Below, piece by piece: positions 1 to 39,013 of a DNA stretch of 39,013 nt; the first letter of the stretch is position 1, and each line of letters starts with the position of its first letter. The notes under the pieces were generated by a model. The model was not told the DNA's origin and searched no databases. It saw only the letters and a list, made by a program, of their open reading frames with translations. The position numbers were made by a program, and so were the translations under genes. The stretch spans positions 1-39,013 of the forward strand of contig SLAU01000279.1 of NCBI GenBank assembly GCA_007126675.1, written 5' to 3'. This DNA is from Balneolaceae bacterium. Its GTDB lineage: Bacteria; Bacteroidota; Rhodothermia; Balneolales; Balneolaceae.

Positions 1-222
<222 letters not shown>

Positions 223-262
223 TTATTGTTCTGTTAATTAAATTCAACACGGAGGTTTTCCT

Positions 263-3200
263 TTGCCGTCAACAAAAACATTAACCGTTACTAAAGACTT
301 TTCCAACATTGGGATTTCACTGGCTTCGGCCGAAACAATCTTATCCCGGTCTCACGGAGAAGTACTTACCCCAGAAACGATCAATTACAGAACATTTAAG
401 CCGGAAATGGATGGTCTTTTTTGTGAAAAGATTTTCGGTCCGGTTAAAGACTATGAATGCCATTGCGGAAAGTATAAGAGAATCCGCTACAAAGGTATTA
501 TCTGTGATAGATGTGGTGTTGAAGTAACCAGAAAAGCTGTTCGCCGTGAGCGAATGGGGCATATTACATTAACTGTGCCTATTGTTCACATCTGGTATTT
601 CAAATCACTGCCAAGTAAAATTGCTTATTTACTGGGTTATTCTTCAAAAAACCTTGACCGCATTGTTTACTACGAAACATTTGTGGTGATTAATCCGGGA
701 CTTGCAAGAGACCTGGGTTATAAGAAAGGTGATATGATCTCGGAAGAAGAGAAGTTTGATATTTTAGATCAGCTTCCTGAAGATCATGCTGAACTGGATT
801 CGGATGACGAAGACAAGTTTGTAGTAAAAGACGGTGCCGAAGCAGTTCAGGCATTGTTACAAACTATGGATCTTGATGCTCTTGCATATCAGCTTCGCCA
901 CGAAGTTCGAAACGAAACTTCGCAGATGCGTAAGAAGAAAAAACTGAAGCGTCTGCAGGTTATTGAATCATTCCGTGCTGCAAATCAGCATACCGAAAAT
1001 CATCCCGAATGGATGGTTCAAAGTGTAATTCCGGTTATTCCGCCTGAGCTGAGACCACTTGTACCTCTCGAAGGTGGACGATTTGCAACATCTGATCTTA
1101 ATGATCTGTATCGAAGAGTTATCATTCGAAATAATCGTTTGAAGAGACTTATTGATATTAAAGCTCCTGATGTTATTCTCCGAAATGAAAAGAGAATGCT
1201 TCAGGAAGCTGTTGATTCACTCTACGACAATTCACGAAAATCAAACGCCGTACGTAACAACAATCGCCCGCTGAAATCACTCAGCGACATGCTGAAAGGA
1301 AAGAGCGGTCGTTTCCGTCAAAACCTTTTAGGTAAGCGTGTTGATTACTCCGGCCGTTCTGTAATTGTTGTGGGTCCTGATCTGAAGATGCACGAGTGTG
1401 GTCTTCCGAAGGAAATGGCAGTTGAATTGTACAAGCCGTTTGTTATTCGCCGCCTGATTGAGCGCGGATATGTGAAAACGGTTAAAAGCGCGAAGAAAGT
1501 TGTTGATCGCCGAGACCAGGTAGTATGGGAAGTTCTTGAGAATGTAATCGACGGACACCCGGTACTGCTTAACCGAGCACCAACACTCCACAGGCTTGGA
1601 ATTCAGGCATACCAGCCTGTATTGATTGAAGATAAAGCGATTCGTCTGCATCCGTTATCATGTACAGCTTTTAACGCTGACTTTGACGGTGACCAGATGG
1701 CAGTTCACCTTCCATTAAGCCACGATGCTGTGATGGAAGCTTCTGTACTAATGCTTGGTTCGCACAACATTTTGAGCCCTGCAAGTGGTGGTCCGGTTGC
1801 TGTGCCATCTCAGGATATGATTCTTGGAATCTATTATCTGACGAAAATGGGTAATGGCAAACGTGGTGAAGGAAAAACGTTTGCGAGCACAGATGAAGTG
1901 GTTATTGCATACGATCAGGGTAAGATCGAAACACATGCAAAAATCAACGTACGTGTTCCCGTAAAGCAGGAAGATGGTACAATTGCTGAGGAAATATTGA
2001 AAACAACCACCGGGCGTGTGTTGTTCAATGAAATTGTACCGGAAGGTGTTGAATTCGTAAACAAAACTCTTGGAAAGAAAGAGCTGCGAATACTGATCAG
2101 TGATATTTATTCATCAGCAGGTCCCGTGGAAACCGCATTTTTCCTTGATAAGATGAAAGATATCGGTTTTGAAAGAGCAACCATTGGTGGCCTTTCATTC
2201 AGCCTCGAAGACATCATCATTCCTGATGAAAAACAAATTCTGATTGATAAAGCACAAAGCGAAGTTGCTGACATTCAGGAGCGTTACGAAATGGGCTTTA
2301 TCACTGATAATGAGCGTTATAACCAGGTGATTGATAAGTGGACGAGCACAACAAACCGTGTTTCTGAAACACTTTTCAAATCTCTTACAGAAGATAAAGA
2401 AGGTTTCAACGCGGTATATATGATGGCCGATTCCGGTGCGCGGGGTTCCAAAGAGCAGATTCGTCAGCTTGGTGGTATGCGCGGACTTATGGCTAAGCCG
2501 CAGAAGAGCTCTATGCAGCAGGGTAATGAGGTAATCGAGAACCCAATTTTGTCTTCATTCCGTGAGGGACTTACTGTACTTGAATACTTTATTTCTACTC
2601 ACGGTGCACGTAAAGGTCTGGCCGATACTGCTCTGAAAACTGCCGATGCAGGTTACCTGACCCGGCGATTGGTTGATGTATCCCAGGATATCATCATCAA
2701 TGAGCATGACTGTGGTACTCTTCGCGGAATTAAGATGCGGGCACTCAAAGACAATGAAGATGTAATTGACAGCCTAGAGAATCGAATTATGGGCCGTGTA
2801 TCAATGCATGAAATCATTGATCCGATTACTGATGAGGTAATCTGTGAGCCTAATGAATTGATCACTGAAGATATTGCAAAGAAAGTAGCAGAAACTTCTA
2901 TTGAAGAAGTTGAAATACGATCGGTACTGACTTGTGAAACAGAACGCGGTGTGTGTGCGAAATGCTACGGCCGTGATATGTCGAAGTCTGGCTTGGTTCA
3001 GGTGGGTGAAGCTGTGGGTGTTATTGCAGCTCAGTCAATTGGTGAGCCGGGTACACAGCTTACACTTCGTACTTTCCACGTGGGTGGTACTGCTTCTCGT
3101 ATGGAATCCGACTCACAACACAAAGCCAAGTTCGACGGTAAAATCGAATTTGAAAACGTCCGTGTTGTTGAATACGACGATGGTGAAGAGATTCATAATG

Positions 3201-4570
3201 TAGTACTGAGCCGCGCCGGCGAAATGAAAATTGTTGGCGAAGATGGCAAAGTGCTGAATAGCTATAACGTACCTTACGGATCAGAAATGCTGGTTGAAGA
3301 GGGCGATAAAGTTCTTAAAGGAATGCCGCTTGCTAAGTGGGATCCTTACAACGCTCTGATCTTCAGTGAGATTGACGGTACTGTTGAGTATAAGGATATC
3401 ATAGAAGAGATTACCTATACGGAAGACACCGATTCCCAAACCGGACACCGTGAGAAAGTGATCATCGATTCACGAGACCGATCACTGGTACCGACACTGG
3501 TAATTAAAGGATCAGACGACAGAATCAGAGAAAATACTCTGCCAGTAGAAACACATATCACTGTCGAAGATGGTGAAAAAGTTCTGGCCGGTCAGGTTCT
3601 TGCCAAGATTCCGCGTGCTGCTTCTAAATCGAAAGATATTACGGCGGGTCTGCCGCGTGTAACTGAGATGTTCGAAGCTCGTTCACCAAGCGATCCGGCT
3701 GCTGTATCCGAGATTGACGGTATCGTGAAAATGGGCGGACGTAAGCGTGGTTCGCAGGAAGTGATTGTAGAGAGCAAGGACGGTACCGATGAGAAGAAGT
3801 ATCTGATTTCACTTTCCAAGCACATTCTTGTTCAGGAAAATGACTTTGTAAAAGCCGGTCAGGCACTGTCTGACGGTACAATTCCTGCACAGGAAATCCT
3901 GAATATTCTCGGACCTTACGCAGTACAGTCGTACCTGGTGAATGAGATCCAGGAAGTGTATCGTCTGCAGGGTGTGAAGATCAATGACAAGCATATTGAG
4001 GTTATTGTTCGCACCATGATGCAGAAAGTTGAAGTTACCGATCCGGGAGATACGATGTATCTTGAAGGAGATAAAGTTGACCGATTTGAACTGAATAATA
4101 GAAACGATGAGTTGATCGGTAAATTTGTAGTAACCAATGTAGGCGGAAGCGACCTTAAACTGGGAGCAATTCTTGATCGTCGTCAGGTTCGTGAGATTAA
4201 TAACGAACTAATCAAAGACGGAAAAGAAGAGATTGCAACCAGGGAAGCAGAACCGGCCATTTCGAAACCGATTCTGTTGGGTATTACCCGTGCAGCGCTT
4301 TCAACTGAAAGCTGGTTGTCGGCCGCATCCTTCCAGGAAACTACAAAGGTTCTTACTCAGGCATCCATCGAAGCTAAAAAAGATATGCTTCGTGGCCTCA
4401 AAGAGAATGTTGTGGTTGGTCATAAAGTACCTGCCGGAACAGGAATGCTCAAGTATGATGATCTTATTGTTGGATCTAAAGCTGAGTATGATGAAGCAGA
4501 TGAGGAGATCGAAAAAGTGTTTGAAACACTTGGTGCCGATGAACCCGAATCGAAAGAAGAAAACGAATAA
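263..4570 (+). CDS. rpoC: DNA-directed RNA polymerase subunit beta'
   Basis: 1435-aa ORF with the zinc-binding CHCGKY...CDRCGVEV motif and the catalytic NADFDGD motif. It has a TTG start 7 nt after GGAGG (251-255). Confidence 0.97.
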
Positions 4571-4576
4571 AAAAAA

Positions 4577-4607
4577 AGCCCCGCATCAAAATGCGGGGCT
4601 TTTTTTA
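4577..4607. terminator. Bidirectional rho-independent terminator between convergent rpoC and the ytxH-like gene
   Basis: The 10-bp stem agccccgcat / atgcggggct has a caaa loop. It is flanked by an A9 run upstream and a T7 run downstream. Confidence 0.8.
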
Positions 4608-4651
4608 TGATCATAAATTGGCAATTCTGCCTTTGCGGATTTAACAAATGA

Positions 4652-4954
4652 TTACTTCGACTTTTCGATATTTTCGAGTAATGACTCTGCCTCTCTAATT
4701 AAATCATCAGCACGCTGTTTGGCATCTTCAACTACTTTATCGCTATCTTCTTTGGCCTGAGAAGTGATCTTCTCTTTTTCATCTTTCAATTTATTGACGA
4801 GTTCATTTAGTTCATCAAGGTATGAATTAAACCTGTACGAAATTTTCCCCCGTGTATTTATGCCGGTATCCGGTGCATAAAGTAATGCAAAACCGGCACC
4901 CAGTACTGCACCGGTCAATAAACCAATTGTAAATCCTGTTCCTGCTTTGTTCAT
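4652..4954 (-). CDS. YtxH domain-containing protein (small membrane-anchored coiled-coil stress protein)
   Basis: N-terminal Gly-rich TM segment (GFTIGLLTGAVLGAGFALLYAP) followed by a charged helical tail, the typical YtxH layout. Confidence 0.75.
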   Translation of the reverse strand: MNKAGTGFTIGLLTGAVLGAGFALLYAPDTGINTRGKISYRFNSYLDELNELVNKLKDEKEKITSQAKEDSDKVVEDAKQRADDLIREAESLLENIEKSK

Positions 4955-5090
4955 ATTTTCTCCTACGTTTATTTAGTTTCACATTTAAAATACAAAATCA
5001 GTTCCGCTCTCAAAAGTCTCAAAAGAATTCTGATTCAAATCTGTCTAATTTTTATCTTACGAACGAATAATATAACAAAACCATACACCC

Positions 5091-5750
5091 ATGAAATTTT
5101 TTATTGACACAGCCGACTTAGAAGAAATCAAAGAAGCCAATGACCTTGGTGTATTGGATGGAGTGACTACCAATCCAAGTTTATGCATGAAAGTCGGCGT
5201 TAGTGATTTTGAAGGCCATATTGCCAAAATCTGTGAAATTGTGGAGGGGGATGTATCGGCCGAAGTTATATCCACAAAGTATGCGGACATCATTGCAGAA
5301 GGCCGAAATATCGCTTCCATTGCTGATAATGTGGTCGTAAAAGTTCCGCTCATTAAAGACGGAATTAAGGCAATTAAAACATTCAGCGAAGAGGGTATCA
5401 AAACCAACTGTACTCTTTGTTTTTCTGCAACACAAGCCTTGATTGCTGCAAAAGCAGGTGCCACTTACATCTCTCCGTTCATCGGACGGTTAGATGATGT
5501 TTCCACTGATGGTATGAGTTTGATTGCCGATATTGTAACCATCTACGATAATTACGGATACGACACAGAGATATTAGCAGCAAGTATCCGTCACCCGATG
5601 CACGCGCTCGAAGCTGCACGAATTGGCGCCGATGTGGCAACTATGCCTTTGAGCGTAATTTTAGGATTGCTAAAACATCCGCTTACTGACAGCGGGCTCG
5701 AACGCTTCCTGGCCGATTGGGATAAACTGCAGGAAAGTTTGAAGAAATAA
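5091..5750 (+). CDS. fsa: Fructose-6-phosphate aldolase / short-type transaldolase (family 3B)
   Basis: 219 aa starting [15 protein letters not shown]...GVTTNPSL, with VVVKVP carrying the Schiff-base Lys and [13 protein letters not shown]. Confidence 0.9.
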
Positions 5751-5948
5751 GTCTTCAAGGTTTCCGGGCCTTTTATTACTGCCAACAAATCACGAAAACA
5801 CGAATATTGAATATTACCATCTGTTGGAGTAATTCCCAGGTTTACGTGTGTGAGAGCTTTTGCCATTTTACATTCACCGTGGTTTTTTTTCGCAGGCAAT
5901 AGTGTGGTAAGTTCAAGGCAACGTTATTTTGAAATCCAGAAAAAGTAT

Positions 5949-6302
5949 TTAAGGATTATCGTCCTCGATAGATAGAATCACTTCGGTTAATTTTGTTCTT
6001 ATCGGCGGTATGACTTGTTCAACGGTATTCCATACTGCATTTAGATCTACCCCCATATAGTTGTGAATTAATTTATCTCTCATACCAGCCATTTTTTTCC
6101 ATGGAACCTGTTTGTATTTCTCCCTGTTGTGGTCAGATATATTTTTGGCAGCTTCTCCAATAATTTCAAAATTACGGACAACCGCATCCTGTATAAGCCG
6201 GTTTTCGAGAAACTCTTCTTGTGTTAACTGATCGGTGTATTCAATGATCTGATCGATCGAGTCGATCATGTGAAAGATGTAGATTTTGTCACTTTTCATC
6301 AT
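5949..6302 (-). CDS. hepT: HepT-like HEPN ribonuclease toxin (DUF86 family)
   Basis: 117 aa with the Rx4H HEPN motif (MRDKLIHNY). It overlaps the upstream nucleotidyltransferase gene by 14 nt. Confidence 0.8.
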   Translation of the reverse strand: MMKSDKIYIFHMIDSIDQIIEYTDQLTQEEFLENRLIQDAVVRNFEIIGEAAKNISDHNREKYKQVPWKKMAGMRDKLIHNYMGVDLNAVWNTVEQVIPPIRTKLTEVILSIEDDNP

Positions 6303-6600
6303 TTCCGACTGGGTCCTCGTTATTAAGGATATAACGAATCTCCTTTTCGATTACCGGCCTAAGATACTTATTCAGGGAAGCCTCCGTAATCAGGTCTACT
6401 TTTACATTCAATAGACGGCTTAGTTCGTCTTCCAGGCCGACAAGGTCCAGCAGATTTATGTTATCTAAATCAACAAGCAGATCCAGATCACTTTGATCCG
6501 TATGATTATTTCTGGACCTTGAACCGAACACACCGATTTTATTTGGCTTGTATGGATCAAGCGTTCGAAGGATGATTTCTTTCTCTTTTTGCGTTAACAT
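6289..6600 (-). CDS. mntA: MntA-like minimal nucleotidyltransferase antitoxin
   Basis: 103 aa with GVFGSRSRNN...SDLDLLVD, matching the GSxxR and DxD motifs of the Pol-beta-fold NTase. It lies 5' of and overlaps hepT. Confidence 0.8.
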   Translation of the reverse strand: MLTQKEKEIILRTLDPYKPNKIGVFGSRSRNNHTDQSDLDLLVDLDNINLLDLVGLEDELSRLLNVKVDLITEASLNKYLRPVIEKEIRYILNNEDPVGNDEK

Positions 6601-6755
6601 AATGCAATATAATAAACGAGACTGATAATTAAGACTCAGATGTTCGTGTGAAGAAATATACCCACATAAGTGTGGAAACGATTACTTTCGGGAAATATCT
6701 GGCTGAAATGTTTTTAATGAGCCGGTAATCATAGTACTCAACTTAAATCAATTTC

Positions 6756-8234
6756 CTACGCCTTACCGATTAAATTCTCAGCTATCTTAGCAGAAGATAA
6801 CACGCCCGGCAATCCTGCTCCGGGATGGGTGCCGGCTCCAACAAAATATAGATCTCTTACATCCTCACTGCGGTTGTGCGGACGGAACCATGCTGATTGG
6901 GTAAGTATCGGCTCAACCGAAAAAGCAGACCCTTTAAAACTGTTCAGAGTATCTTGAAAATGAAGCGGATCGATATAATGCTCTGCAACAAGATTTTCCT
7001 GCAAACCGGGCAGGTAGTTTTCTTCCAGGAAATTCATAATCGCATCGCGATATTTGGGTGCCATCTCGTTCCAGTCAGTGCCGCTGTCGAGGTGTGGAAC
7101 TGGTGACAGTACATAAAAACCTTCATGTCCCTCAGGTGCAAGTGAAGGATCCGTGATGGTCGGCATATGCAGGTAAAGTGAAAAATCGTCTGCCAATTCT
7201 TTTTTGTGGAAGATATCTTTCAATAAACCCTTGTAGCGTTCACCCAGAATAATATTGTGATGAGCCAGTCCGGAATCGAGATATCGTTTTTTTGTCCCGA
7301 AATAGATCACAAAAAGTGACATACTGTATTTTGTACGCTCAATTTTCCGGTCTGTGTATTTTTTCCTATGACGTTTGGCGATCAAGTTTTTATAGGTAAA
7401 CGCAACGTCCGAATTGGCAACCACAATGTCAGAAGCTAACACTTCGCCATCCTTAAGACGTACACCGGTGGATTTTCCATTCTTGATCAGTATTTCATCT
7501 ACCTCAGAGTTTAATCTTATTGTGCCGCCTTGTTCTTCAATCAACCTTACCATGGCATCTACAATAGCACCGGTACCTCCCATTGCGTAATGAACACCCC
7601 ATTCGCGTTCAAGGTAATGAATCATCGCATAGATTGAAGTTGTATCAAACGGGTTGCCGCCAACAAGCAGCGGATGGAAAGAGAAACATCGGCGCAGAAA
7701 ATCATCTTCAATAAATTGGCTTACATATTTATAAACTGTTTTGTACGATTGCAGCTTGATTAAATCCGGAGCTACCTTCAGCATATCGGTAAATTTCAAA
7801 AACGGCTTATCGGCGAGTTCCACAAACCCTTTATCAAAAATAGCTTTGGTGGTTTTGATAAACGCCTCATAACCCTCTTTATCTTTAGGATTGCGTTTTT
7901 CAATTTCTTTCAATGTAAAAGAGGGGTCGCCGTTATAATCAAACTTATCGCCATTGTGATCAAATATCCTGTAAAAAGGATTGCAGGGTACAAACTTGAT
8001 GTAATCAGAACGGCTTTTCCCTGCTGCTGTAAAAATGTCATCAAACATAAATGGTGCAGTTATTACAGTAGGGCCTCCATCAAACTTGAATCCGTTTTTC
8101 TCATAAACATAAGCGCGTCCGCCGGGTTTGTCTCTTTTTTCTACAACGGTAACATTGTGCCCGCTTGAGAGTAATCGTGATGCTGTTGCCAATCCGCCAA
8201 ACCCGCTTCCAATTACAATGATATTTTTCTTCAT
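6756..8234 (-). CDS. crtI: Phytoene desaturase (carotenoid biosynthesis)
   Basis: 492 aa with an N-terminal FAD fold ([14 protein letters not shown]...[12 protein letters not shown]) and a C-terminal [15 protein letters not shown] motif. Confidence 0.9.
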
Positions 8235-8327
8235 GACCTCTTTGAAACTCGTTATATGTAAACAAATATTTAGTGCAGCTATAGAACCAGTTTTATGAAA
8301 GTATAAATCCCTGAGATCTAAAAAAAT

Positions 8328-8969
8328 TTAGTTTTCCAGCTGCTTTACGAAACCGTCGTGTCCATGTTGTTTAAGTCGTGCAAGTGCCCGGTCTGCGTTT
8401 CTTTTGTTTCGATAAGTTCCGTAGTAAACCCGGTAAACAGTATTGTTTGCGGTTCTCACTTCCTGTACTCTTGATCCGCGAATATCTCTTGATGCTCTTC
8501 GGGCCTCACTTTTTGAATTGAATGATGCAAGCTGAATTGTAAACCTCTCCACACTTCTTGCGTTATTTCTTGTTACCGGTCGGTCTCCTTCTTTAATTAA
8601 TTCAAGCCTTACACGGGCAATACCGGCATTTTCCATATCAATTTTCCTGGCTGCTTCTCTTGATAAATCGATAATTCTGTTATCAACATAAGGACCTCTG
8701 TCATTAATTCTGACCTGTACAGATTTACCATTATCCAGATTTACAACATTAACGATTGTATTAAACGGCAAACTGCGATGTGCTGCCGTTAAGTCATTCA
8801 TATTGTAGGTTTCACCGTTTGCTGTAAGCTTTCCGTGAAACTTTGAGCCATACCAGCTTGCCACACCGGTGTCTAACTTTTCCATAGTGCCTGTGCTTCT
8901 CACAGTAGCACATGAACTGACTAAAAATGCAAACAGGATGATTAATAGTAAAGATGGTTGTATGTTCAA
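8328..8969 (-). CDS. rlpA: Septal ring lytic transglycosylase RlpA-family lipoprotein with a C-terminal SPOR domain
   Basis: Lipobox LVSSC, a DPBB domain ([19 protein letters not shown]...RINDRGPY) and a SPOR-like C-terminus. The start codon is TTG. Confidence 0.85.
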
Positions 8970-9094
8970 ACCTTTATAAATTATTCTGATTTTGGTTTTG
9001 TTGGTTGAACTATTTGAATGCAGATGATTTTAATAATTTACTAAAATTAAAAATTTTTTCTCACAGGCAGTTGAAATCTTAAACTATTACTTGA

Positions 9095-9691
9095 ATGAAC
9101 CTGACTCTATTTTTCATTCTGATTACAATAGCACTCTCTTTATACACCCTCTATTTTAACAGAAAACTGCTCGAAGCTTGGATGCTAAGGCCTTATGCAA
9201 CCATTTCCAACAATGAATGGCATACCGTGCTGACCTCCGGTTTTTTACACGGAAGTCTGGCACATCTTTTGGTAAATATGTTTGTGCTGTTCTTTTTTGG
9301 TATCTCACTTGAACAAACGGTGGGTCCTTTTCATTTTGCTGCGCTCTATCTGAGTGGAATAATGGTATCTGCAATTCCTTCCCTGATTTCTCAGAAGGAC
9401 AATCCCAGATATGCAACCTTGGGTGCTTCAGGGGGTGTTCAAAGTGTTTTATTTGGGTTCATATTTCTTTTTCCTACTGAGTCGATCATTTTTGTATTCT
9501 TACCGATACCCATACCTGCATGGGTTTTTGGCCTCATATTTCTGGCATACAGCATCTATGAAAGTAAACGCGGAATGGGGAATATAAACCACGAAGCCCA
9601 CATTGCCGGAGCCGTTTGGGGAGTATTGTATCTGCTTATATTTGTACCAAACTCACTGGATCACATATTGACTATTATGGGTTTGATTTAG
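9095..9691 (+). CDS. Rhomboid-family intramembrane serine protease
   Basis: A 198-aa polytopic membrane protein with a GASGGV catalytic Ser motif and a downstream HIAG His motif. Confidence 0.85.
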   Translation: MNLTLFFILITIALSLYTLYFNRKLLEAWMLRPYATISNNEWHTVLTSGFLHGSLAHLLVNMFVLFFFGISLEQTVGPFHFAALYLSGIMVSAIPSLISQKDNPRYATLGASGGVQSVLFGFIFLFPTESIIFVFLPIPIPAWVFGLIFLAYSIYESKRGMGNINHEAHIAGAVWGVLYLLIFVPNSLDHILTIMGLI

Positions 9692-10060
9692 CAAGGAACA
9701 GGGCGCAAGGTCCAGGGCTCAGGGTACAGGGAACAAGGTTGCGGCGCGTGGCGTAAAGCTCACAGCTTAGAACTCAGAGATTAGCTTCAATTTCTAACAC
9801 TTATCTCAATCATCCCAGCGGGATGATTTGTCGGTAGCACAAAGTGCGAACGAATTCTCTCATACCACCGAGGCGATATAATTTGAATAAAATGAGAAAG
9901 AGTTCGAGGTGGAATGCTTCATTGATTAATCTGTGTTCAATAAAATTCTTTAGTGATTTTGTGTTTTAGTGGCCTTAATAATTCTGCCACGAAATCACGA
10001 AAACACAAAAAAGTTGTAAAGGGTGCTTATTTGATAAACTGAGCTCGATAATATTCTTTA

Positions 10061-11137
10061 TTAGCCATTCGCATCCCTGAAATCTTGCATAAAGCTAACA
10101 AGAGCTTCCACGCTTTCCATCGGGCAGGCATTATAGATACTGGCACGAATACCGCCAACACTGCGATGTCCTTTTAGCGCAACAAGATCATGCTTCGCAG
10201 CTTCCGAAAGGAATTTAGTTTCAAGATTCTCATCCTTAATACGAAACGTAACATTCATTTTTGATCGCGATCCTTCATCAACGGTTCCTCTGTAAAAATC
10301 ATCCTTGTCTAGCTCATTGTAAAGCAGGTCTGCTTTTTCATTGTTGAACGTTTCGAAGTAGGAAAGGCCTCCCTTTTCCTGTATCCACTCCAGCACATAA
10401 TTCACCATATAGACAGCAAACACAGGGGGTGTGTTGAATAACTTAGCTGTGTGCGTTTTATAATTCAGAATTGTAGGAATAGCTTCATCATGCTGAGTTT
10501 CAAGAAAACCTTTCCGTATCATAACAACTGTTACTCCGGCTGGACCAAGATTTTTTTGAGCACCTGCATAGATCAGTCCGTATTTCTCCATATCAAGACG
10601 GCGCGAAAGAAAATCGGAAGATGCATCACAAACCAAAGGTGCCGGCACATCAGGATCAGCGTGGAACTGCGTTCCAAAAATGGTATTGTTACTTGTGAAA
10701 TGGACATAAGCCGGATTATCCGAATAATTCAGTGAACTGGCATCCGGAAGTTTTGTGTAGTTTTGTTCCTTACCCGAAAAGGGTACATGTACGTTTCCGA
10801 ACAGCTCCGCCTCTTTGATCGCTTTAGCCGACCACGCACCGGTATCGATATAATCGGCTGTACGATCTGATGTAAGAAAATTCTGAGGTACCATCATAAA
10901 CTGTGAGCTTGCACCTCCCTGTAAAAAAAGTACTTCCCATTCATCTCCCACTCCAAGTATTTGCTTCAGCCGCTCAGTTGCCTGGCTGTTTACTTCGGTA
11001 TACTCGGGGCTCCGGTGACTCATCTCGATGATGGAAGTACCTTTGCCTCTGTAATCAATTAACTCTTCTTGTGCTTTCTTCAGAACTTCAAGGGGAAGTG
11101 TTGCTGGTCCGGCGCTGAAATTATGTACTCTTTTCAT
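10061..11137 (-). CDS. serC: 3-phosphoserine/phosphohydroxythreonine aminotransferase
   Basis: 358 aa starting NFSAGPATLPLEVL...MSHRSPEY, with the PLP region YAGAQKNLGPAG. Confidence 0.95.
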   Translation of the reverse strand: MKRVHNFSAGPATLPLEVLKKAQEELIDYRGKGTSIIEMSHRSPEYTEVNSQATERLKQILGVGDEWEVLFLQGGASSQFMMVPQNFLTSDRTADYIDTGAWSAKAIKEAELFGNVHVPFSGKEQNYTKLPDASSLNYSDNPAYVHFTSNNTIFGTQFHADPDVPAPLVCDASSDFLSRRLDMEKYGLIYAGAQKNLGPAGVTVVMIRKGFLETQHDEAIPTILNYKTHTAKLFNTPPVFAVYMVNYVLEWIQEKGGLSYFETFNNEKADLLYNELDKDDFYRGTVDEGSRSKMNVTFRIKDENLETKFLSEAAKHDLVALKGHRSVGGIRASIYNACPMESVEALVSFMQDFRDANG

Positions 11138-11152
11138 ATTCTGTTTTACGTT

Positions 11153-12364
11153 TTAAAATGTGTGAATAATTAATCCTGATCTGATTTTTGGCTCAAACCA
11201 TGTTGATTTTGGCGGCATTAACTCACCATGGTCTGAAACTTCAACCAGTTCTTCTATGCTGGTCGGGTACATGCTGATTGCAAGATCTGCTTTTCCGGAA
11301 TCAACTAATCGTTCCAGCTCAGATGTACCGCGGCTTCCTCCCACAAAACTGATATTGGAATCTGTCCTGGGATTTTTAATTCCAAAAAGTGGCTCCAGTA
11401 CTAACGATTGCAATCTTGCCACATCCAGCTTTGATACCACATCGTTTTCAACAGGAGATGGCAATTTCATTTCCCACCAATCTCCTTTGAAATAAAGAGA
11501 AACGACACCCTTTTCATGTGGTTCTTTTTGATCGGTTTTTGCCAGGTTAAAATCTTGCTGTAATGTGGTAAACTGTTTTTCGCTTACTTTTTTTATGATA
11601 CGATTGTAGGGCAAAATCTTCATCTGACCCATCGGGAAAAGCACTACCGGAAAGTAATCGTACTCAGCTTCGCCGGGGAATGAGTTGTCTTCTTTTCGCA
11701 ATGTTTCAGATACTCGGGATGCACTTTTACATCTGTGATGGCCATCAGCTACGTACAAATTTTCAACTCCTGAAAAACTTTCTACAAATTCGGCCGGAGC
11801 TTTAGCACGCCAGATTTGATGAAGAACTCCATCATCACTTGTAAGTTCTATGTAAGGCGGCTGAGTTACCGTATTTTTCTCCAGTAAAAATCCGATCTCT
11901 TCAGTATCCTTAAAGGTCAGCATTACCGGTTCGGCATGTGCTCTTTGAGTAAGAATATGTTTCGTCCTGTCATCTTCTTTATCAGGCCTTGTAAGTTCGT
12001 GCTTTAGAATTACATCGTTGTCATAATCCTGAACAGATGCACAGGTAAAAACACCGGTTTGGGAGTGATTGTCAACCGTCATTCTGTAAATGTACACAGC
12101 AGATTTTTCGTCTTGCTGCATCAATGCAGAATTAAGAAGTTTTTTTAAATTTTCAGCTCCTTTCTCATAAACAAGATCATCATAAATAGATACTTCAGAA
12201 GGGAGATCAATTTCGGGACGGATTACATGCAAAAAGCTATTTGGTTTGCCTTTAGCTAAATCTGCGGCTTCTTCAGTACTTATTACATCGTATGGAGGTG
12301 ATGATATTTCTTCTGCGTGTTCTGGTTTAGGCAGCCAGCCTTTAAAAGGATGAATAATTGCCAT
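11153..12364 (-). CDS. DUF1015 domain-containing protein
   Basis: 403 aa starting MAIIHPFKGWLP...PPYDVIS, the characteristic DUF1015 N-terminus. Adjacency to serC is a typical arrangement. Confidence 0.85.
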   Translation of the reverse strand: MAIIHPFKGWLPKPEHAEEISSPPYDVISTEEAADLAKGKPNSFLHVIRPEIDLPSEVSIYDDLVYEKGAENLKKLLNSALMQQDEKSAVYIYRMTVDNHSQTGVFTCASVQDYDNDVILKHELTRPDKEDDRTKHILTQRAHAEPVMLTFKDTEEIGFLLEKNTVTQPPYIELTSDDGVLHQIWRAKAPAEFVESFSGVENLYVADGHHRCKSASRVSETLRKEDNSFPGEAEYDYFPVVLFPMGQMKILPYNRIIKKVSEKQFTTLQQDFNLAKTDQKEPHEKGVVSLYFKGDWWEMKLPSPVENDVVSKLDVARLQSLVLEPLFGIKNPRTDSNISFVGGSRGTSELERLVDSGKADLAISMYPTSIEELVEVSDHGELMPPKSTWFEPKIRSGLIIHTF

Positions 12365-12466
12365 TAAACGGACTCTTTTTTGTATTTTTGGTTACGCCCA
12401 AGTATACGAACTCTTAGACTTTTGATCGTAATTTAATCGCAATTAAATCATTGTAAATATTTAGCT

Positions 12467-12805
12467 ATGGAAGACAAAGTGAACAAAAACGGAGATAAAA
12501 TTACGCCCGATCAACAGCAGCAACTATTGTTTGTGATGTTAATTCAACAACATCAGCAGATTGCTATGATGGGAATGGGGAAAACAATAAATCCCCAGAC
12601 CGAGAAAACCGAAAGAGATTTAAAGTCAGCAAAGTTTGCTATCGATACTCTCGTTATGCTTGATAAATTTACTGAGGGAAATTTGCCCAAAGAAATTAAA
12701 GATTATCTGACTCAAACTTTGACAACCTTACGACTCAATTATGCGGATGAAAAGAAAAAGGATGATTCATCCTCCTCTGATGATAAAGAAGAAGACAAAG
12801 AGTAA
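12467..12805 (+). CDS. DUF1844 domain-containing protein
   Basis: 112 aa with the pattern LKSAKFAIDTLVMLDKFTEGNL...TLRLNY and an acidic tail. Confidence 0.6.
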   Translation: MEDKVNKNGDKITPDQQQQLLFVMLIQQHQQIAMMGMGKTINPQTEKTERDLKSAKFAIDTLVMLDKFTEGNLPKEIKDYLTQTLTTLRLNYADEKKKDDSSSSDDKEEDKE

Positions 12806-12811
12806 GAGGTT

Positions 12812-13231
12812 TTGGAGAAGATCAAAGCAGGCGGGGGAGTTATTTGGCGACGGGAGGGAGATAGGCTCCAGGTCCTGGTAATTTATCGTAACGGTGTTTG
12901 GGATCTTCCAAAAGGTAAGCTCGAAGGTAAAGAATCTCTTCAGGAATGTGCAGTTCGCGAAGTTGCAGAAGAAACAGGCAGCCGGGAATTGCCAAATGCC
13001 GAAGAGTTTTTAGGAATTACTATTCATCATTATAAAGAAGGCGATATTATGATCGAAAAAGAGACTCACTGGTGGAAAATGTCTTTTGAAAACCATGATG
13101 AACATTTCGAACCGCAAGAAGAAGAGGGAATTAAAGCAGTTAAATGGGTTGATTTGACTGAAGCTGAATCAATAGTTGGCTATGATAATCTGAAGGAAGT
13201 TCTTTTCAGATTCAGGAAATCTTATTCATAA
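12812..13231 (+). CDS. NUDIX hydrolase
   Basis: Nudix box GKLEGKESLQECAVREVAEETG. The start is TTG, 6 nt after the stop of the previous gene. Confidence 0.85.
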   Translation: MEKIKAGGGVIWRREGDRLQVLVIYRNGVWDLPKGKLEGKESLQECAVREVAEETGSRELPNAEEFLGITIHHYKEGDIMIEKETHWWKMSFENHDEHFEPQEEEGIKAVKWVDLTEAESIVGYDNLKEVLFRFRKSYS

Positions 13232-13235
13232 AAAA

Positions 13236-13263
13236 AGCCCCGGTCAAATGACAGGGGCTTTTA
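13236..13263. terminator. Bidirectional rho-independent terminator between convergent NUDIX and tonB genes
   Basis: Hairpin agccccggtc-aaat-gacaggggct with one mismatch. An A7 run lies upstream, which reads as T7 for the minus-strand tonB. Four T's follow on the plus strand, counting the last stem base. Confidence 0.7.
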
Positions 13264-13281
13264 ATTCATTTGTAGCAGAAT

Positions 13282-13935
13282 TTAATTCTGTAGTCTGAAA
13301 ACGATAGGTAAGCTGTACTGTACTCTTACCGGCCGTCCACGCTGCAATCCGGGTCGGAATTGAGCTTGGCTTACAACTCGCAGTGCTTCTTCGTCAGCAC
13401 CACCGCCAATACCTCTTGTGACTACCGGATCTTCAACTTCGCCTCTTTCGTTTACAATAAACTGGATGTAAACTCTTCCTTCAATTCCTGCGCGACGAGC
13501 CATCTCAGGATAGCGTATCTGTCTTTGAAGTTCAGCAAGGCCGCCAATCAATTCTGGCATATCCTCTACAACCACGAAAAAGTCTTCTTCTTCTTCTTCA
13601 TCTGGCTCTGGTGGTGGAGGCATGCTTAACTGACCGCCTAAATCAAGATCTGCGGAAATATCGATATCAACATCTTCAATAATTTCATCATTGGGTACTT
13701 CTACAGGAACCGGAGGACGCGGAGGCGGGGGAGGTGTTTCAATTTGTCTGGTTTGAATAATCTCCTCCATCTCTACAATCTCCTGTTCATCCATCACAAA
13801 TTCTTCTGGACCTAAACTTGTGATATCTACTTTCACCGCAATAATGAAAATAACAAGAGTAATTAACATACCCGATTGCAAAAGAATCGTGTAGTATTTT
13901 CTTAAATCTGCTTCTGGTTTTTTGCGTTCAAACAT
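13282..13935 (-). CDS. tonB: Energy transducer TonB
   Basis: N-terminal TM anchor, a Pro-rich and acidic linker (PPPPPRPPVPVEVP, EEEEE) and a TonB C-terminal domain (YPEMARRAGIEGRVYIQFIV...). Confidence 0.85.
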   Translation of the reverse strand: MFERKKPEADLRKYYTILLQSGMLITLVIFIIAVKVDITSLGPEEFVMDEQEIVEMEEIIQTRQIETPPPPPRPPVPVEVPNDEIIEDVDIDISADLDLGGQLSMPPPPEPDEEEEEDFFVVVEDMPELIGGLAELQRQIRYPEMARRAGIEGRVYIQFIVNERGEVEDPVVTRGIGGGADEEALRVVSQAQFRPGLQRGRPVRVQYSLPIVFRLQN

Positions 13936-14031
13936 TACTTTGTGTCTATTTTGTTAAACAAGTGGTGAAGTATACATAATATACCTACAACTATCCAACG
14001 GGTTCCTGCTGTTCATTATTATTTTTTTGTT

Positions 14032-14442
14032 CTAACGCTTTCTGAGAAACTCGCGGTACTTACTTTGTAAAACAGCTAATACAATAACGGCAAAGAAACT
14101 CCCAATAACATCAGCAATAACGTCGTAAATGCTTGGGGTTCTGTCATATGGCAACAATCCTTGCGCAACTTCTGTTCCGATTCCAAAGAGTGCACCGATC
14201 AAAAATATGAGCCATATCCGAACTTTTTTTTCACTTTTGATCATCCATGAAAAGCCAAAAAGCAGTGTCCAGCCAAAAAACATCATAAAATGGCCTAACT
14301 TATCGTATCTGAACAATTCAACGTTTTTGAAATTTCCCGGAGGTAATAATGTGAGCAACAGGGTTGCGATAGTAAAAAGCAAAAACAGTGTATAAACTAC
14401 GTATTTGTGCTTTGCTAAAAATGATATGGTTCTTCCGGTCAT
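14032..14442 (-). CDS. VanZ family membrane protein
   Basis: A 136-aa protein with four TM segments and the DKLGHFMMF motif. Its start overlaps the nnr stop by 4 nt. Confidence 0.7.
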   Translation of the reverse strand: MTGRTISFLAKHKYVVYTLFLLFTIATLLLTLLPPGNFKNVELFRYDKLGHFMMFFGWTLLFGFSWMIKSEKKVRIWLIFLIGALFGIGTEVAQGLLPYDRTPSIYDVIADVIGSFFAVIVLAVLQSKYREFLRKR

Positions 14443-15968
14443 AAAAGCGATGATGGCTTAAACTCGTCTTTATTTTTCAAGGTCAGATACTTCTGATATC
14501 CTTCTGCAAGAGCATGAACAACAGATGGAGTAATCTTACTTGTGATAGCGATATTGGCAGCAATAGTTCCTGCCAGTACATCACCAAAACCGGCTCTTGA
14601 AAAAATTCGGTTGTCATAACCGGTGATAAATTGTTGATTTACAAAATCCGAATATATAGCCGGAAAGCCTTTTGAAAGAATGGAGATAGATTCTTTTTCT
14701 GTCAGTTTTTTCAGTTCCTCCAATCTTTTTGCATCATCTTTTTCTGAGATATTGAAATATCCGGACAGTTCTCCAGGGTGTGGAGTGAACACCCAATTCT
14801 TTTTCTTGCTCGTATCTGCATTTCGCAATTCTGGCCAGGCATTCAGTGCATCGGCATCTATAACTGCCGGCAGGTCACAGTCAGTCAATATTTTTACAAT
14901 TAAATCTGTAGTCTCAGGTTTGATTCCAACTCCGGGACCAACAACCAGTACACCGGGCTTATCGTTTAATTTTGATAATATGGTTTCGGCATGATCTGCG
15001 GTGAAATATGCATCAGTATCAATTCCAACAGGAACTTTGATAATTTCAGGCAGAGCAGTTTCATAAACCGGCAGCAACTTCTTAGGGCTATACAGTATAA
15101 CGGCACCCGCACCGGAATTCCAGGCAGATTTTGCGGCCATGATAGCTGCCCCGGTTAACCCCTCAGAGCCGGCAAGTATATGTACGGTTCCATCATGATA
15201 TTTGTGATCGGCTACTCTGGCCATGGGACCGGTAATATCCGTGATACTTTCATCAATCAAAGCAGCATTAAACTCTCTGAGATTTGACGGAAAGGAGAGG
15301 GGAAAGGCCTTTATATGTCCGGTAACTTCCGGGCCCTTGTTTAAATAGAACCCGATTTTATTACTTCCGAATGTTAGAGTGTAATCAGCTTTTATTGCGG
15401 TGCCTAGTATGTTACCGCTGTCACAATCAAGGCCGGTGGGAATATCGAGCGAAAAAACGGTTGTTTTTTTCGAGCTTGCCAAACCTGCTAATTTTACCGA
15501 GTTGATTACTTTTGAGTAGTTTTCCCTGATCTTATCTTTTAATCCTGTGCCCAGCAGTCCATCAACAATATAATCGAAATCAGAGATATCTATTTTATCC
15601 AAACTGCTCAGATATTTGAGATCGTCGTTTTCAATTTTCTGAAGCAGTTCATGGTTTTTTTGAGTATCCGGGCTTAAATCTTCCGTTCCCTCAATAAAAA
15701 ACAGAGATACTTTATGCTGATAATTATCAGAAAGGTGCCGGGCAGCTACCAATGCATCACCTGCATTGTTTCCTTTACCGCAAAGGAATAATCCTTTTTT
15801 TAAATTATTCTGAGTGTTCGCAATAAACTTTGCGGATTCCAGACCGGCAATCTCCATCAATGTAAATCCGCTGATGCCAAAGTTTTCAATTGTTTGATGA
15901 TCAAGCTCCCTGTTTTGCCGGCGAGTGGCAAGTTGCAGTTTAAACGGTATTGGAAGCTCACTTTTCAT
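14439..15968 (-). CDS. nnr: Bifunctional NAD(P)H-hydrate epimerase / ADP-dependent NAD(P)H-hydrate dehydratase
   Basis: 509 aa with an N-terminal YjeF_N domain (GKGNNAGDALVAARHL) and a C-terminal carbohydrate-kinase domain (GFGDVLAG). Confidence 0.9.
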   Translation of the reverse strand: MKSELPIPFKLQLATRRQNRELDHQTIENFGISGFTLMEIAGLESAKFIANTQNNLKKGLFLCGKGNNAGDALVAARHLSDNYQHKVSLFFIEGTEDLSPDTQKNHELLQKIENDDLKYLSSLDKIDISDFDYIVDGLLGTGLKDKIRENYSKVINSVKLAGLASSKKTTVFSLDIPTGLDCDSGNILGTAIKADYTLTFGSNKIGFYLNKGPEVTGHIKAFPLSFPSNLREFNAALIDESITDITGPMARVADHKYHDGTVHILAGSEGLTGAAIMAAKSAWNSGAGAVILYSPKKLLPVYETALPEIIKVPVGIDTDAYFTADHAETILSKLNDKPGVLVVGPGVGIKPETTDLIVKILTDCDLPAVIDADALNAWPELRNADTSKKKNWVFTPHPGELSGYFNISEKDDAKRLEELKKLTEKESISILSKGFPAIYSDFVNQQFITGYDNRIFSRAGFGDVLAGTIAANIAITSKITPSVVHALAEGYQKYLTLKNKDEFKPSSLL

Positions 15969-15980
15969 GAATGAATTGAA

Positions 15981-17447
15981 TTAATAGGAGCGTGCAAAAA
16001 GCACCCTGCGTTCCGATTTATTACCGGTAACCATGCACTTGCCCGGCTCGGCGGTTTCTTTAAAGGGAATACAGCGGATTGTAGCTTTCGTTTCTTCCTT
16101 AATTTTTTCTTCCGTTTCTGCCGTTCCATCCCAGTGTGCATAGATAAAACCGCCGTCTTCAATCTCTTTTTTAAACTGATCGTAGGTTTCAACCGTGCGT
16201 GTGCTGTCATCCATCCGTTTTTTGGCGGAGTTGAACAGATCGGCCTGAATTGTATCCAGAAGATCTTTGATACGCGGACCAATTCCATCAGCCGGTACAA
16301 TGTTTTTCTCCAGAGTGTCTCGTCGTGCGAGTTCAAGGTTGCCTTTTTCCACATCACGGGGACCTACTGCAATTCGGAGCGGAGTACCCTGTGCTTCGTG
16401 TTCGGCAAATTTCCAGCCCGGTTTATAATTGTCACGGTTATCAAGCTTAACGGTGATGCCATGGCTTTCCAGTTCTTTAATGATCGGTTCGGCATAGCTG
16501 ATTACGGCTTCACGCTGTTCTTCGCCGCGATATATGGGTACCACAACTACCTGGTAAGGCGCAAGTTTTGGAGGCAGAATCAGGCCGTTATCATCAGAGT
16601 GGGTCATAATCAGACCGCCGATCAGTCTGGTTGATACACCCCAGCTTGTAGCCCACACATATTTGTGTTCGCCATCGGTATCCTGGAACTTCACATCAAA
16701 AGCTTTGGCAAAGTTTTGTCCCAAAAAGTGTGATGTTCCGGCCTGCAGTGCTTTCCCGTCCTGCATCAGTGCTTCGATACAATAGGTATCAACAGCACCT
16801 GCAAAACGCTCTGATGCCGTTTTCACACCGGTTTTAACCGGCATCGCCATAAACTCTTCGGCAAATGTGCGATACACTTCCAGCATTTGCTCGGTTTCTT
16901 CAATCGCTTCTTCTTTTGTGGCGTGTGCGGTGTGGCCTTCCTGCCATAAAAATTCCATTGTGCGCAAAAATAGCCGTGTACGCATTTCCCAGCGCACCAC
17001 ATTGGCCCACTGGTTAATCAGTATGGGAAGATCCCTGTACGATTGTATCCAGTTTCGATAAGAATCCCAGATTATGGTTTCAGAAGTGGGGCGCACAATC
17101 AGTTCCTCATCCAGCCGTGATTCAGGATCAACTTCAACACCACCTTCTACACTTTTTAATTTGCTGTGAGTAATTACGGCGCACTCTTTTGCAAACCCTT
17201 CAACGTGCTGTGCTTCTTTTGAGAGAAATGATTTGGGAATAAACAGCGGGAAATAGGCATTTTCGTGGCCTGTGTCCTTAAACATCTGGTCGAGACCCGC
17301 TTTCATATTTTCCCAGAGGGCAAAACCGTGCGGACGAATAACCATACAGCCGCGAACCGGAGAGTGATCAGCCAGTTTGGCTTCTTTAATTACATCAATG
17401 TACCACTGTGAATAGTCTTCGTTTCTGTTTGTGATCCGTTTTGCCAT
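15981..17447 (-). CDS. proS: Proline--tRNA ligase (archaeal/eukaryote-like type)
   Basis: 488 aa starting [33 protein letters not shown], with class II aaRS motifs and C-terminal ...FARSY. Confidence 0.95.
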
Positions 17448-17571
17448 CAGGTAAATGTAGTCTTTTATTTTTATTCACGGGAAAATACCCCGATATGAAC
17501 TCAAGAGAAAGCCTGAATTTTAATTGCAGGAGGTAAAAACTGAATAGAGATCGGTTATTTAGCCGTTTGAA

Positions 17572-18387
17572 TTATTGATTTATAACCTCAAGAAGTTCTA
17601 CTTCGAAAATCAATACTGCTCCGGGAATGATCCTGCTGCCTTGGGGCGGATTATTTCCATAGGCAATATCTGCCGGCATGAACAGCTCATAGGTACTTCC
17701 TTCATTCATGAGTTGCAATCCCTCAGTGAAGCCCTGAATAGTAAATTCCAATTCAAAGTCAACATCATCTCCCTCATCAAAAACGTAACCGTTCGTGAAG
17801 GTTCCTTTGTAATTTACGTTAGCAATACTGTTTTCATCTGGCGATTCTCCGTCACCTTCTTCAATTACACGGTACTGTAGGCCGCTTTCTGTAACATTTA
17901 CATCTTCTCTTTCGGCATTTGCTTCAAGAAAATCTTCTGGTATTTCAAGAAATGAATCCATTACGATATTGAAGTAATACACTCTGCCATCCTGAACGGC
18001 AAGATCGGTAGGCAATACAATTTCGATATTTGCTCCGGGTGACATCAAAAGAATGCCCTCAGCTAAGCCGGGGAAAAAATCAAACTGTGAGGGATTAGGC
18101 AGTATAAAATCAAGATTGGTTCCTGTGTCGAACTCATCCAGTCTGTCAACCGAATAACCGGTATAAGTAACAAATGACCAGTTATCTTCACCGGGAAAGT
18201 TTCCATCTCCTTCTTCAATAATCCGGTATAACAAACCGGTGTCGGTTATTTCTACTCCTTCTTTAGCGGCGAATTCTTCAAGAAAGGCAATATCTTCGGT
18301 GTCGTCATACGCATCAGGTGTATTTGGAGATCCCAAACAGCCGGCTAAAAAAATGGCTAATGACAGTAGAATTATGGTGTTTCTCAT
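17572..18387 (-). CDS. FKBP-type peptidyl-prolyl cis-trans isomerase lipoprotein (two FKBP-like halves)
   Basis: Lipobox LAGC. The C-terminal half reads GLQYRVIEEGDG...YKGTFTNGYVFD...IPGAVLIFEVELLEV, and the N-terminal half is a degenerate repeat of it. Confidence 0.85.
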   Translation of the reverse strand: MRNTIILLSLAIFLAGCLGSPNTPDAYDDTEDIAFLEEFAAKEGVEITDTGLLYRIIEEGDGNFPGEDNWSFVTYTGYSVDRLDEFDTGTNLDFILPNPSQFDFFPGLAEGILLMSPGANIEIVLPTDLAVQDGRVYYFNIVMDSFLEIPEDFLEANAEREDVNVTESGLQYRVIEEGDGESPDENSIANVNYKGTFTNGYVFDEGDDVDFELEFTIQGFTEGLQLMNEGSTYELFMPADIAYGNNPPQGSRIIPGAVLIFEVELLEVINQ

Positions 18388-18452
18388 AACTAATTAAGAA
18401 TAAATGTGCTAAAGTTTACTAACGTATGGATTAAAAAAACTGTTTTATCAGG

Positions 18453-18923
18453 TTATAGAATAGCAGAATCCGGCAGTTTGGCGATCTGCATTTTCATCAA
18501 ATTTAAATCTTCAGGAATTGAATGCTCAAGAGCAGCAGATAATTCGTTGTTGTAAAACTCTTCGTTTGTAAAATCACTCCAGAACGCCCGCTGATTGTCA
18601 ATCACCGGTATTAATTCATCAATTTTATCGGCAGGAAAATAAAGCAATAACCTGTGAAGCTCTTCAAACTGATCATTAATCTCACCCGAAACTGTTACAA
18701 AAAAAGGTGGGAAAGCCTGTTCATTTTCGAGCAGATTATGCAAACTGTAACAGTTGTGTTTAATTCTGCTCCAAAGTTTTATGATGGTACGTTTATTTAC
18801 TTTTACCTGTTGGTTGTGCCGGTATGCGTGAAAATTTCGGGCCAGTTTATTTCCTGAAATAATGGAAACAGCGGTGGCTGCTGCGGCTAATTTTTGAGCA
18901 AAAGATAGATTTAATTCGGCCAT
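18453..18923 (-). CDS. Hypothetical protein (no family recognised)
   Basis: A 156-aa ORF directly downstream of pyrE, overlapping its 3' end by 13 nt. The call rests only on ORF length and operon position. Confidence 0.55.
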   Translation of the reverse strand: MAELNLSFAQKLAAAATAVSIISGNKLARNFHAYRHNQQVKVNKRTIIKLWSRIKHNCYSLHNLLENEQAFPPFFVTVSGEINDQFEELHRLLLYFPADKIDELIPVIDNQRAFWSDFTNEEFYNNELSAALEHSIPEDLNLMKMQIAKLPDSAIL

Positions 18924-19576
18924 GTATCAGGTGTTTCTCTCCATGCATTCAGCATTTCAAGATCGGATTCTTTAACGAAGTTCTCTTCCAACGCAACATT
19001 TATCAGTGTGGTATAATCAGTAAGTGCATAAACGGGAATATTCAGTTCTTTGAACCGGTTATTTGCCTTATCAAATCCGTAAGAAAAAATGGTGAATACT
19101 GCTTTTACGTCTGCACCGATAAACTGCAAAGCTTCGATAACAGAAATTGCTGAGCCGCCGGTTGAGATCAAATCTTCGATTACAATAGTGGATTGCCCTT
19201 TGTTTACACCACCTTCAATCTGATTTCCAAGTCCGTACGATTTTGCTTTAGCTCGTACATAAGCAAGCGGCATGTTCATTTTTTGAGCTACCCATGCGGC
19301 ATGCGGAATGCCGGCGGTTGCCGTGCCAGTAATTACTTCAACTTCCGGTGTTTTTGACCGGATAATTTTAAGAAAAGAATCTGCAATTTTTTCTCTGATT
19401 TCAGGATAAGATAGTGTGAGCCTGTTATCACAATAAATCGGTGAGTTCCAGCCCGAAGACCATGTAAATGGTTTGTTGGGTTGCAATACAACTGCATTGA
19501 TATTCAATAGCGACTTTGCAAGTTCTCGCGAATACTCTTTATCTATTATTGTATGGTATGTATGGGTATTTATCAT
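18911..19576 (-). CDS. pyrE: Orotate phosphoribosyltransferase
   Basis: 221 aa with the PRPP-binding motif VIEDLISTGGS. Confidence 0.92.
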   Translation of the reverse strand: MINTHTYHTIIDKEYSRELAKSLLNINAVVLQPNKPFTWSSGWNSPIYCDNRLTLSYPEIREKIADSFLKIIRSKTPEVEVITGTATAGIPHAAWVAQKMNMPLAYVRAKAKSYGLGNQIEGGVNKGQSTIVIEDLISTGGSAISVIEALQFIGADVKAVFTIFSYGFDKANNRFKELNIPVYALTDYTTLINVALEENFVKESDLEMLNAWRETPDTWPN

Positions 19577-19668
19577 AATTAGTTAATTGGTCATTCAAAT
19601 GTATCTGTAGTTTAAAAACACCAGATTAAAAACCTGTTGTTATCTCTTTGATACCTCTATGTTAGATT

Positions 19669-20163
19669 TCAGATAAGATTTGAAATGAGGAATAACAATC
19701 CTTCCAGGCATATGAGTGCATAGATTCCTGCAAGAATATCATCAAACAATATACCATATTTTCCGTCTAATTTCTGCAATCGATTGATGCCAAGTGGTTT
19801 TGCAATATCAAAAATCCTGAAAAAGATAAAGCCTGTAAGTATAATTGCAATATCAGGATAGAACTGAAAGTGAAACGGTATGGTAAGAAAGGGGATAGTT
19901 TGGCCTGCACATTCATCCATTACAAATTCGGGCGGGTCGTCCCCAAAGCGTTCCACATTTTCGCGTGTGCTCCAGAAAGAAAGCAGGATGGTGCATATCA
20001 GCAAGGCAAACATTCCGGGGTATGACCCATAAAAAGCCACAATGTATATAACGGGCAGAAAAAGGAGGCTGCCCCAGGTGCCCGGCGCTTTAGGCAGCAG
20101 GCCTGCTCCTAAAAAAGTGCCTGTCAAATACTTCAGGGTTTTCAAAGGTGAACCTGAACTCAT
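19669..20163 (-). CDS. pgpA: Phosphatidylglycerophosphatase A
   Basis: A 164-aa membrane protein with GTWGS and FRIFDIAKP...FDDILAGIYA motifs. It overlaps pgsA by 4 nt. Confidence 0.85.
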   Translation of the reverse strand: MSSGSPLKTLKYLTGTFLGAGLLPKAPGTWGSLLFLPVIYIVAFYGSYPGMFALLICTILLSFWSTRENVERFGDDPPEFVMDECAGQTIPFLTIPFHFQFYPDIAIILTGFIFFRIFDIAKPLGINRLQKLDGKYGILFDDILAGIYALICLEGLLFLISNLI

Positions 20164-20747
20164 TTCTTTTCGCGCTTGAACAGGTGACGATTTACCACCA
20201 GATATTCAATTCCTGAATAAACTGTGATAACAACTACCACTATCATTGCCCAGTAAAAAATATCTGCAGAAAAAACCCACTGTGTAAGGTCAGCTAATGC
20301 ACCGGGAATGATTAAAAAGAGCCCGAATAGCAGGGCAACATACAGAAAACCCATCTGTACAGCGGTTTTCGCTTTTGCTGTTACGCGGGTTTGCATTACA
20401 ATGCCCTGACGATCCGCAAATATTCGTAGTAGTGTAATTGTGATGTCGCGGATAACGATTACAATGACGGCCCACCATGGAAATTGCGAAGGATCAAGAA
20501 ATGGAAGGCAAACAAAGCCTGCAAACGTCAAAAATTTATCTGCGAGCGGATCAAGAAAAATTCCAAGATCGGATTCAACTTCATATCTGCGAGCGTAATA
20601 ACCATCAAAAATGTCGGTAAGAGCAGCTATTAAAAAAACAAAAAGACTTATTGACCGGAGTAAAATGTCGTCCTGTATAAACAATACAAGGAATATCGGG
20701 GCCATTAACATCCGGAAGCCGCTTAGTATGTTCGGTATTTTTTCCAC
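20160..20747 (-). CDS. pgsA: CDP-diacylglycerol--glycerol-3-phosphate 3-phosphatidyltransferase (CDP-alcohol phosphatidyltransferase family)
   Basis: The signature DGYYARRYEVESDLGIFLDPLADK matches Dx2DGx2ARx8Gx3Dx3D. Confidence 0.85.
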   Translation of the reverse strand: MEKIPNILSGFRMLMAPIFLVLFIQDDILLRSISLFVFLIAALTDIFDGYYARRYEVESDLGIFLDPLADKFLTFAGFVCLPFLDPSQFPWWAVIVIVIRDITITLLRIFADRQGIVMQTRVTAKAKTAVQMGFLYVALLFGLFLIIPGALADLTQWVFSADIFYWAMIVVVVITVYSGIEYLVVNRHLFKREKK

Positions 20748-20837
20748 GCTTAAAGGTAAGAGTGTTTAAATTAATTGTTAAGAAGATTTTTTAATGAAAT
20801 TTCATCAATGCCGAGCAAAATCCTATTTTCATGATCT

Positions 20838-22127
20838 ATGAGAAAAGGCCGAGTAATTTCAATTGGTAATGAACTGCTGATTGGTGACACAATTAATACG
20901 AATGCTGCCTGGCTGGGCCGCTTTTTGACTGAAAAAGGTTTCACTAACGACCAGATAATCACCCTGCCCGACGGGTATGAGGTGATTTTTAATGCTGTAC
21001 ATGATGCGATTCAGACAGCTGATTTGACCATTATCACCGGCGGATTAGGGCCAACCCACGATGATATAACCAAAAAAGTACTGGCAGATCTGTTCGACTC
21101 AAAACTGGTTGAGAACGAAAATGTTTTGAATCATATCAAAAAAATATTTGAAAAACGCGGTTTTCAGTTAAGTAAATCGAATATTGAACAGGCGCTTGTG
21201 CCGGATAATTGTGAAGTTCTGTTTAATAAACAGGGAACGGCACCCGGCATGCTGTTTAGCAGGAATGGAAAGTATGTTGCAGCCCTGCCGGGCGTACCTT
21301 ATGAAATGAAATGGATTACAGAAAATCAGTTAAGTGAAAAATTACAGGTCTATTTTCCCGACAGTGAACTATGGGCAACCCGGTATTACAAAACTGCCGG
21401 AGTACCCGAAAGTACGCTCAGCGACGATGTAATTGGTGACTTGTCAGACTTTTTAAACAATGGTGTGGAAATTGCATATTTGCCTTCTCCAGGCGGAGTT
21501 ACTATCCGGGCTGGAGTTAGTGCACTAAGCGAACCTGAAGCGGATAAAAAACTGCGTTTACTGAATGAGTATATCTACGAAAAAGCTGAGGATATTATTT
21601 TTGGAGAAGGGCGGGAGTACTCATTATCAGAGGCGGTAGGTGAGCTGCTTGCGCAGCAATCCAAAACGATTGCAGTTGCTGAAAGCTGTACGGGTGGCCT
21701 GCTTTCAAACAGCTTGACGGATATACCGGGCAGCAGCCGGTATGTAAAAGGCGGTGTTGTTGCATATGAAAATGATGTAAAAGTAAACCTGCTAAAAGTA
21801 TCTGAACCTGAGATGGAGCAATTTGGAGCTGTAAGCAAACAAGTTGCTCTGCAAATGGCCAGGGGAGTGGCAGAAAAATTGAATGCGGATATCGGAGTTT
21901 CTACCACGGGAATAGCCGGACCCGATGGCGGCACTGAAGATAAACCGGTAGGTACAGTGTGGCTCGGATTTTGGATTAATGGTGAAAACTTTGCGATACA
22001 TGCACTTTTTACAAATGATCGTATCATCAACAAAGAGCGAACTGTAATGGTTGCCCTCGAAACAATAAGGCGCCGCTTGAAGGGTTTAAAAAGCTATCCC
22101 TATAATCTAAAACCTGACTACAGTTGA
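20838..22127 (+). CDS. cinA: CinA-family competence/damage-inducible protein (NMN amidohydrolase type)
   Basis: 429 aa with an N-terminal MoCF-binding domain (VISIGNELLIGDTINTNAAWL) and a C-terminal CinA/PncC domain (AVAESCTGGLL). Confidence 0.9.
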   Translation: MRKGRVISIGNELLIGDTINTNAAWLGRFLTEKGFTNDQIITLPDGYEVIFNAVHDAIQTADLTIITGGLGPTHDDITKKVLADLFDSKLVENENVLNHIKKIFEKRGFQLSKSNIEQALVPDNCEVLFNKQGTAPGMLFSRNGKYVAALPGVPYEMKWITENQLSEKLQVYFPDSELWATRYYKTAGVPESTLSDDVIGDLSDFLNNGVEIAYLPSPGGVTIRAGVSALSEPEADKKLRLLNEYIYEKAEDIIFGEGREYSLSEAVGELLAQQSKTIAVAESCTGGLLSNSLTDIPGSSRYVKGGVVAYENDVKVNLLKVSEPEMEQFGAVSKQVALQMARGVAEKLNADIGVSTTGIAGPDGGTEDKPVGTVWLGFWINGENFAIHALFTNDRIINKERTVMVALETIRRRLKGLKSYPYNLKPDYS

Positions 22128-24094
22128 CAACTCTGTTTGCATTCTTATTTATGGGATTGAGCGTGGCTGTTCAGGACACCGTGCCTCCAATTATGGATGT
22201 TGATGCAGATACAATAAATGGAGTATTAGATCCGGGTGCGATGCAGGAGGAGATGGAAGATGCCGAGACAGATACTATTATTCCTGTTTCTATCTGGCAA
22301 TATCTACCCTCTACCGGGTACGAAGTGAATGAAACGGACAGTACGTTACGATGGGTGAATATGCTGAACCTGACCGACCGGTTTGCAAAACGGCCCGGGG
22401 GTATTTCTTACAGAACAGGAATCTTCAGCAGGGTAGACGGAACTGATTTTCACACTTTTGAGAACCGCCATTTCAGAGCAGAAATGAATGGGTTAAATAT
22501 AAACGATCCTTTAACCGGCGGAATCAACTGGTACCGGGTTCCGGTGCATAAAATAAAAGCACTTGAAGAATCGGATTATGGTGCCATTCACAGAACACGG
22601 ATCAGGCTGAGAGATCATTATTTAACACAGCCCAGAACCTATCTGAACTTTGATGAGAGCAGTGAAAATTACCGGAGCCTTGAATTTGTTGCCACTCATA
22701 ATATTAGCCAAAAAACGAATCTCGAAATCTCTTTTTGGGATCGGAGAGACGGTATCGGTTATCAGCGTAGTGAAGTTGAAGGCCGGCAGATTTTTCTGCA
22801 GGGTTACAGGCAGCTTTCCGATACCTGGCTGTTGAGGGTTGGATATATTAACAACAGGGCAGAGCAGCAGCAATCGTTCGGTTACCAGGTAACGGATCCT
22901 GATTTTTTTGCTTTTAATCCGTTTACCGAAACTCCGCTGCAAAATAATGCCGAGTCGAAAGAAAAAACCAAGGATGTATTCCTGCATCTGCATCACCGGG
23001 GTGATAAAGATTCCCCAATCCGGTCGAGCTTTGGGTTCAATTATCAGACTGATGAACGAACCATGCAATATACCGCTGAGGGTGATATTGACTCTCTCGG
23101 TACAAAATTCAGGAATTATGAACTGTACGGAAATCAGCGGCTGCAGGCCGGTAACCTGGAAGCAGAACTGACAGGCCGAACCTTTTTGCTTCATGAAACT
23201 CTGGGAAACCAGCTTACTGAAGATTTTTGGGCGGGTGGTGAATTGAACACCGATCTTCTGTTTCAGCCTAACAGGAATTTATTTCTGTCAGGCAATGCGC
23301 GTACATATTTTCGAAGTGATGGCAGGAGAAGTACAGAAGCTTCAGCCCGGGCAGACCTGATTTTGTTTGACAGGTGGGTATTATCCGGCTTTGCGGGGTA
23401 TGGTGATTTGGCTCCTGATTTGCAGGCACTATACTGGGAATCGATCGAGTTCTCCGGAAATCCCAACCTGAATAATGAAGAAAATCTTACGGTTGGTGCG
23501 CAATCAGTAATTGGTTTTCTCAGGTACTTTAATTTTGGTGTCAGAGCTGATGTGCGAGAAATGAACGATGGTATTTTTTTAGATCCGCAGGGAACATTTA
23601 CGAATATTGATAACTACAGACAACTATCCGGAACCGGATGGCTGGGGCTTGAGTCGAGCTTGTTCGAGGGCCAGATTTCAGCAACCTATAAAACTTTTGA
23701 AACAGAGCAGTCATTGAACCCGGTGAACGTGAGTATGGCCAATTCGCCCGAAAGGTTGTGGCTTAAAGGTAACTTTTATTTAAAAAACTACTTTTTTGAT
23801 CAGGCCACATTTGTAAAGATGGGTGTGAACGGTATATTTTCACCACAATACTACAGAACCGCAGAGTACATTACTCCGTTAAACCGATGGCAGCATGGCG
23901 GTGATCAGGCATTGAATCCGCCATTTAACCGTCTCGATTTTGAAGTATCGGCCCGCATTCGCTGGTTTATGATGCTGTTGAAATGGGAAAATTTGTTGGA
24001 CGGAGTCACTCAGCGGGGTTATTTTGAAACAATGGGCTATCCCATGCCCGAACGCCGATTTATTTTCAGCATAAGAGTACTATTTACGAATTAA
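22124..24094 (+). CDS. Putative outer-membrane beta-barrel protein (putative-porin-like), function unknown
   Basis: A 656-aa ORF with a hydrophobic N-terminus and abundant alternating aromatic/Gly strands. The TTG start overlaps the cinA stop by 4 nt, and an alternative ATG lies at 22151. Confidence 0.65.
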   Translation: MTTLFAFLFMGLSVAVQDTVPPIMDVDADTINGVLDPGAMQEEMEDAETDTIIPVSIWQYLPSTGYEVNETDSTLRWVNMLNLTDRFAKRPGGISYRTGIFSRVDGTDFHTFENRHFRAEMNGLNINDPLTGGINWYRVPVHKIKALEESDYGAIHRTRIRLRDHYLTQPRTYLNFDESSENYRSLEFVATHNISQKTNLEISFWDRRDGIGYQRSEVEGRQIFLQGYRQLSDTWLLRVGYINNRAEQQQSFGYQVTDPDFFAFNPFTETPLQNNAESKEKTKDVFLHLHHRGDKDSPIRSSFGFNYQTDERTMQYTAEGDIDSLGTKFRNYELYGNQRLQAGNLEAELTGRTFLLHETLGNQLTEDFWAGGELNTDLLFQPNRNLFLSGNARTYFRSDGRRSTEASARADLILFDRWVLSGFAGYGDLAPDLQALYWESIEFSGNPNLNNEENLTVGAQSVIGFLRYFNFGVRADVREMNDGIFLDPQGTFTNIDNYRQLSGTGWLGLESSLFEGQISATYKTFETEQSLNPVNVSMANSPERLWLKGNFYLKNYFFDQATFVKMGVNGIFSPQYYRTAEYITPLNRWQHGGDQALNPPFNRLDFEVSARIRWFMMLLKWENLLDGVTQRGYFETMGYPMPERRFIFSIRVLFTN

Positions 24095-24100
24095 CAGAAT

Positions 24101-24985
24101 ATGAGTGCCGGTTATTTAATTAAAGAAGGAATTGCAGGAATTAAGCGCACAAAGCTGGCAGCTTTTACTTCCATGTTTTCACTGTTTGTGGCAGTGTTGT
24201 TAATTGGGGTATTGACGAGAGTGGGTTTTAATGCTTATGAGGTTTCCCAGATACTAAAGCAGCAGGTTGAGGTAGAAGTTTTTTTAGAGAATATTGATGA
24301 GCAAACTACGCTTGAATTACGCAATCGAATTCAACAAAAACCGGAAGTGGCAAACCTTGAATATATCTCGAGAGACAGTGCTTCAGTAATTTTTAAAGAA
24401 GAATTTGGCGTGGGCGGCGAAGCATTGGCTGATTTAAACTTTTTGCCTGCATCTTTTAAAATCAAAATTAGTGAGCAGGCAAGTGTAAATGAGATAGAAG
24501 TTTTTGTATCAGAAATTGAAACGTATGCCGGTGTTGATGATGTACGCTTTAACCTGGCTTTGCTGCAAATATTGGAAACCCGAACCGAACAGCTTGCAAT
24601 TGCAGGCGGAGCGCTTGGCATTTTCATTATGTTTGTGGCGATGATTCTTGTATTTAACACCATCCGTTTAACAATATATGCAAAGCGGGAGCTGATCAGG
24701 GCAATGAAGCTTGTTGGAGCAACAAACGCTTTTATCCGGCGTCCATTTTTGATTGAAGGAGTAATACAGGGATTAATTTCCGGCACCGCCGCAGCCGGAC
24801 TGTTATACCTTATCTTTGAATGGGTGATTCCGCATTACATTTCACAGATAGGTATTTTGGGATGGCCGTTTGGCAGATGGTATTACCTGGTAGGTGCAGT
24901 TGTTTTACTCGCAATTCTTATGGGCTGGATGGGCAGTAAGTGGGCAGCAAAAAGATTCATTAGTGAAACTACCGTGTACGGTTGA
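24101..24985 (+). CDS. ftsX: Cell division permease FtsX
   Basis: 294 aa with one N-terminal TM segment, a periplasmic loop and three C-terminal TM segments (RELIRAMKLVGATNAFIRRPF). No ftsE gene is adjacent. Confidence 0.85.
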   Translation: MSAGYLIKEGIAGIKRTKLAAFTSMFSLFVAVLLIGVLTRVGFNAYEVSQILKQQVEVEVFLENIDEQTTLELRNRIQQKPEVANLEYISRDSASVIFKEEFGVGGEALADLNFLPASFKIKISEQASVNEIEVFVSEIETYAGVDDVRFNLALLQILETRTEQLAIAGGALGIFIMFVAMILVFNTIRLTIYAKRELIRAMKLVGATNAFIRRPFLIEGVIQGLISGTAAAGLLYLIFEWVIPHYISQIGILGWPFGRWYYLVGAVVLLAILMGWMGSKWAAKRFISETTVYG

Positions 24986-25325
24986 TCAATTAACTGGCTG
25001 AGGCTTACAGTAACGTCAGTTCGATATAAGATTTTGGTAAAACAGTTAGATTGTCCCTAAAAGTCGATTATTATTTTAAGACTTAATCAATTTCGTTATG
25101 CCACGCCCCAGCGTGGCATCTCCTGCCTATATCAACGCTTGGAGATCCCGGATCTTCGCTAACGCTGCGTCCGGGATGACACCTTTTTTGGATCAAAGTC
25201 ACTTTTATACTAATGATTTTATGTCGCCCCAGTAGGGATCCCCAGGTGAAACTCAGCTTATAGCAGTTTCTGCATCTTTGAATGAAGGTGAGTCGTTACC
25301 AATATTACACGATATGGATAAGCGG

Positions 25326-25832
25326 TTAATTACCAGATAGTGACTTAATTTTATCTCCGCTGGCCTTTCGTTTTTTGCATTCTTCAGTATCGTTGCATGT
25401 ACCGAAAAGATGCAGTGAATGCCCCTCAATATTAAAGTTGTGTAACTGCTCCATCAGTTTTTGTATTTCCAAAATTCGCGGATCACAAAATTCAATAACA
25501 ACCCCGCACTCTTTGCAGATCATATGATCGTGCTGCTGGTAGGCATAGGATCGCTCATAGTAATACTGGTTTTTACCAAACTGCTGGCGCTGCACAAGAC
25601 CGCATTCAATCAATAAATCGAGTGTATTGTAAACGGTGGCTCTTGAAACGCGTGTACCGGAATTCTTCATACTGAAAAAAATGTCGTCAGCATCAAAATG
25701 GCCATCAGATTTGTAGATCTCTTCAAGCACCATAAATCGTTCAGGTGTCTGCCGTTGATTTTTTTCTTTCAGATAAGTCCTGAAAATTTCTTTTACCAGG
25801 TGTATTGTGTCTTCGTGTGCAGGGTGTGCCAT
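25326..25832 (-). CDS. Fur-family transcriptional regulator (Fur/Zur/PerR not distinguishable)
   Basis: Winged-helix region RATVYNTLDLL, HDHMICKECG and a second Cys pair (CNDTEEC). It carries a basic C-terminal extension. Confidence 0.85.
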   Translation of the reverse strand: MAHPAHEDTIHLVKEIFRTYLKEKNQRQTPERFMVLEEIYKSDGHFDADDIFFSMKNSGTRVSRATVYNTLDLLIECGLVQRQQFGKNQYYYERSYAYQQHDHMICKECGVVIEFCDPRILEIQKLMEQLHNFNIEGHSLHLFGTCNDTEECKKRKASGDKIKSLSGN

Positions 25833-25996
25833 AATGGTATGTTAAAGTATATTTTTTATATCCCCTTGTAAAAACGGAACGCTCTGTTTTAGTTAATCGT
25901 ATTAAAAAATGAGTGTATCAGTTTACAAAACACTATTAAAATTGTGTTAATATTTTATCTTATGCTCAAAATGACAACTACCAAACACTTTACACT

Positions 25997-27874
25997 ATGC
26001 CTGCAGTAGTCGCTTTTGAAACAATTCCGGAGCTTTACATTAATCTGGTTAAAAAATACGAAAATACTGATAAAACAGCTTTTGCTTTTAAGCCCAGTCC
26101 TAATGAAGATTATAAAACAGTTACATGGAGCACAGTTAAAGAAGATGTAACCGCCTTAGCCAGTTATTTACTGCAGCAGGGTGTTGAAGAAGGCGAGCGG
26201 GTGGCCATACTCAGCGAAAACCGATATGAATGGGCTGTTGTTGATCTCGCAATTCAATCCATCGGCGCTATAAATGTAGCCCTGTATACAACACTGCCGC
26301 CGCATCAGTGCGAATATATATTGAATGATTCCGGTGCAAGAATCTTTTTTGTATCCACCGGAATACAACTGAAAAAAGCAGTAGAAATTTTTGACAATTG
26401 TAAAGAACTGAAGCAGGTTATCGCTTTTGACGAACCCAAAGTGAAAGCTCATCTTAAAAATAATTTTGTGAAACTTTTTGACACTGTTTGCACCGCAGGT
26501 TCTAAAGCAGAAACAAAACTAAGCGATCAACTGAAAAAAAGAACAAAAGGGGTTAAGCCGGAAGATGTTTCTACACTCATCTATACGTCCGGTACAACCG
26601 GGAACCCAAAAGGTGCAATGCTGACTCACCGTAATATTGTGAGCAACGTTAAGGCTGCTCATGATGCTATTACGATTAGTGATAAAGATCGTTGCCTTTC
26701 ATTTTTACCCCTCTGCCATTCATTTGAACGTACCGGCGGTTATTATGCTATGGCCGCCGGAGGTGCAGAGATTTATTATGCCGAAAGTGTGGATACCGTT
26801 GCTAAAAATATGCTGGAAGTGAATCCGACTATTGTGGTCAGTGTTCCGAGATTGTTTGAAAAGATCTACAATCTTGTAAAGAAAAATGTTCAGGAAGGCA
26901 GTGCAATACAGCAAGCGATTTTCAATTGGGCACTTGATGTGGGAGAAAAACACTGGAAAGGAAAGCGCGGTCTGATAAGTGTTCAAAAAACAATAGCGGA
27001 TAAGCTGGTATTTGATAAACTGAGGCAGCGTACCGGCGGCAGAATACGGTTCTTCGTTTCGGGTGGTGCTGCACTTCCGGCAGAGATTGGTGCTTTCTTT
27101 ATGTCAGCTGGCTTAAATATCCTCGAAGGCTATGGCCTTACCGAAACTTCGCCGGTGATGACCTGTAACCGGTACGGGGAAGAGGAGATGGGTACAGTTG
27201 GAAAAGTGATTAATGGAGTTACGGTTGGAATCCAGCGGCTCGAGGATAACAAAATCATTGCACAGCTTAGCGGTGAGGACTATCCTTCCGATTTAACCTC
27301 CGAGCCCGGTGAGATTTTGAATCGCGGACCCAATACGATGAAAGGGTACTGGAATAATGAAGAAGCAACCAAAGAGATGATTGATGACGATGGCTGGCTT
27401 CATACCGGCGATGTCGGGCGGTTTGTAAACGGCAGGCTCCAGATTACCGACCGCATTAAGCATATGATCGTGAACGCCGGTGGTAAAAATATTTATCCCG
27501 GTCCGATTGAGGATATGTTCAAGACGAGCAAGTGGGTCGACCAGCTTGTTGTGGTTGGGGAAAACCAGGCTTTTATGGCTGCACTGATTGTACCCGATTT
27601 TGAAGCACTTGAAACACATGCAAAGCAGAACGACATCAAGTATGATTCAATGGAAGATCTTCTGAAAAATGAAGCAATCGTCAATATTTTCAGTAAAGAA
27701 ATTCGTTCGTTCTCAAAAGAACTTGCGTCTCATGAGAAAATCAGAGATTTCAGATTAATACCCAATGAGTTTACGGTTGAAACCGGCGAACTCACACCCA
27801 CCCTGAAAGTAAAAAGACGTGTAATTGAAGATAAATACGGTGATTTGATTGAGGATATGTTTAAAGACGCATGA
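25997..27874 (+). CDS. Long-chain fatty acid--CoA ligase (AMP-dependent synthetase)
   Basis: 625 aa with the AMP-binding motifs YTSGTTGNPKGAMLTHRN, EGYGLTETSP and GWLHTGD. Confidence 0.88.
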   Translation: MPAVVAFETIPELYINLVKKYENTDKTAFAFKPSPNEDYKTVTWSTVKEDVTALASYLLQQGVEEGERVAILSENRYEWAVVDLAIQSIGAINVALYTTLPPHQCEYILNDSGARIFFVSTGIQLKKAVEIFDNCKELKQVIAFDEPKVKAHLKNNFVKLFDTVCTAGSKAETKLSDQLKKRTKGVKPEDVSTLIYTSGTTGNPKGAMLTHRNIVSNVKAAHDAITISDKDRCLSFLPLCHSFERTGGYYAMAAGGAEIYYAESVDTVAKNMLEVNPTIVVSVPRLFEKIYNLVKKNVQEGSAIQQAIFNWALDVGEKHWKGKRGLISVQKTIADKLVFDKLRQRTGGRIRFFVSGGAALPAEIGAFFMSAGLNILEGYGLTETSPVMTCNRYGEEEMGTVGKVINGVTVGIQRLEDNKIIAQLSGEDYPSDLTSEPGEILNRGPNTMKGYWNNEEATKEMIDDDGWLHTGDVGRFVNGRLQITDRIKHMIVNAGGKNIYPGPIEDMFKTSKWVDQLVVVGENQAFMAALIVPDFEALETHAKQNDIKYDSMEDLLKNEAIVNIFSKEIRSFSKELASHEKIRDFRLIPNEFTVETGELTPTLKVKRRVIEDKYGDLIEDMFKDA

Positions 27875-27885
27875 CTGTGAGTAAC

Positions 27886-27980
27886 GAGTATTGAGTATCG
27901 AGTATCAAGTAGTGAGATTTGGAAAGAAGTCTCGGTAAACATCTTGCTACTCAATACCTGATACTCGATACTCACTACTC
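27886..27980. repeat. Long imperfect inverted repeat built from gagta-type words
   Basis: The 16-bp perfect core tgagtatcgagtatca (27892-27907) pairs with tgatactcgatactca (27959-27974). Imperfect extensions lie on both sides. It sits between convergent genes. Confidence 0.6.
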
Positions 27981-27981
27981 T

Positions 27982-28386
27982 CTAATCAAGATTCCCATCC
28001 TCAAAAGTAGTATCAGCTGCTGGTTTTTTGCGTGCTTCGATGAATGAACGCACACCGGCAACCAGGAAAAAGATACATGCAAGGGCCATAATCGCCTGAC
28101 CGATTGCAGCTGCAGGACGCTCAAGCTCTCCGCCGCCCAGAACGCCGAATACACTCATCAGTCCGCCGAAAGATCCGCCCAGGCCAAGTATAGCAAGCAG
28201 CAGGGCAGCGTGCATGGAGTGTTTGCGCATGTTTTCGCTGCGATTGCCCAGAAAACCAAGGCCGACAAAAGCTAATCCGAAAAATGCAGGAATCAGCGCG
28301 GTTGCACTGGCCGCTCCGGTAGCAATGTAGGAAGCAATTCCAAGAATAATTAAGAAAACACCTGTGTAAATAGATAGTTTAGTCAT
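27982..28386 (-). CDS. Small Gly/Ala-rich integral membrane protein (four predicted TM segments), function unknown
   Basis: A 134-aa ORF with four hydrophobic segments read directly from the translation. Confidence 0.6.
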   Translation of the reverse strand: MTKLSIYTGVFLIILGIASYIATGAASATALIPAFFGLAFVGLGFLGNRSENMRKHSMHAALLLAILGLGGSFGGLMSVFGVLGGGELERPAAAIGQAIMALACIFFLVAGVRSFIEARKKPAADTTFEDGNLD

Positions 28387-28467
28387 AATATTATGTAAGA
28401 GATTTTACTAACTGGTTAATACAAATTCATTGCAATGAAGATCGGTAAGATTTTATCATTTTTCTAC

Positions 28468-28866
28468 TTATTGAAGATCCAATTTCTTTAATAGCTTGTG
28501 TACCCGCCGCCGGTTTACGCCAAGATCACTGTATCCCACCCTGCTCGCGCTCCGGATATGAAGCAGGGAACCTTCATTTGCATTTTCTATGGCAATGGTA
28601 ACATCGTCTCTGAATCGAAAAACCGGTATGCAAAACACTGCGCCTATAAAGTGCCGGTTGCGATCAGGTGATATCTCTTCTGCTCGCATTTCCTGAAGAA
28701 CTTTTAGTACTGTTTCAAATAGTTCTTCGGGCGAATTGTTGACTATTCTTGATACACGTAAACAATTTGGAGAATCGGGACAAGCATCAAGCGGAGATTG
28801 CGACATCTCGCAATCTGAGGGCAGATCACCTGTTTTTGATCCGGAAAAATAATTTCTGATTACCAT
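28468..28866 (-). CDS. DUF1499 domain-containing protein
   Basis: 132 aa with a CPDSPNC motif near the N-terminus followed by an alpha/beta region, typical of DUF1499. Confidence 0.65.
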   Translation of the reverse strand: MVIRNYFSGSKTGDLPSDCEMSQSPLDACPDSPNCLRVSRIVNNSPEELFETVLKVLQEMRAEEISPDRNRHFIGAVFCIPVFRFRDDVTIAIENANEGSLLHIRSASRVGYSDLGVNRRRVHKLLKKLDLQ

Positions 28867-29034
28867 ATACTTAAGATTAAGTTAGTTTGTGCAACCACCC
28901 GCTTTCCTGGTTCGTTCAGTTTGTTTTGAGAAGGACTACCTGATGATGAAGAATACTCACTTCTTGGTATTGTGATTAAAATCAAAAATGACAACTTTGG
29001 CTGTCATTTTTTACCCCAATTAAATTTTATCATC

Positions 29035-29988
29035 ATGTACATACAAGTTTTAAAACAGGCATTTGTATTGCTCATATTTCTCATTTTCATTCAACCGTTA
29101 AGTGCTGCGGATCTTTCTGATGCAGAAGTTACAATCGTTTGGACAGGCAACTCGAATGTAGTACTCGATATTGCCGGTGATCGCTATCCTATGCGTGCCG
29201 GTCAGGAGCGGGAGATTGTTTTACCTGTGTCTGATGCAATTGTAGTTTCTGTAATTACCCCTGCTGAAACCTTCGTTGCTGATGAATTCCTGATTTTAGA
29301 AAACGACAGCGAGCAAAAAATATATATCAGTATGGAAAACAGACAGGTAGTTTTTCAGATTGGTGCAGAACCCGAAATTGCATCACAAACCGAAGATATT
29401 ACAGAACAGCCCGAAAGCAGGACTGATGTTCAACAGGAAGAGTCTGATAGATTAGTCGATCGTGAAGTTTCTGGGTATGTTTTTGACCAGTACAGTTTTG
29501 GACTGAACCTGGAAGATCTTGATGACGGTGGAACATTGTTTCTTGAATTTTATAATCGCAGACTTTTCCCGAGACAAGGTGAAAATCATGGTTTCATTTT
29601 CAGCAGCCGGCTTGCCTATTTTTTCTTTGGCGGCATGTATTCAGCCGGATCACCCGCTACGGAAATACCCACTCTTCACTTTTTAAATTTTGATATTGGT
29701 GGTGGTTATGGCTGGAATCTTGGGAAGTTTACACCCTCTGCAACATTTAACCTTGTTGCTGCTTCATTTCTTTTTCAGCGCTACGAACTTAGTGATAATC
29801 AGGAAAGAAATGCTTCCGATTCTGAGTTTTTCCCATCCCCCTCTGATACGGCTTTTATTCGGTTTCATGCCGCTTTCCAGCCATCGGAACAAAAAAGATT
29901 ATACCTGACGGGAAGTTTAGACTTAGTAGGGATCTTTGGAGATAATTCAGATACCACTATATACGCAGGAATAGGCTTTAGCTTATAG
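29035..29988 (+). CDS. Hypothetical secreted protein, possibly outer-membrane associated
   Basis: The ATG at 29035 gives the signal peptide MYIQVLKQAFVLLIFLIFIQPLSA|ADL. The ORF-track start at 28972 adds a non-signal extension. The C-terminal third is Gly/aromatic-rich and ends GIGFSL. Confidence 0.6.
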   Translation: MYIQVLKQAFVLLIFLIFIQPLSAADLSDAEVTIVWTGNSNVVLDIAGDRYPMRAGQEREIVLPVSDAIVVSVITPAETFVADEFLILENDSEQKIYISMENRQVVFQIGAEPEIASQTEDITEQPESRTDVQQEESDRLVDREVSGYVFDQYSFGLNLEDLDDGGTLFLEFYNRRLFPRQGENHGFIFSSRLAYFFFGGMYSAGSPATEIPTLHFLNFDIGGGYGWNLGKFTPSATFNLVAASFLFQRYELSDNQERNASDSEFFPSPSDTAFIRFHAAFQPSEQKRLYLTGSLDLVGIFGDNSDTTIYAGIGFSL

Positions 29989-30150
29989 TTTGGAAATAAG
30001 TATATAAAGTAACCTGAGCTCGAGATAAGATCCTTGAATTTGGCAACAACAAAGTCCCCTCCTTTTAAAGGAGGGGATTTAGGGGTGGTTGAAAATTGGC
30101 AATGAGCTACTTTTTCAACTTATAGCTTTTCTTAAGGCACACTAAACTAC

Positions 30151-30308
30151 GAGGCTGTCCAAAAAGGTTTTATTCATCGAATTTCGCTTAAATAATTTAG
30201 ATTTATTCTTCTGACTCACCCTATCTCCCTCTCTAAAAAATAGAGAGGGATTTAATGTCTAAATTATTTAAGCTGGTTCATTAATTGATTTACTTTTTGG
30301 ACAGCCTC
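30151..30308. repeat. 158-nt three-tier nested palindrome (MITE-like or structured RNA element)
   Basis: The outer arms are a 16-bp perfect pair, gaggctgtccaaaaag and ctttttggacagcctc. The middle pair matches at 16 of 17 positions, gcttaaataatttagat (30186-30202) and gtctaaattatttaagc (30257-30273). The apex is a 9-bp pair, tccctctct (30226-30234) and agagaggga (30242-30250). Confidence 0.75.
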
Positions 30309-30391
30309 AGGCACTTATCCAAACGCTAATGTCGAACTCACGATAAAATAAGTGGCAGGAATAATTTCTGCCTCTTTAAACACACAGATAT

Positions 30392-31552
30392 TCATGATTC
30401 AACCGGAATCATTCGGTTCAGTACACCGTCAAGTTTTTTGAGGAAATATTGAACCTGCTCTGTGTTATTACTTTTCCCGAAACTGATCCGGATGCTGGAA
30501 TTTGCAAGTTGGTCTGATAATCCAATTCCTTTCAGAACGTGCGAAGGCTCCACAGCCCCGGATGTGCAGGCCGATCCGTTAGAAACACAAATGCCTTCAA
30601 TATCAAGATTCAGCAGCAGCATTTCCCCGTCAAGCCCTTTTCCGTCTGCGGTTTTAAAACAGACATTAACAATATTCGGTACGGAATTGTCAATATTTCC
30701 ATTAATCTGGTATCGCCCCTTGAAGTTTGCTTCCAGTCCGTCGATCAAAGCCGTTTTTAATTTGCTGAAATGAGCAAGATTTTCATCCATCTCATTAATT
30801 GATAGTTCAAGAGCTTTTGCCATTCCCACAATGCCGGCCACGTTCGAAGTGCCGCCACGTCGCCTGCGTTCTTGCGAACCTCCCTGCAGCCAGGGGATCC
30901 AGGGAGTACCATTGCGAACATACAAAATGCCAACTCCCTTAGGGCCGTATATTTTATGAGCGCTGATGCTAAGCAAATCCACACCGAGCTCCTTCACATT
31001 CACCGGCAATTTGCCCACGCTTTGCACGGTATCGGAATGGAAGGGGATTTTCTTCTCTTTACAAACTTCGGCGATCTCTTTTATGGGTAGTATCGTCCCG
31101 ATCTCGTTATTTACATGCATCAGGCTCACAATGGCCGTTTCTTCAGTAATTGCCTCAGCAACCTGTGCCGCGGTGATCATTCCTTTGGTATCAGGCTCGA
31201 GATATGTTACCCTGCATCCGCTCATTTTTAAACTTTCAGCAGGATGAATAACTGCGTGGTGTTCGATAGGAGAGGTGATGATCTCTTTTTTCCGGGTGGC
31301 ATTCACAACGCCTTTTATAGCCGCATTATCACTTTCGGTGCCGCCGCTTGTAAAAATAATTTCTGATGGTTCCGCACCAATTAATTCAGCGATTAGCTCG
31401 CGGGCATCTTCTATTGCAACTTTGGTATCGCGGCCAAGCTGGTGTGCCGAACTCGCATTTCCGAATTTATCAGTGAAATAGGGTAAAATTTCATCAAGTA
31501 CGCGCCGGTCAACCGGGGTTGTGGCAGCATGATCGAAGTAGATTGAACTCAT
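30392..31552 (-). CDS. Cysteine desulfurase (NifS/IscS family, class V aminotransferase)
   Basis: MSSIYFDHAATTP..., the PLP-Lys motif SAHKIYGPKG and the active-site loop SNGSACTSG. I prefer the ATG at 31552; the ORF track extends to a TTG at 31570. Confidence 0.9.
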   Translation of the reverse strand: MSSIYFDHAATTPVDRRVLDEILPYFTDKFGNASSAHQLGRDTKVAIEDARELIAELIGAEPSEIIFTSGGTESDNAAIKGVVNATRKKEIITSPIEHHAVIHPAESLKMSGCRVTYLEPDTKGMITAAQVAEAITEETAIVSLMHVNNEIGTILPIKEIAEVCKEKKIPFHSDTVQSVGKLPVNVKELGVDLLSISAHKIYGPKGVGILYVRNGTPWIPWLQGGSQERRRRGGTSNVAGIVGMAKALELSINEMDENLAHFSKLKTALIDGLEANFKGRYQINGNIDNSVPNIVNVCFKTADGKGLDGEMLLLNLDIEGICVSNGSACTSGAVEPSHVLKGIGLSDQLANSSIRISFGKSNNTEQVQYFLKKLDGVLNRMIPVES

Positions 31553-31904
31553 AGCAATTAATTTTTTCAACGCAAAAATAGAGAATGTTCAGGTTAAAAA
31601 CAGGGATGGGGAATTTTGAATGAGAAATTATGGAATTTTGAAATTTTGAATGATGAATGATGCATTACGACCTGCCAGTGTTTCCGGCGCTTTTTGCCGG
31701 AATCCTGGTAGCGTCTGATCATCGGGTAAATCGAAATAAAATCTGCGAAAATCAGCGAACTCTGCGAGAACGTTCTCGCGGAGTTACGCTGATGATTCAC
31801 AGAGTTGCGCAGAGCACGGGATTGGGTTAAAACCATTTCCAAACCACCTGTACAACCCGTATTTTATAGAAAACCGGATAACTAATAGAGAAAAAGGACT
31901 AAAA

Positions 31905-33104
31905 ATGGCAAAACTAACCCTGAAAGACGTTAACGAATTCAAAAATAAAACCGTACTGATGCGTGTCGATTTCAATGTTCCCGTGAAAGACGGAGTGATT
32001 TCGGACGACAACCGTATCGTACAGGCACTCGAATCGATCAACTATGTGGTTGAGCGTGGTGCGAAATTAATATTAACCAGCCACCTTGGCCGGCCGGCCG
32101 GTGAGCCGTCGCCGGAGTTCAGCCTGAAACCGGTAGCCGATCACCTTGCAACACTGGTGGATGTACCGGTGCACTTTGCGGAAGACTGCATAGGCGATAA
32201 AGCTGACAGCGTAATTGAAAAAGCCGGGTTTGGCGAAATCGTTCTGCTCGAAAATGTGCGTTTTCATAACGGAGAGAAAAAGAACGATCCTGAATTTGCC
32301 AAAAAACTGGCCAAACATGCCGACCTGTTTGTGAACGATGCATTCGGCAGCAGCCACCGCGCCCATGCTTCCGTGGCGGGTGTAACGGAAGTTCTGCAGC
32401 CATCGGTTTCAGGATTCCTGCTTGAAAAAGAGATCCGCTACCTCGAAGAGAGCGTAAACAACCCGAACCATCCTTTTGTAGCGATACTGGGTGGGGCAAA
32501 AGTGTCCGATAAAATTGGGGTGATCGAAAACCTGCTGGATAAGGTGGATACCATTATAATCGGCGGCGGAATGACCTACACATTCTTCAAGGCAAAAGGT
32601 CTGCCGGTTGGAAACTCACTTGTAGAGGAGGATAAAGTTGACCTGGCGAAGGAACTGCTGCAAAAAGCAGAAAAAGCCGGTGTAAATGTGATGCTGCCTG
32701 TTGACTCGGTTGTTGCTAAAGAGTTCAGCAATGACGCCGAGCACAAAGTGGTGCCGCAGGATGGAATCGAGGATGGCTGGATGGCACTTGATATCGGCCC
32801 CGAGTCGGCCATTGCGTTTGGCAACCAGATCAAAAATGCACGAACCGTACTCTGGAATGGACCGATGGGCGTTTTCGAAATGGAGAACTTTGCAGAGGGC
32901 ACATTCACCGTAGCCAAAGCGCTGGCAGAAGCTACTTCATCGTACGGTGCAACCACCATTATCGGCGGCGGTGATTCCGCATCAGCCATTAAAAAATCGG
33001 GGCTGCAGGATAAAGTATCGCACGTATCCACCGGCGGCGGCGCCAGCCTGGAATACCTGGAAGGGAAAGAACTGCCGGGTGTGGCGGCACTAACGGATAA
33101 ATAA
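31905..33104 (+). CDS. pgk: Phosphoglycerate kinase
   Basis: 399 aa with [16 protein letters not shown] and GGGDSA motifs. Confidence 0.96.
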
Positions 33105-33214
33105 CCGCGGAGGCGCGGAGAGCGCTGAGAGTGGGGTTTTATGAGTAGGACCTGACAGTGTGGTCTGGTGTTTTTCCAGACCTCCTGTAAGCGTCCGGAA
33201 TTTTTTTTAAACCG

Positions 33215-33521
33215 AAAACTAATCTGCGCACACAAGCGTCTCCGCAGTTAATAGAACGCGGATAGACACGGATCGTGCGGATGCTCGCCGATCAAGAAAA
33301 GATAAATATCAGTGAAGATCAGCCTCATCCGCATGATCGGCGTCCCATCAGCCCGTAAATTTTATCACATTCCCTGTGTTACCACAGTGAAAAACAATCA
33401 GCGCCCACTGCGCCTCCGCGGTAAAAAAAACGCGTATCGTGCAGACAATCACCGATCAAGAAAAACAGTGGCTTACGGTCAATTCTTGCGGATATGAAAT
33501 TATTTTACGTATTTATTTATA
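33215..33521 (+). repeat. Repeat R1: ~307-bp non-coding leader upstream of gene A, homologous to 38687-39013
   Basis: It aligns by eye along its whole length with R2 (aaaacYaatctgcg ... gatcgtgcgga ... gatcaagaaaagataaa ... ccgcatgatcggcgt ... aaattattttacgtattt). It is built internally from two related half-units. Confidence 0.85.
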
Positions 33522-33635
33522 CAAGCATACCGCTTTGTCGGTAATGTCTTCTTCAATTTTTATTATTTGTGATGTAAAACAGTTCAGGCATTTTTAACCG
33601 ACGGGCAGGTTAACCTAATCCCACCGGAGGTTATT

Positions 33636-34370
33636 ATGAAAAAATGGTTGATACTCAATTTCTCTCTCTCTCTCTCTCTCCTGATTGTGCTGCCGGTTTT
33701 CGGGCAGATCACGATCAACGATAATGGTAATGTGGCCATAAAAACGGAAAACACGGTGTCCGTTCGTGCCTTAAATGTTGAGTGCAACGGCAATAACAAT
33801 TGTGGACATACTGGTACCAGGTATGGTATATACTCGATAGCGGATGGTGCCTACGGGTCGTACGGTATTCGCGGACATGCTCAGAACGGCTATGGCGGTT
33901 ATGGGGTGTATGGGTCGGCATCCAACAATACAATCAGCTACGCGGGCTATTTTACCGGGGATGTTTATACTACGGGTGATTATCTGACTTCCGATGAACG
34001 ATTCAAGACCAACATTCGCTCCCTCCATGATGAAAATGTGATGGACAAGCTCGGTCAGTTGACCCCGGCCCGTTTTGAATATTTGGGGGCCGGCGAACTG
34101 CGACAGCAGGGTCTGCCTGAATCACACGCCAAAGTGGGAGAACATCTGGGGATACTGGACGGAGAAGTAGAAAACCTATTCCCGGAACTGGTCCGTGATG
34201 TAGTGCATTTTCTCAATGAAAACGACATAGGCAATGGAAACCCGCCCGATACAGTTATTACCAAAGCCGTCAATTACAACGGATTGATTCCCGTGCTAAT
34301 CACCGCAATACAGGAACAGCAGCAAAAAATAGAGGAACTGGAAGCGCGGATTGAAGCGCTGGAACAATAA
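33636..34370 (+). CDS. Gene A: secreted tail-fibre-domain protein with a Gly/Tyr-rich N-domain and a Peptidase S74 intramolecular-chaperone (self-cleaving) C-domain
   Basis: GGAGG lies 5 nt upstream. The signal peptide is MKKWLILNFSLSLSLLIVLPVFG|Q. The protein has YG-rich repeats and YAGYFTGDVYTTGDYLTSDERFKTNI, with Ser119 and Lys124 in S-x4-K spacing. It also has GILDGEVENLFPELV and a C-terminal coiled coil, AIQEQQQKIEELEARIEALEQ. Confidence 0.8.
   Translation: MKKWLILNFSLSLSLLIVLPVFGQITINDNGNVAIKTENTVSVRALNVECNGNNNCGHTGTRYGIYSIADGAYGSYGIRGHAQNGYGGYGVYGSASNNTISYAGYFTGDVYTTGDYLTSDERFKTNIRSLHDENVMDKLGQLTPARFEYLGAGELRQQGLPESHAKVGEHLGILDGEVENLFPELVRDVVHFLNENDIGNGNPPDTVITKAVNYNGLIPVLITAIQEQQQKIEELEARIEALEQ
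33661..33680 (+). repeat. Perfect (TC)10 dinucleotide microsatellite inside the signal-peptide codons of gene A
   Basis: The sequence tctctctctctctctctctc was read directly. It encodes part of FSLSLSL. Confidence 0.95.
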
Positions 34371-34406
34371 TTGAACCGTAATGGATGAATATTCCGGAGG
34401 TATGAT

Positions 34407-35327
34407 ATGATAGCAGAGAAAAAAACAATATTCGGACTAGTTGCAGCCGCAGCCGTTTTGCTTGCGGCCCTGGCGGTTTCCTGCGGCGACGACCCGGTTA
34501 GCGCCGAACCCGAAGATGAGATTGAGCTTGCCGGTACCTCTTGGAAACTTACTTCTGTTGAATCGGTTTCGGACACACTGTTCGACGGCTACGAAAACGG
34601 CATCTGGCAGGTGCCTGAAACCGCGCAGTATTTGCTGGAATTCACCCCGGACAGTTCCGTGTATGCTTTTCTCTACTGCGAAGAATGTCCGGATGGTGAA
34701 GGCAGCCGGTTTGAAGTTGCCGGGGAAGATTCACTTTCCATAAATCTTATCTGCGAATCCGGCTCAGTTTGCCAGAAAAATATTCCGGTCAGGGAGCGTC
34801 TGGAGTCGGTAGTAACCGTTGAGCAGGTGGGAGAAACCCTGAGAGCCGAATACGTTTTTACAGACGATGAGAATGAAGAGTTCCGGGGAAGGATGCATTT
34901 CAGCCGTGCTGAAAATGTGAGGCCGGAGCCGGTGCCTTTTGAAGTATTAAAACAACAATGGCTGGTTAGAAAATGTGGAATAAATACCGGGAACCTGGAA
35001 TTTGATGAAGAGAATGAAAATCTCAGCCGGTTTGAACTGATCATAACCACACAGGAAGAGTTTGACTACTATATAACTTGCAATGAAGAAACTGGAGTAG
35101 ATATGGATGAATATTTCGTGCTTGCCGGGTTAAGCAGTGTTCATCATAGCTGTGTAGATGTTCCAGAACATACGATTTATCTGCTCAATGATATATTGTA
35201 TTATAGTGTTGCGATAAGAGAAGCAGCGTGTGATATGCCGGAGAGTGCACAGTATATTGTAAGCCTTCCAAGGACCTATCAAGATCATCTGATAGAGTTT
35301 AAAGTATTTTGGAGGGTTTGGTTATGA
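34407..35327 (+). CDS. Gene B: Cys-rich lipoprotein with a META-like N-domain and a PrcB-C-like C-domain (domain calls by eye)
   Basis: GGAGG lies 6 nt upstream and the lipobox is LAVSC|GDDP. The LAGTSWKLTSVE motif is typical of META/HslJ domains. The C-terminal half (ELIITTQEEFDYY...VDMDEYFVLAG...IYLLNDILYYSV...AQYIVSLP...IEFKVF) resembles the PrcB_C pattern. Confidence 0.75.
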   Translation: MIAEKKTIFGLVAAAAVLLAALAVSCGDDPVSAEPEDEIELAGTSWKLTSVESVSDTLFDGYENGIWQVPETAQYLLEFTPDSSVYAFLYCEECPDGEGSRFEVAGEDSLSINLICESGSVCQKNIPVRERLESVVTVEQVGETLRAEYVFTDDENEEFRGRMHFSRAENVRPEPVPFEVLKQQWLVRKCGINTGNLEFDEENENLSRFELIITTQEEFDYYITCNEETGVDMDEYFVLAGLSSVHHSCVDVPEHTIYLLNDILYYSVAIREAACDMPESAQYIVSLPRTYQDHLIEFKVFWRVWL

Positions 35328-37570
35328 AATATTGCCTCTTAATGATAGCTTTTCTGATTACAACTTCAACTGTGCTTTCACAGGAAAGCGGGAATTACTA
35401 TTGGTATAACGGTGAGAAAAAATATTTAGATTTAAAAACAGATGAACACTTTATTTTGCTTGATCAATTTATAGATGTAAACACTTTGATAGCTGAATTT
35501 AATATTGAAAGTGATCGAATCGGAGAGATTAAGAAAGCAAACATCGGTTCCTATATGGTTCCTCGTCAATCGGGAATCGAGTTCAATAATAAAGATTATC
35601 ATTTTCTAATCATTTCAGGGGAAGAAAATAATATTAATCTGAATTCTCCAAAAATTTCTTATCATGCGCCTTTTTTTAAGTCGAAATCCGGAGAAAGGGT
35701 TGGTTTGTCGAATCTGTTTTATGTCCGCCTGCATCGTGAAGGTGATATCAAGATACTCGAAGAACTCGCAGAACAGTATCATGTAGATATACTTGGTAAT
35801 AACTATTACATGCCGTTGTGGTACACTCTGGCATCCAACCGAAGCAGTTCCGGGAATGCACTTGAAATGGCCAACATATTTTATGAAAGCGGTTATTTCA
35901 AAGCTGCACATCCGGATTTTATTTTTTTTAATATGATTAATTCATCGACGGTGAGTGATCCGTTTTTTCTCGATCAATGGAATTTAAACAATACCGGTCA
36001 ATATGGAGTAGGAATTCATGGAGCTGATATTCAAATGATTAATGCATGGGAAATCACAGAGGGGAGGGAAGAAATTATTACAGCTGTAAATGATCGTGGT
36101 ATATCCAAAATCCATCCGGATTTACCAAATATACATCCGGTCAGTTTTGACGCGGAAGGCGGCGTAGGCGAACCGGAACCTCAATCATCGAATGATGATC
36201 CGCCTCCGAGCGTTGTACGCGGTCCGCATGGAACCGCGGTGGCCGGTATTATTGGTGCGATGGCAAATAATGAAGAGGGGATTGCAGGTATTGCACCAAA
36301 TGGTATGCTTATGTCAATCAGCTCGAATATGGAAACGTCTTTTGATGGCGTTATGAAATTCGCATCAGCGATTGAATTTGCATGGGAAAATGGTGCATCT
36401 ATAATCAATAACTCTTGGAGCTTTCATCCTGAATTTGCGTTAGATTGTATGGATGAAGCTATAAATAATGCAATCAATCATGGAAGAAATGGCTTAGGAA
36501 CTGTATTGATATTTTCTACAGGTAATAATGATGGGAATTTAAGGTGGCCTTCAAACAACCCGGATGTCATTGCAGTCGGAGCGTCAAGTATGTGTGATGA
36601 GCGAAAATCACCCACTTCGTGTGATACGGAAAGCGCATGGGGAAGCAATTTTGGAACAGGTCTTGATGTCGTGGCCCCGGGTGTGCTAATACCAACAACA
36701 GATAATGCGTTCGAAGGTTATAATGATGAAATTGATCCAATCGAAATTCATATTATCAATAATGGAACTTTGGTATCAGAAGATTATGAAAATACAAGTT
36801 ACACAATTTGGTTTCATGGTACATCTGCAGCAGCACCTCATGTAGCAGGCATCGCCTCTCTGATGTTATCAATCAATGATGATCTGACTTATGATGAAGT
36901 CCGCTATATCATTGAAAGCTCTGCCGAAAAAGTTGGCGGCTATACGTATACAATGGGCGCCGGTGCACGGCCCGATCTTACCTGGAACGAGGAGATGGGA
37001 TATGGACGGGTGAATGCGTATCGTGCGCTTATAGGAACTATTGAGAACCACGGAGCTACACTGGGAATCGAAAAACCCCTGGTTACCCTGCCCCTGTTTG
37101 AGGATATGGACTTCCACGAAGATGTATACCTGGCAAGCGGCTCTACGCTTACGATCGAAGCAAGGGAAAACCCGGTAACATTAACCTCCAATTCCGGTTC
37201 GGTTACCATCGGTAAACCGGCAACGGGAACTACTCAGGCGAAGCCACTGGCCGGCGGCGGGGATGATTCCGGTGGTGATGTAGATGAGATCGGTTCAGAA
37301 ACGCCTCAGAAGATTGCACTTTCTGCCAACTATCCAAATCCTTTCAACCCGGTTACGACTATCCGTTATGAACTTCCTGTAAACAGCAATGTCCGCCTGG
37401 AAGTGTACGACATCCTCGGACGCCGCGTAGCCGTATTGGTGGAAGGGCTAATAGAATCGGGTGCGCATGAAGTAGCATTCGATGCGTCAAACCTTGCCAG
37501 CGGGGTTTACTTATACCGGCTTTCAACCGCCGATTTTGTACAGACACGGCAGATGGTGCTGGTGAAGTAG
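35324..37570 (+). CDS. Gene C: S8-family serine peptidase (subtilase) with an N-terminal propeptide-like region and a T9SS type-A C-terminal sorting domain
   Basis: The ATG at 35324 lies 7 nt after GGAGGG and overlaps the stop of B (ATGA). The signal peptide is MKYCLLMIAFLITTSTVLSQ. The catalytic triad motifs are AVNDRG (Asp codon 36092-36094), HGTAVAGIIGA and GTSAAAPHVAG. The C-terminus NYPNPFNPVTTIRYELP...GVYLYRL...MVLVK is the T9SS sorting domain. Confidence 0.88.
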   Translation: MKYCLLMIAFLITTSTVLSQESGNYYWYNGEKKYLDLKTDEHFILLDQFIDVNTLIAEFNIESDRIGEIKKANIGSYMVPRQSGIEFNNKDYHFLIISGEENNINLNSPKISYHAPFFKSKSGERVGLSNLFYVRLHREGDIKILEELAEQYHVDILGNNYYMPLWYTLASNRSSSGNALEMANIFYESGYFKAAHPDFIFFNMINSSTVSDPFFLDQWNLNNTGQYGVGIHGADIQMINAWEITEGREEIITAVNDRGISKIHPDLPNIHPVSFDAEGGVGEPEPQSSNDDPPPSVVRGPHGTAVAGIIGAMANNEEGIAGIAPNGMLMSISSNMETSFDGVMKFASAIEFAWENGASIINNSWSFHPEFALDCMDEAINNAINHGRNGLGTVLIFSTGNNDGNLRWPSNNPDVIAVGASSMCDERKSPTSCDTESAWGSNFGTGLDVVAPGVLIPTTDNAFEGYNDEIDPIEIHIINNGTLVSEDYENTSYTIWFHGTSAAAPHVAGIASLMLSINDDLTYDEVRYIIESSAEKVGGYTYTMGAGARPDLTWNEEMGYGRVNAYRALIGTIENHGATLGIEKPLVTLPLFEDMDFHEDVYLASGSTLTIEARENPVTLTSNSGSVTIGKPATGTTQAKPLAGGGDDSGGDVDEIGSETPQKIALSANYPNPFNPVTTIRYELPVNSNVRLEVYDILGRRVAVLVEGLIESGAHEVAFDASNLASGVYLYRLSTADFVQTRQMVLVK

Positions 37571-37623
37571 TAGATTTGAAAATTAGTTGATCAGGGAATC
37601 AGGGACCTGTCAGCACCCACCGG

Positions 37624-37660
37624 ATCTGACAGCGTCCCGGGTTCGAATTCAGATTTTTTT
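37624..37660 (+). terminator. Possible weak intrinsic terminator after gene C
   Basis: A 6-bp stem atctga (37624-37629) / tcagat (37649-37654) is followed by a T7 run ending at 37660. The stem is short and the loop is large. Confidence 0.35.
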
Positions 37661-37662
37661 AG

Positions 37663-37722
37663 CAGGAACAGCAGCAAACAATCGAGCAACTGGAAGCGTG
37701 GATTGAAGCGCTGGAACAATAA
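37663..37722 (+). pseudogene. Remnant of the last 19 codons of a gene-A paralogue
   Basis: caggaacagcagcaaacaatcgagcaactggaagcgtggattgaagcgctggaacaataa matches 34311-34370 (QEQQQTIEQLEAWIEALEQ* against QEQQQKIEELEARIEALEQ*). An in-frame TAG lies immediately upstream. Confidence 0.7.
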
Positions 37723-37768
37723 ATCGAACCGAAACGGATTGAATGGAGTAACACTCCGGAGGCCTTCT

Positions 37769-38687
37769 ATGGATGCAGAGAGTAAAACAACAATTGGATT
37801 TGTGGCAGCCGCATCAATCGCACTGATGACGATACTTGTGATTTCCTGCGGGGACGATCCCGTACAGCCGGGCGCAGACCCGATACCGGATCTTGCCGGA
37901 ACCGCCTGGAAACTGACAACCGTTGAATCGATCTCCGACACGTTGTTCGACAGCTACGAAAACGGCACATGGCAGGTGCCCGATGAAGAGCAGTACCTGA
38001 TTGAATTTACGGCAGACAGCTCCCTGTTTGCTTTTCTTTATTGCGAGGAGTGTCCGGATAGTGAAGAGAGCCGTTTTGAAGTTGCCGGTGAGGATTCGGT
38101 TTCTATAAATCTGAACTGTGAATCCCGTTCTGTTTGCCAGAAAAATATACCGGTCAGAGAACGCCTGGAGTCGGTAGTAACCGTTGAGCAGGAAAATGAA
38201 ACCCTGATAGCAGAATACGTTTTTACAGGCGATGAGAGTGAAGAGTTCCGGGGAAGGATGCATTTCAGCCGTGCTCATAATGTGAGACCGGAGTCGGTGC
38301 CTTTTGAAGTATTAAGAGGGCAATGGCCGGTATGGAACTGCGGGTTTAATGCCGGGAATCTGGAATTAGATGATGACAATGAAAACCTTAGCCAGCTTGA
38401 ACTGATTATAACCACACAGGAAGAGTTTGACCACTATATAACCTGCAATGAAGAAACCGAAGTGGACATGGAGGAATACTTTGTGCTTGCCGGTTATAGC
38501 AGGATGCATCATAGCTGTGTCTATATTTCAGGACATACGGTGTATCTGCTTAATGATATATTGTATTATAGTGTTAAGTGAAGCAGCGTGTCACGTTCCG
38601 GAGAGAGCACGTTATATGGTACGTCTTTCCAGGGTGTACCTGGACCATCCGATTGAATTTAAAGTATTTTGGAGGACTTGGATGTAA
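37769..38687 (+). pseudogene. Gene B2: diverged paralogue of lipoprotein B, disrupted by a 5-nt indel with a TGA at 38579-38581
   Basis: GGAGG lies 6 nt upstream of the ATG at 37769 and the lipobox is LVISC|GDDP. B2 is colinear with B throughout. After ...LNDILYYSVK* the homology continues in the +1 frame (EAACHVPERARYMVRLSRVYLDHPIEFKVFWRTWM*) up to 38687. Confidence 0.7.
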
Positions 38688-39013
38688 AAACCAATCTGCG
38701 TCCACAGCGCCTCTGCGGTTAATATAACACGGATAAACACGGATCGTGCGGAGAATCGCTGATCAAGAAAAGATAAAAATCTGTGAAGATCTGTCCCATC
38801 CGCATGATCGGCGTTCTATTAGCCCATAAATTTTATCACATTCCACATCTTACCGTAATAAAACCAATCTGCACCCACAGCGCCTCTGTCCCGTAGGGAT
38901 CCCTTTGGGACGGTTAAAAGAACGGGATCGTGCGGACAATCACCGATCAAGGAAAAACAGTGGTTTACGGTCAATTCTTGCAGAAGTTAAATTATTTTAC
39001 GTATTTGTTCATA
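38687..39013 (+). repeat. Repeat R2: second copy of the R1 leader, truncated by the window end
   Basis: It is colinear with 33215-33521. It contains an extra 22-nt double mini-hairpin, tcccgtaggga tccctttggga (38889-38910). Confidence 0.85.

Follow-up and report, generated by a model that had tools for sequence, protein, structure and literature searches.

A probable simple-sequence contingency locus in a Balneolaceae bacterium, on a duplicated leader that precedes exchangeable T9SS cargo

When the 39,013-nucleotide stretch of Balneolaceae DNA considered here (the window) is compared with its relatives, the region that follows pgk appears, probably, to be a simple-sequence-repeat (SSR) contingency locus, carried on a portable leader, with exchangeable T9SS cargo modules behind it. 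The element in question is a perfect CT/TC tract within the signal-peptide codons of the first gene behind the leader. The initial annotation of this DNA had proposed that the locus is variable, and comparison with relatives confirms this; among the features of the locus, the tract, which that annotation did not mention, explains the variability best. The best reading of the host chromosome is that of a free-living, soda-lake member of the Balneolaceae resembling Rhodohalobacter. The features discussed below are as follows.

Up to 33104: pgk, the upstream neighbour of the island
33101..33214, + strand: spacer past pgk (the 'T' element), with terminator-like hairpins
33215..33460, + strand: distal half of leader R1, two sub-repeats of ~170 bp
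33461..33514, + strand: conserved promoter-like core, AAAAACAGT-N33-TTTTACGTATTT
33515..33635, + strand: putative 5' UTR of ~120 nt, ending with the SD site
33636-34370, + strand: gene A, 244 aa, with a signal peptide (aa 1-23, MKKWLILNFSLSLSLLIVLPVFG, cleaved before Q), a hypervariable Gly/Tyr-rich mini-fibre (aa 24-118) and an S74 intramolecular chaperone with the SDERFK motif (aa 119-244)
33661..33680, + strand: (TC)10 simple sequence repeat within the signal-peptide codons of gene A
34407-35327, + strand: gene B, 306 aa, with a conserved META-like N-terminal domain (about aa 40-170) and a variable C-terminal domain of an unclassified family (about aa 170-306)
35324-37570, + strand: gene C, 748 aa
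37663..37722, + strand: remnant of a second copy of A, matching the final 60 nt (20 codons) of A at 93% identity
37769..38687, + strand: B', a second copy of B, with 74% amino-acid and ~79% nucleotide identity to B
38687..39013, + strand: leader R2, truncated by the end of the window

The leader and its dinucleotide tract

The change of sequence character past pgk that had been reported earlier is real, all the features then described being present in the sequence. Core genes (rpoC, proS and pgk) flank the ~10-kb island, and the 'T' element recurs as an inverted copy with 76% identity at the other end of the island, beyond the window (L001 18552-18656; L numbers denote related loci). Inside the window, the alignment of R1 (from 33215) with R2 (38687-39013) covers 330 columns at 78% identity. 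A repeat leader of ~310 bp had been claimed; there is indeed more than one copy, but the homology between R1 and R2 actually extends over about 490-510 nt, spanning the SD site, the ATG and the whole of the signal peptide; it stops at the cleavage site, between F(G/S) and Q. R2, correctly recognized as a second leader copy leaving the window, continues in L001 to the SD site, to two start codons, ATG1 and ATG2, and to a (CT)12 tract. The leader is a duplicated cassette that comprises the distal repeats, the promoter-like core, the 5' UTR, the SD site, the start codon and a full Sec signal peptide.

Most copies of the distal half of the leader contain a GATCG-N13-CGATC palindrome. The core that follows is found in all leader copies, even in the otherwise divergent leader of L005, and its motifs would not be expected by chance (0 matches in 100 shuffles); this core is a putative promoter, although a sigma-70 scan called none there. 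The 5' UTR, in which the SD site GGAGG occupies positions 33626-33630, has no Rfam match and no convincing conserved RNA fold.

Inside the block shared by R1 and R2, each leader copy recovered has, at the identical position, a pure CT/TC tract that codes for the Leu-Ser core within the signal peptide. The tract measures 20 nt (10 units) in the window, 22 nt (11 units) in L001-3, which represent three independent assemblies, and 24, 26, 33 and 36 nt (12, 13, 16.5 and 18 units) in gene D behind R2, L005, L008 and L014, respectively; in copies outside the window, tracts of 9-18 units were seen or inferred. L001 is the longest of these three assemblies; aligned with the window over 14,607 nt (99.97% identity), it shows 3 SNPs and a single indel, which is one TC unit. 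Further dinucleotide repeats of at least 5 units were found neither in the 39-kb window nor in 185 kb of fetched loci. Thus, as is expected of a contingency locus, a perfect SSR of far more than chance length lies in the 5' coding region, and its length varies between near-identical genomes in such a way that the reading frame is altered.

The predicted products vary in size as well. Across independent assemblies, A has 244, 242 or 227 aa, the A of the L008 type 266 or 226 aa, and D 719 aa (..LSLSLSLL..), 717 aa (..LSLSLL.., 3 units fewer) or 704 aa. Every sequence compared is a metagenome assembly. The between-assembly differences are evidence of polymorphism rather than of reversible, high-frequency switching; the fact that two contigs break inside the tract hints at heterogeneity within a sample.

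Start codons, reading frames and the proposed switch

Two start codons precede the tract in the window, ATG1 at 33636 and the alternative ATG2 at 33644 (+8 nt), which are in different frames. The ATG1 frame of the window yields the complete A protein of 244 aa; in L001-3, L008 and gene D, the ATG1 reading meets a stop after 16-20 codons, and in the L005 leader, which has no ATG2, the single ATG is out of frame. All three reading frames are represented among the tract copies, the ATG1 frame being found in 1 of ~14 inferred states, with the other two predominating. Given this rarity of the ATG1 frame, ATG2 is possibly the functional start, or else the locus may be mostly off. The N-terminus that starts at ATG1 (MKKWLIL..) is that of a canonical signal peptide with Lys in the n-region, and it resembles the signal peptide of the repeat-free orthologue of A from Calditrichota (MFKNFLII..VFG, cleaved before Q), whereas the N-terminus that starts at ATG2 (MVDTQF..) lacks positive charge, being acidic or uncharged.

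The switch can be envisaged as follows. Slipped-strand mispairing would add or remove whole CT units and so shift the frame. With ATG1 in frame, which is the present state of the window, the product would carry a canonical signal peptide and would be exportable; in the next frame, translation from ATG1 would stop right past the tract and read-through would be possible from ATG2 alone; in the third frame, no start codon would reach the gene. The tract would directly gate the first gene of each module, A behind R1 and D behind R2, and, because B and C are tightly packed behind A, they would presumably be affected as well, through lost translation and polarity. It is probable, as far as can be inferred from the sequences, that genes for secreted fibres and proteases are switched in vivo in this manner.

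Cargo genes and their exchange

Genes A, B and C lie on one strand, with the 36-nt gap between A and B and the 4-nt ATGA overlap of B and C that had been claimed. In A, a signal peptide is combined with a C-terminal Peptidase_S74 domain, again as proposed (Pfam score of 34.8 bits against a cut-off of 22, aa 119-187); alleles of A score 49.6 and 58.9 bits for this family (PF13884). Six A-like sequences keep the Ser-x4-Lys motif found at aa 119-124 (SDERFK), in the form SDER(F/L/I)K, and the role of the Ser/Lys dyad is established from endosialidase. The A-like sequences also conserve a G(I/L)LAQEVE-type motif (GILDGEVE in the window copy) and an NY(N/Q)GLI motif, and have a terminal coiled coil. 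Most likely, A would fold as a trimer and cleave off its own S74 chaperone at Ser119. Since it lacks both a T9SS sorting domain and a lipobox, the cell surface is only a candidate location for A. A search of 50,697 phage records with A gave zero matches at 1e-5, and no phage structural, integrase or transposase genes were found to accompany it, in line with the earlier suggestion of a cellular use of the S74 fold. Cellular S74 proteins are already routinely annotated, as 'tail fiber domain-containing protein'.

B is a Cys-rich lipoprotein, as described initially (lipobox ..LAVSC26GDD, 9 Cys). Of the two domains suggested for it, META (PF03724) has no direct match in B at E <= 1, but an indirect link exists through an intermediate protein, P0027, which matches the B profile at 3.4e-34 and META at 28 bits (cut-off 24); the structural model of this N-terminal half is of low confidence. 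The assignment of the C-terminal half to PrcB_C (PF14343), the partner in the dentilisin complex, found no support in the profile search, with zero matches at E <= 1 in B, in 10 remote relatives and in 46 family members. The model of the C-terminal domain has a pLDDT of 92.8 and retrieves nothing from the PDB at E < 0.4; the B profiles have zero matches among PDB sequences. The two-domain B family numbers 6 proteins only. Elsewhere, B-type genes encode the N-terminal domain only (L008) or the C-terminal domain only (L015), and relatives of the C-terminal domain adjoin or neighbour T9SS proteases of the S1 and C10 families, without A; in the cultured Rhodohalobacter sp. SW132, the B relative is not adjacent to a protease. 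The C-terminal domain of B and the N-terminus of C diverge jointly, as a single block. By analogy with the potempins (see below), whose gene layout is similar, B most likely serves C as a cognate partner, be it as an inhibitor or as a tether.

The description of C as an S8 protease with a T9SS sorting domain is borne out by matches to Peptidase_S8 (PF00082, 127.5 bits), Por_Secre_tail (PF18962, 37.6 bits) and TIGR04183 (45.6 bits, cut-off 23). Its signal peptide is followed by a variable N-terminal region of ~160-250 aa, by the catalytic motifs NDRG (residue 256), HGTAVAG (302) and GTSAAAP (499) and, at the end, by a type-A T9SS C-terminal sorting domain; the closest solved structure is that of mirolase (8ehe, E = 3.9e-29). 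In the preferred reading, C is an active, T9SS-exported subtilase. The window contains no genes of the T9SS machinery; related Balneolaceae loci encode many proteins with a T9SS sorting domain.

The second, partial A/B copy noted earlier consists of the A tail and a frameshifted B', the frameshift (near 38575) recurring in an independent assembly and the end of B' directly abutting R2. Just past the window, as seen in L001, R2 leads into gene D, which encodes a T9SS metzincin of 719 aa (motif HELGHIQGAWH) and is followed by genes for a lipoprotein and a beta-barrel outer-membrane protein; neither A nor B is part of this module. A Rhodohalobacter MAG has the same leader, together with an allele of A, ahead of a trypsin-like (S1) T9SS protease and two T9SS propeller proteins, and B is missing. 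L008 is 99.2% identical to the window over 24490-33680, that is, exactly up to the end of the tract, and 68% identical or less from there on. The cassette stops at the signal-peptidase site, and the cargo beyond it varies between copies and strains, the sets being an S74 mini-fibre with a lipoprotein and an S8 T9SS protease, a metzincin, or a mini-fibre with an S1 protease and propeller proteins. A more far-reaching proposal, which we consider possible but doubtful, is that recombination places the portable, switch-bearing leader in front of alternative T9SS cassettes and that the C-terminal domain of B represents a family of partners or inhibitors with a new fold.

Alternative explanations and known systems

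It is conceivable, although unlikely, that A, B and C form one dedicated surface machine of fibre, lipoprotein and protease whose components always act together, the leader being simply the regulatory region of this machine. Such a neighbourhood does recur: A, B and C are adjacent in each close relative recovered (L001-L007), with their order and spacing (junctions of 36 nt and -4 nt) kept. However, A-B-C is one arrangement among exchangeable parts rather than a fixed three-gene unit, given the S1 module, in which the leader and A do without B, the metzincin module behind R2, which does without both, the relatives of the B C-terminal domain that occur without A, the smallness of the two-domain B family, the single-domain versions of B, and the unrelated partners that A-like genes adjoin at other loci. 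That the island represents the remains of a phage or a mobile element, or that it is controlled by DNA inversion or by Dam-type methylation of the GATC-rich distal repeats instead of the CT tract, is extremely improbable. The S74 tail-fibre domain of A, the 25-nt inverted repeats at 33104-33128 and 33398-33422, the inverted 118-bp copies at both island ends, and the ~4-fold enrichment of GATC in the leader would speak for such a view; yet a comparable density of GATC is reached in other parts of the window, the flanks consist of core genes, no integrase, transposase or phage structural gene is present, A has no phage match, and L001, L002 and L008, the assemblies that span the leader, run collinear with the window, none being inverted. 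An invertible promoter (inverton) was rejected because of this collinearity and because R2 lacks the left arm of the 25-nt inverted repeat.

Two further explanations concern the tract itself. If ATG2 were the true start, there would be no on/off switch, the tract would be a Leu-Ser stretch of variable length, and the out-of-frame versions would reflect allele decay or faulty assembly. Among the productive frames, that of ATG2 is the commonest (A in L001-3, D with 12 and 9 units, L008 and L014), the two D alleles are exactly 3 units apart, which preserves the frame, and ATG2 is kept in four leader versions. We still regard this explanation as quite unlikely: in all copies, the SD site is separated by 5 nt from ATG1 and by 13 nt from ATG2, the Lys-containing N-terminus resembling that of the repeat-free orthologue belongs to ATG1, the L005 leader does without ATG2, third-frame states recur in long, otherwise intact contigs, and constraint on the peptide alone would not hold Leu and Ser codons as perfect CT for up to 36 nt. 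That the length differences are a biologically meaningless artefact of sequencing or assembling a low-complexity stretch is very improbable; the data come from metagenomes throughout and two contigs end in the tract, but tracts of 20-36 nt are comfortably shorter than reads, the 11-unit version is shared by three independent assemblies, the tract sits at identical codon positions in different genes, in different strains and in another MAG, and the one-unit difference is the sole indel in 14.6 kb.

The contingency locus, which remains our preferred reading, has parallels in well-known systems. In Helicobacter pylori oipA, CT dinucleotide repeats lie in the region that codes for the signal peptide (PMC10564699), and, as in oipA, hopZ and sabA, a perfect CT tract in the 5' signal-peptide codons would here turn the frame on or off by unit changes. 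The differences are that the H. pylori genes belong to a host-adapted pathogen and encode outer-membrane adhesins, whereas here the organism is a free-living soda-lake member of the Balneolota and the cargo consists of an S74 mini-fibre and T9SS proteases; that the block from promoter to signal peptide is duplicated before unrelated cargo; that there are two start codons in separate frames; and that switching is here a prediction from sequence. Neisseria opa genes are multi-copy loci in which CTCTT repeats lie in the leader peptide and hypervariable bodies follow conserved 5' ends (PMC3960869). They similarly encode the hydrophobic core of the signal peptide by a pyrimidine repeat, share a conserved 5' end among several copies, and have their variable mature parts reshuffled by recombination; the repeat there is a pentamer rather than a dinucleotide, the bodies are alleles of one protein rather than members of different families, and only 2-3 copies were seen here. 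In Haemophilus influenzae lic2A, a repeat tract goes together with alternative initiation codons that differ in frame (Dixon et al. 2007, as cited in PMC6625227). Here, too, two ATGs in separate frames lie upstream of the repeat and could yield strong, weak and off states, although the lic2A repeat is a tetranucleotide in the gene of a cytoplasmic glycosyltransferase, whereas a second start in A would alter export competence; the likeness is one of sequence.

The cargo has relatives of its own. In the potempin/KLIKK-peptidase operons of Tannerella forsythia, the stop of a lipoprotein ORF and the start of a T9SS peptidase gene overlap (PMC9890683), as do the stop of B and the ATG of C; in both cases, the lipoprotein gene is directly upstream of the T9SS peptidase gene, peptidases of several catalytic classes share one region, and conserved signal peptides are found on otherwise unrelated proteins, and mirolase is the best solved relative of C. 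Unlike the potempins (98-132 aa), B has two domains and 306 aa, and the B-C pair follows an S74 gene and a proposed repeat switch. Homology of B to potempins was rejected, there being no similarity in sequence or in fold (OB or eight-stranded up-and-down barrel) and no PDB match. With the S74 domains of phage endosialidases and tail fibres, A shares a score above the Pfam cut-off, the SDERFK dyad, the conserved motifs and the terminal coiled coil; it differs from them by its Sec signal peptide, by a passenger of only ~95 aa, and by its position beside T9SS cargo genes, without phage genes or phage matches.

If the more far-reaching proposal above is true, a free-living halophile would pair stochastic switching with cassette exchange for its repertoire of secreted proteolytic and surface functions. 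This could be driven by phages that put pressure on the hypervariable mini-fibre, or by the dynamics between producers and cheaters of secreted proteases. The locus would then be the first described example of a simple-sequence contingency system both for T9SS cargo and for the Balneolota.

Leader cassette and exchangeable cargo

Outside the variable locus, the window consists of core chromosome, including rpoC, proS, cinA and pgk; exact-protein look-ups trace the contigs that carry the locus to soda-lake sediment and soil metagenomes and MAGs, among them GCA_007135305.1. The window is itself an entire NCBI contig of 39,013 nt. The arrangement described in the initial annotation, namely a repeat leader (R1), genes A, B and C, a partial second copy of A and B, and a second leader (R2), is present as stated:

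31905-33104, pgk, followed by a non-coding stretch and three plus-strand genes
33101-33218, post-pgk element (118 bp)
33636-34370, plus strand, gene A (244 aa), S74 mini-fibre
34407-35327, plus strand, gene B (306 aa), lipoprotein
35324-37570, plus strand, gene C (748 aa, counted from the ATG overlapping the B stop), subtilase
37663-37722, remnant of a second A copy (its last 60 nt, 93% identical), downstream of C
from 38687, leader R2, running off the window end

The gap between A and B is 36 nt, and B and C overlap in ATGA. The second copy of B, also located downstream of C, shares about 79% nucleotide identity with the first and carries a frameshift near 38575 that recurs in an independent assembly. 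Beyond the window, as read in the near-identical locus L001 (99.97% identity), R2 leads into gene D, which encodes a 719-aa protein with Reprolysin-type matches, the metzincin motif HELGHIQGAWH and a sorting domain of type IX secretion (T9SS). Gene D is followed by genes for a 199-aa lipoprotein, with no detectable relationship to B, and a 222-aa outer-membrane beta-barrel protein. The island, about 10 kb long, closes with a third partial leader piece and, at L001 18552-18656, an inverted copy of the post-pgk element (76% identity), after which comes the conserved HHH_3 gene; inverted copies of the element thus flank the variable region as a whole. Both an inverton and inversion of the entire island were considered and rejected, since none of the assemblies showed a variant in orientation.

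The leader was initially taken to be a repeat of about 310 bp. Alignment of R1-A with R2-D revealed that the homology runs further, taking in a conserved block, some 120 nt of sequence, the Shine-Dalgarno site GGAGG, the ATG and the entire signal peptide. Its end is the ..F(G/S)|Q cleavage site, downstream of which A and D are unrelated. The core motifs are confined to the leader copies and are absent from shuffled sequence and from the other 33 kb of the window, so that a dispersed genome-wide repeat or MITE was rejected. In the genome collection, the leader pattern gave three matches, two of them unrelated and one in a MAG labelled uncultured Rhodohalobacter sp. (Balneolaceae, Balneolota); the two matches in the JGI metagenomes were both unrelated, chance hits. 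The conserved AAAAACAGT-N33-TTTTACGTATTT block probably represents a promoter; its core was not called by a sigma-70 scan, so the block is best regarded as a putative promoter. The 5' UTR gave a weak signal of conserved structure (-4.7 kcal/mol; covariation term unfavourable), and no Rfam family reached its gathering score anywhere in the window.

The distal half of each leader (33215-33460; 38687-38950) consists of two sub-repeats of about 170 bp, with a GATCG-N13-CGATC palindrome in most copies. GATC is enriched there about 4-fold (19-21 versus 5 per kb); this enrichment is genuine, but a similar density is reached at two other places in the window, and a Dam-type switch was rejected. Two further repeats lie elsewhere in the window: an inverted repeat at 27878-27988 (39 nt, 85% complementary, 33 nt apart, with GAGTAT-like units), just downstream of an AMP-binding enzyme gene that ends at 27874 and overlapping the start of the adjoining minus-strand ORF, and, in the intergenic region upstream of pgk (31607-31662), two tandem AATTTTGAATGA.. 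copies about 30 nt apart.

Strains differ in what follows the leader. Locus L008 matches the window at 99.2% identity between 24490 and 33680, the position at which the CT/TC tract within the signal-peptide codons ends; beyond this point identity is at most 68% or no match is found, and L008 encodes an A allele with a different mature part and a B reduced to its N-terminal domain. The right border of the island in L005 is occupied by an A-B unit that lies behind a gene with a C-like end. In L014, from a Rhodohalobacter MAG, B is missing, and the leader and an A allele lead into a trypsin-like T9SS protease and a pair of T9SS propeller proteins. Thus, what lies between pgk and the HHH_3 gene varies from strain to strain and is composed of modules with a common 5' cassette. 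The initial view of a variable, not phage-derived locus for secreted or surface proteins stands; the unit that matters is the repeat-bearing leader cassette with exchangeable cargo rather than a fixed A-B-C machine. In locus L015 (686-1078), an A tail is followed by a B with only the C-terminal domain and by a C whose first 50 or so codons are joined to the sorting-domain end; this is a deletion derivative of the module.

Identity among alleles, by protein part (percentages are amino-acid identities)
A, mature fibre part: hypervariable
A, S74 part: conserved
B, N-terminal domain: 82-100%
B C-domain and first ~160 aa of C (a contiguous block): 30-45% in L006 and L007, the two most divergent alleles
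B C-domain in L005: 58-75%
C, catalytic domain: 50-90%
C, sorting domain: 100%

Compared with L005, L006 and L007, positions 34900-35800 of the window (the B C-domain and the C N-terminus) form a hyperdivergent block between segments of 82-100% identity, a pattern which suggests either recombination or joint diversifying selection on the two adjoining protein parts.

The encoded proteins

The S74 assignment for A and the S8 and sorting-domain assignments for C were borne out by Pfam and NCBIfam profiles. Gene A matches Peptidase_S74 with 34.8 bits (Pfam cut-off 22) and falls among the small cellular proteins with an S74 domain, annotated by NCBI as 'tail fiber domain-containing protein'. Conserved across A-like sequences are the SDER(F/L/I)K site, G(I/L)LAQEVE (GILDGEVE in the window), NY(N/Q)GLI and a terminal coiled coil. 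The best PDB sequence match is a weak one to a phage long tail fibre (6f45, E = 0.12); a tblastn search of 50,697 phage records returned no match to A, and a phage origin was rejected. Elsewhere, A-like genes have toxin genes or other T9SS cargo as neighbours, and some of them include a fused sorting domain. The A protein would trim its own chaperone and form a small, stable trimer. In an unrelated FCB bacterium (L023 and L024), a poly-T run downstream of an A-like S74 gene paired with a gene for a 162-aa T9SS protein measures 10 nt or 9 nt depending on the assembly (position 7253).

The C protein scores 127.5 bits for Peptidase_S8 and 37.6 bits for Por_Secre_tail (Pfam), as well as 45.6 bits for TIGR04183 (NCBIfam), and contains the subtilase motifs NDRG, HGTAVAG and GTSAAAP. 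The B protein, with the lipobox LAVSC26GDD and nine cysteines, belongs to no Pfam or NCBIfam family. Of two profiles initially proposed for checking, META is reached by the N-terminal half solely via an intermediate protein, with no direct Pfam match, and PrcB_C found no profile match; the analogy with dentilisin was accordingly rejected, the match of C to PrtP also falling far under its cut-off.

The closest solved relative of C is mirolase of Tannerella forsythia (8ehe, E = 3.9e-29), whose gene is preceded by an overlapping, co-transcribed gene for a lipoprotein inhibitor, a potempin (PMC9890683). The B-C layout is the same, although B is not a potempin homologue. Because of this layout and the co-divergence of the B C-domain with the C N-terminus, B is plausibly a partner of C, which it may restrain or tether.

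The C-terminal half of B belongs to a family of about 60 representative sequences, most of them lipoproteins of 150-190 aa that stand alone and fall outside any Pfam family. A model of full-length B was of low confidence (pLDDT 54) and its fold search uninformative; the C-terminal half, modelled from a deep alignment, gave a confident structure (pLDDT 92.8) that had no PDB match by fold, nor did the domain have one by sequence. One relative adjoins a Trypsin_2 T9SS protease, another lies near a C10 T9SS protease, and one in a cultured Rhodohalobacter has a Tricorn-like propeller as its neighbour instead. In the C10 case (L020, 6001-11955), the relative lies about 3 kb upstream of the Peptidase_C10 T9SS protease; the interval holds four small unannotated ORFs, and B profiles matched none of these. 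This unclassified lipoprotein domain family, which lacks a solved fold and recurs beside T9SS proteases, provides a further lead.

The CT/TC tract and the reading frames

Within the signal-peptide codons of A lies a perfect dinucleotide repeat, the position of which is constant and the length variable across the further leader copies recovered. No other dinucleotide repeat of at least 5 units occurs in the window or in 185 kb of fetched loci.

Tract lengths
Window, gene A: (TC)10, 33661-33680
Gene D: (CT)12
L001, L002, L003: 11 units
L005: 13 units (upstream leader different, A allele same)
L008: 33 nt
L014: 18 units
L006, L009: contig starts inside the tract

The window and L001 differ at four positions in 14,607 nt, namely three SNPs and a single indel of one TC unit; since the tract accounts for the sole indel and exists in multiple allele lengths, it is a mutational hot spot. 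Judging from the assembled sequences, the tract moves the gene among all three frames. Two start codons precede it, ATG1 (33636) and ATG2, 8 nt downstream in another frame. In the window, ATG1, with a Shine-Dalgarno site 5 nt upstream, is in frame and yields MKKWLILNFSLSLSLLIVLPVFG|Q, a canonical signal peptide. In L001-L003, with 11 units, reading from ATG1 ends 16 codons in, and only ATG2 reads through, giving MVDTQFLSLS.., without positive charge; the same state is found in gene D (12 units), L008 and L014, while the sole ATG of L005 is out of frame. That ATG1 is the export-competent start is supported by a repeat-free orthologue of A in a Calditrichota MAG, because its signal peptide, MFKNFLIITLLLISYSAVFG|Q, aligns with the ATG1 version. 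Yet ATG1 is in frame in just 1 of about 14 inferred states. Either the sampled populations are mostly in an off or low state, or ATG2 has a role of its own, which would be like the three-level switch of Haemophilus lic2A, as cited in PMC6625227.

Start-codon calls vary with tract length (window 33636-33646; L001 9228-9238 and 14720-14730), and database entries for one gene therefore differ at the N-terminus, often lacking the signal peptide. Specifically, A is called as 244, 242 and 227 aa across cluster members from other assemblies, and the L008-type A as 266 aa, or 226 aa in two assemblies; D is called as 719 aa (..LSLSLSLL..), 717 aa (..LSLSLL.., three units fewer) and 704 aa, the last starting at a GTG after the tract. 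In practice, A and D are mis-started or truncated by gene callers according to tract length.

A possible switch and its precedents

The anatomy of the locus, its domain content, the length polymorphism of the tract together with the resulting frames, and the breakpoints of homology at the tract and at the signal peptide are observed; the switching itself we infer. Slipped-strand mispairing at (CT)n would toggle A and D among three states, export-competent, impaired and off, and a premature stop in A might, by polarity, lower the expression of B and C. The repeat would thereby gate Sec export, and hence T9SS secretion, of the proteases and of the hypervariable fibre protein.

Repeat-driven phase variation is known almost exclusively from host-adapted pathogens (such as Neisseria, Haemophilus, Helicobacter, Campylobacter and mycoplasmas), and in the literature searched we found no report linking it to T9SS cargo. 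The closest precedents for the leader tract are the CT repeats that oipA of H. pylori has in its signal-peptide region (PMC10564699) and the CTCTT repeats that the multi-copy opa genes of Neisseria carry in their leader peptide (PMC3960869). The proposed mechanism is thus of a known kind, the phylum, lifestyle and secretion context being new: the same device seems to occur in a free-living member of the Balneolaceae from a soda lake. If confirmed, the switch would extend contingency loci to environmental bacteria of the Bacteroidota group and to T9SS cargo, and would offer a natural system for the study of bet-hedging in the production of enzymes secreted as a 'public good', or in surface structures exposed to phage.

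Follow-up and report, generated by a model that had tools for sequence, protein, structure and literature searches.

The window, by which we mean the whole stretch of 39,013 nt of Balneolaceae DNA analysed here, has the setting of an ordinary chromosome, with rpoC-like, proS-like, PGK and other housekeeping genes. Relatives of its PGK assign the organism to Balneolaceae, the nearest of them being found in uncultured Rhodohalobacter MAGs (85% identity). Short tandem repeats with periods of 7, 8 and 10 lie between a cysteine-desulfurase-like gene and the PGK gene (31624-31767). The features that matter for what follows are given below, n being the number of TC units in the tract.

33235..33635, + strand: conserved 5′ leader, about 400 bp of intergenic DNA (about 430 bp including the start region), with the invariant blocks TTATTTTACGTATTT and CAGGCATTTTTAACC
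33626..33630, + strand: Shine-Dalgarno motif GGAGG, 5 nt before ATG1 and 13 nt before ATG2
33636..33638, + strand: ATG1, in frame if n = 1 mod 3; yields MKKWLILNF(SL)n..., a canonical Sec-type signal peptide
33644..33646, + strand (+2 frame): ATG2, in frame if n = 2 mod 3; yields MVDTQF(LS)n...
33661..33680, + strand: (TC)10 tract, the proposed hypermutable element, perfect and without mismatch, at codons 9-15 (FSLSLSL) of gene A
33687..33689, + strand: in-frame GTG, codon 18 of gene A, the sole start left in OFF alleles; the predicted product has no signal peptide
33636..34370, + strand: gene A, 244 aa, with a predicted signal peptide of about 23 aa (VFG/Q) and a Gly/Tyr-rich N-terminal part
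34407..35327, + strand: gene B, a predicted lipoprotein (...LAVSCGDD) with its own GGAGG
35324..37570, + strand: gene C, an S8 subtilase with a T9SS C-terminal sorting domain, called as 748 aa
37663..38689, + strand: degenerate second module, made up of an A remnant, the B′ ORF and a B-like 3′ stretch
38706..39013, + strand: second leader copy, 83-89% identical to the first, cut by the window end

The C-terminal domain of gene A is a Peptidase_S74 intramolecular chaperone, as in tail-fibre-like proteins ('tail fiber domain-containing protein'). Residues 119-187 match Pfam PF13884 with E = 2e-8 and 34.8 bits (cut-off 22); A2, a diverged allele described below, scores 58.9 bits against Peptidase_S74. 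A search of PDB sequences gave one weak match, to the phage long-tail-fibre chain 6f45_A (E = 0.12), across the SDxRxK region. There TSDERFKTNI of gene A aligns with SSDRRIKKDI, and the Ser...Lys motif at the domain start is present. We take the S-D-x-R-x-K motif to be the autocleavage site of the Peptidase_S74 domain, which makes it a putative one in gene A. No match to a T9SS C-terminal sorting domain (Por_Secre_tail) was found in gene A; gene C has one, as has gene M, which lies beyond the window end. Codon 174 of gene A (34156-34158) is Asp in the window (GILDGEVENL) and Ala in the near-identical proteins P0001, P0017 and P0019.

Gene B had no match in Pfam or NCBIfam, even at E = 1. The A-B gap is 36 nt, and the ATG of gene C overlaps the stop codon of gene B (ATGA). 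Further downstream, the A remnant of the degenerate module (37663-37722) corresponds to the last 60 nt of gene A and is 93% identical to its 3′ end. The B′ ORF (37769-38581) has about 80% DNA identity to gene B, and past its stop codon the stretch to 38689 matches the 3′ end of gene B at 74%. Two public contigs, L006 and L009, align on both sides of the degenerate module and carry between these flanks a complete copy of A whose leader differs and which has a TC tract of its own.

Several of the predicted signal-peptidase sites have Gln at position +1: VFG/Q in A (33702-33707), VLS/Q in C (35381-35386), GFS/Q in M (L001:15550-15558) and GFT/Q in A2. They recall the 'Q-rule' of N-terminal pyroglutamate in Bacteroidetes.

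The tract and its reading frames

The TC tract lies 25 nt past ATG1 and 17 nt past ATG2, and encodes Leu/Ser repeats in all three frames. An earlier note on this DNA had placed a (TC)10 tract at 33661-33680, in the signal-peptide codons of gene A, and had seen no comparable dinucleotide tract in the window. Re-reading the position and the sequence confirmed both statements, the second longest dinucleotide run in the 39 kb having only 4 units. None of 100 dinucleotide-preserving shuffles reproduced the tract, even when 2 mismatches were tolerated, and dinucleotide runs of at least 6 units were absent from 1.39 Mb of control DNA (about 96 loci from other genomes). Every TC tract examined in this work was uninterrupted and perfect. 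As is characteristic of SSR contingency loci, the repeat is long and perfect, it is situated in the 5′ part of the coding sequence, and its unit is not a multiple of three.

ATG1 and ATG2 are 8 nt apart and in different frames, and the third frame is without a start. In the manner of licA, initiation codons are present 5′ of the repeat in two of the three frames, use of ATG2 being putative. With 7 or 13 units the ATG1 frame is maintained. With 9 units it stops after 28 aa (...PDCAAGFRADHDQR followed by the stop codon), and with 11 units after 16 aa. In the 11-unit state ATG2 at 33644 opens a full-length ORF corresponding to P0001 (242 aa), the commonest assembled state. When n = 0 mod 3, the ATG1 and ATG2 frames both stop within 12-28 codons. 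A full-length protein is predicted for two of the three tract-length classes.

These computations bear on four predictions of the earlier note. The early stop foreseen for the loss of one unit was recovered, changes by 3 units did keep the frame, and the GTG that it had named as the next in-frame start is indeed in frame at 33687. In OFF alleles gene callers started from this codon, which yielded P0017 and P0019, each of 227 aa. The prediction that gain of one unit leads to a stop holds for the ATG1 frame and fails for the ATG2 frame, which reads through.

The N-terminus read from ATG2 lacks a basic n-region. ATG2 is kept in all six variants of the type-1 leader (the leader of gene A and its close copies), including contig L118, where it is preserved though the overlapping Trp codon of the ATG1 frame is changed to Cys (TGG to TGT). 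Of the 29 ORF upstream regions listed, most are A-rich with no Shine-Dalgarno motif; a clear GGAGG at a distance of 5-7 nt from the start is confined to the rpoC-like ORF, gene A, gene B and B′. Because AAAAAA precedes ATG2 and most genes of the window are A-rich upstream without a Shine-Dalgarno motif, a start at ATG2 is not implausible. We regard the 11-unit ATG2 state as a real ORF with a putative product.

Tract length in public assemblies

Relatives of gene A were gathered through its 90% identity cluster. Tract lengths were read from the contig DNA and compared on assembled consensus sequences. The products in the cluster have 244, 242, 227 and 213 aa and differ mainly in their N-termini; the exact 244-aa product of the window had no record in the contig index. 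More than 10 public contigs, which stem from several samples and were built with several assemblers, contain the tract, and those carrying the gene A locus came from soda-lake sediment metagenomes and MAGs.

The earlier note had proposed comparing tract length across strains and MAGs, and at the gene A locus the length does vary, between 9, 10 and 11 units. Eleven units were found in L001-L005 and L113 (sources GCA_007135305.1, ERZ27301261, ERZ27301263, JGI 3300000365, SRR490129 and SRR7083929), ten solely in the window and nine in L008. Since some assemblies may come from common samples or reads (e.g. JGI 3300000365 and the SRR4901xx runs), the independent observations are fewer than the contigs. 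Alignment of the window with L001 covered 15,372 bp and contained 3 mismatches and one 2-nt gap, the sole indel, which is the tract. The 9-unit contig L008 belongs to a strain that has diverged further (about 97% identity, with indels at many intergenic places), and we count this against a switch. We likewise count against it that ATG1-ON is represented by the window alone.

The nine distinct alleles with the type-1 leader fall into the ATG1 frame (one), the ATG2 frame (five) and the OFF class (three), numbers too small to test selection. The excess of the ATG2 frame (5/9) is not significant (hand-computed binomial tail about 0.15). The gene A OFF products P0017 and P0019 match P0001 throughout except for the start residue. 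Two further properties of SSR contingency loci are found here: the repeat number differs on otherwise identical flanks, and in-frame and out-of-frame alleles both occur with intact ORFs downstream. Contig ends near the tract were considered as evidence of length heterogeneity and rejected, the repeated leader explaining such breaks equally well.

The shared leader, gene M and other copies

The conserved leader is not confined to gene A; it precedes four other genes or remnants, namely the A2 allele, gene M, a remnant ORF and a homologue in a different species. In L001 and L113 the second leader copy, which is cut off in the window, continues with ATG1/ATG2, a (TC)n tract and then gene M, situated just past the window end. 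Gene M encodes a reprolysin-like metalloprotease with a Por_Secre_tail (T9SS) domain. Its tract has 11 units in L001, 12 in L113, L114 and L115, and 8 in L116. Pairwise alignments at this locus were free of mismatches and differed by single gaps: 2 nt between L001 and L113 (15,192 bp aligned), 6 nt between L001 and L116 (4,564 bp) and 8 nt between L113 and L116 (4,566 bp). In the comparisons at A and at M alike, no site proved more mutable than the tract. Apart from the start residue, the OFF forms of M (P0021 and P0036, 704 aa) agree throughout with the ON form P0035 (719 aa). The in-frame alleles, with 8 (P0038) and 11 (P0035) units, are exactly 3 units apart. One 76-kb contig has 11 units at A and 12 at M, and the MAG GCA_007135305.1 has 11 at both; the two tracts therefore vary independently.

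A2, carried by other strains, is a diverged allele of gene A, 49% identical to the window allele (A1), with the type-1 leader and located 3′ of an identical PGK. Its tract has 16 units in L110, 11 in L111 and 17 in L118. The last ~20 codons are common to A1 and A2. Contig L118 has a further leader copy (L118:3640-4539), whose (TC)11 leads into no more than a 31-aa remnant ORF. At the sequence ATGA the remnant ends and a B-like lipoprotein gene begins, the stop codon of the one overlapping the start codon of the other; the B-like gene likewise overlaps a gene for an S8/T9SS protease. From this arrangement, the L118 switch might gate the downstream genes through translational coupling.

The homologue in a different species is in L117 (GCA_964535495.1), from a Rhodohalobacter-like organism whose PGK is 85% identical to that of the window. 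L117 has the type-1 leader blocks, GGAGG, both ATGs, a 17-unit tract and then an A2-like gene. T9SS-tailed proteins occur in runs 3′ of A-type genes in L009:2256-6040 and L117:1762-7418, and these runs include trypsin-like and LDL-receptor/SGL beta-propeller types. In these two contigs the fibre genes with tracts thus stand at the head of variable arrays of secreted proteins. Another leader, type 2 (ATGATAAAACAACC...TTTTAC), precedes further copies of A with 4, 8 and 12 units. All three type-2 alleles are OFF, which would also fit genes drifting towards loss.

One A2 contig is a mosaic. In L111:4137-4400 the far upstream part is that of L110, the last ~55 nt before the tract are those of the A1 leader of the window, and the sequence after it is A2; homology of the window to L110 and L111 stops at the last base of the tract, 33680. 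The position of the junction suggests recombination or gene conversion.

The leader likely holds the promoter region. Scans for sigma-70 promoters and terminators gave nothing above shuffle expectation, so we name no promoter. A search of 31500-39013 against Rfam returned one sub-threshold chance match, and none in the leader. A 41-nt motif (...ACGGATCGTGCGGAnnATCnCCGATCAAGAAAA...) with a GATCG...CGATC dyad is present in four copies, two per leader and 164-184 nt apart (33261-33301, 33425-33465, 38732-38772 and 38916-38956), and may be a candidate binding site for a regulator.

We also looked for the leader and the tract more widely. More distant homologues of A and M had ordinary signal peptides and no Leu-Ser repeat. 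The leader pattern ATGGTTGATACTCANNNTCTCTCTC had no match in genome contigs, and a similar pattern had none in a metagenome contig collection that does not cover JGI 3300000365, which has the sequence. A metagenome contig scan guided by the gene A protein returned distant relatives only (at most 44% identity, partial), with no run of at least 6 units.

The proposed switch and its alternatives

We propose that the (TC)n tract is a translational phase-variation switch of gene A operating by slipped-strand mispairing, a reading to which we assign a probability of about 80%. The earlier note had named such a switch as a candidate, and its suggestion is now supported by length variation on near-identical backgrounds and by the intact ORFs of OFF alleles. 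Gain or loss of TC units at replication would set whether the mature protein is read in frame from ATG1, from ATG2 or from neither. When n = 1 mod 3, as in the window (n = 10), ATG1 would be ON, well spaced from GGAGG and followed by the canonical MKKW... signal. When n = 2 mod 3 (n = 11) ATG2 would be in frame, giving probably a weaker or alternative ON state. When n = 0 mod 3 (n = 9) the gene would be OFF, the signal-less GTG start alone remaining. Steps of 3 units would keep the frame while lengthening or shortening the hydrophobic core by Leu-Ser. The switch would form part of the ~430-bp leader, together with the promoter region, GGAGG and the two ATGs. The Balneolaceae lineage has placed this leader before several secreted or T9SS genes, the copies varying independently. 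We infer how and how fast the tract mutates, what this does to protein level and export, the use of ATG2, any adaptive benefit and any polarity on genes B and C; a polar effect on these two genes is a possibility. Mismatch repair normally corrects dinucleotide loops, and this counts against a switch.

The tract might instead be an unstable microsatellite of no adaptive value, with A, M and their relatives dispensable or decaying and no switch under selection. This would agree with the majority of assembled alleles lying outside the ATG1 frame, with the OFF state of the type-2 alleles and with the gene remnants nearby (A′ and B′ in the window, the 31-aa ORF in L118). We consider it unlikely, though worth keeping in mind, because the tracts are perfect and occupy a fixed signal-peptide position in five leader copies and a second species, where neutral repeats should become interrupted or collapse. 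The OFF alleles, moreover, carry no other disabling mutation across 227-704 codons, and alleles 3 units apart keep the frame. That OFF alleles are otherwise intact and 3-unit variants stay in frame argues for a reversible switch rather than gene decay. The same (LS)n in all frames, together with in-frame alleles of 8, 11 and 16-17 units, could alternatively mean that the number of Leu-Ser pairs tunes signal-peptide length or export within the frame, and that frameshifted alleles are incidental. With a 2-nt unit, however, two of three single steps shift the frame, and frameshifted alleles are common in the assemblies; we hold tuning of this kind to be very improbable.

Nor do we give much credence to a role exerted by the DNA or RNA itself, in which the polypyrimidine/polypurine tract would, for instance, form H-DNA or enhance translation as an unstructured pyrimidine-rich stretch, independently of the frame. 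Triplex DNA can arise from (TC)n·(GA)n mirror repeats, and no competing match to a known RNA family was found. The tract lies 3′ of both starts, however, frame arithmetic explains all the called ORF variants, and nothing in the data points specifically to such a role, which leaves it a very slight chance. The chance that the length differences are a sequencing or assembly artefact, through PCR stutter or repeat collapse, is slighter still. Dinucleotide repeats do stutter in amplified libraries, and several contigs are broken within the repeated leader or close to it, L112 stopping 50 nt short of the tract. Against this, equal lengths recur across assemblies, with 11 units at A in 7 contigs and 12 at M in three. 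Of the two outcomes that the earlier note had regarded as fatal to its proposal, a length invariant in related strains and an assembly artefact, neither materialized. The tracts, at 8-36 nt, are short relative to typical short-read lengths, and differences of 3, 4 and 5 units far exceed stutter.

The phase-variation switch could have a wider form. The ~430-bp leader would then be a portable 'switch cassette', copied before at least four different secreted or T9SS genes and retained across species. It would give each gene an independent stochastic switch with three states (strong, weak, off) and serve also as a recombination anchor at which fibre alleles are swapped, its copies together making up a phasome. 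The recombination part of this reading cites the L111 mosaic with its junction at the tract. We advance it tentatively, as a possibility somewhat short of an even chance.

Similar switches are known in other bacteria. In H. pylori oipA, CT repeats in the signal-peptide region turn the gene ON and OFF by frameshift through slipped-strand mispairing, and many tract-length patterns occur among strains (PMC10564699). Gene A is like oipA and other Hop genes in its CT/TC unit, in the 5′ coding position within the signal peptide and in the frameshift ON/OFF, here predicted. It differs in that the products are an S74 fibre-like protein and a T9SS metalloprotease, unlike the Hop porins, and in its host, a free-living haloalkaliphilic Balneolaceae rather than a host-adapted pathogen. 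The second ATG, moreover, makes two of the three frames productive (predicted), unlike in oipA. No homology to the Hop family was found, the Pfam matches being Peptidase_S74 only for A and reprolysin plus Por_Secre_tail for M.

In H. influenzae licA (lic1), with its CAAT repeat, start codons lie in two of the three frames and the repeat number picks the start (PMC2212159). Gene A is similar in having the repeat just 3′ of alternative start codons in two of three frames, whereas licA has a tetranucleotide unit, a cytoplasmic choline kinase as its product, and measured rates and phenotypes. The opa genes of Neisseria are a multigene family with a variable leader, in which CTCTT repeats encode the hydrophobic core of the leader and the copies switch independently. 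A pyrimidine-rich repeat in the leader core and a variable leader common to a gene family are shared with our system; the pentanucleotide unit, the beta-barrel adhesins and the human-restricted pathogen hosts of opa are not. Opa phase variation is listed in PMC11868660. The type III mod genes of Mycoplasma contain (AG)n of about 12 units with length-dependent premature termination (PMC3498834). They are like gene A in having a dinucleotide repeat inside the coding region and a premature stop that depends on its length. They differ from gene A in that mod is a cytoplasmic methyltransferase, lacking both a signal peptide and the paired start codons. We see the likeness to oipA, licA, opa and mod as one of mechanism only, the proteins being non-homologous.

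In the literature searched we came across no earlier report of phase variation through repeats, whether in T9SS cargo or in Balneolaceae. Contingency genes driven by repeats are, as a rule, portrayed as typical of host-adapted pathogens with small genomes (PMC5909438). The switch proposed here would be of a known type; what sets it apart is the free-living host, the reuse of the cassette and the population evidence in public assemblies. To our knowledge, phase variation in the FCB group proceeds mainly through DNA inversion.

The differences between assemblies show directly that the tracts vary in natural populations. They also affect annotation: depending on tract length, three N-termini (242, 244 and 227 aa) are called, so that the signal peptide is hidden and a single gene is split. 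If the switching is real, life in soda-lake sediments would include turning secreted proteases and surface fibres on and off stochastically. Speculatively, this could help the cells to evade phages, to share the cost of public goods or to hedge their bets. Were the cassette reading true as well, an environmental member of the FCB group would have a 'phasome' governing extracellular proteolysis and surface fibres.

Follow-up and report, generated by a model that had tools for sequence, protein, structure and literature searches.

The window, that is the whole stretch of 39,013 nucleotides that was analysed, is housekeeping chromosome in which three genes, here called A, B and C, are followed by a partial copy of the first two. 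The array belongs to the core chromosome, where pgk and a gene for a helix-hairpin-helix protein flank it, and its features are as follows.

33213-33635, plus strand: element U, a region of about 420 nt upstream of A, first copy of a repeated unit separator and leader
33636-34370, plus strand: gene A, secreted fibre-like protein of 244 residues with a Peptidase_S74 intramolecular-chaperone domain (Pfam)
33662-33679, plus strand: (CT)9 tract in the signal-peptide codons of A (LSLSLS), candidate slipped-strand phase switch
34311-34370, plus strand: A tail, last 19 codons and stop of A, a coiled coil and nucleotide-conserved linker, source copy of the remnant downstream
34407-35327, plus strand: gene B, lipoprotein of 306 residues with an N-domain (about 27-173, META-like) and a C-domain (about 174-306, uncharacterised family)
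34857-34931 (copy 1) and 38222-38296 (copy 2), plus strand: conserved linker at the junction of the N- and C-domains of B, 69 of 75 nt identical
35324-37570, plus strand: gene C, S8 subtilase of 748 residues with a type IX secretion C-terminal sorting domain (Pfam and TIGRFAM-type models)
37596-37659, plus strand: terminator-like hairpin and T7 run 3' of C (fold of -33 kcal/mol, z-score -3.5)
37663-37722, plus strand: A-tail remnant, 19 codons and TAA without a start codon, 56 of 60 positions identical to 34311-34370
37723-37768, plus strand: spacer with the ribosome-binding site of B2 (GGAGG, 37758-37762; sequence reading)
37769-38581, plus strand: open part of B2, 270 codons to a premature TGA (alignment and translation)
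38575-38687, plus strand: out-of-frame 3' remainder of B2, 36 codons and TAA, the frame-corrected translation of which aligns with B to the end
38687-39013, plus strand: U', second copy of U, which directly adjoins B2 and runs past the end of the window

Residues 119-187 of A match PF13884 with 34.8 bits (gathering cut-off 22). Endosialidase chaperones carry an autocleavage serine with a lysine five residues downstream, and the Ser-Lys motif of A, SDERFK at residues 119-124, is invariant in all five aligned A variants, autocleavage of A itself being a prediction only. Phage tailspikes and tail fibres have a C-terminal intramolecular chaperone of this Peptidase_S74 or endosialidase type. A resembles them in the S74 domain, which lies above the Pfam threshold, and in the Ser-Lys motif, but unlike them it is small, chromosomal, provided with a signal peptide and part of a protease operon; no phage genes were found near it. 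In distant relatives, too, the three-gene set begins with an S74 protein. The (CT)9 tract of the window is in frame with the ATG at 33636. In three other contigs (L001, L002 and L003) the tract is (CT)10, a length that puts a stop into the frame of this ATG and places a second ATG, 8 nt further on, in frame, and further copies of the leader tract have 12, 13 and 16 CT units. Both (CT)9 and (CT)10 occur in contigs of each of four sequencing runs. The tract has the properties of a contingency gene, namely a non-triplet repeat inside a reading frame and a length polymorphism within populations that moves the frame, and we regard it as a candidate for switching by slipped-strand mispairing.

B and its copy B2 are predicted bacterial lipoproteins, each with a signal peptide ending in a lipobox cysteine (LAVSC in B, LVISC in B2), and Cys26 is invariant in the alignments labelled A1 and A3. 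B matches no Pfam or NCBIfam family. A profile search divides it into two domains with stand-alone relatives for each. When species-representative genomes and metagenome contigs of JGI were scanned with the alignment of the B family, no relatives were returned, and a second homologue search, word-indexed and with a wide alignment, yielded hardly any further sequences. The META-like N-domain gives no match to PF03724 in B even at E <= 10, and one relative (P0011) has a weak precomputed match to this family. The C-domain is modelled with confidence (pLDDT 92.8) and has no fold match in the PDB. For full-length B the fold search yielded weak matches to lipocalin-like barrels only. Neither B nor ten relatives matched the PrcB families, and fold searches that were weak for the full length and empty for the C-domain leave the idea that B is PrcB-like unsupported.

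The ATG of C overlaps the stop codon of B (ATGA). C matches PF00082 with E = 8e-37 and contains the catalytic motifs NDRGI at 257, HGT at 302 and GTSAAAP at 499 as well as the oxyanion Asn motif of an S8 subtilase. Its C-terminal sorting domain scores 45.6 with TIGR04183 (cut-off 23) and 37.6 with PF18962 (cut-off 27), so that C carries a type A sorting domain and is predicted to be cargo of type IX secretion. All loci returned by a scan with protein C share just this sorting domain, and none of them contains a B-like gene; as to taxonomy, the scan suggests no more than a neighbourhood in Balneolales, Rhodothermales or Calditrichota. A translational linkage of lipoprotein gene(s) to a surface S8 subtilase is found in the dentilisin operon prcB-prcA-prtP of Treponema denticola (PMC8167434). 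The locus resembles this operon in the lipoprotein-subtilase linkage and in a weak match of C to the PrtP equivalog model NF033595, but C scores 80.2 bits where the cut-off is 300, B has no PrcB match, export is of type IX and an S74 fibre protein comes first.

What lies downstream of C? Local alignment pairs 34311-35329 with 37663-38689 at 827 identical bases of 1005 aligned (82%), with several small indels and a BLASTN E value of 0, confirming the recurrence of 34311-35327 at 37663-38687 that the initial annotation had claimed; no third copy was found within the 45 kb examined. The repeat comprises the last 19 codons and stop of A, the A-B spacer and the whole of B. Its edges are as abrupt as had been described: on the left it begins immediately 3' of the T7 run at 37653-37659, downstream of the hairpin of C and after an in-frame TAG at 37660-37662, and on the right it ends 2 nt beyond the stop of B2, at a position that corresponds to the ATG of C (35324) in copy 1. 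The suggestion that the B2 segment retains the start codon of C was dropped, because the ATG is offset by one base. B2 does have its own GGAGG, an ATG at 37769 and its own lipobox. In contrast, the estimate that four fifths of the B residues are identical proved too high, protein identity being 73% (222/303), and the description as a copy of all of B holds only insofar as the whole length is recognisable, as B2 is not intact. The A-tail remnant corresponds to the part of A that lies 3' of the S74 domain and contains none of that domain. Three of its four differences from the source copy are non-synonymous (K to T, E to Q, R to W), which fits a loss of coding constraint following recent identity. 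The spacer matches that between A and B at 74% identity, indels included. Rfam gave nothing credible in the region. An identical A-tail remnant and junction are present in contig L007, and the terminator-like sequence is also found 3' of the C genes of L007 and of a conspecific contig, L096. The second unit here consists of only the last 19 codons of A in front of B2, has neither an upstream region of its own nor a protease, and begins after the terminator of C.

Relative to B, B2 lacks 5 nt between 38574 and 38575. This deletion shifts the frame, so that the ORF ends at a TGA at 38579-38581 and encodes 270 residues. In the structure model the strands lost by the truncation are the last two of the C-domain, E282-288 and E295-302. 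The intact allele, with TGCGA inserted after 38574, occurs in contigs of runs X7 and X8, and L005, a contig of a related strain, is intact at the same site. Since the bases around the deletion are 100% identical between B2 and the intact allele, the lesion must be recent. The deletion is, to judge from these contigs, strain-specific and removes the last 36 residues. The divergence of the two copies, on the other hand, is by its substitution rates old: B and B2 differ with a dS of 0.67 and a dN of 0.16 (S = 195, N = 714), and the dN/dS of 0.24 points to purifying selection for most of that time. A value near 1, which the initial annotation would have taken as evidence against recombination, was not found. 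In the present strain B2 is most likely no working gene, and it stays usable as a substrate for recombination.

Beyond B2 the repetition continues. U together with the leader of A (33213-33700) is 77-78% identical to the sequence from 38687 onward, and U itself contains an internal repeat of about 170 nt. In a public contig U' leads into an A-like leader with (CT)12 that is fused to a reprolysin-like protease of 719 residues with a type IX sorting domain. A lipoprotein of 199 residues downstream of this metalloprotease was considered as a relative of B and rejected upon comparison. The island has a partial third copy of U at its far end (L001, 18380-18444 and 18625-18661), and U also stands between the units of L096.

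Comparison between alleles reveals where the locus is conserved. The A tail is 98% identical to the allele of contig L008 over 34312-34351, the flanks about 55%, and the S74 domain next to it has a synonymous difference (pS) of 0.77, the tail one of 0.09 (Fisher p = 2e-5); by this measure the tail forms an island in which synonymous sites are conserved. In L012, a distant relative, the tail has a pS of 0.90, with no conservation of synonymous sites. There is modest evidence that the domain junction of B is a second such island. The longest exact match between B and B2 (37 nt) lies inside the linker at this junction, and pS in codons 151-175 of B is 0.07, with about one in 15 synonymous sites changed and a p of roughly 0.03 after correction; most of the N-terminal half has values of 0.5-0.7, and the codons further on have 0.15-0.64. 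The A leader, the A tail and the B junction are, as far as synonymous sites tell, near-identical while the modules between them are saturated.

Related strains carry tandem arrays of such units in various states. In L096 the order is A-B-C-terminator-U-truncated unit-B'-C'-terminator-U, after which a third unit begins; the second unit is truncated differently from that of the window. L097 has a further arrangement. L005 contains a complete A-B pair with its own upstream region, and the 3' end and B2/U junction of this pair are of the B2 type. The pair is a mosaic that is 100% identical to A1-B1 over 1,200 nt, including the 5' end of its B gene, continues with a third type and then is 94-100% identical to B2; L005 and L096 are short metagenome contigs, and the 100% stretch of L005 could in principle be a chimera of co-occurring strains. 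The mosaic switches at the B domain junction, where Logan unitigs also break. Other strains have alleles that combine, in these alignments, segments of the B1 type, the B2 type and other types. Over the 9.2 kb that end at the (CT)n tract, L008, which belongs to the same species, and the public copy of the window are 99.2% identical; past the tract the body of A is unalignable and B is 41% identical. At the B/C junction the variable segment continues into the N-terminal domain of C. As a separate observation, the C-domain of B and the N-terminal domain of C appear to co-vary. In no contig does a B2-type 5' end directly follow a full A, so that the deletion of A2 is something we infer rather than see. 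Neither the public contigs nor the 31-mer unitigs, which cannot span repeats, contain a joint between B2 and C, and in these unitigs no switching inside one clone was seen; the 'joints' listed on the window turned out to be repeats overlaid on each other and not alternative junctions. The initial annotation had offered two explanations. Decay of a tandem A-B(-C) array receives direct support from the units of L096, the B2-type pair of L005 and the frameshift of B2. Exchange of cassettes through the A tail and the B/C junction stands in part, as the A tail is conserved and mosaics exist at the population level, but no conserved block was seen at the B/C junction. Structural variants and cassettes in related strains, the lack of which was to speak against recombination, both exist.

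How did the segment arise? We think it likely that it is a decayed unit of a tandem array, the modules of which are shuffled by homologous recombination through conserved linkers. The stretch 37663-38687 would then be, with good probability, the broken and apparently promoter-less leftover of a second A-B pair, and the array as a whole is probably variable between strains, with a unit composed of the S74 fibre-like A, the lipoprotein B and the type IX-exported subtilase C. Briefly, general homologous recombination and gene conversion probably take place both among the units of a single genome and across strains. The conserved linkers and the repeated element U would be the sites of crossover, and modules would thereby be created, shuffled and deleted. 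The A-tail remnant would accordingly mark a crossover or conversion boundary rather than the end of a random deletion. Alternatively, conservation of the A tail could reflect a function at the DNA or RNA level, for example in control of B translation, which would explain its retention without recombination.

Could the segment be an artefact of assembly, a collapsed or chimeric repeat? All sequences derive from metagenomes and unitigs break at repeats. However, 37607-38268 and 38246-39013 are each covered with zero differences by single Logan unitigs, which come from independent 2012 and 2019 runs, both junctions (37663 and 38687) lie inside such unbroken unitigs, matching sequence is present in an NCBI MAG, in ENA and JGI contigs and in Logan assemblies, and collapse is impossible as the copies differ by 18%; this explanation has next to no probability. 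It could also be imagined that B2 still works, yielding a lipoprotein of 270 residues by read-through from C, or a longer product by ribosomal frameshifting, that serves for example the downstream metalloprotease. Its ribosome-binding site, ATG and lipobox are intact, earlier selection was purifying, and the frameshifted form is the sole form in several abundant populations (runs X1-X5). Yet the truncation takes two core strands of a confidently modelled domain, the lesion with its perfectly identical surroundings is recent, a strong hairpin and T7 run lie upstream, and the sole metatranscriptome gives no coverage of the organism, not even of pgk, all of which makes a working B2 very unlikely.

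The remaining explanations differ in the role that they assign to the copy. In a programmed system of the antigenic-variation type, the role of B2 would be that of a silent donor, from which sequence is transferred non-reciprocally to the expressed A-B-C operon via boxes in the A tail and the B junction, with (CT)n as an additional on/off switch. B2 indeed seems promoter-less, positioned behind a terminator-like hairpin and lacking a copy of the upstream region of A, conserved boxes border the variable modules, parts of B1 and B2 are joined in a mosaic B allele, and the (CT)n length is polymorphic inside single samples. Nevertheless, there is a single extra copy, frameshifted in the present strain, the mosaic occupies the second position and not the expression site, and no variant joints were found within populations. 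Dedicated recombination machinery was not found either: the window contains no recombinase gene or other specialised element. In addition, the dN/dS of B2 shows that it evolved as an expressed, selected gene rather than as a silent store. We consider such a system unlikely, and the same applies to plain duplication followed by decay, in which the remnant has no role and the A tail was kept by B2 since it doubles as a cis element for B (internal promoter, translational coupling or RNA structure). The latter has in its favour that the block in every allele precedes the start of B by 36-46 nt, that all alleles have a small hairpin beside the ribosome-binding site and that the tail is conserved across highly divergent A alleles. 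Against it, the consensus fold computed for tail, spacer and B start together is a weak one (-8.9 kcal/mol), devoid of compensatory changes, a promoter scan gave no site in 34300-34410, the tail of L012 is not conserved at synonymous sites, and the second island inside B, the mosaic alleles and the structural variants are left unexplained. More ambitious than the preferred reading of a decaying, recombining array, and doubtful in our view, is a two-layer variation system. In such a system U and the (CT)n leader would form a portable module placed before different secreted-protease operons, the conserved linkers would serve as dedicated crossover boxes that swap fibre bodies, lipoprotein domains and protease pro-domains between expressed and silent units, and B2 would be a stored cassette.

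Parts of this arrangement are familiar from other bacteria. In the opa genes of Neisseria, CTCTT leader repeats constitute a translational switch, and in pilE/pilS promoter-less partial silent cassettes are combined with conserved boxes flanking variable segments. Judged from the sequence, the locus shares with these systems a coding leader repeat, an apparently promoter-less partial copy (a single one, behind a terminator-like hairpin) and conserved boxes. It differs from pilE/pilS in that its one extra copy is frameshifted and that any transfer to the expression site is hypothetical here. Orphan toxin-immunity modules downstream of cdiA/rhs similarly consist of a 3' fragment of the upstream gene and then an intact partner gene after the main operon, and they keep the variable toxin tip. 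The locus likewise has a 3' fragment and a partner gene after an operon, and the retained homology can act as a recombination handle, but what it retains is just the conserved coiled-coil tail of 19 codons, and nothing at the locus matched a toxin or immunity family in Pfam or NCBIfam. In the Hop/Bab genes of Helicobacter pylori (oipA, babA/babB), slipped-strand mispairing of CT repeats among the 5' signal-sequence codons changes the reading frame (PMC10564699), and paralogues recombine within the genome, giving rise to chimeric genes and antigenic variation (PMC3444412, PMC4552749). The (CT)n leader and the mosaic B alleles are alike. In contrast to H. pylori, the proteins are unrelated, the repeat heads a multi-gene operon, the copies are in tandem and not dispersed, the organism is a free-living soda-lake bacterium, and switching or conversion within a clone was not observed.

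Remnants of duplications are common, and the finding alone is ordinary; its context is less so. Within one uncultured soda-lake species the flanking chromosome is 99% identical while the locus is as different as between distant phyla. Moreover, the locus joins a dinucleotide switch in the leader peptide with mosaicism through conserved linkers, a combination that to our knowledge is familiar chiefly from pathogens adapted to a host. The three genes, for an S74 fibre protein, a small lipoprotein and a subtilase secreted by the type IX route, also constitute a conserved, uncharacterised set, in which the C-domain of the lipoprotein has a confident model that matches no solved structure. Should phages, predators or competitors drive the variation, the locus would offer a tractable case of how contingency loci evolve outside pathogens.

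The genes surrounding the duplicated segment are arranged as follows:

31905-33104: pgk, upstream of A
33636-34370: gene A, co-directional with B and C, for a secreted S74 fibre-like protein
34407-35327: gene B, co-directional with A and C, for a lipoprotein
35324-37570: gene C, its ATG overlapping the B stop, for a type IX secreted S8 subtilase

Repeat finding and local alignment place a second copy of 34311-35329, which comprises the last 19 codons and stop of A, the spacer, the whole of B and 2 nt past it, at 37663-38689, as the initial annotation had correctly located and described it. The copies are identical at 827 of 1005 aligned bases (82%, BLASTN E = 0), and no further copy occurs in the 45 kb examined; B and its second copy, B2, share 73% of their residues, not about 80% as had been estimated by eye. 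Downstream of C a hairpin of -33 kcal/mol is followed by a T7 run, directly after which the copy starts, with an in-frame TAG directly before it, and B2 has its own GGAGG, ATG (37769) and lipobox. In independent runs from 2012 and 2019, 37607-38268 and 38246-39013 are each spanned by single unitigs with zero differences, the segment sequence is present in NCBI, ENA, JGI and Logan assemblies, and the junctions of the B2 segment are real. At 34159 (A>C) and 35970 (T>C) every public contig aligned to the window carries the other base, indicating that the assembly or strain behind the window differs slightly from those of the public runs. The pgk stop is followed directly by a REP-like element some 119 nt long (33099-33216), which recurs inverted, after the stop of a convergent gene, at 18552-18656 of the public MAG contig that extends the window (GCA_007135305.1, L001). 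The island, about 9.9 kb in all, is thus bracketed by this element, and the terminator of C (about 37600-37640) has a core in common with it.

What became of the second copy? In a frame-corrected codon alignment B and B2 differ by a dS of 0.67 and a dN of 0.16 (dN/dS 0.24, not near 1), values that are alike in both domains of B, indicating that the duplication is old and that B2 was under selection for most of its history. B2 had been taken for a whole copy of B; it had gone unnoticed that 5 nt are missing between 38574 and 38575, a deletion that shifts the frame, so that the reading frame stops at TGA 38579-38581 after 270 aa and the last 36 codons are legible in another frame only. Contigs of two other soda-lake runs have TGCGA inserted after 38574, and the allele of a comparison contig, L005, is intact at this site with surrounding bases 100% identical to B2, indicating that the frameshift is recent and strain-specific. 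Judging by a structure model, the shortened C-domain lacks two of its core strands, and the truncated product is probably non-functional.

The product of A is a secreted protein of 244 aa in which a Peptidase_S74 intramolecular-chaperone domain scores 34.8 bits (cut-off 22) and an SDERFK Ser-Lys motif is present; that of C, a subtilase, has every catalytic motif and a sorting domain for type IX secretion. Matches to this sorting domain suggest a bacterium like the Balneolales, Rhodothermales or Calditrichota. B has no Pfam or NCBIfam match; a profile search over 1.8 billion representative proteins yielded 70 relatives and revealed a fusion of an N-domain (about residues 27-173), with a weak META match in one relative, and a C-domain (about residues 174-306; 34923-35324), most relatives of which are stand-alone lipoproteins of 150-190 aa, forming about 60 clusters. 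Family searches of B and its relatives did not support a PrcB-like identity. The C-domain was modelled with a pLDDT of 92.8, and a Foldseek search of the PDB gave no fold match for it (best E = 0.24). Of five neighbourhoods checked, three (L010, L012-L014, L096) have a C-domain relative directly before an S8 protease gene, with an overlap of 4 nt in L010. Moreover, L012-L014 have the order S74 protein, small lipoprotein, S8 protease with sorting domain, as in A-B-C, which indicates a conserved, uncharacterised operon type. A small hairpin directly 5' of the ribosome binding site (34384-34400 in B; 37744-37762 in B2, GGAGT..ACTCC) has variant stems in other alleles, the consensus fold being weak and without covariation.

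A second repeat abuts B2 directly: 33213-33700, which contains the upstream region of A (U) and about its first 21 codons, recurs from 38687 (to L001 14787) with 78% identity. This copy heads a gene for a reprolysin-like metalloprotease of 719 aa with a type IX sorting domain, followed by genes for a lipoprotein and a beta-barrel protein. With the A leader duplicated before it, the metalloprotease gene has the signal peptide of A and a (CT)12 tract of its own, and the leader appears to behave as a portable module. The module of about 4 kb formed by these three genes (L001 14415-18380) is flanked by direct U repeats and absent from L005 (3238-3371), consistent with gain or loss through recombination between U copies. 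Within the signal-peptide codons of the shared leader sits a (CT)n tract of variable length:

window A: (CT)9 at 33662-33679, first ATG in frame (MKKWLIL...)
L001, L002 and L003, otherwise near-identical public contigs: (CT)10, first frame running into a stop, second ATG 8 nt downstream in frame (MVDT...)
metalloprotease gene: (CT)12, in frame with the second ATG
L005: (CT)13, in frame with neither ATG
L008, another comparison contig: (CT)16, in frame with the second ATG

Contigs with 9 and with 10 CT units occur in each of four runs, and assemblies break at the tract. Its anatomy is that of slipped-strand phase variation, and the locus is a likely phase-variation switch; among described systems, the CT repeat in the oipA 5' region of H. 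pylori (PMC10564699) comes closest. Both this tract and the repeat of U and A leader were missed in the initial annotation.

Comparison sequences were metagenome contigs throughout. The conspecific L096 (1-7010), whose sample also yielded an exact copy of the window locus, contains A, a B with C-domain only, C, terminator and U, then an A leader that a deletion has joined to the remnant of a lipoprotein tail, a B with N-domain only, and a second subtilase with a different N-terminus, terminator and U; it is a tandem array whose second unit is truncated differently. The C-domain-only lipoprotein is thereby paired with a C-like protease and the N-domain-only lipoprotein with a protease with a different pro-region, and the B of the window looks like a fusion of both lipoprotein types. 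L005, which may possibly be a chimeric metagenome assembly, contains the 3' end of a protease and an entire A-B pair with an upstream region of its own (550 nt). The pair ends in a B2-type 3' end, the identical B2/U junction and the right flank of the island. L008 matches L001 at 99.2% identity across 9.2 kb until, at the (CT)n tract, the two abruptly part: the A body of L008 is unalignable and its B is an N-domain-only protein (41% identity). In L007 the terminator of C, the remnant of the A tail and the start of B2 agree with the window nearly base for base, and its B-C, compared with L001, forms a mosaic (91%, 66%, unalignable and 87%, in order); L097 presents one more, different pairing. 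The related strains thus carry similar cassettes, and tandem-array origin and unit decay are seen directly. The N-terminus of C (35324-35800, about 160 residues) is only 35-42% identical between strains, the last 200 residues 100%. The C-domain of B and the N-terminal domain of C vary together across strains, which hints at a cognate interaction.

The divergent alleles share short conserved stretches. Between L001 and L008, A is about 55% identical throughout but 98% at 34312-34351, within the coiled-coil tail. Synonymous difference (pS) is 0.09 in the tail but reaches 0.77 in the neighbouring S74 domain (Fisher p = 2e-5), so that protein constraint cannot explain this conservation; the distant relative L012 has an A tail without synonymous-site conservation. 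The remnant before B2 is the A-tail block, and three of its four differences from A1 are non-synonymous, as would be expected of a stretch recently identical and no longer coding. A second conserved stretch, codons 151-175 of B, has a pS of 0.07; most of the N-terminal half shows 0.5-0.7, and the part downstream of the stretch 0.15-0.64. The longest exact match between B and B2 (37 nt) falls here, as does the switch in the L005 mosaic: starting at the (CT)n tract, some 1,200 nt up to the B domain junction are 100% identical to A1-B1, a third type follows (95% to L006), and after it the sequence is 94-100% identical to B2.

Could B2 serve as a silent donor in a programmed switch? This seems improbable, as there is a single extra copy only, which is broken, and its history is one of purifying selection. 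Furthermore, no recombinase gene lies nearby, the window being core chromosome (rpoC, transaldolase, proS, pgk), and no alternative joints were detected in data unable to reveal rare ones. The A tail could possibly be conserved as a cis element for B, yet folding and promoter scans give this no support and it would leave the other observations unexplained. Both explanations initially proposed hold in part: decay of a tandem array applies to the B2 copy in the window strain, given the tandem L096 and the frameshifted B2, and exchange by recombination is supported at the locus in the population, through the conserved A tail, by mosaic alleles and linkers. At its other proposed crossover, the B/C junction, no island comparable to the A tail or the B domain junction was found. 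The duplicated segment is quite probably what decay has left of a second A-B unit in a modular array, which homologous recombination would rearrange via the repeated element U and short linkers that are conserved.
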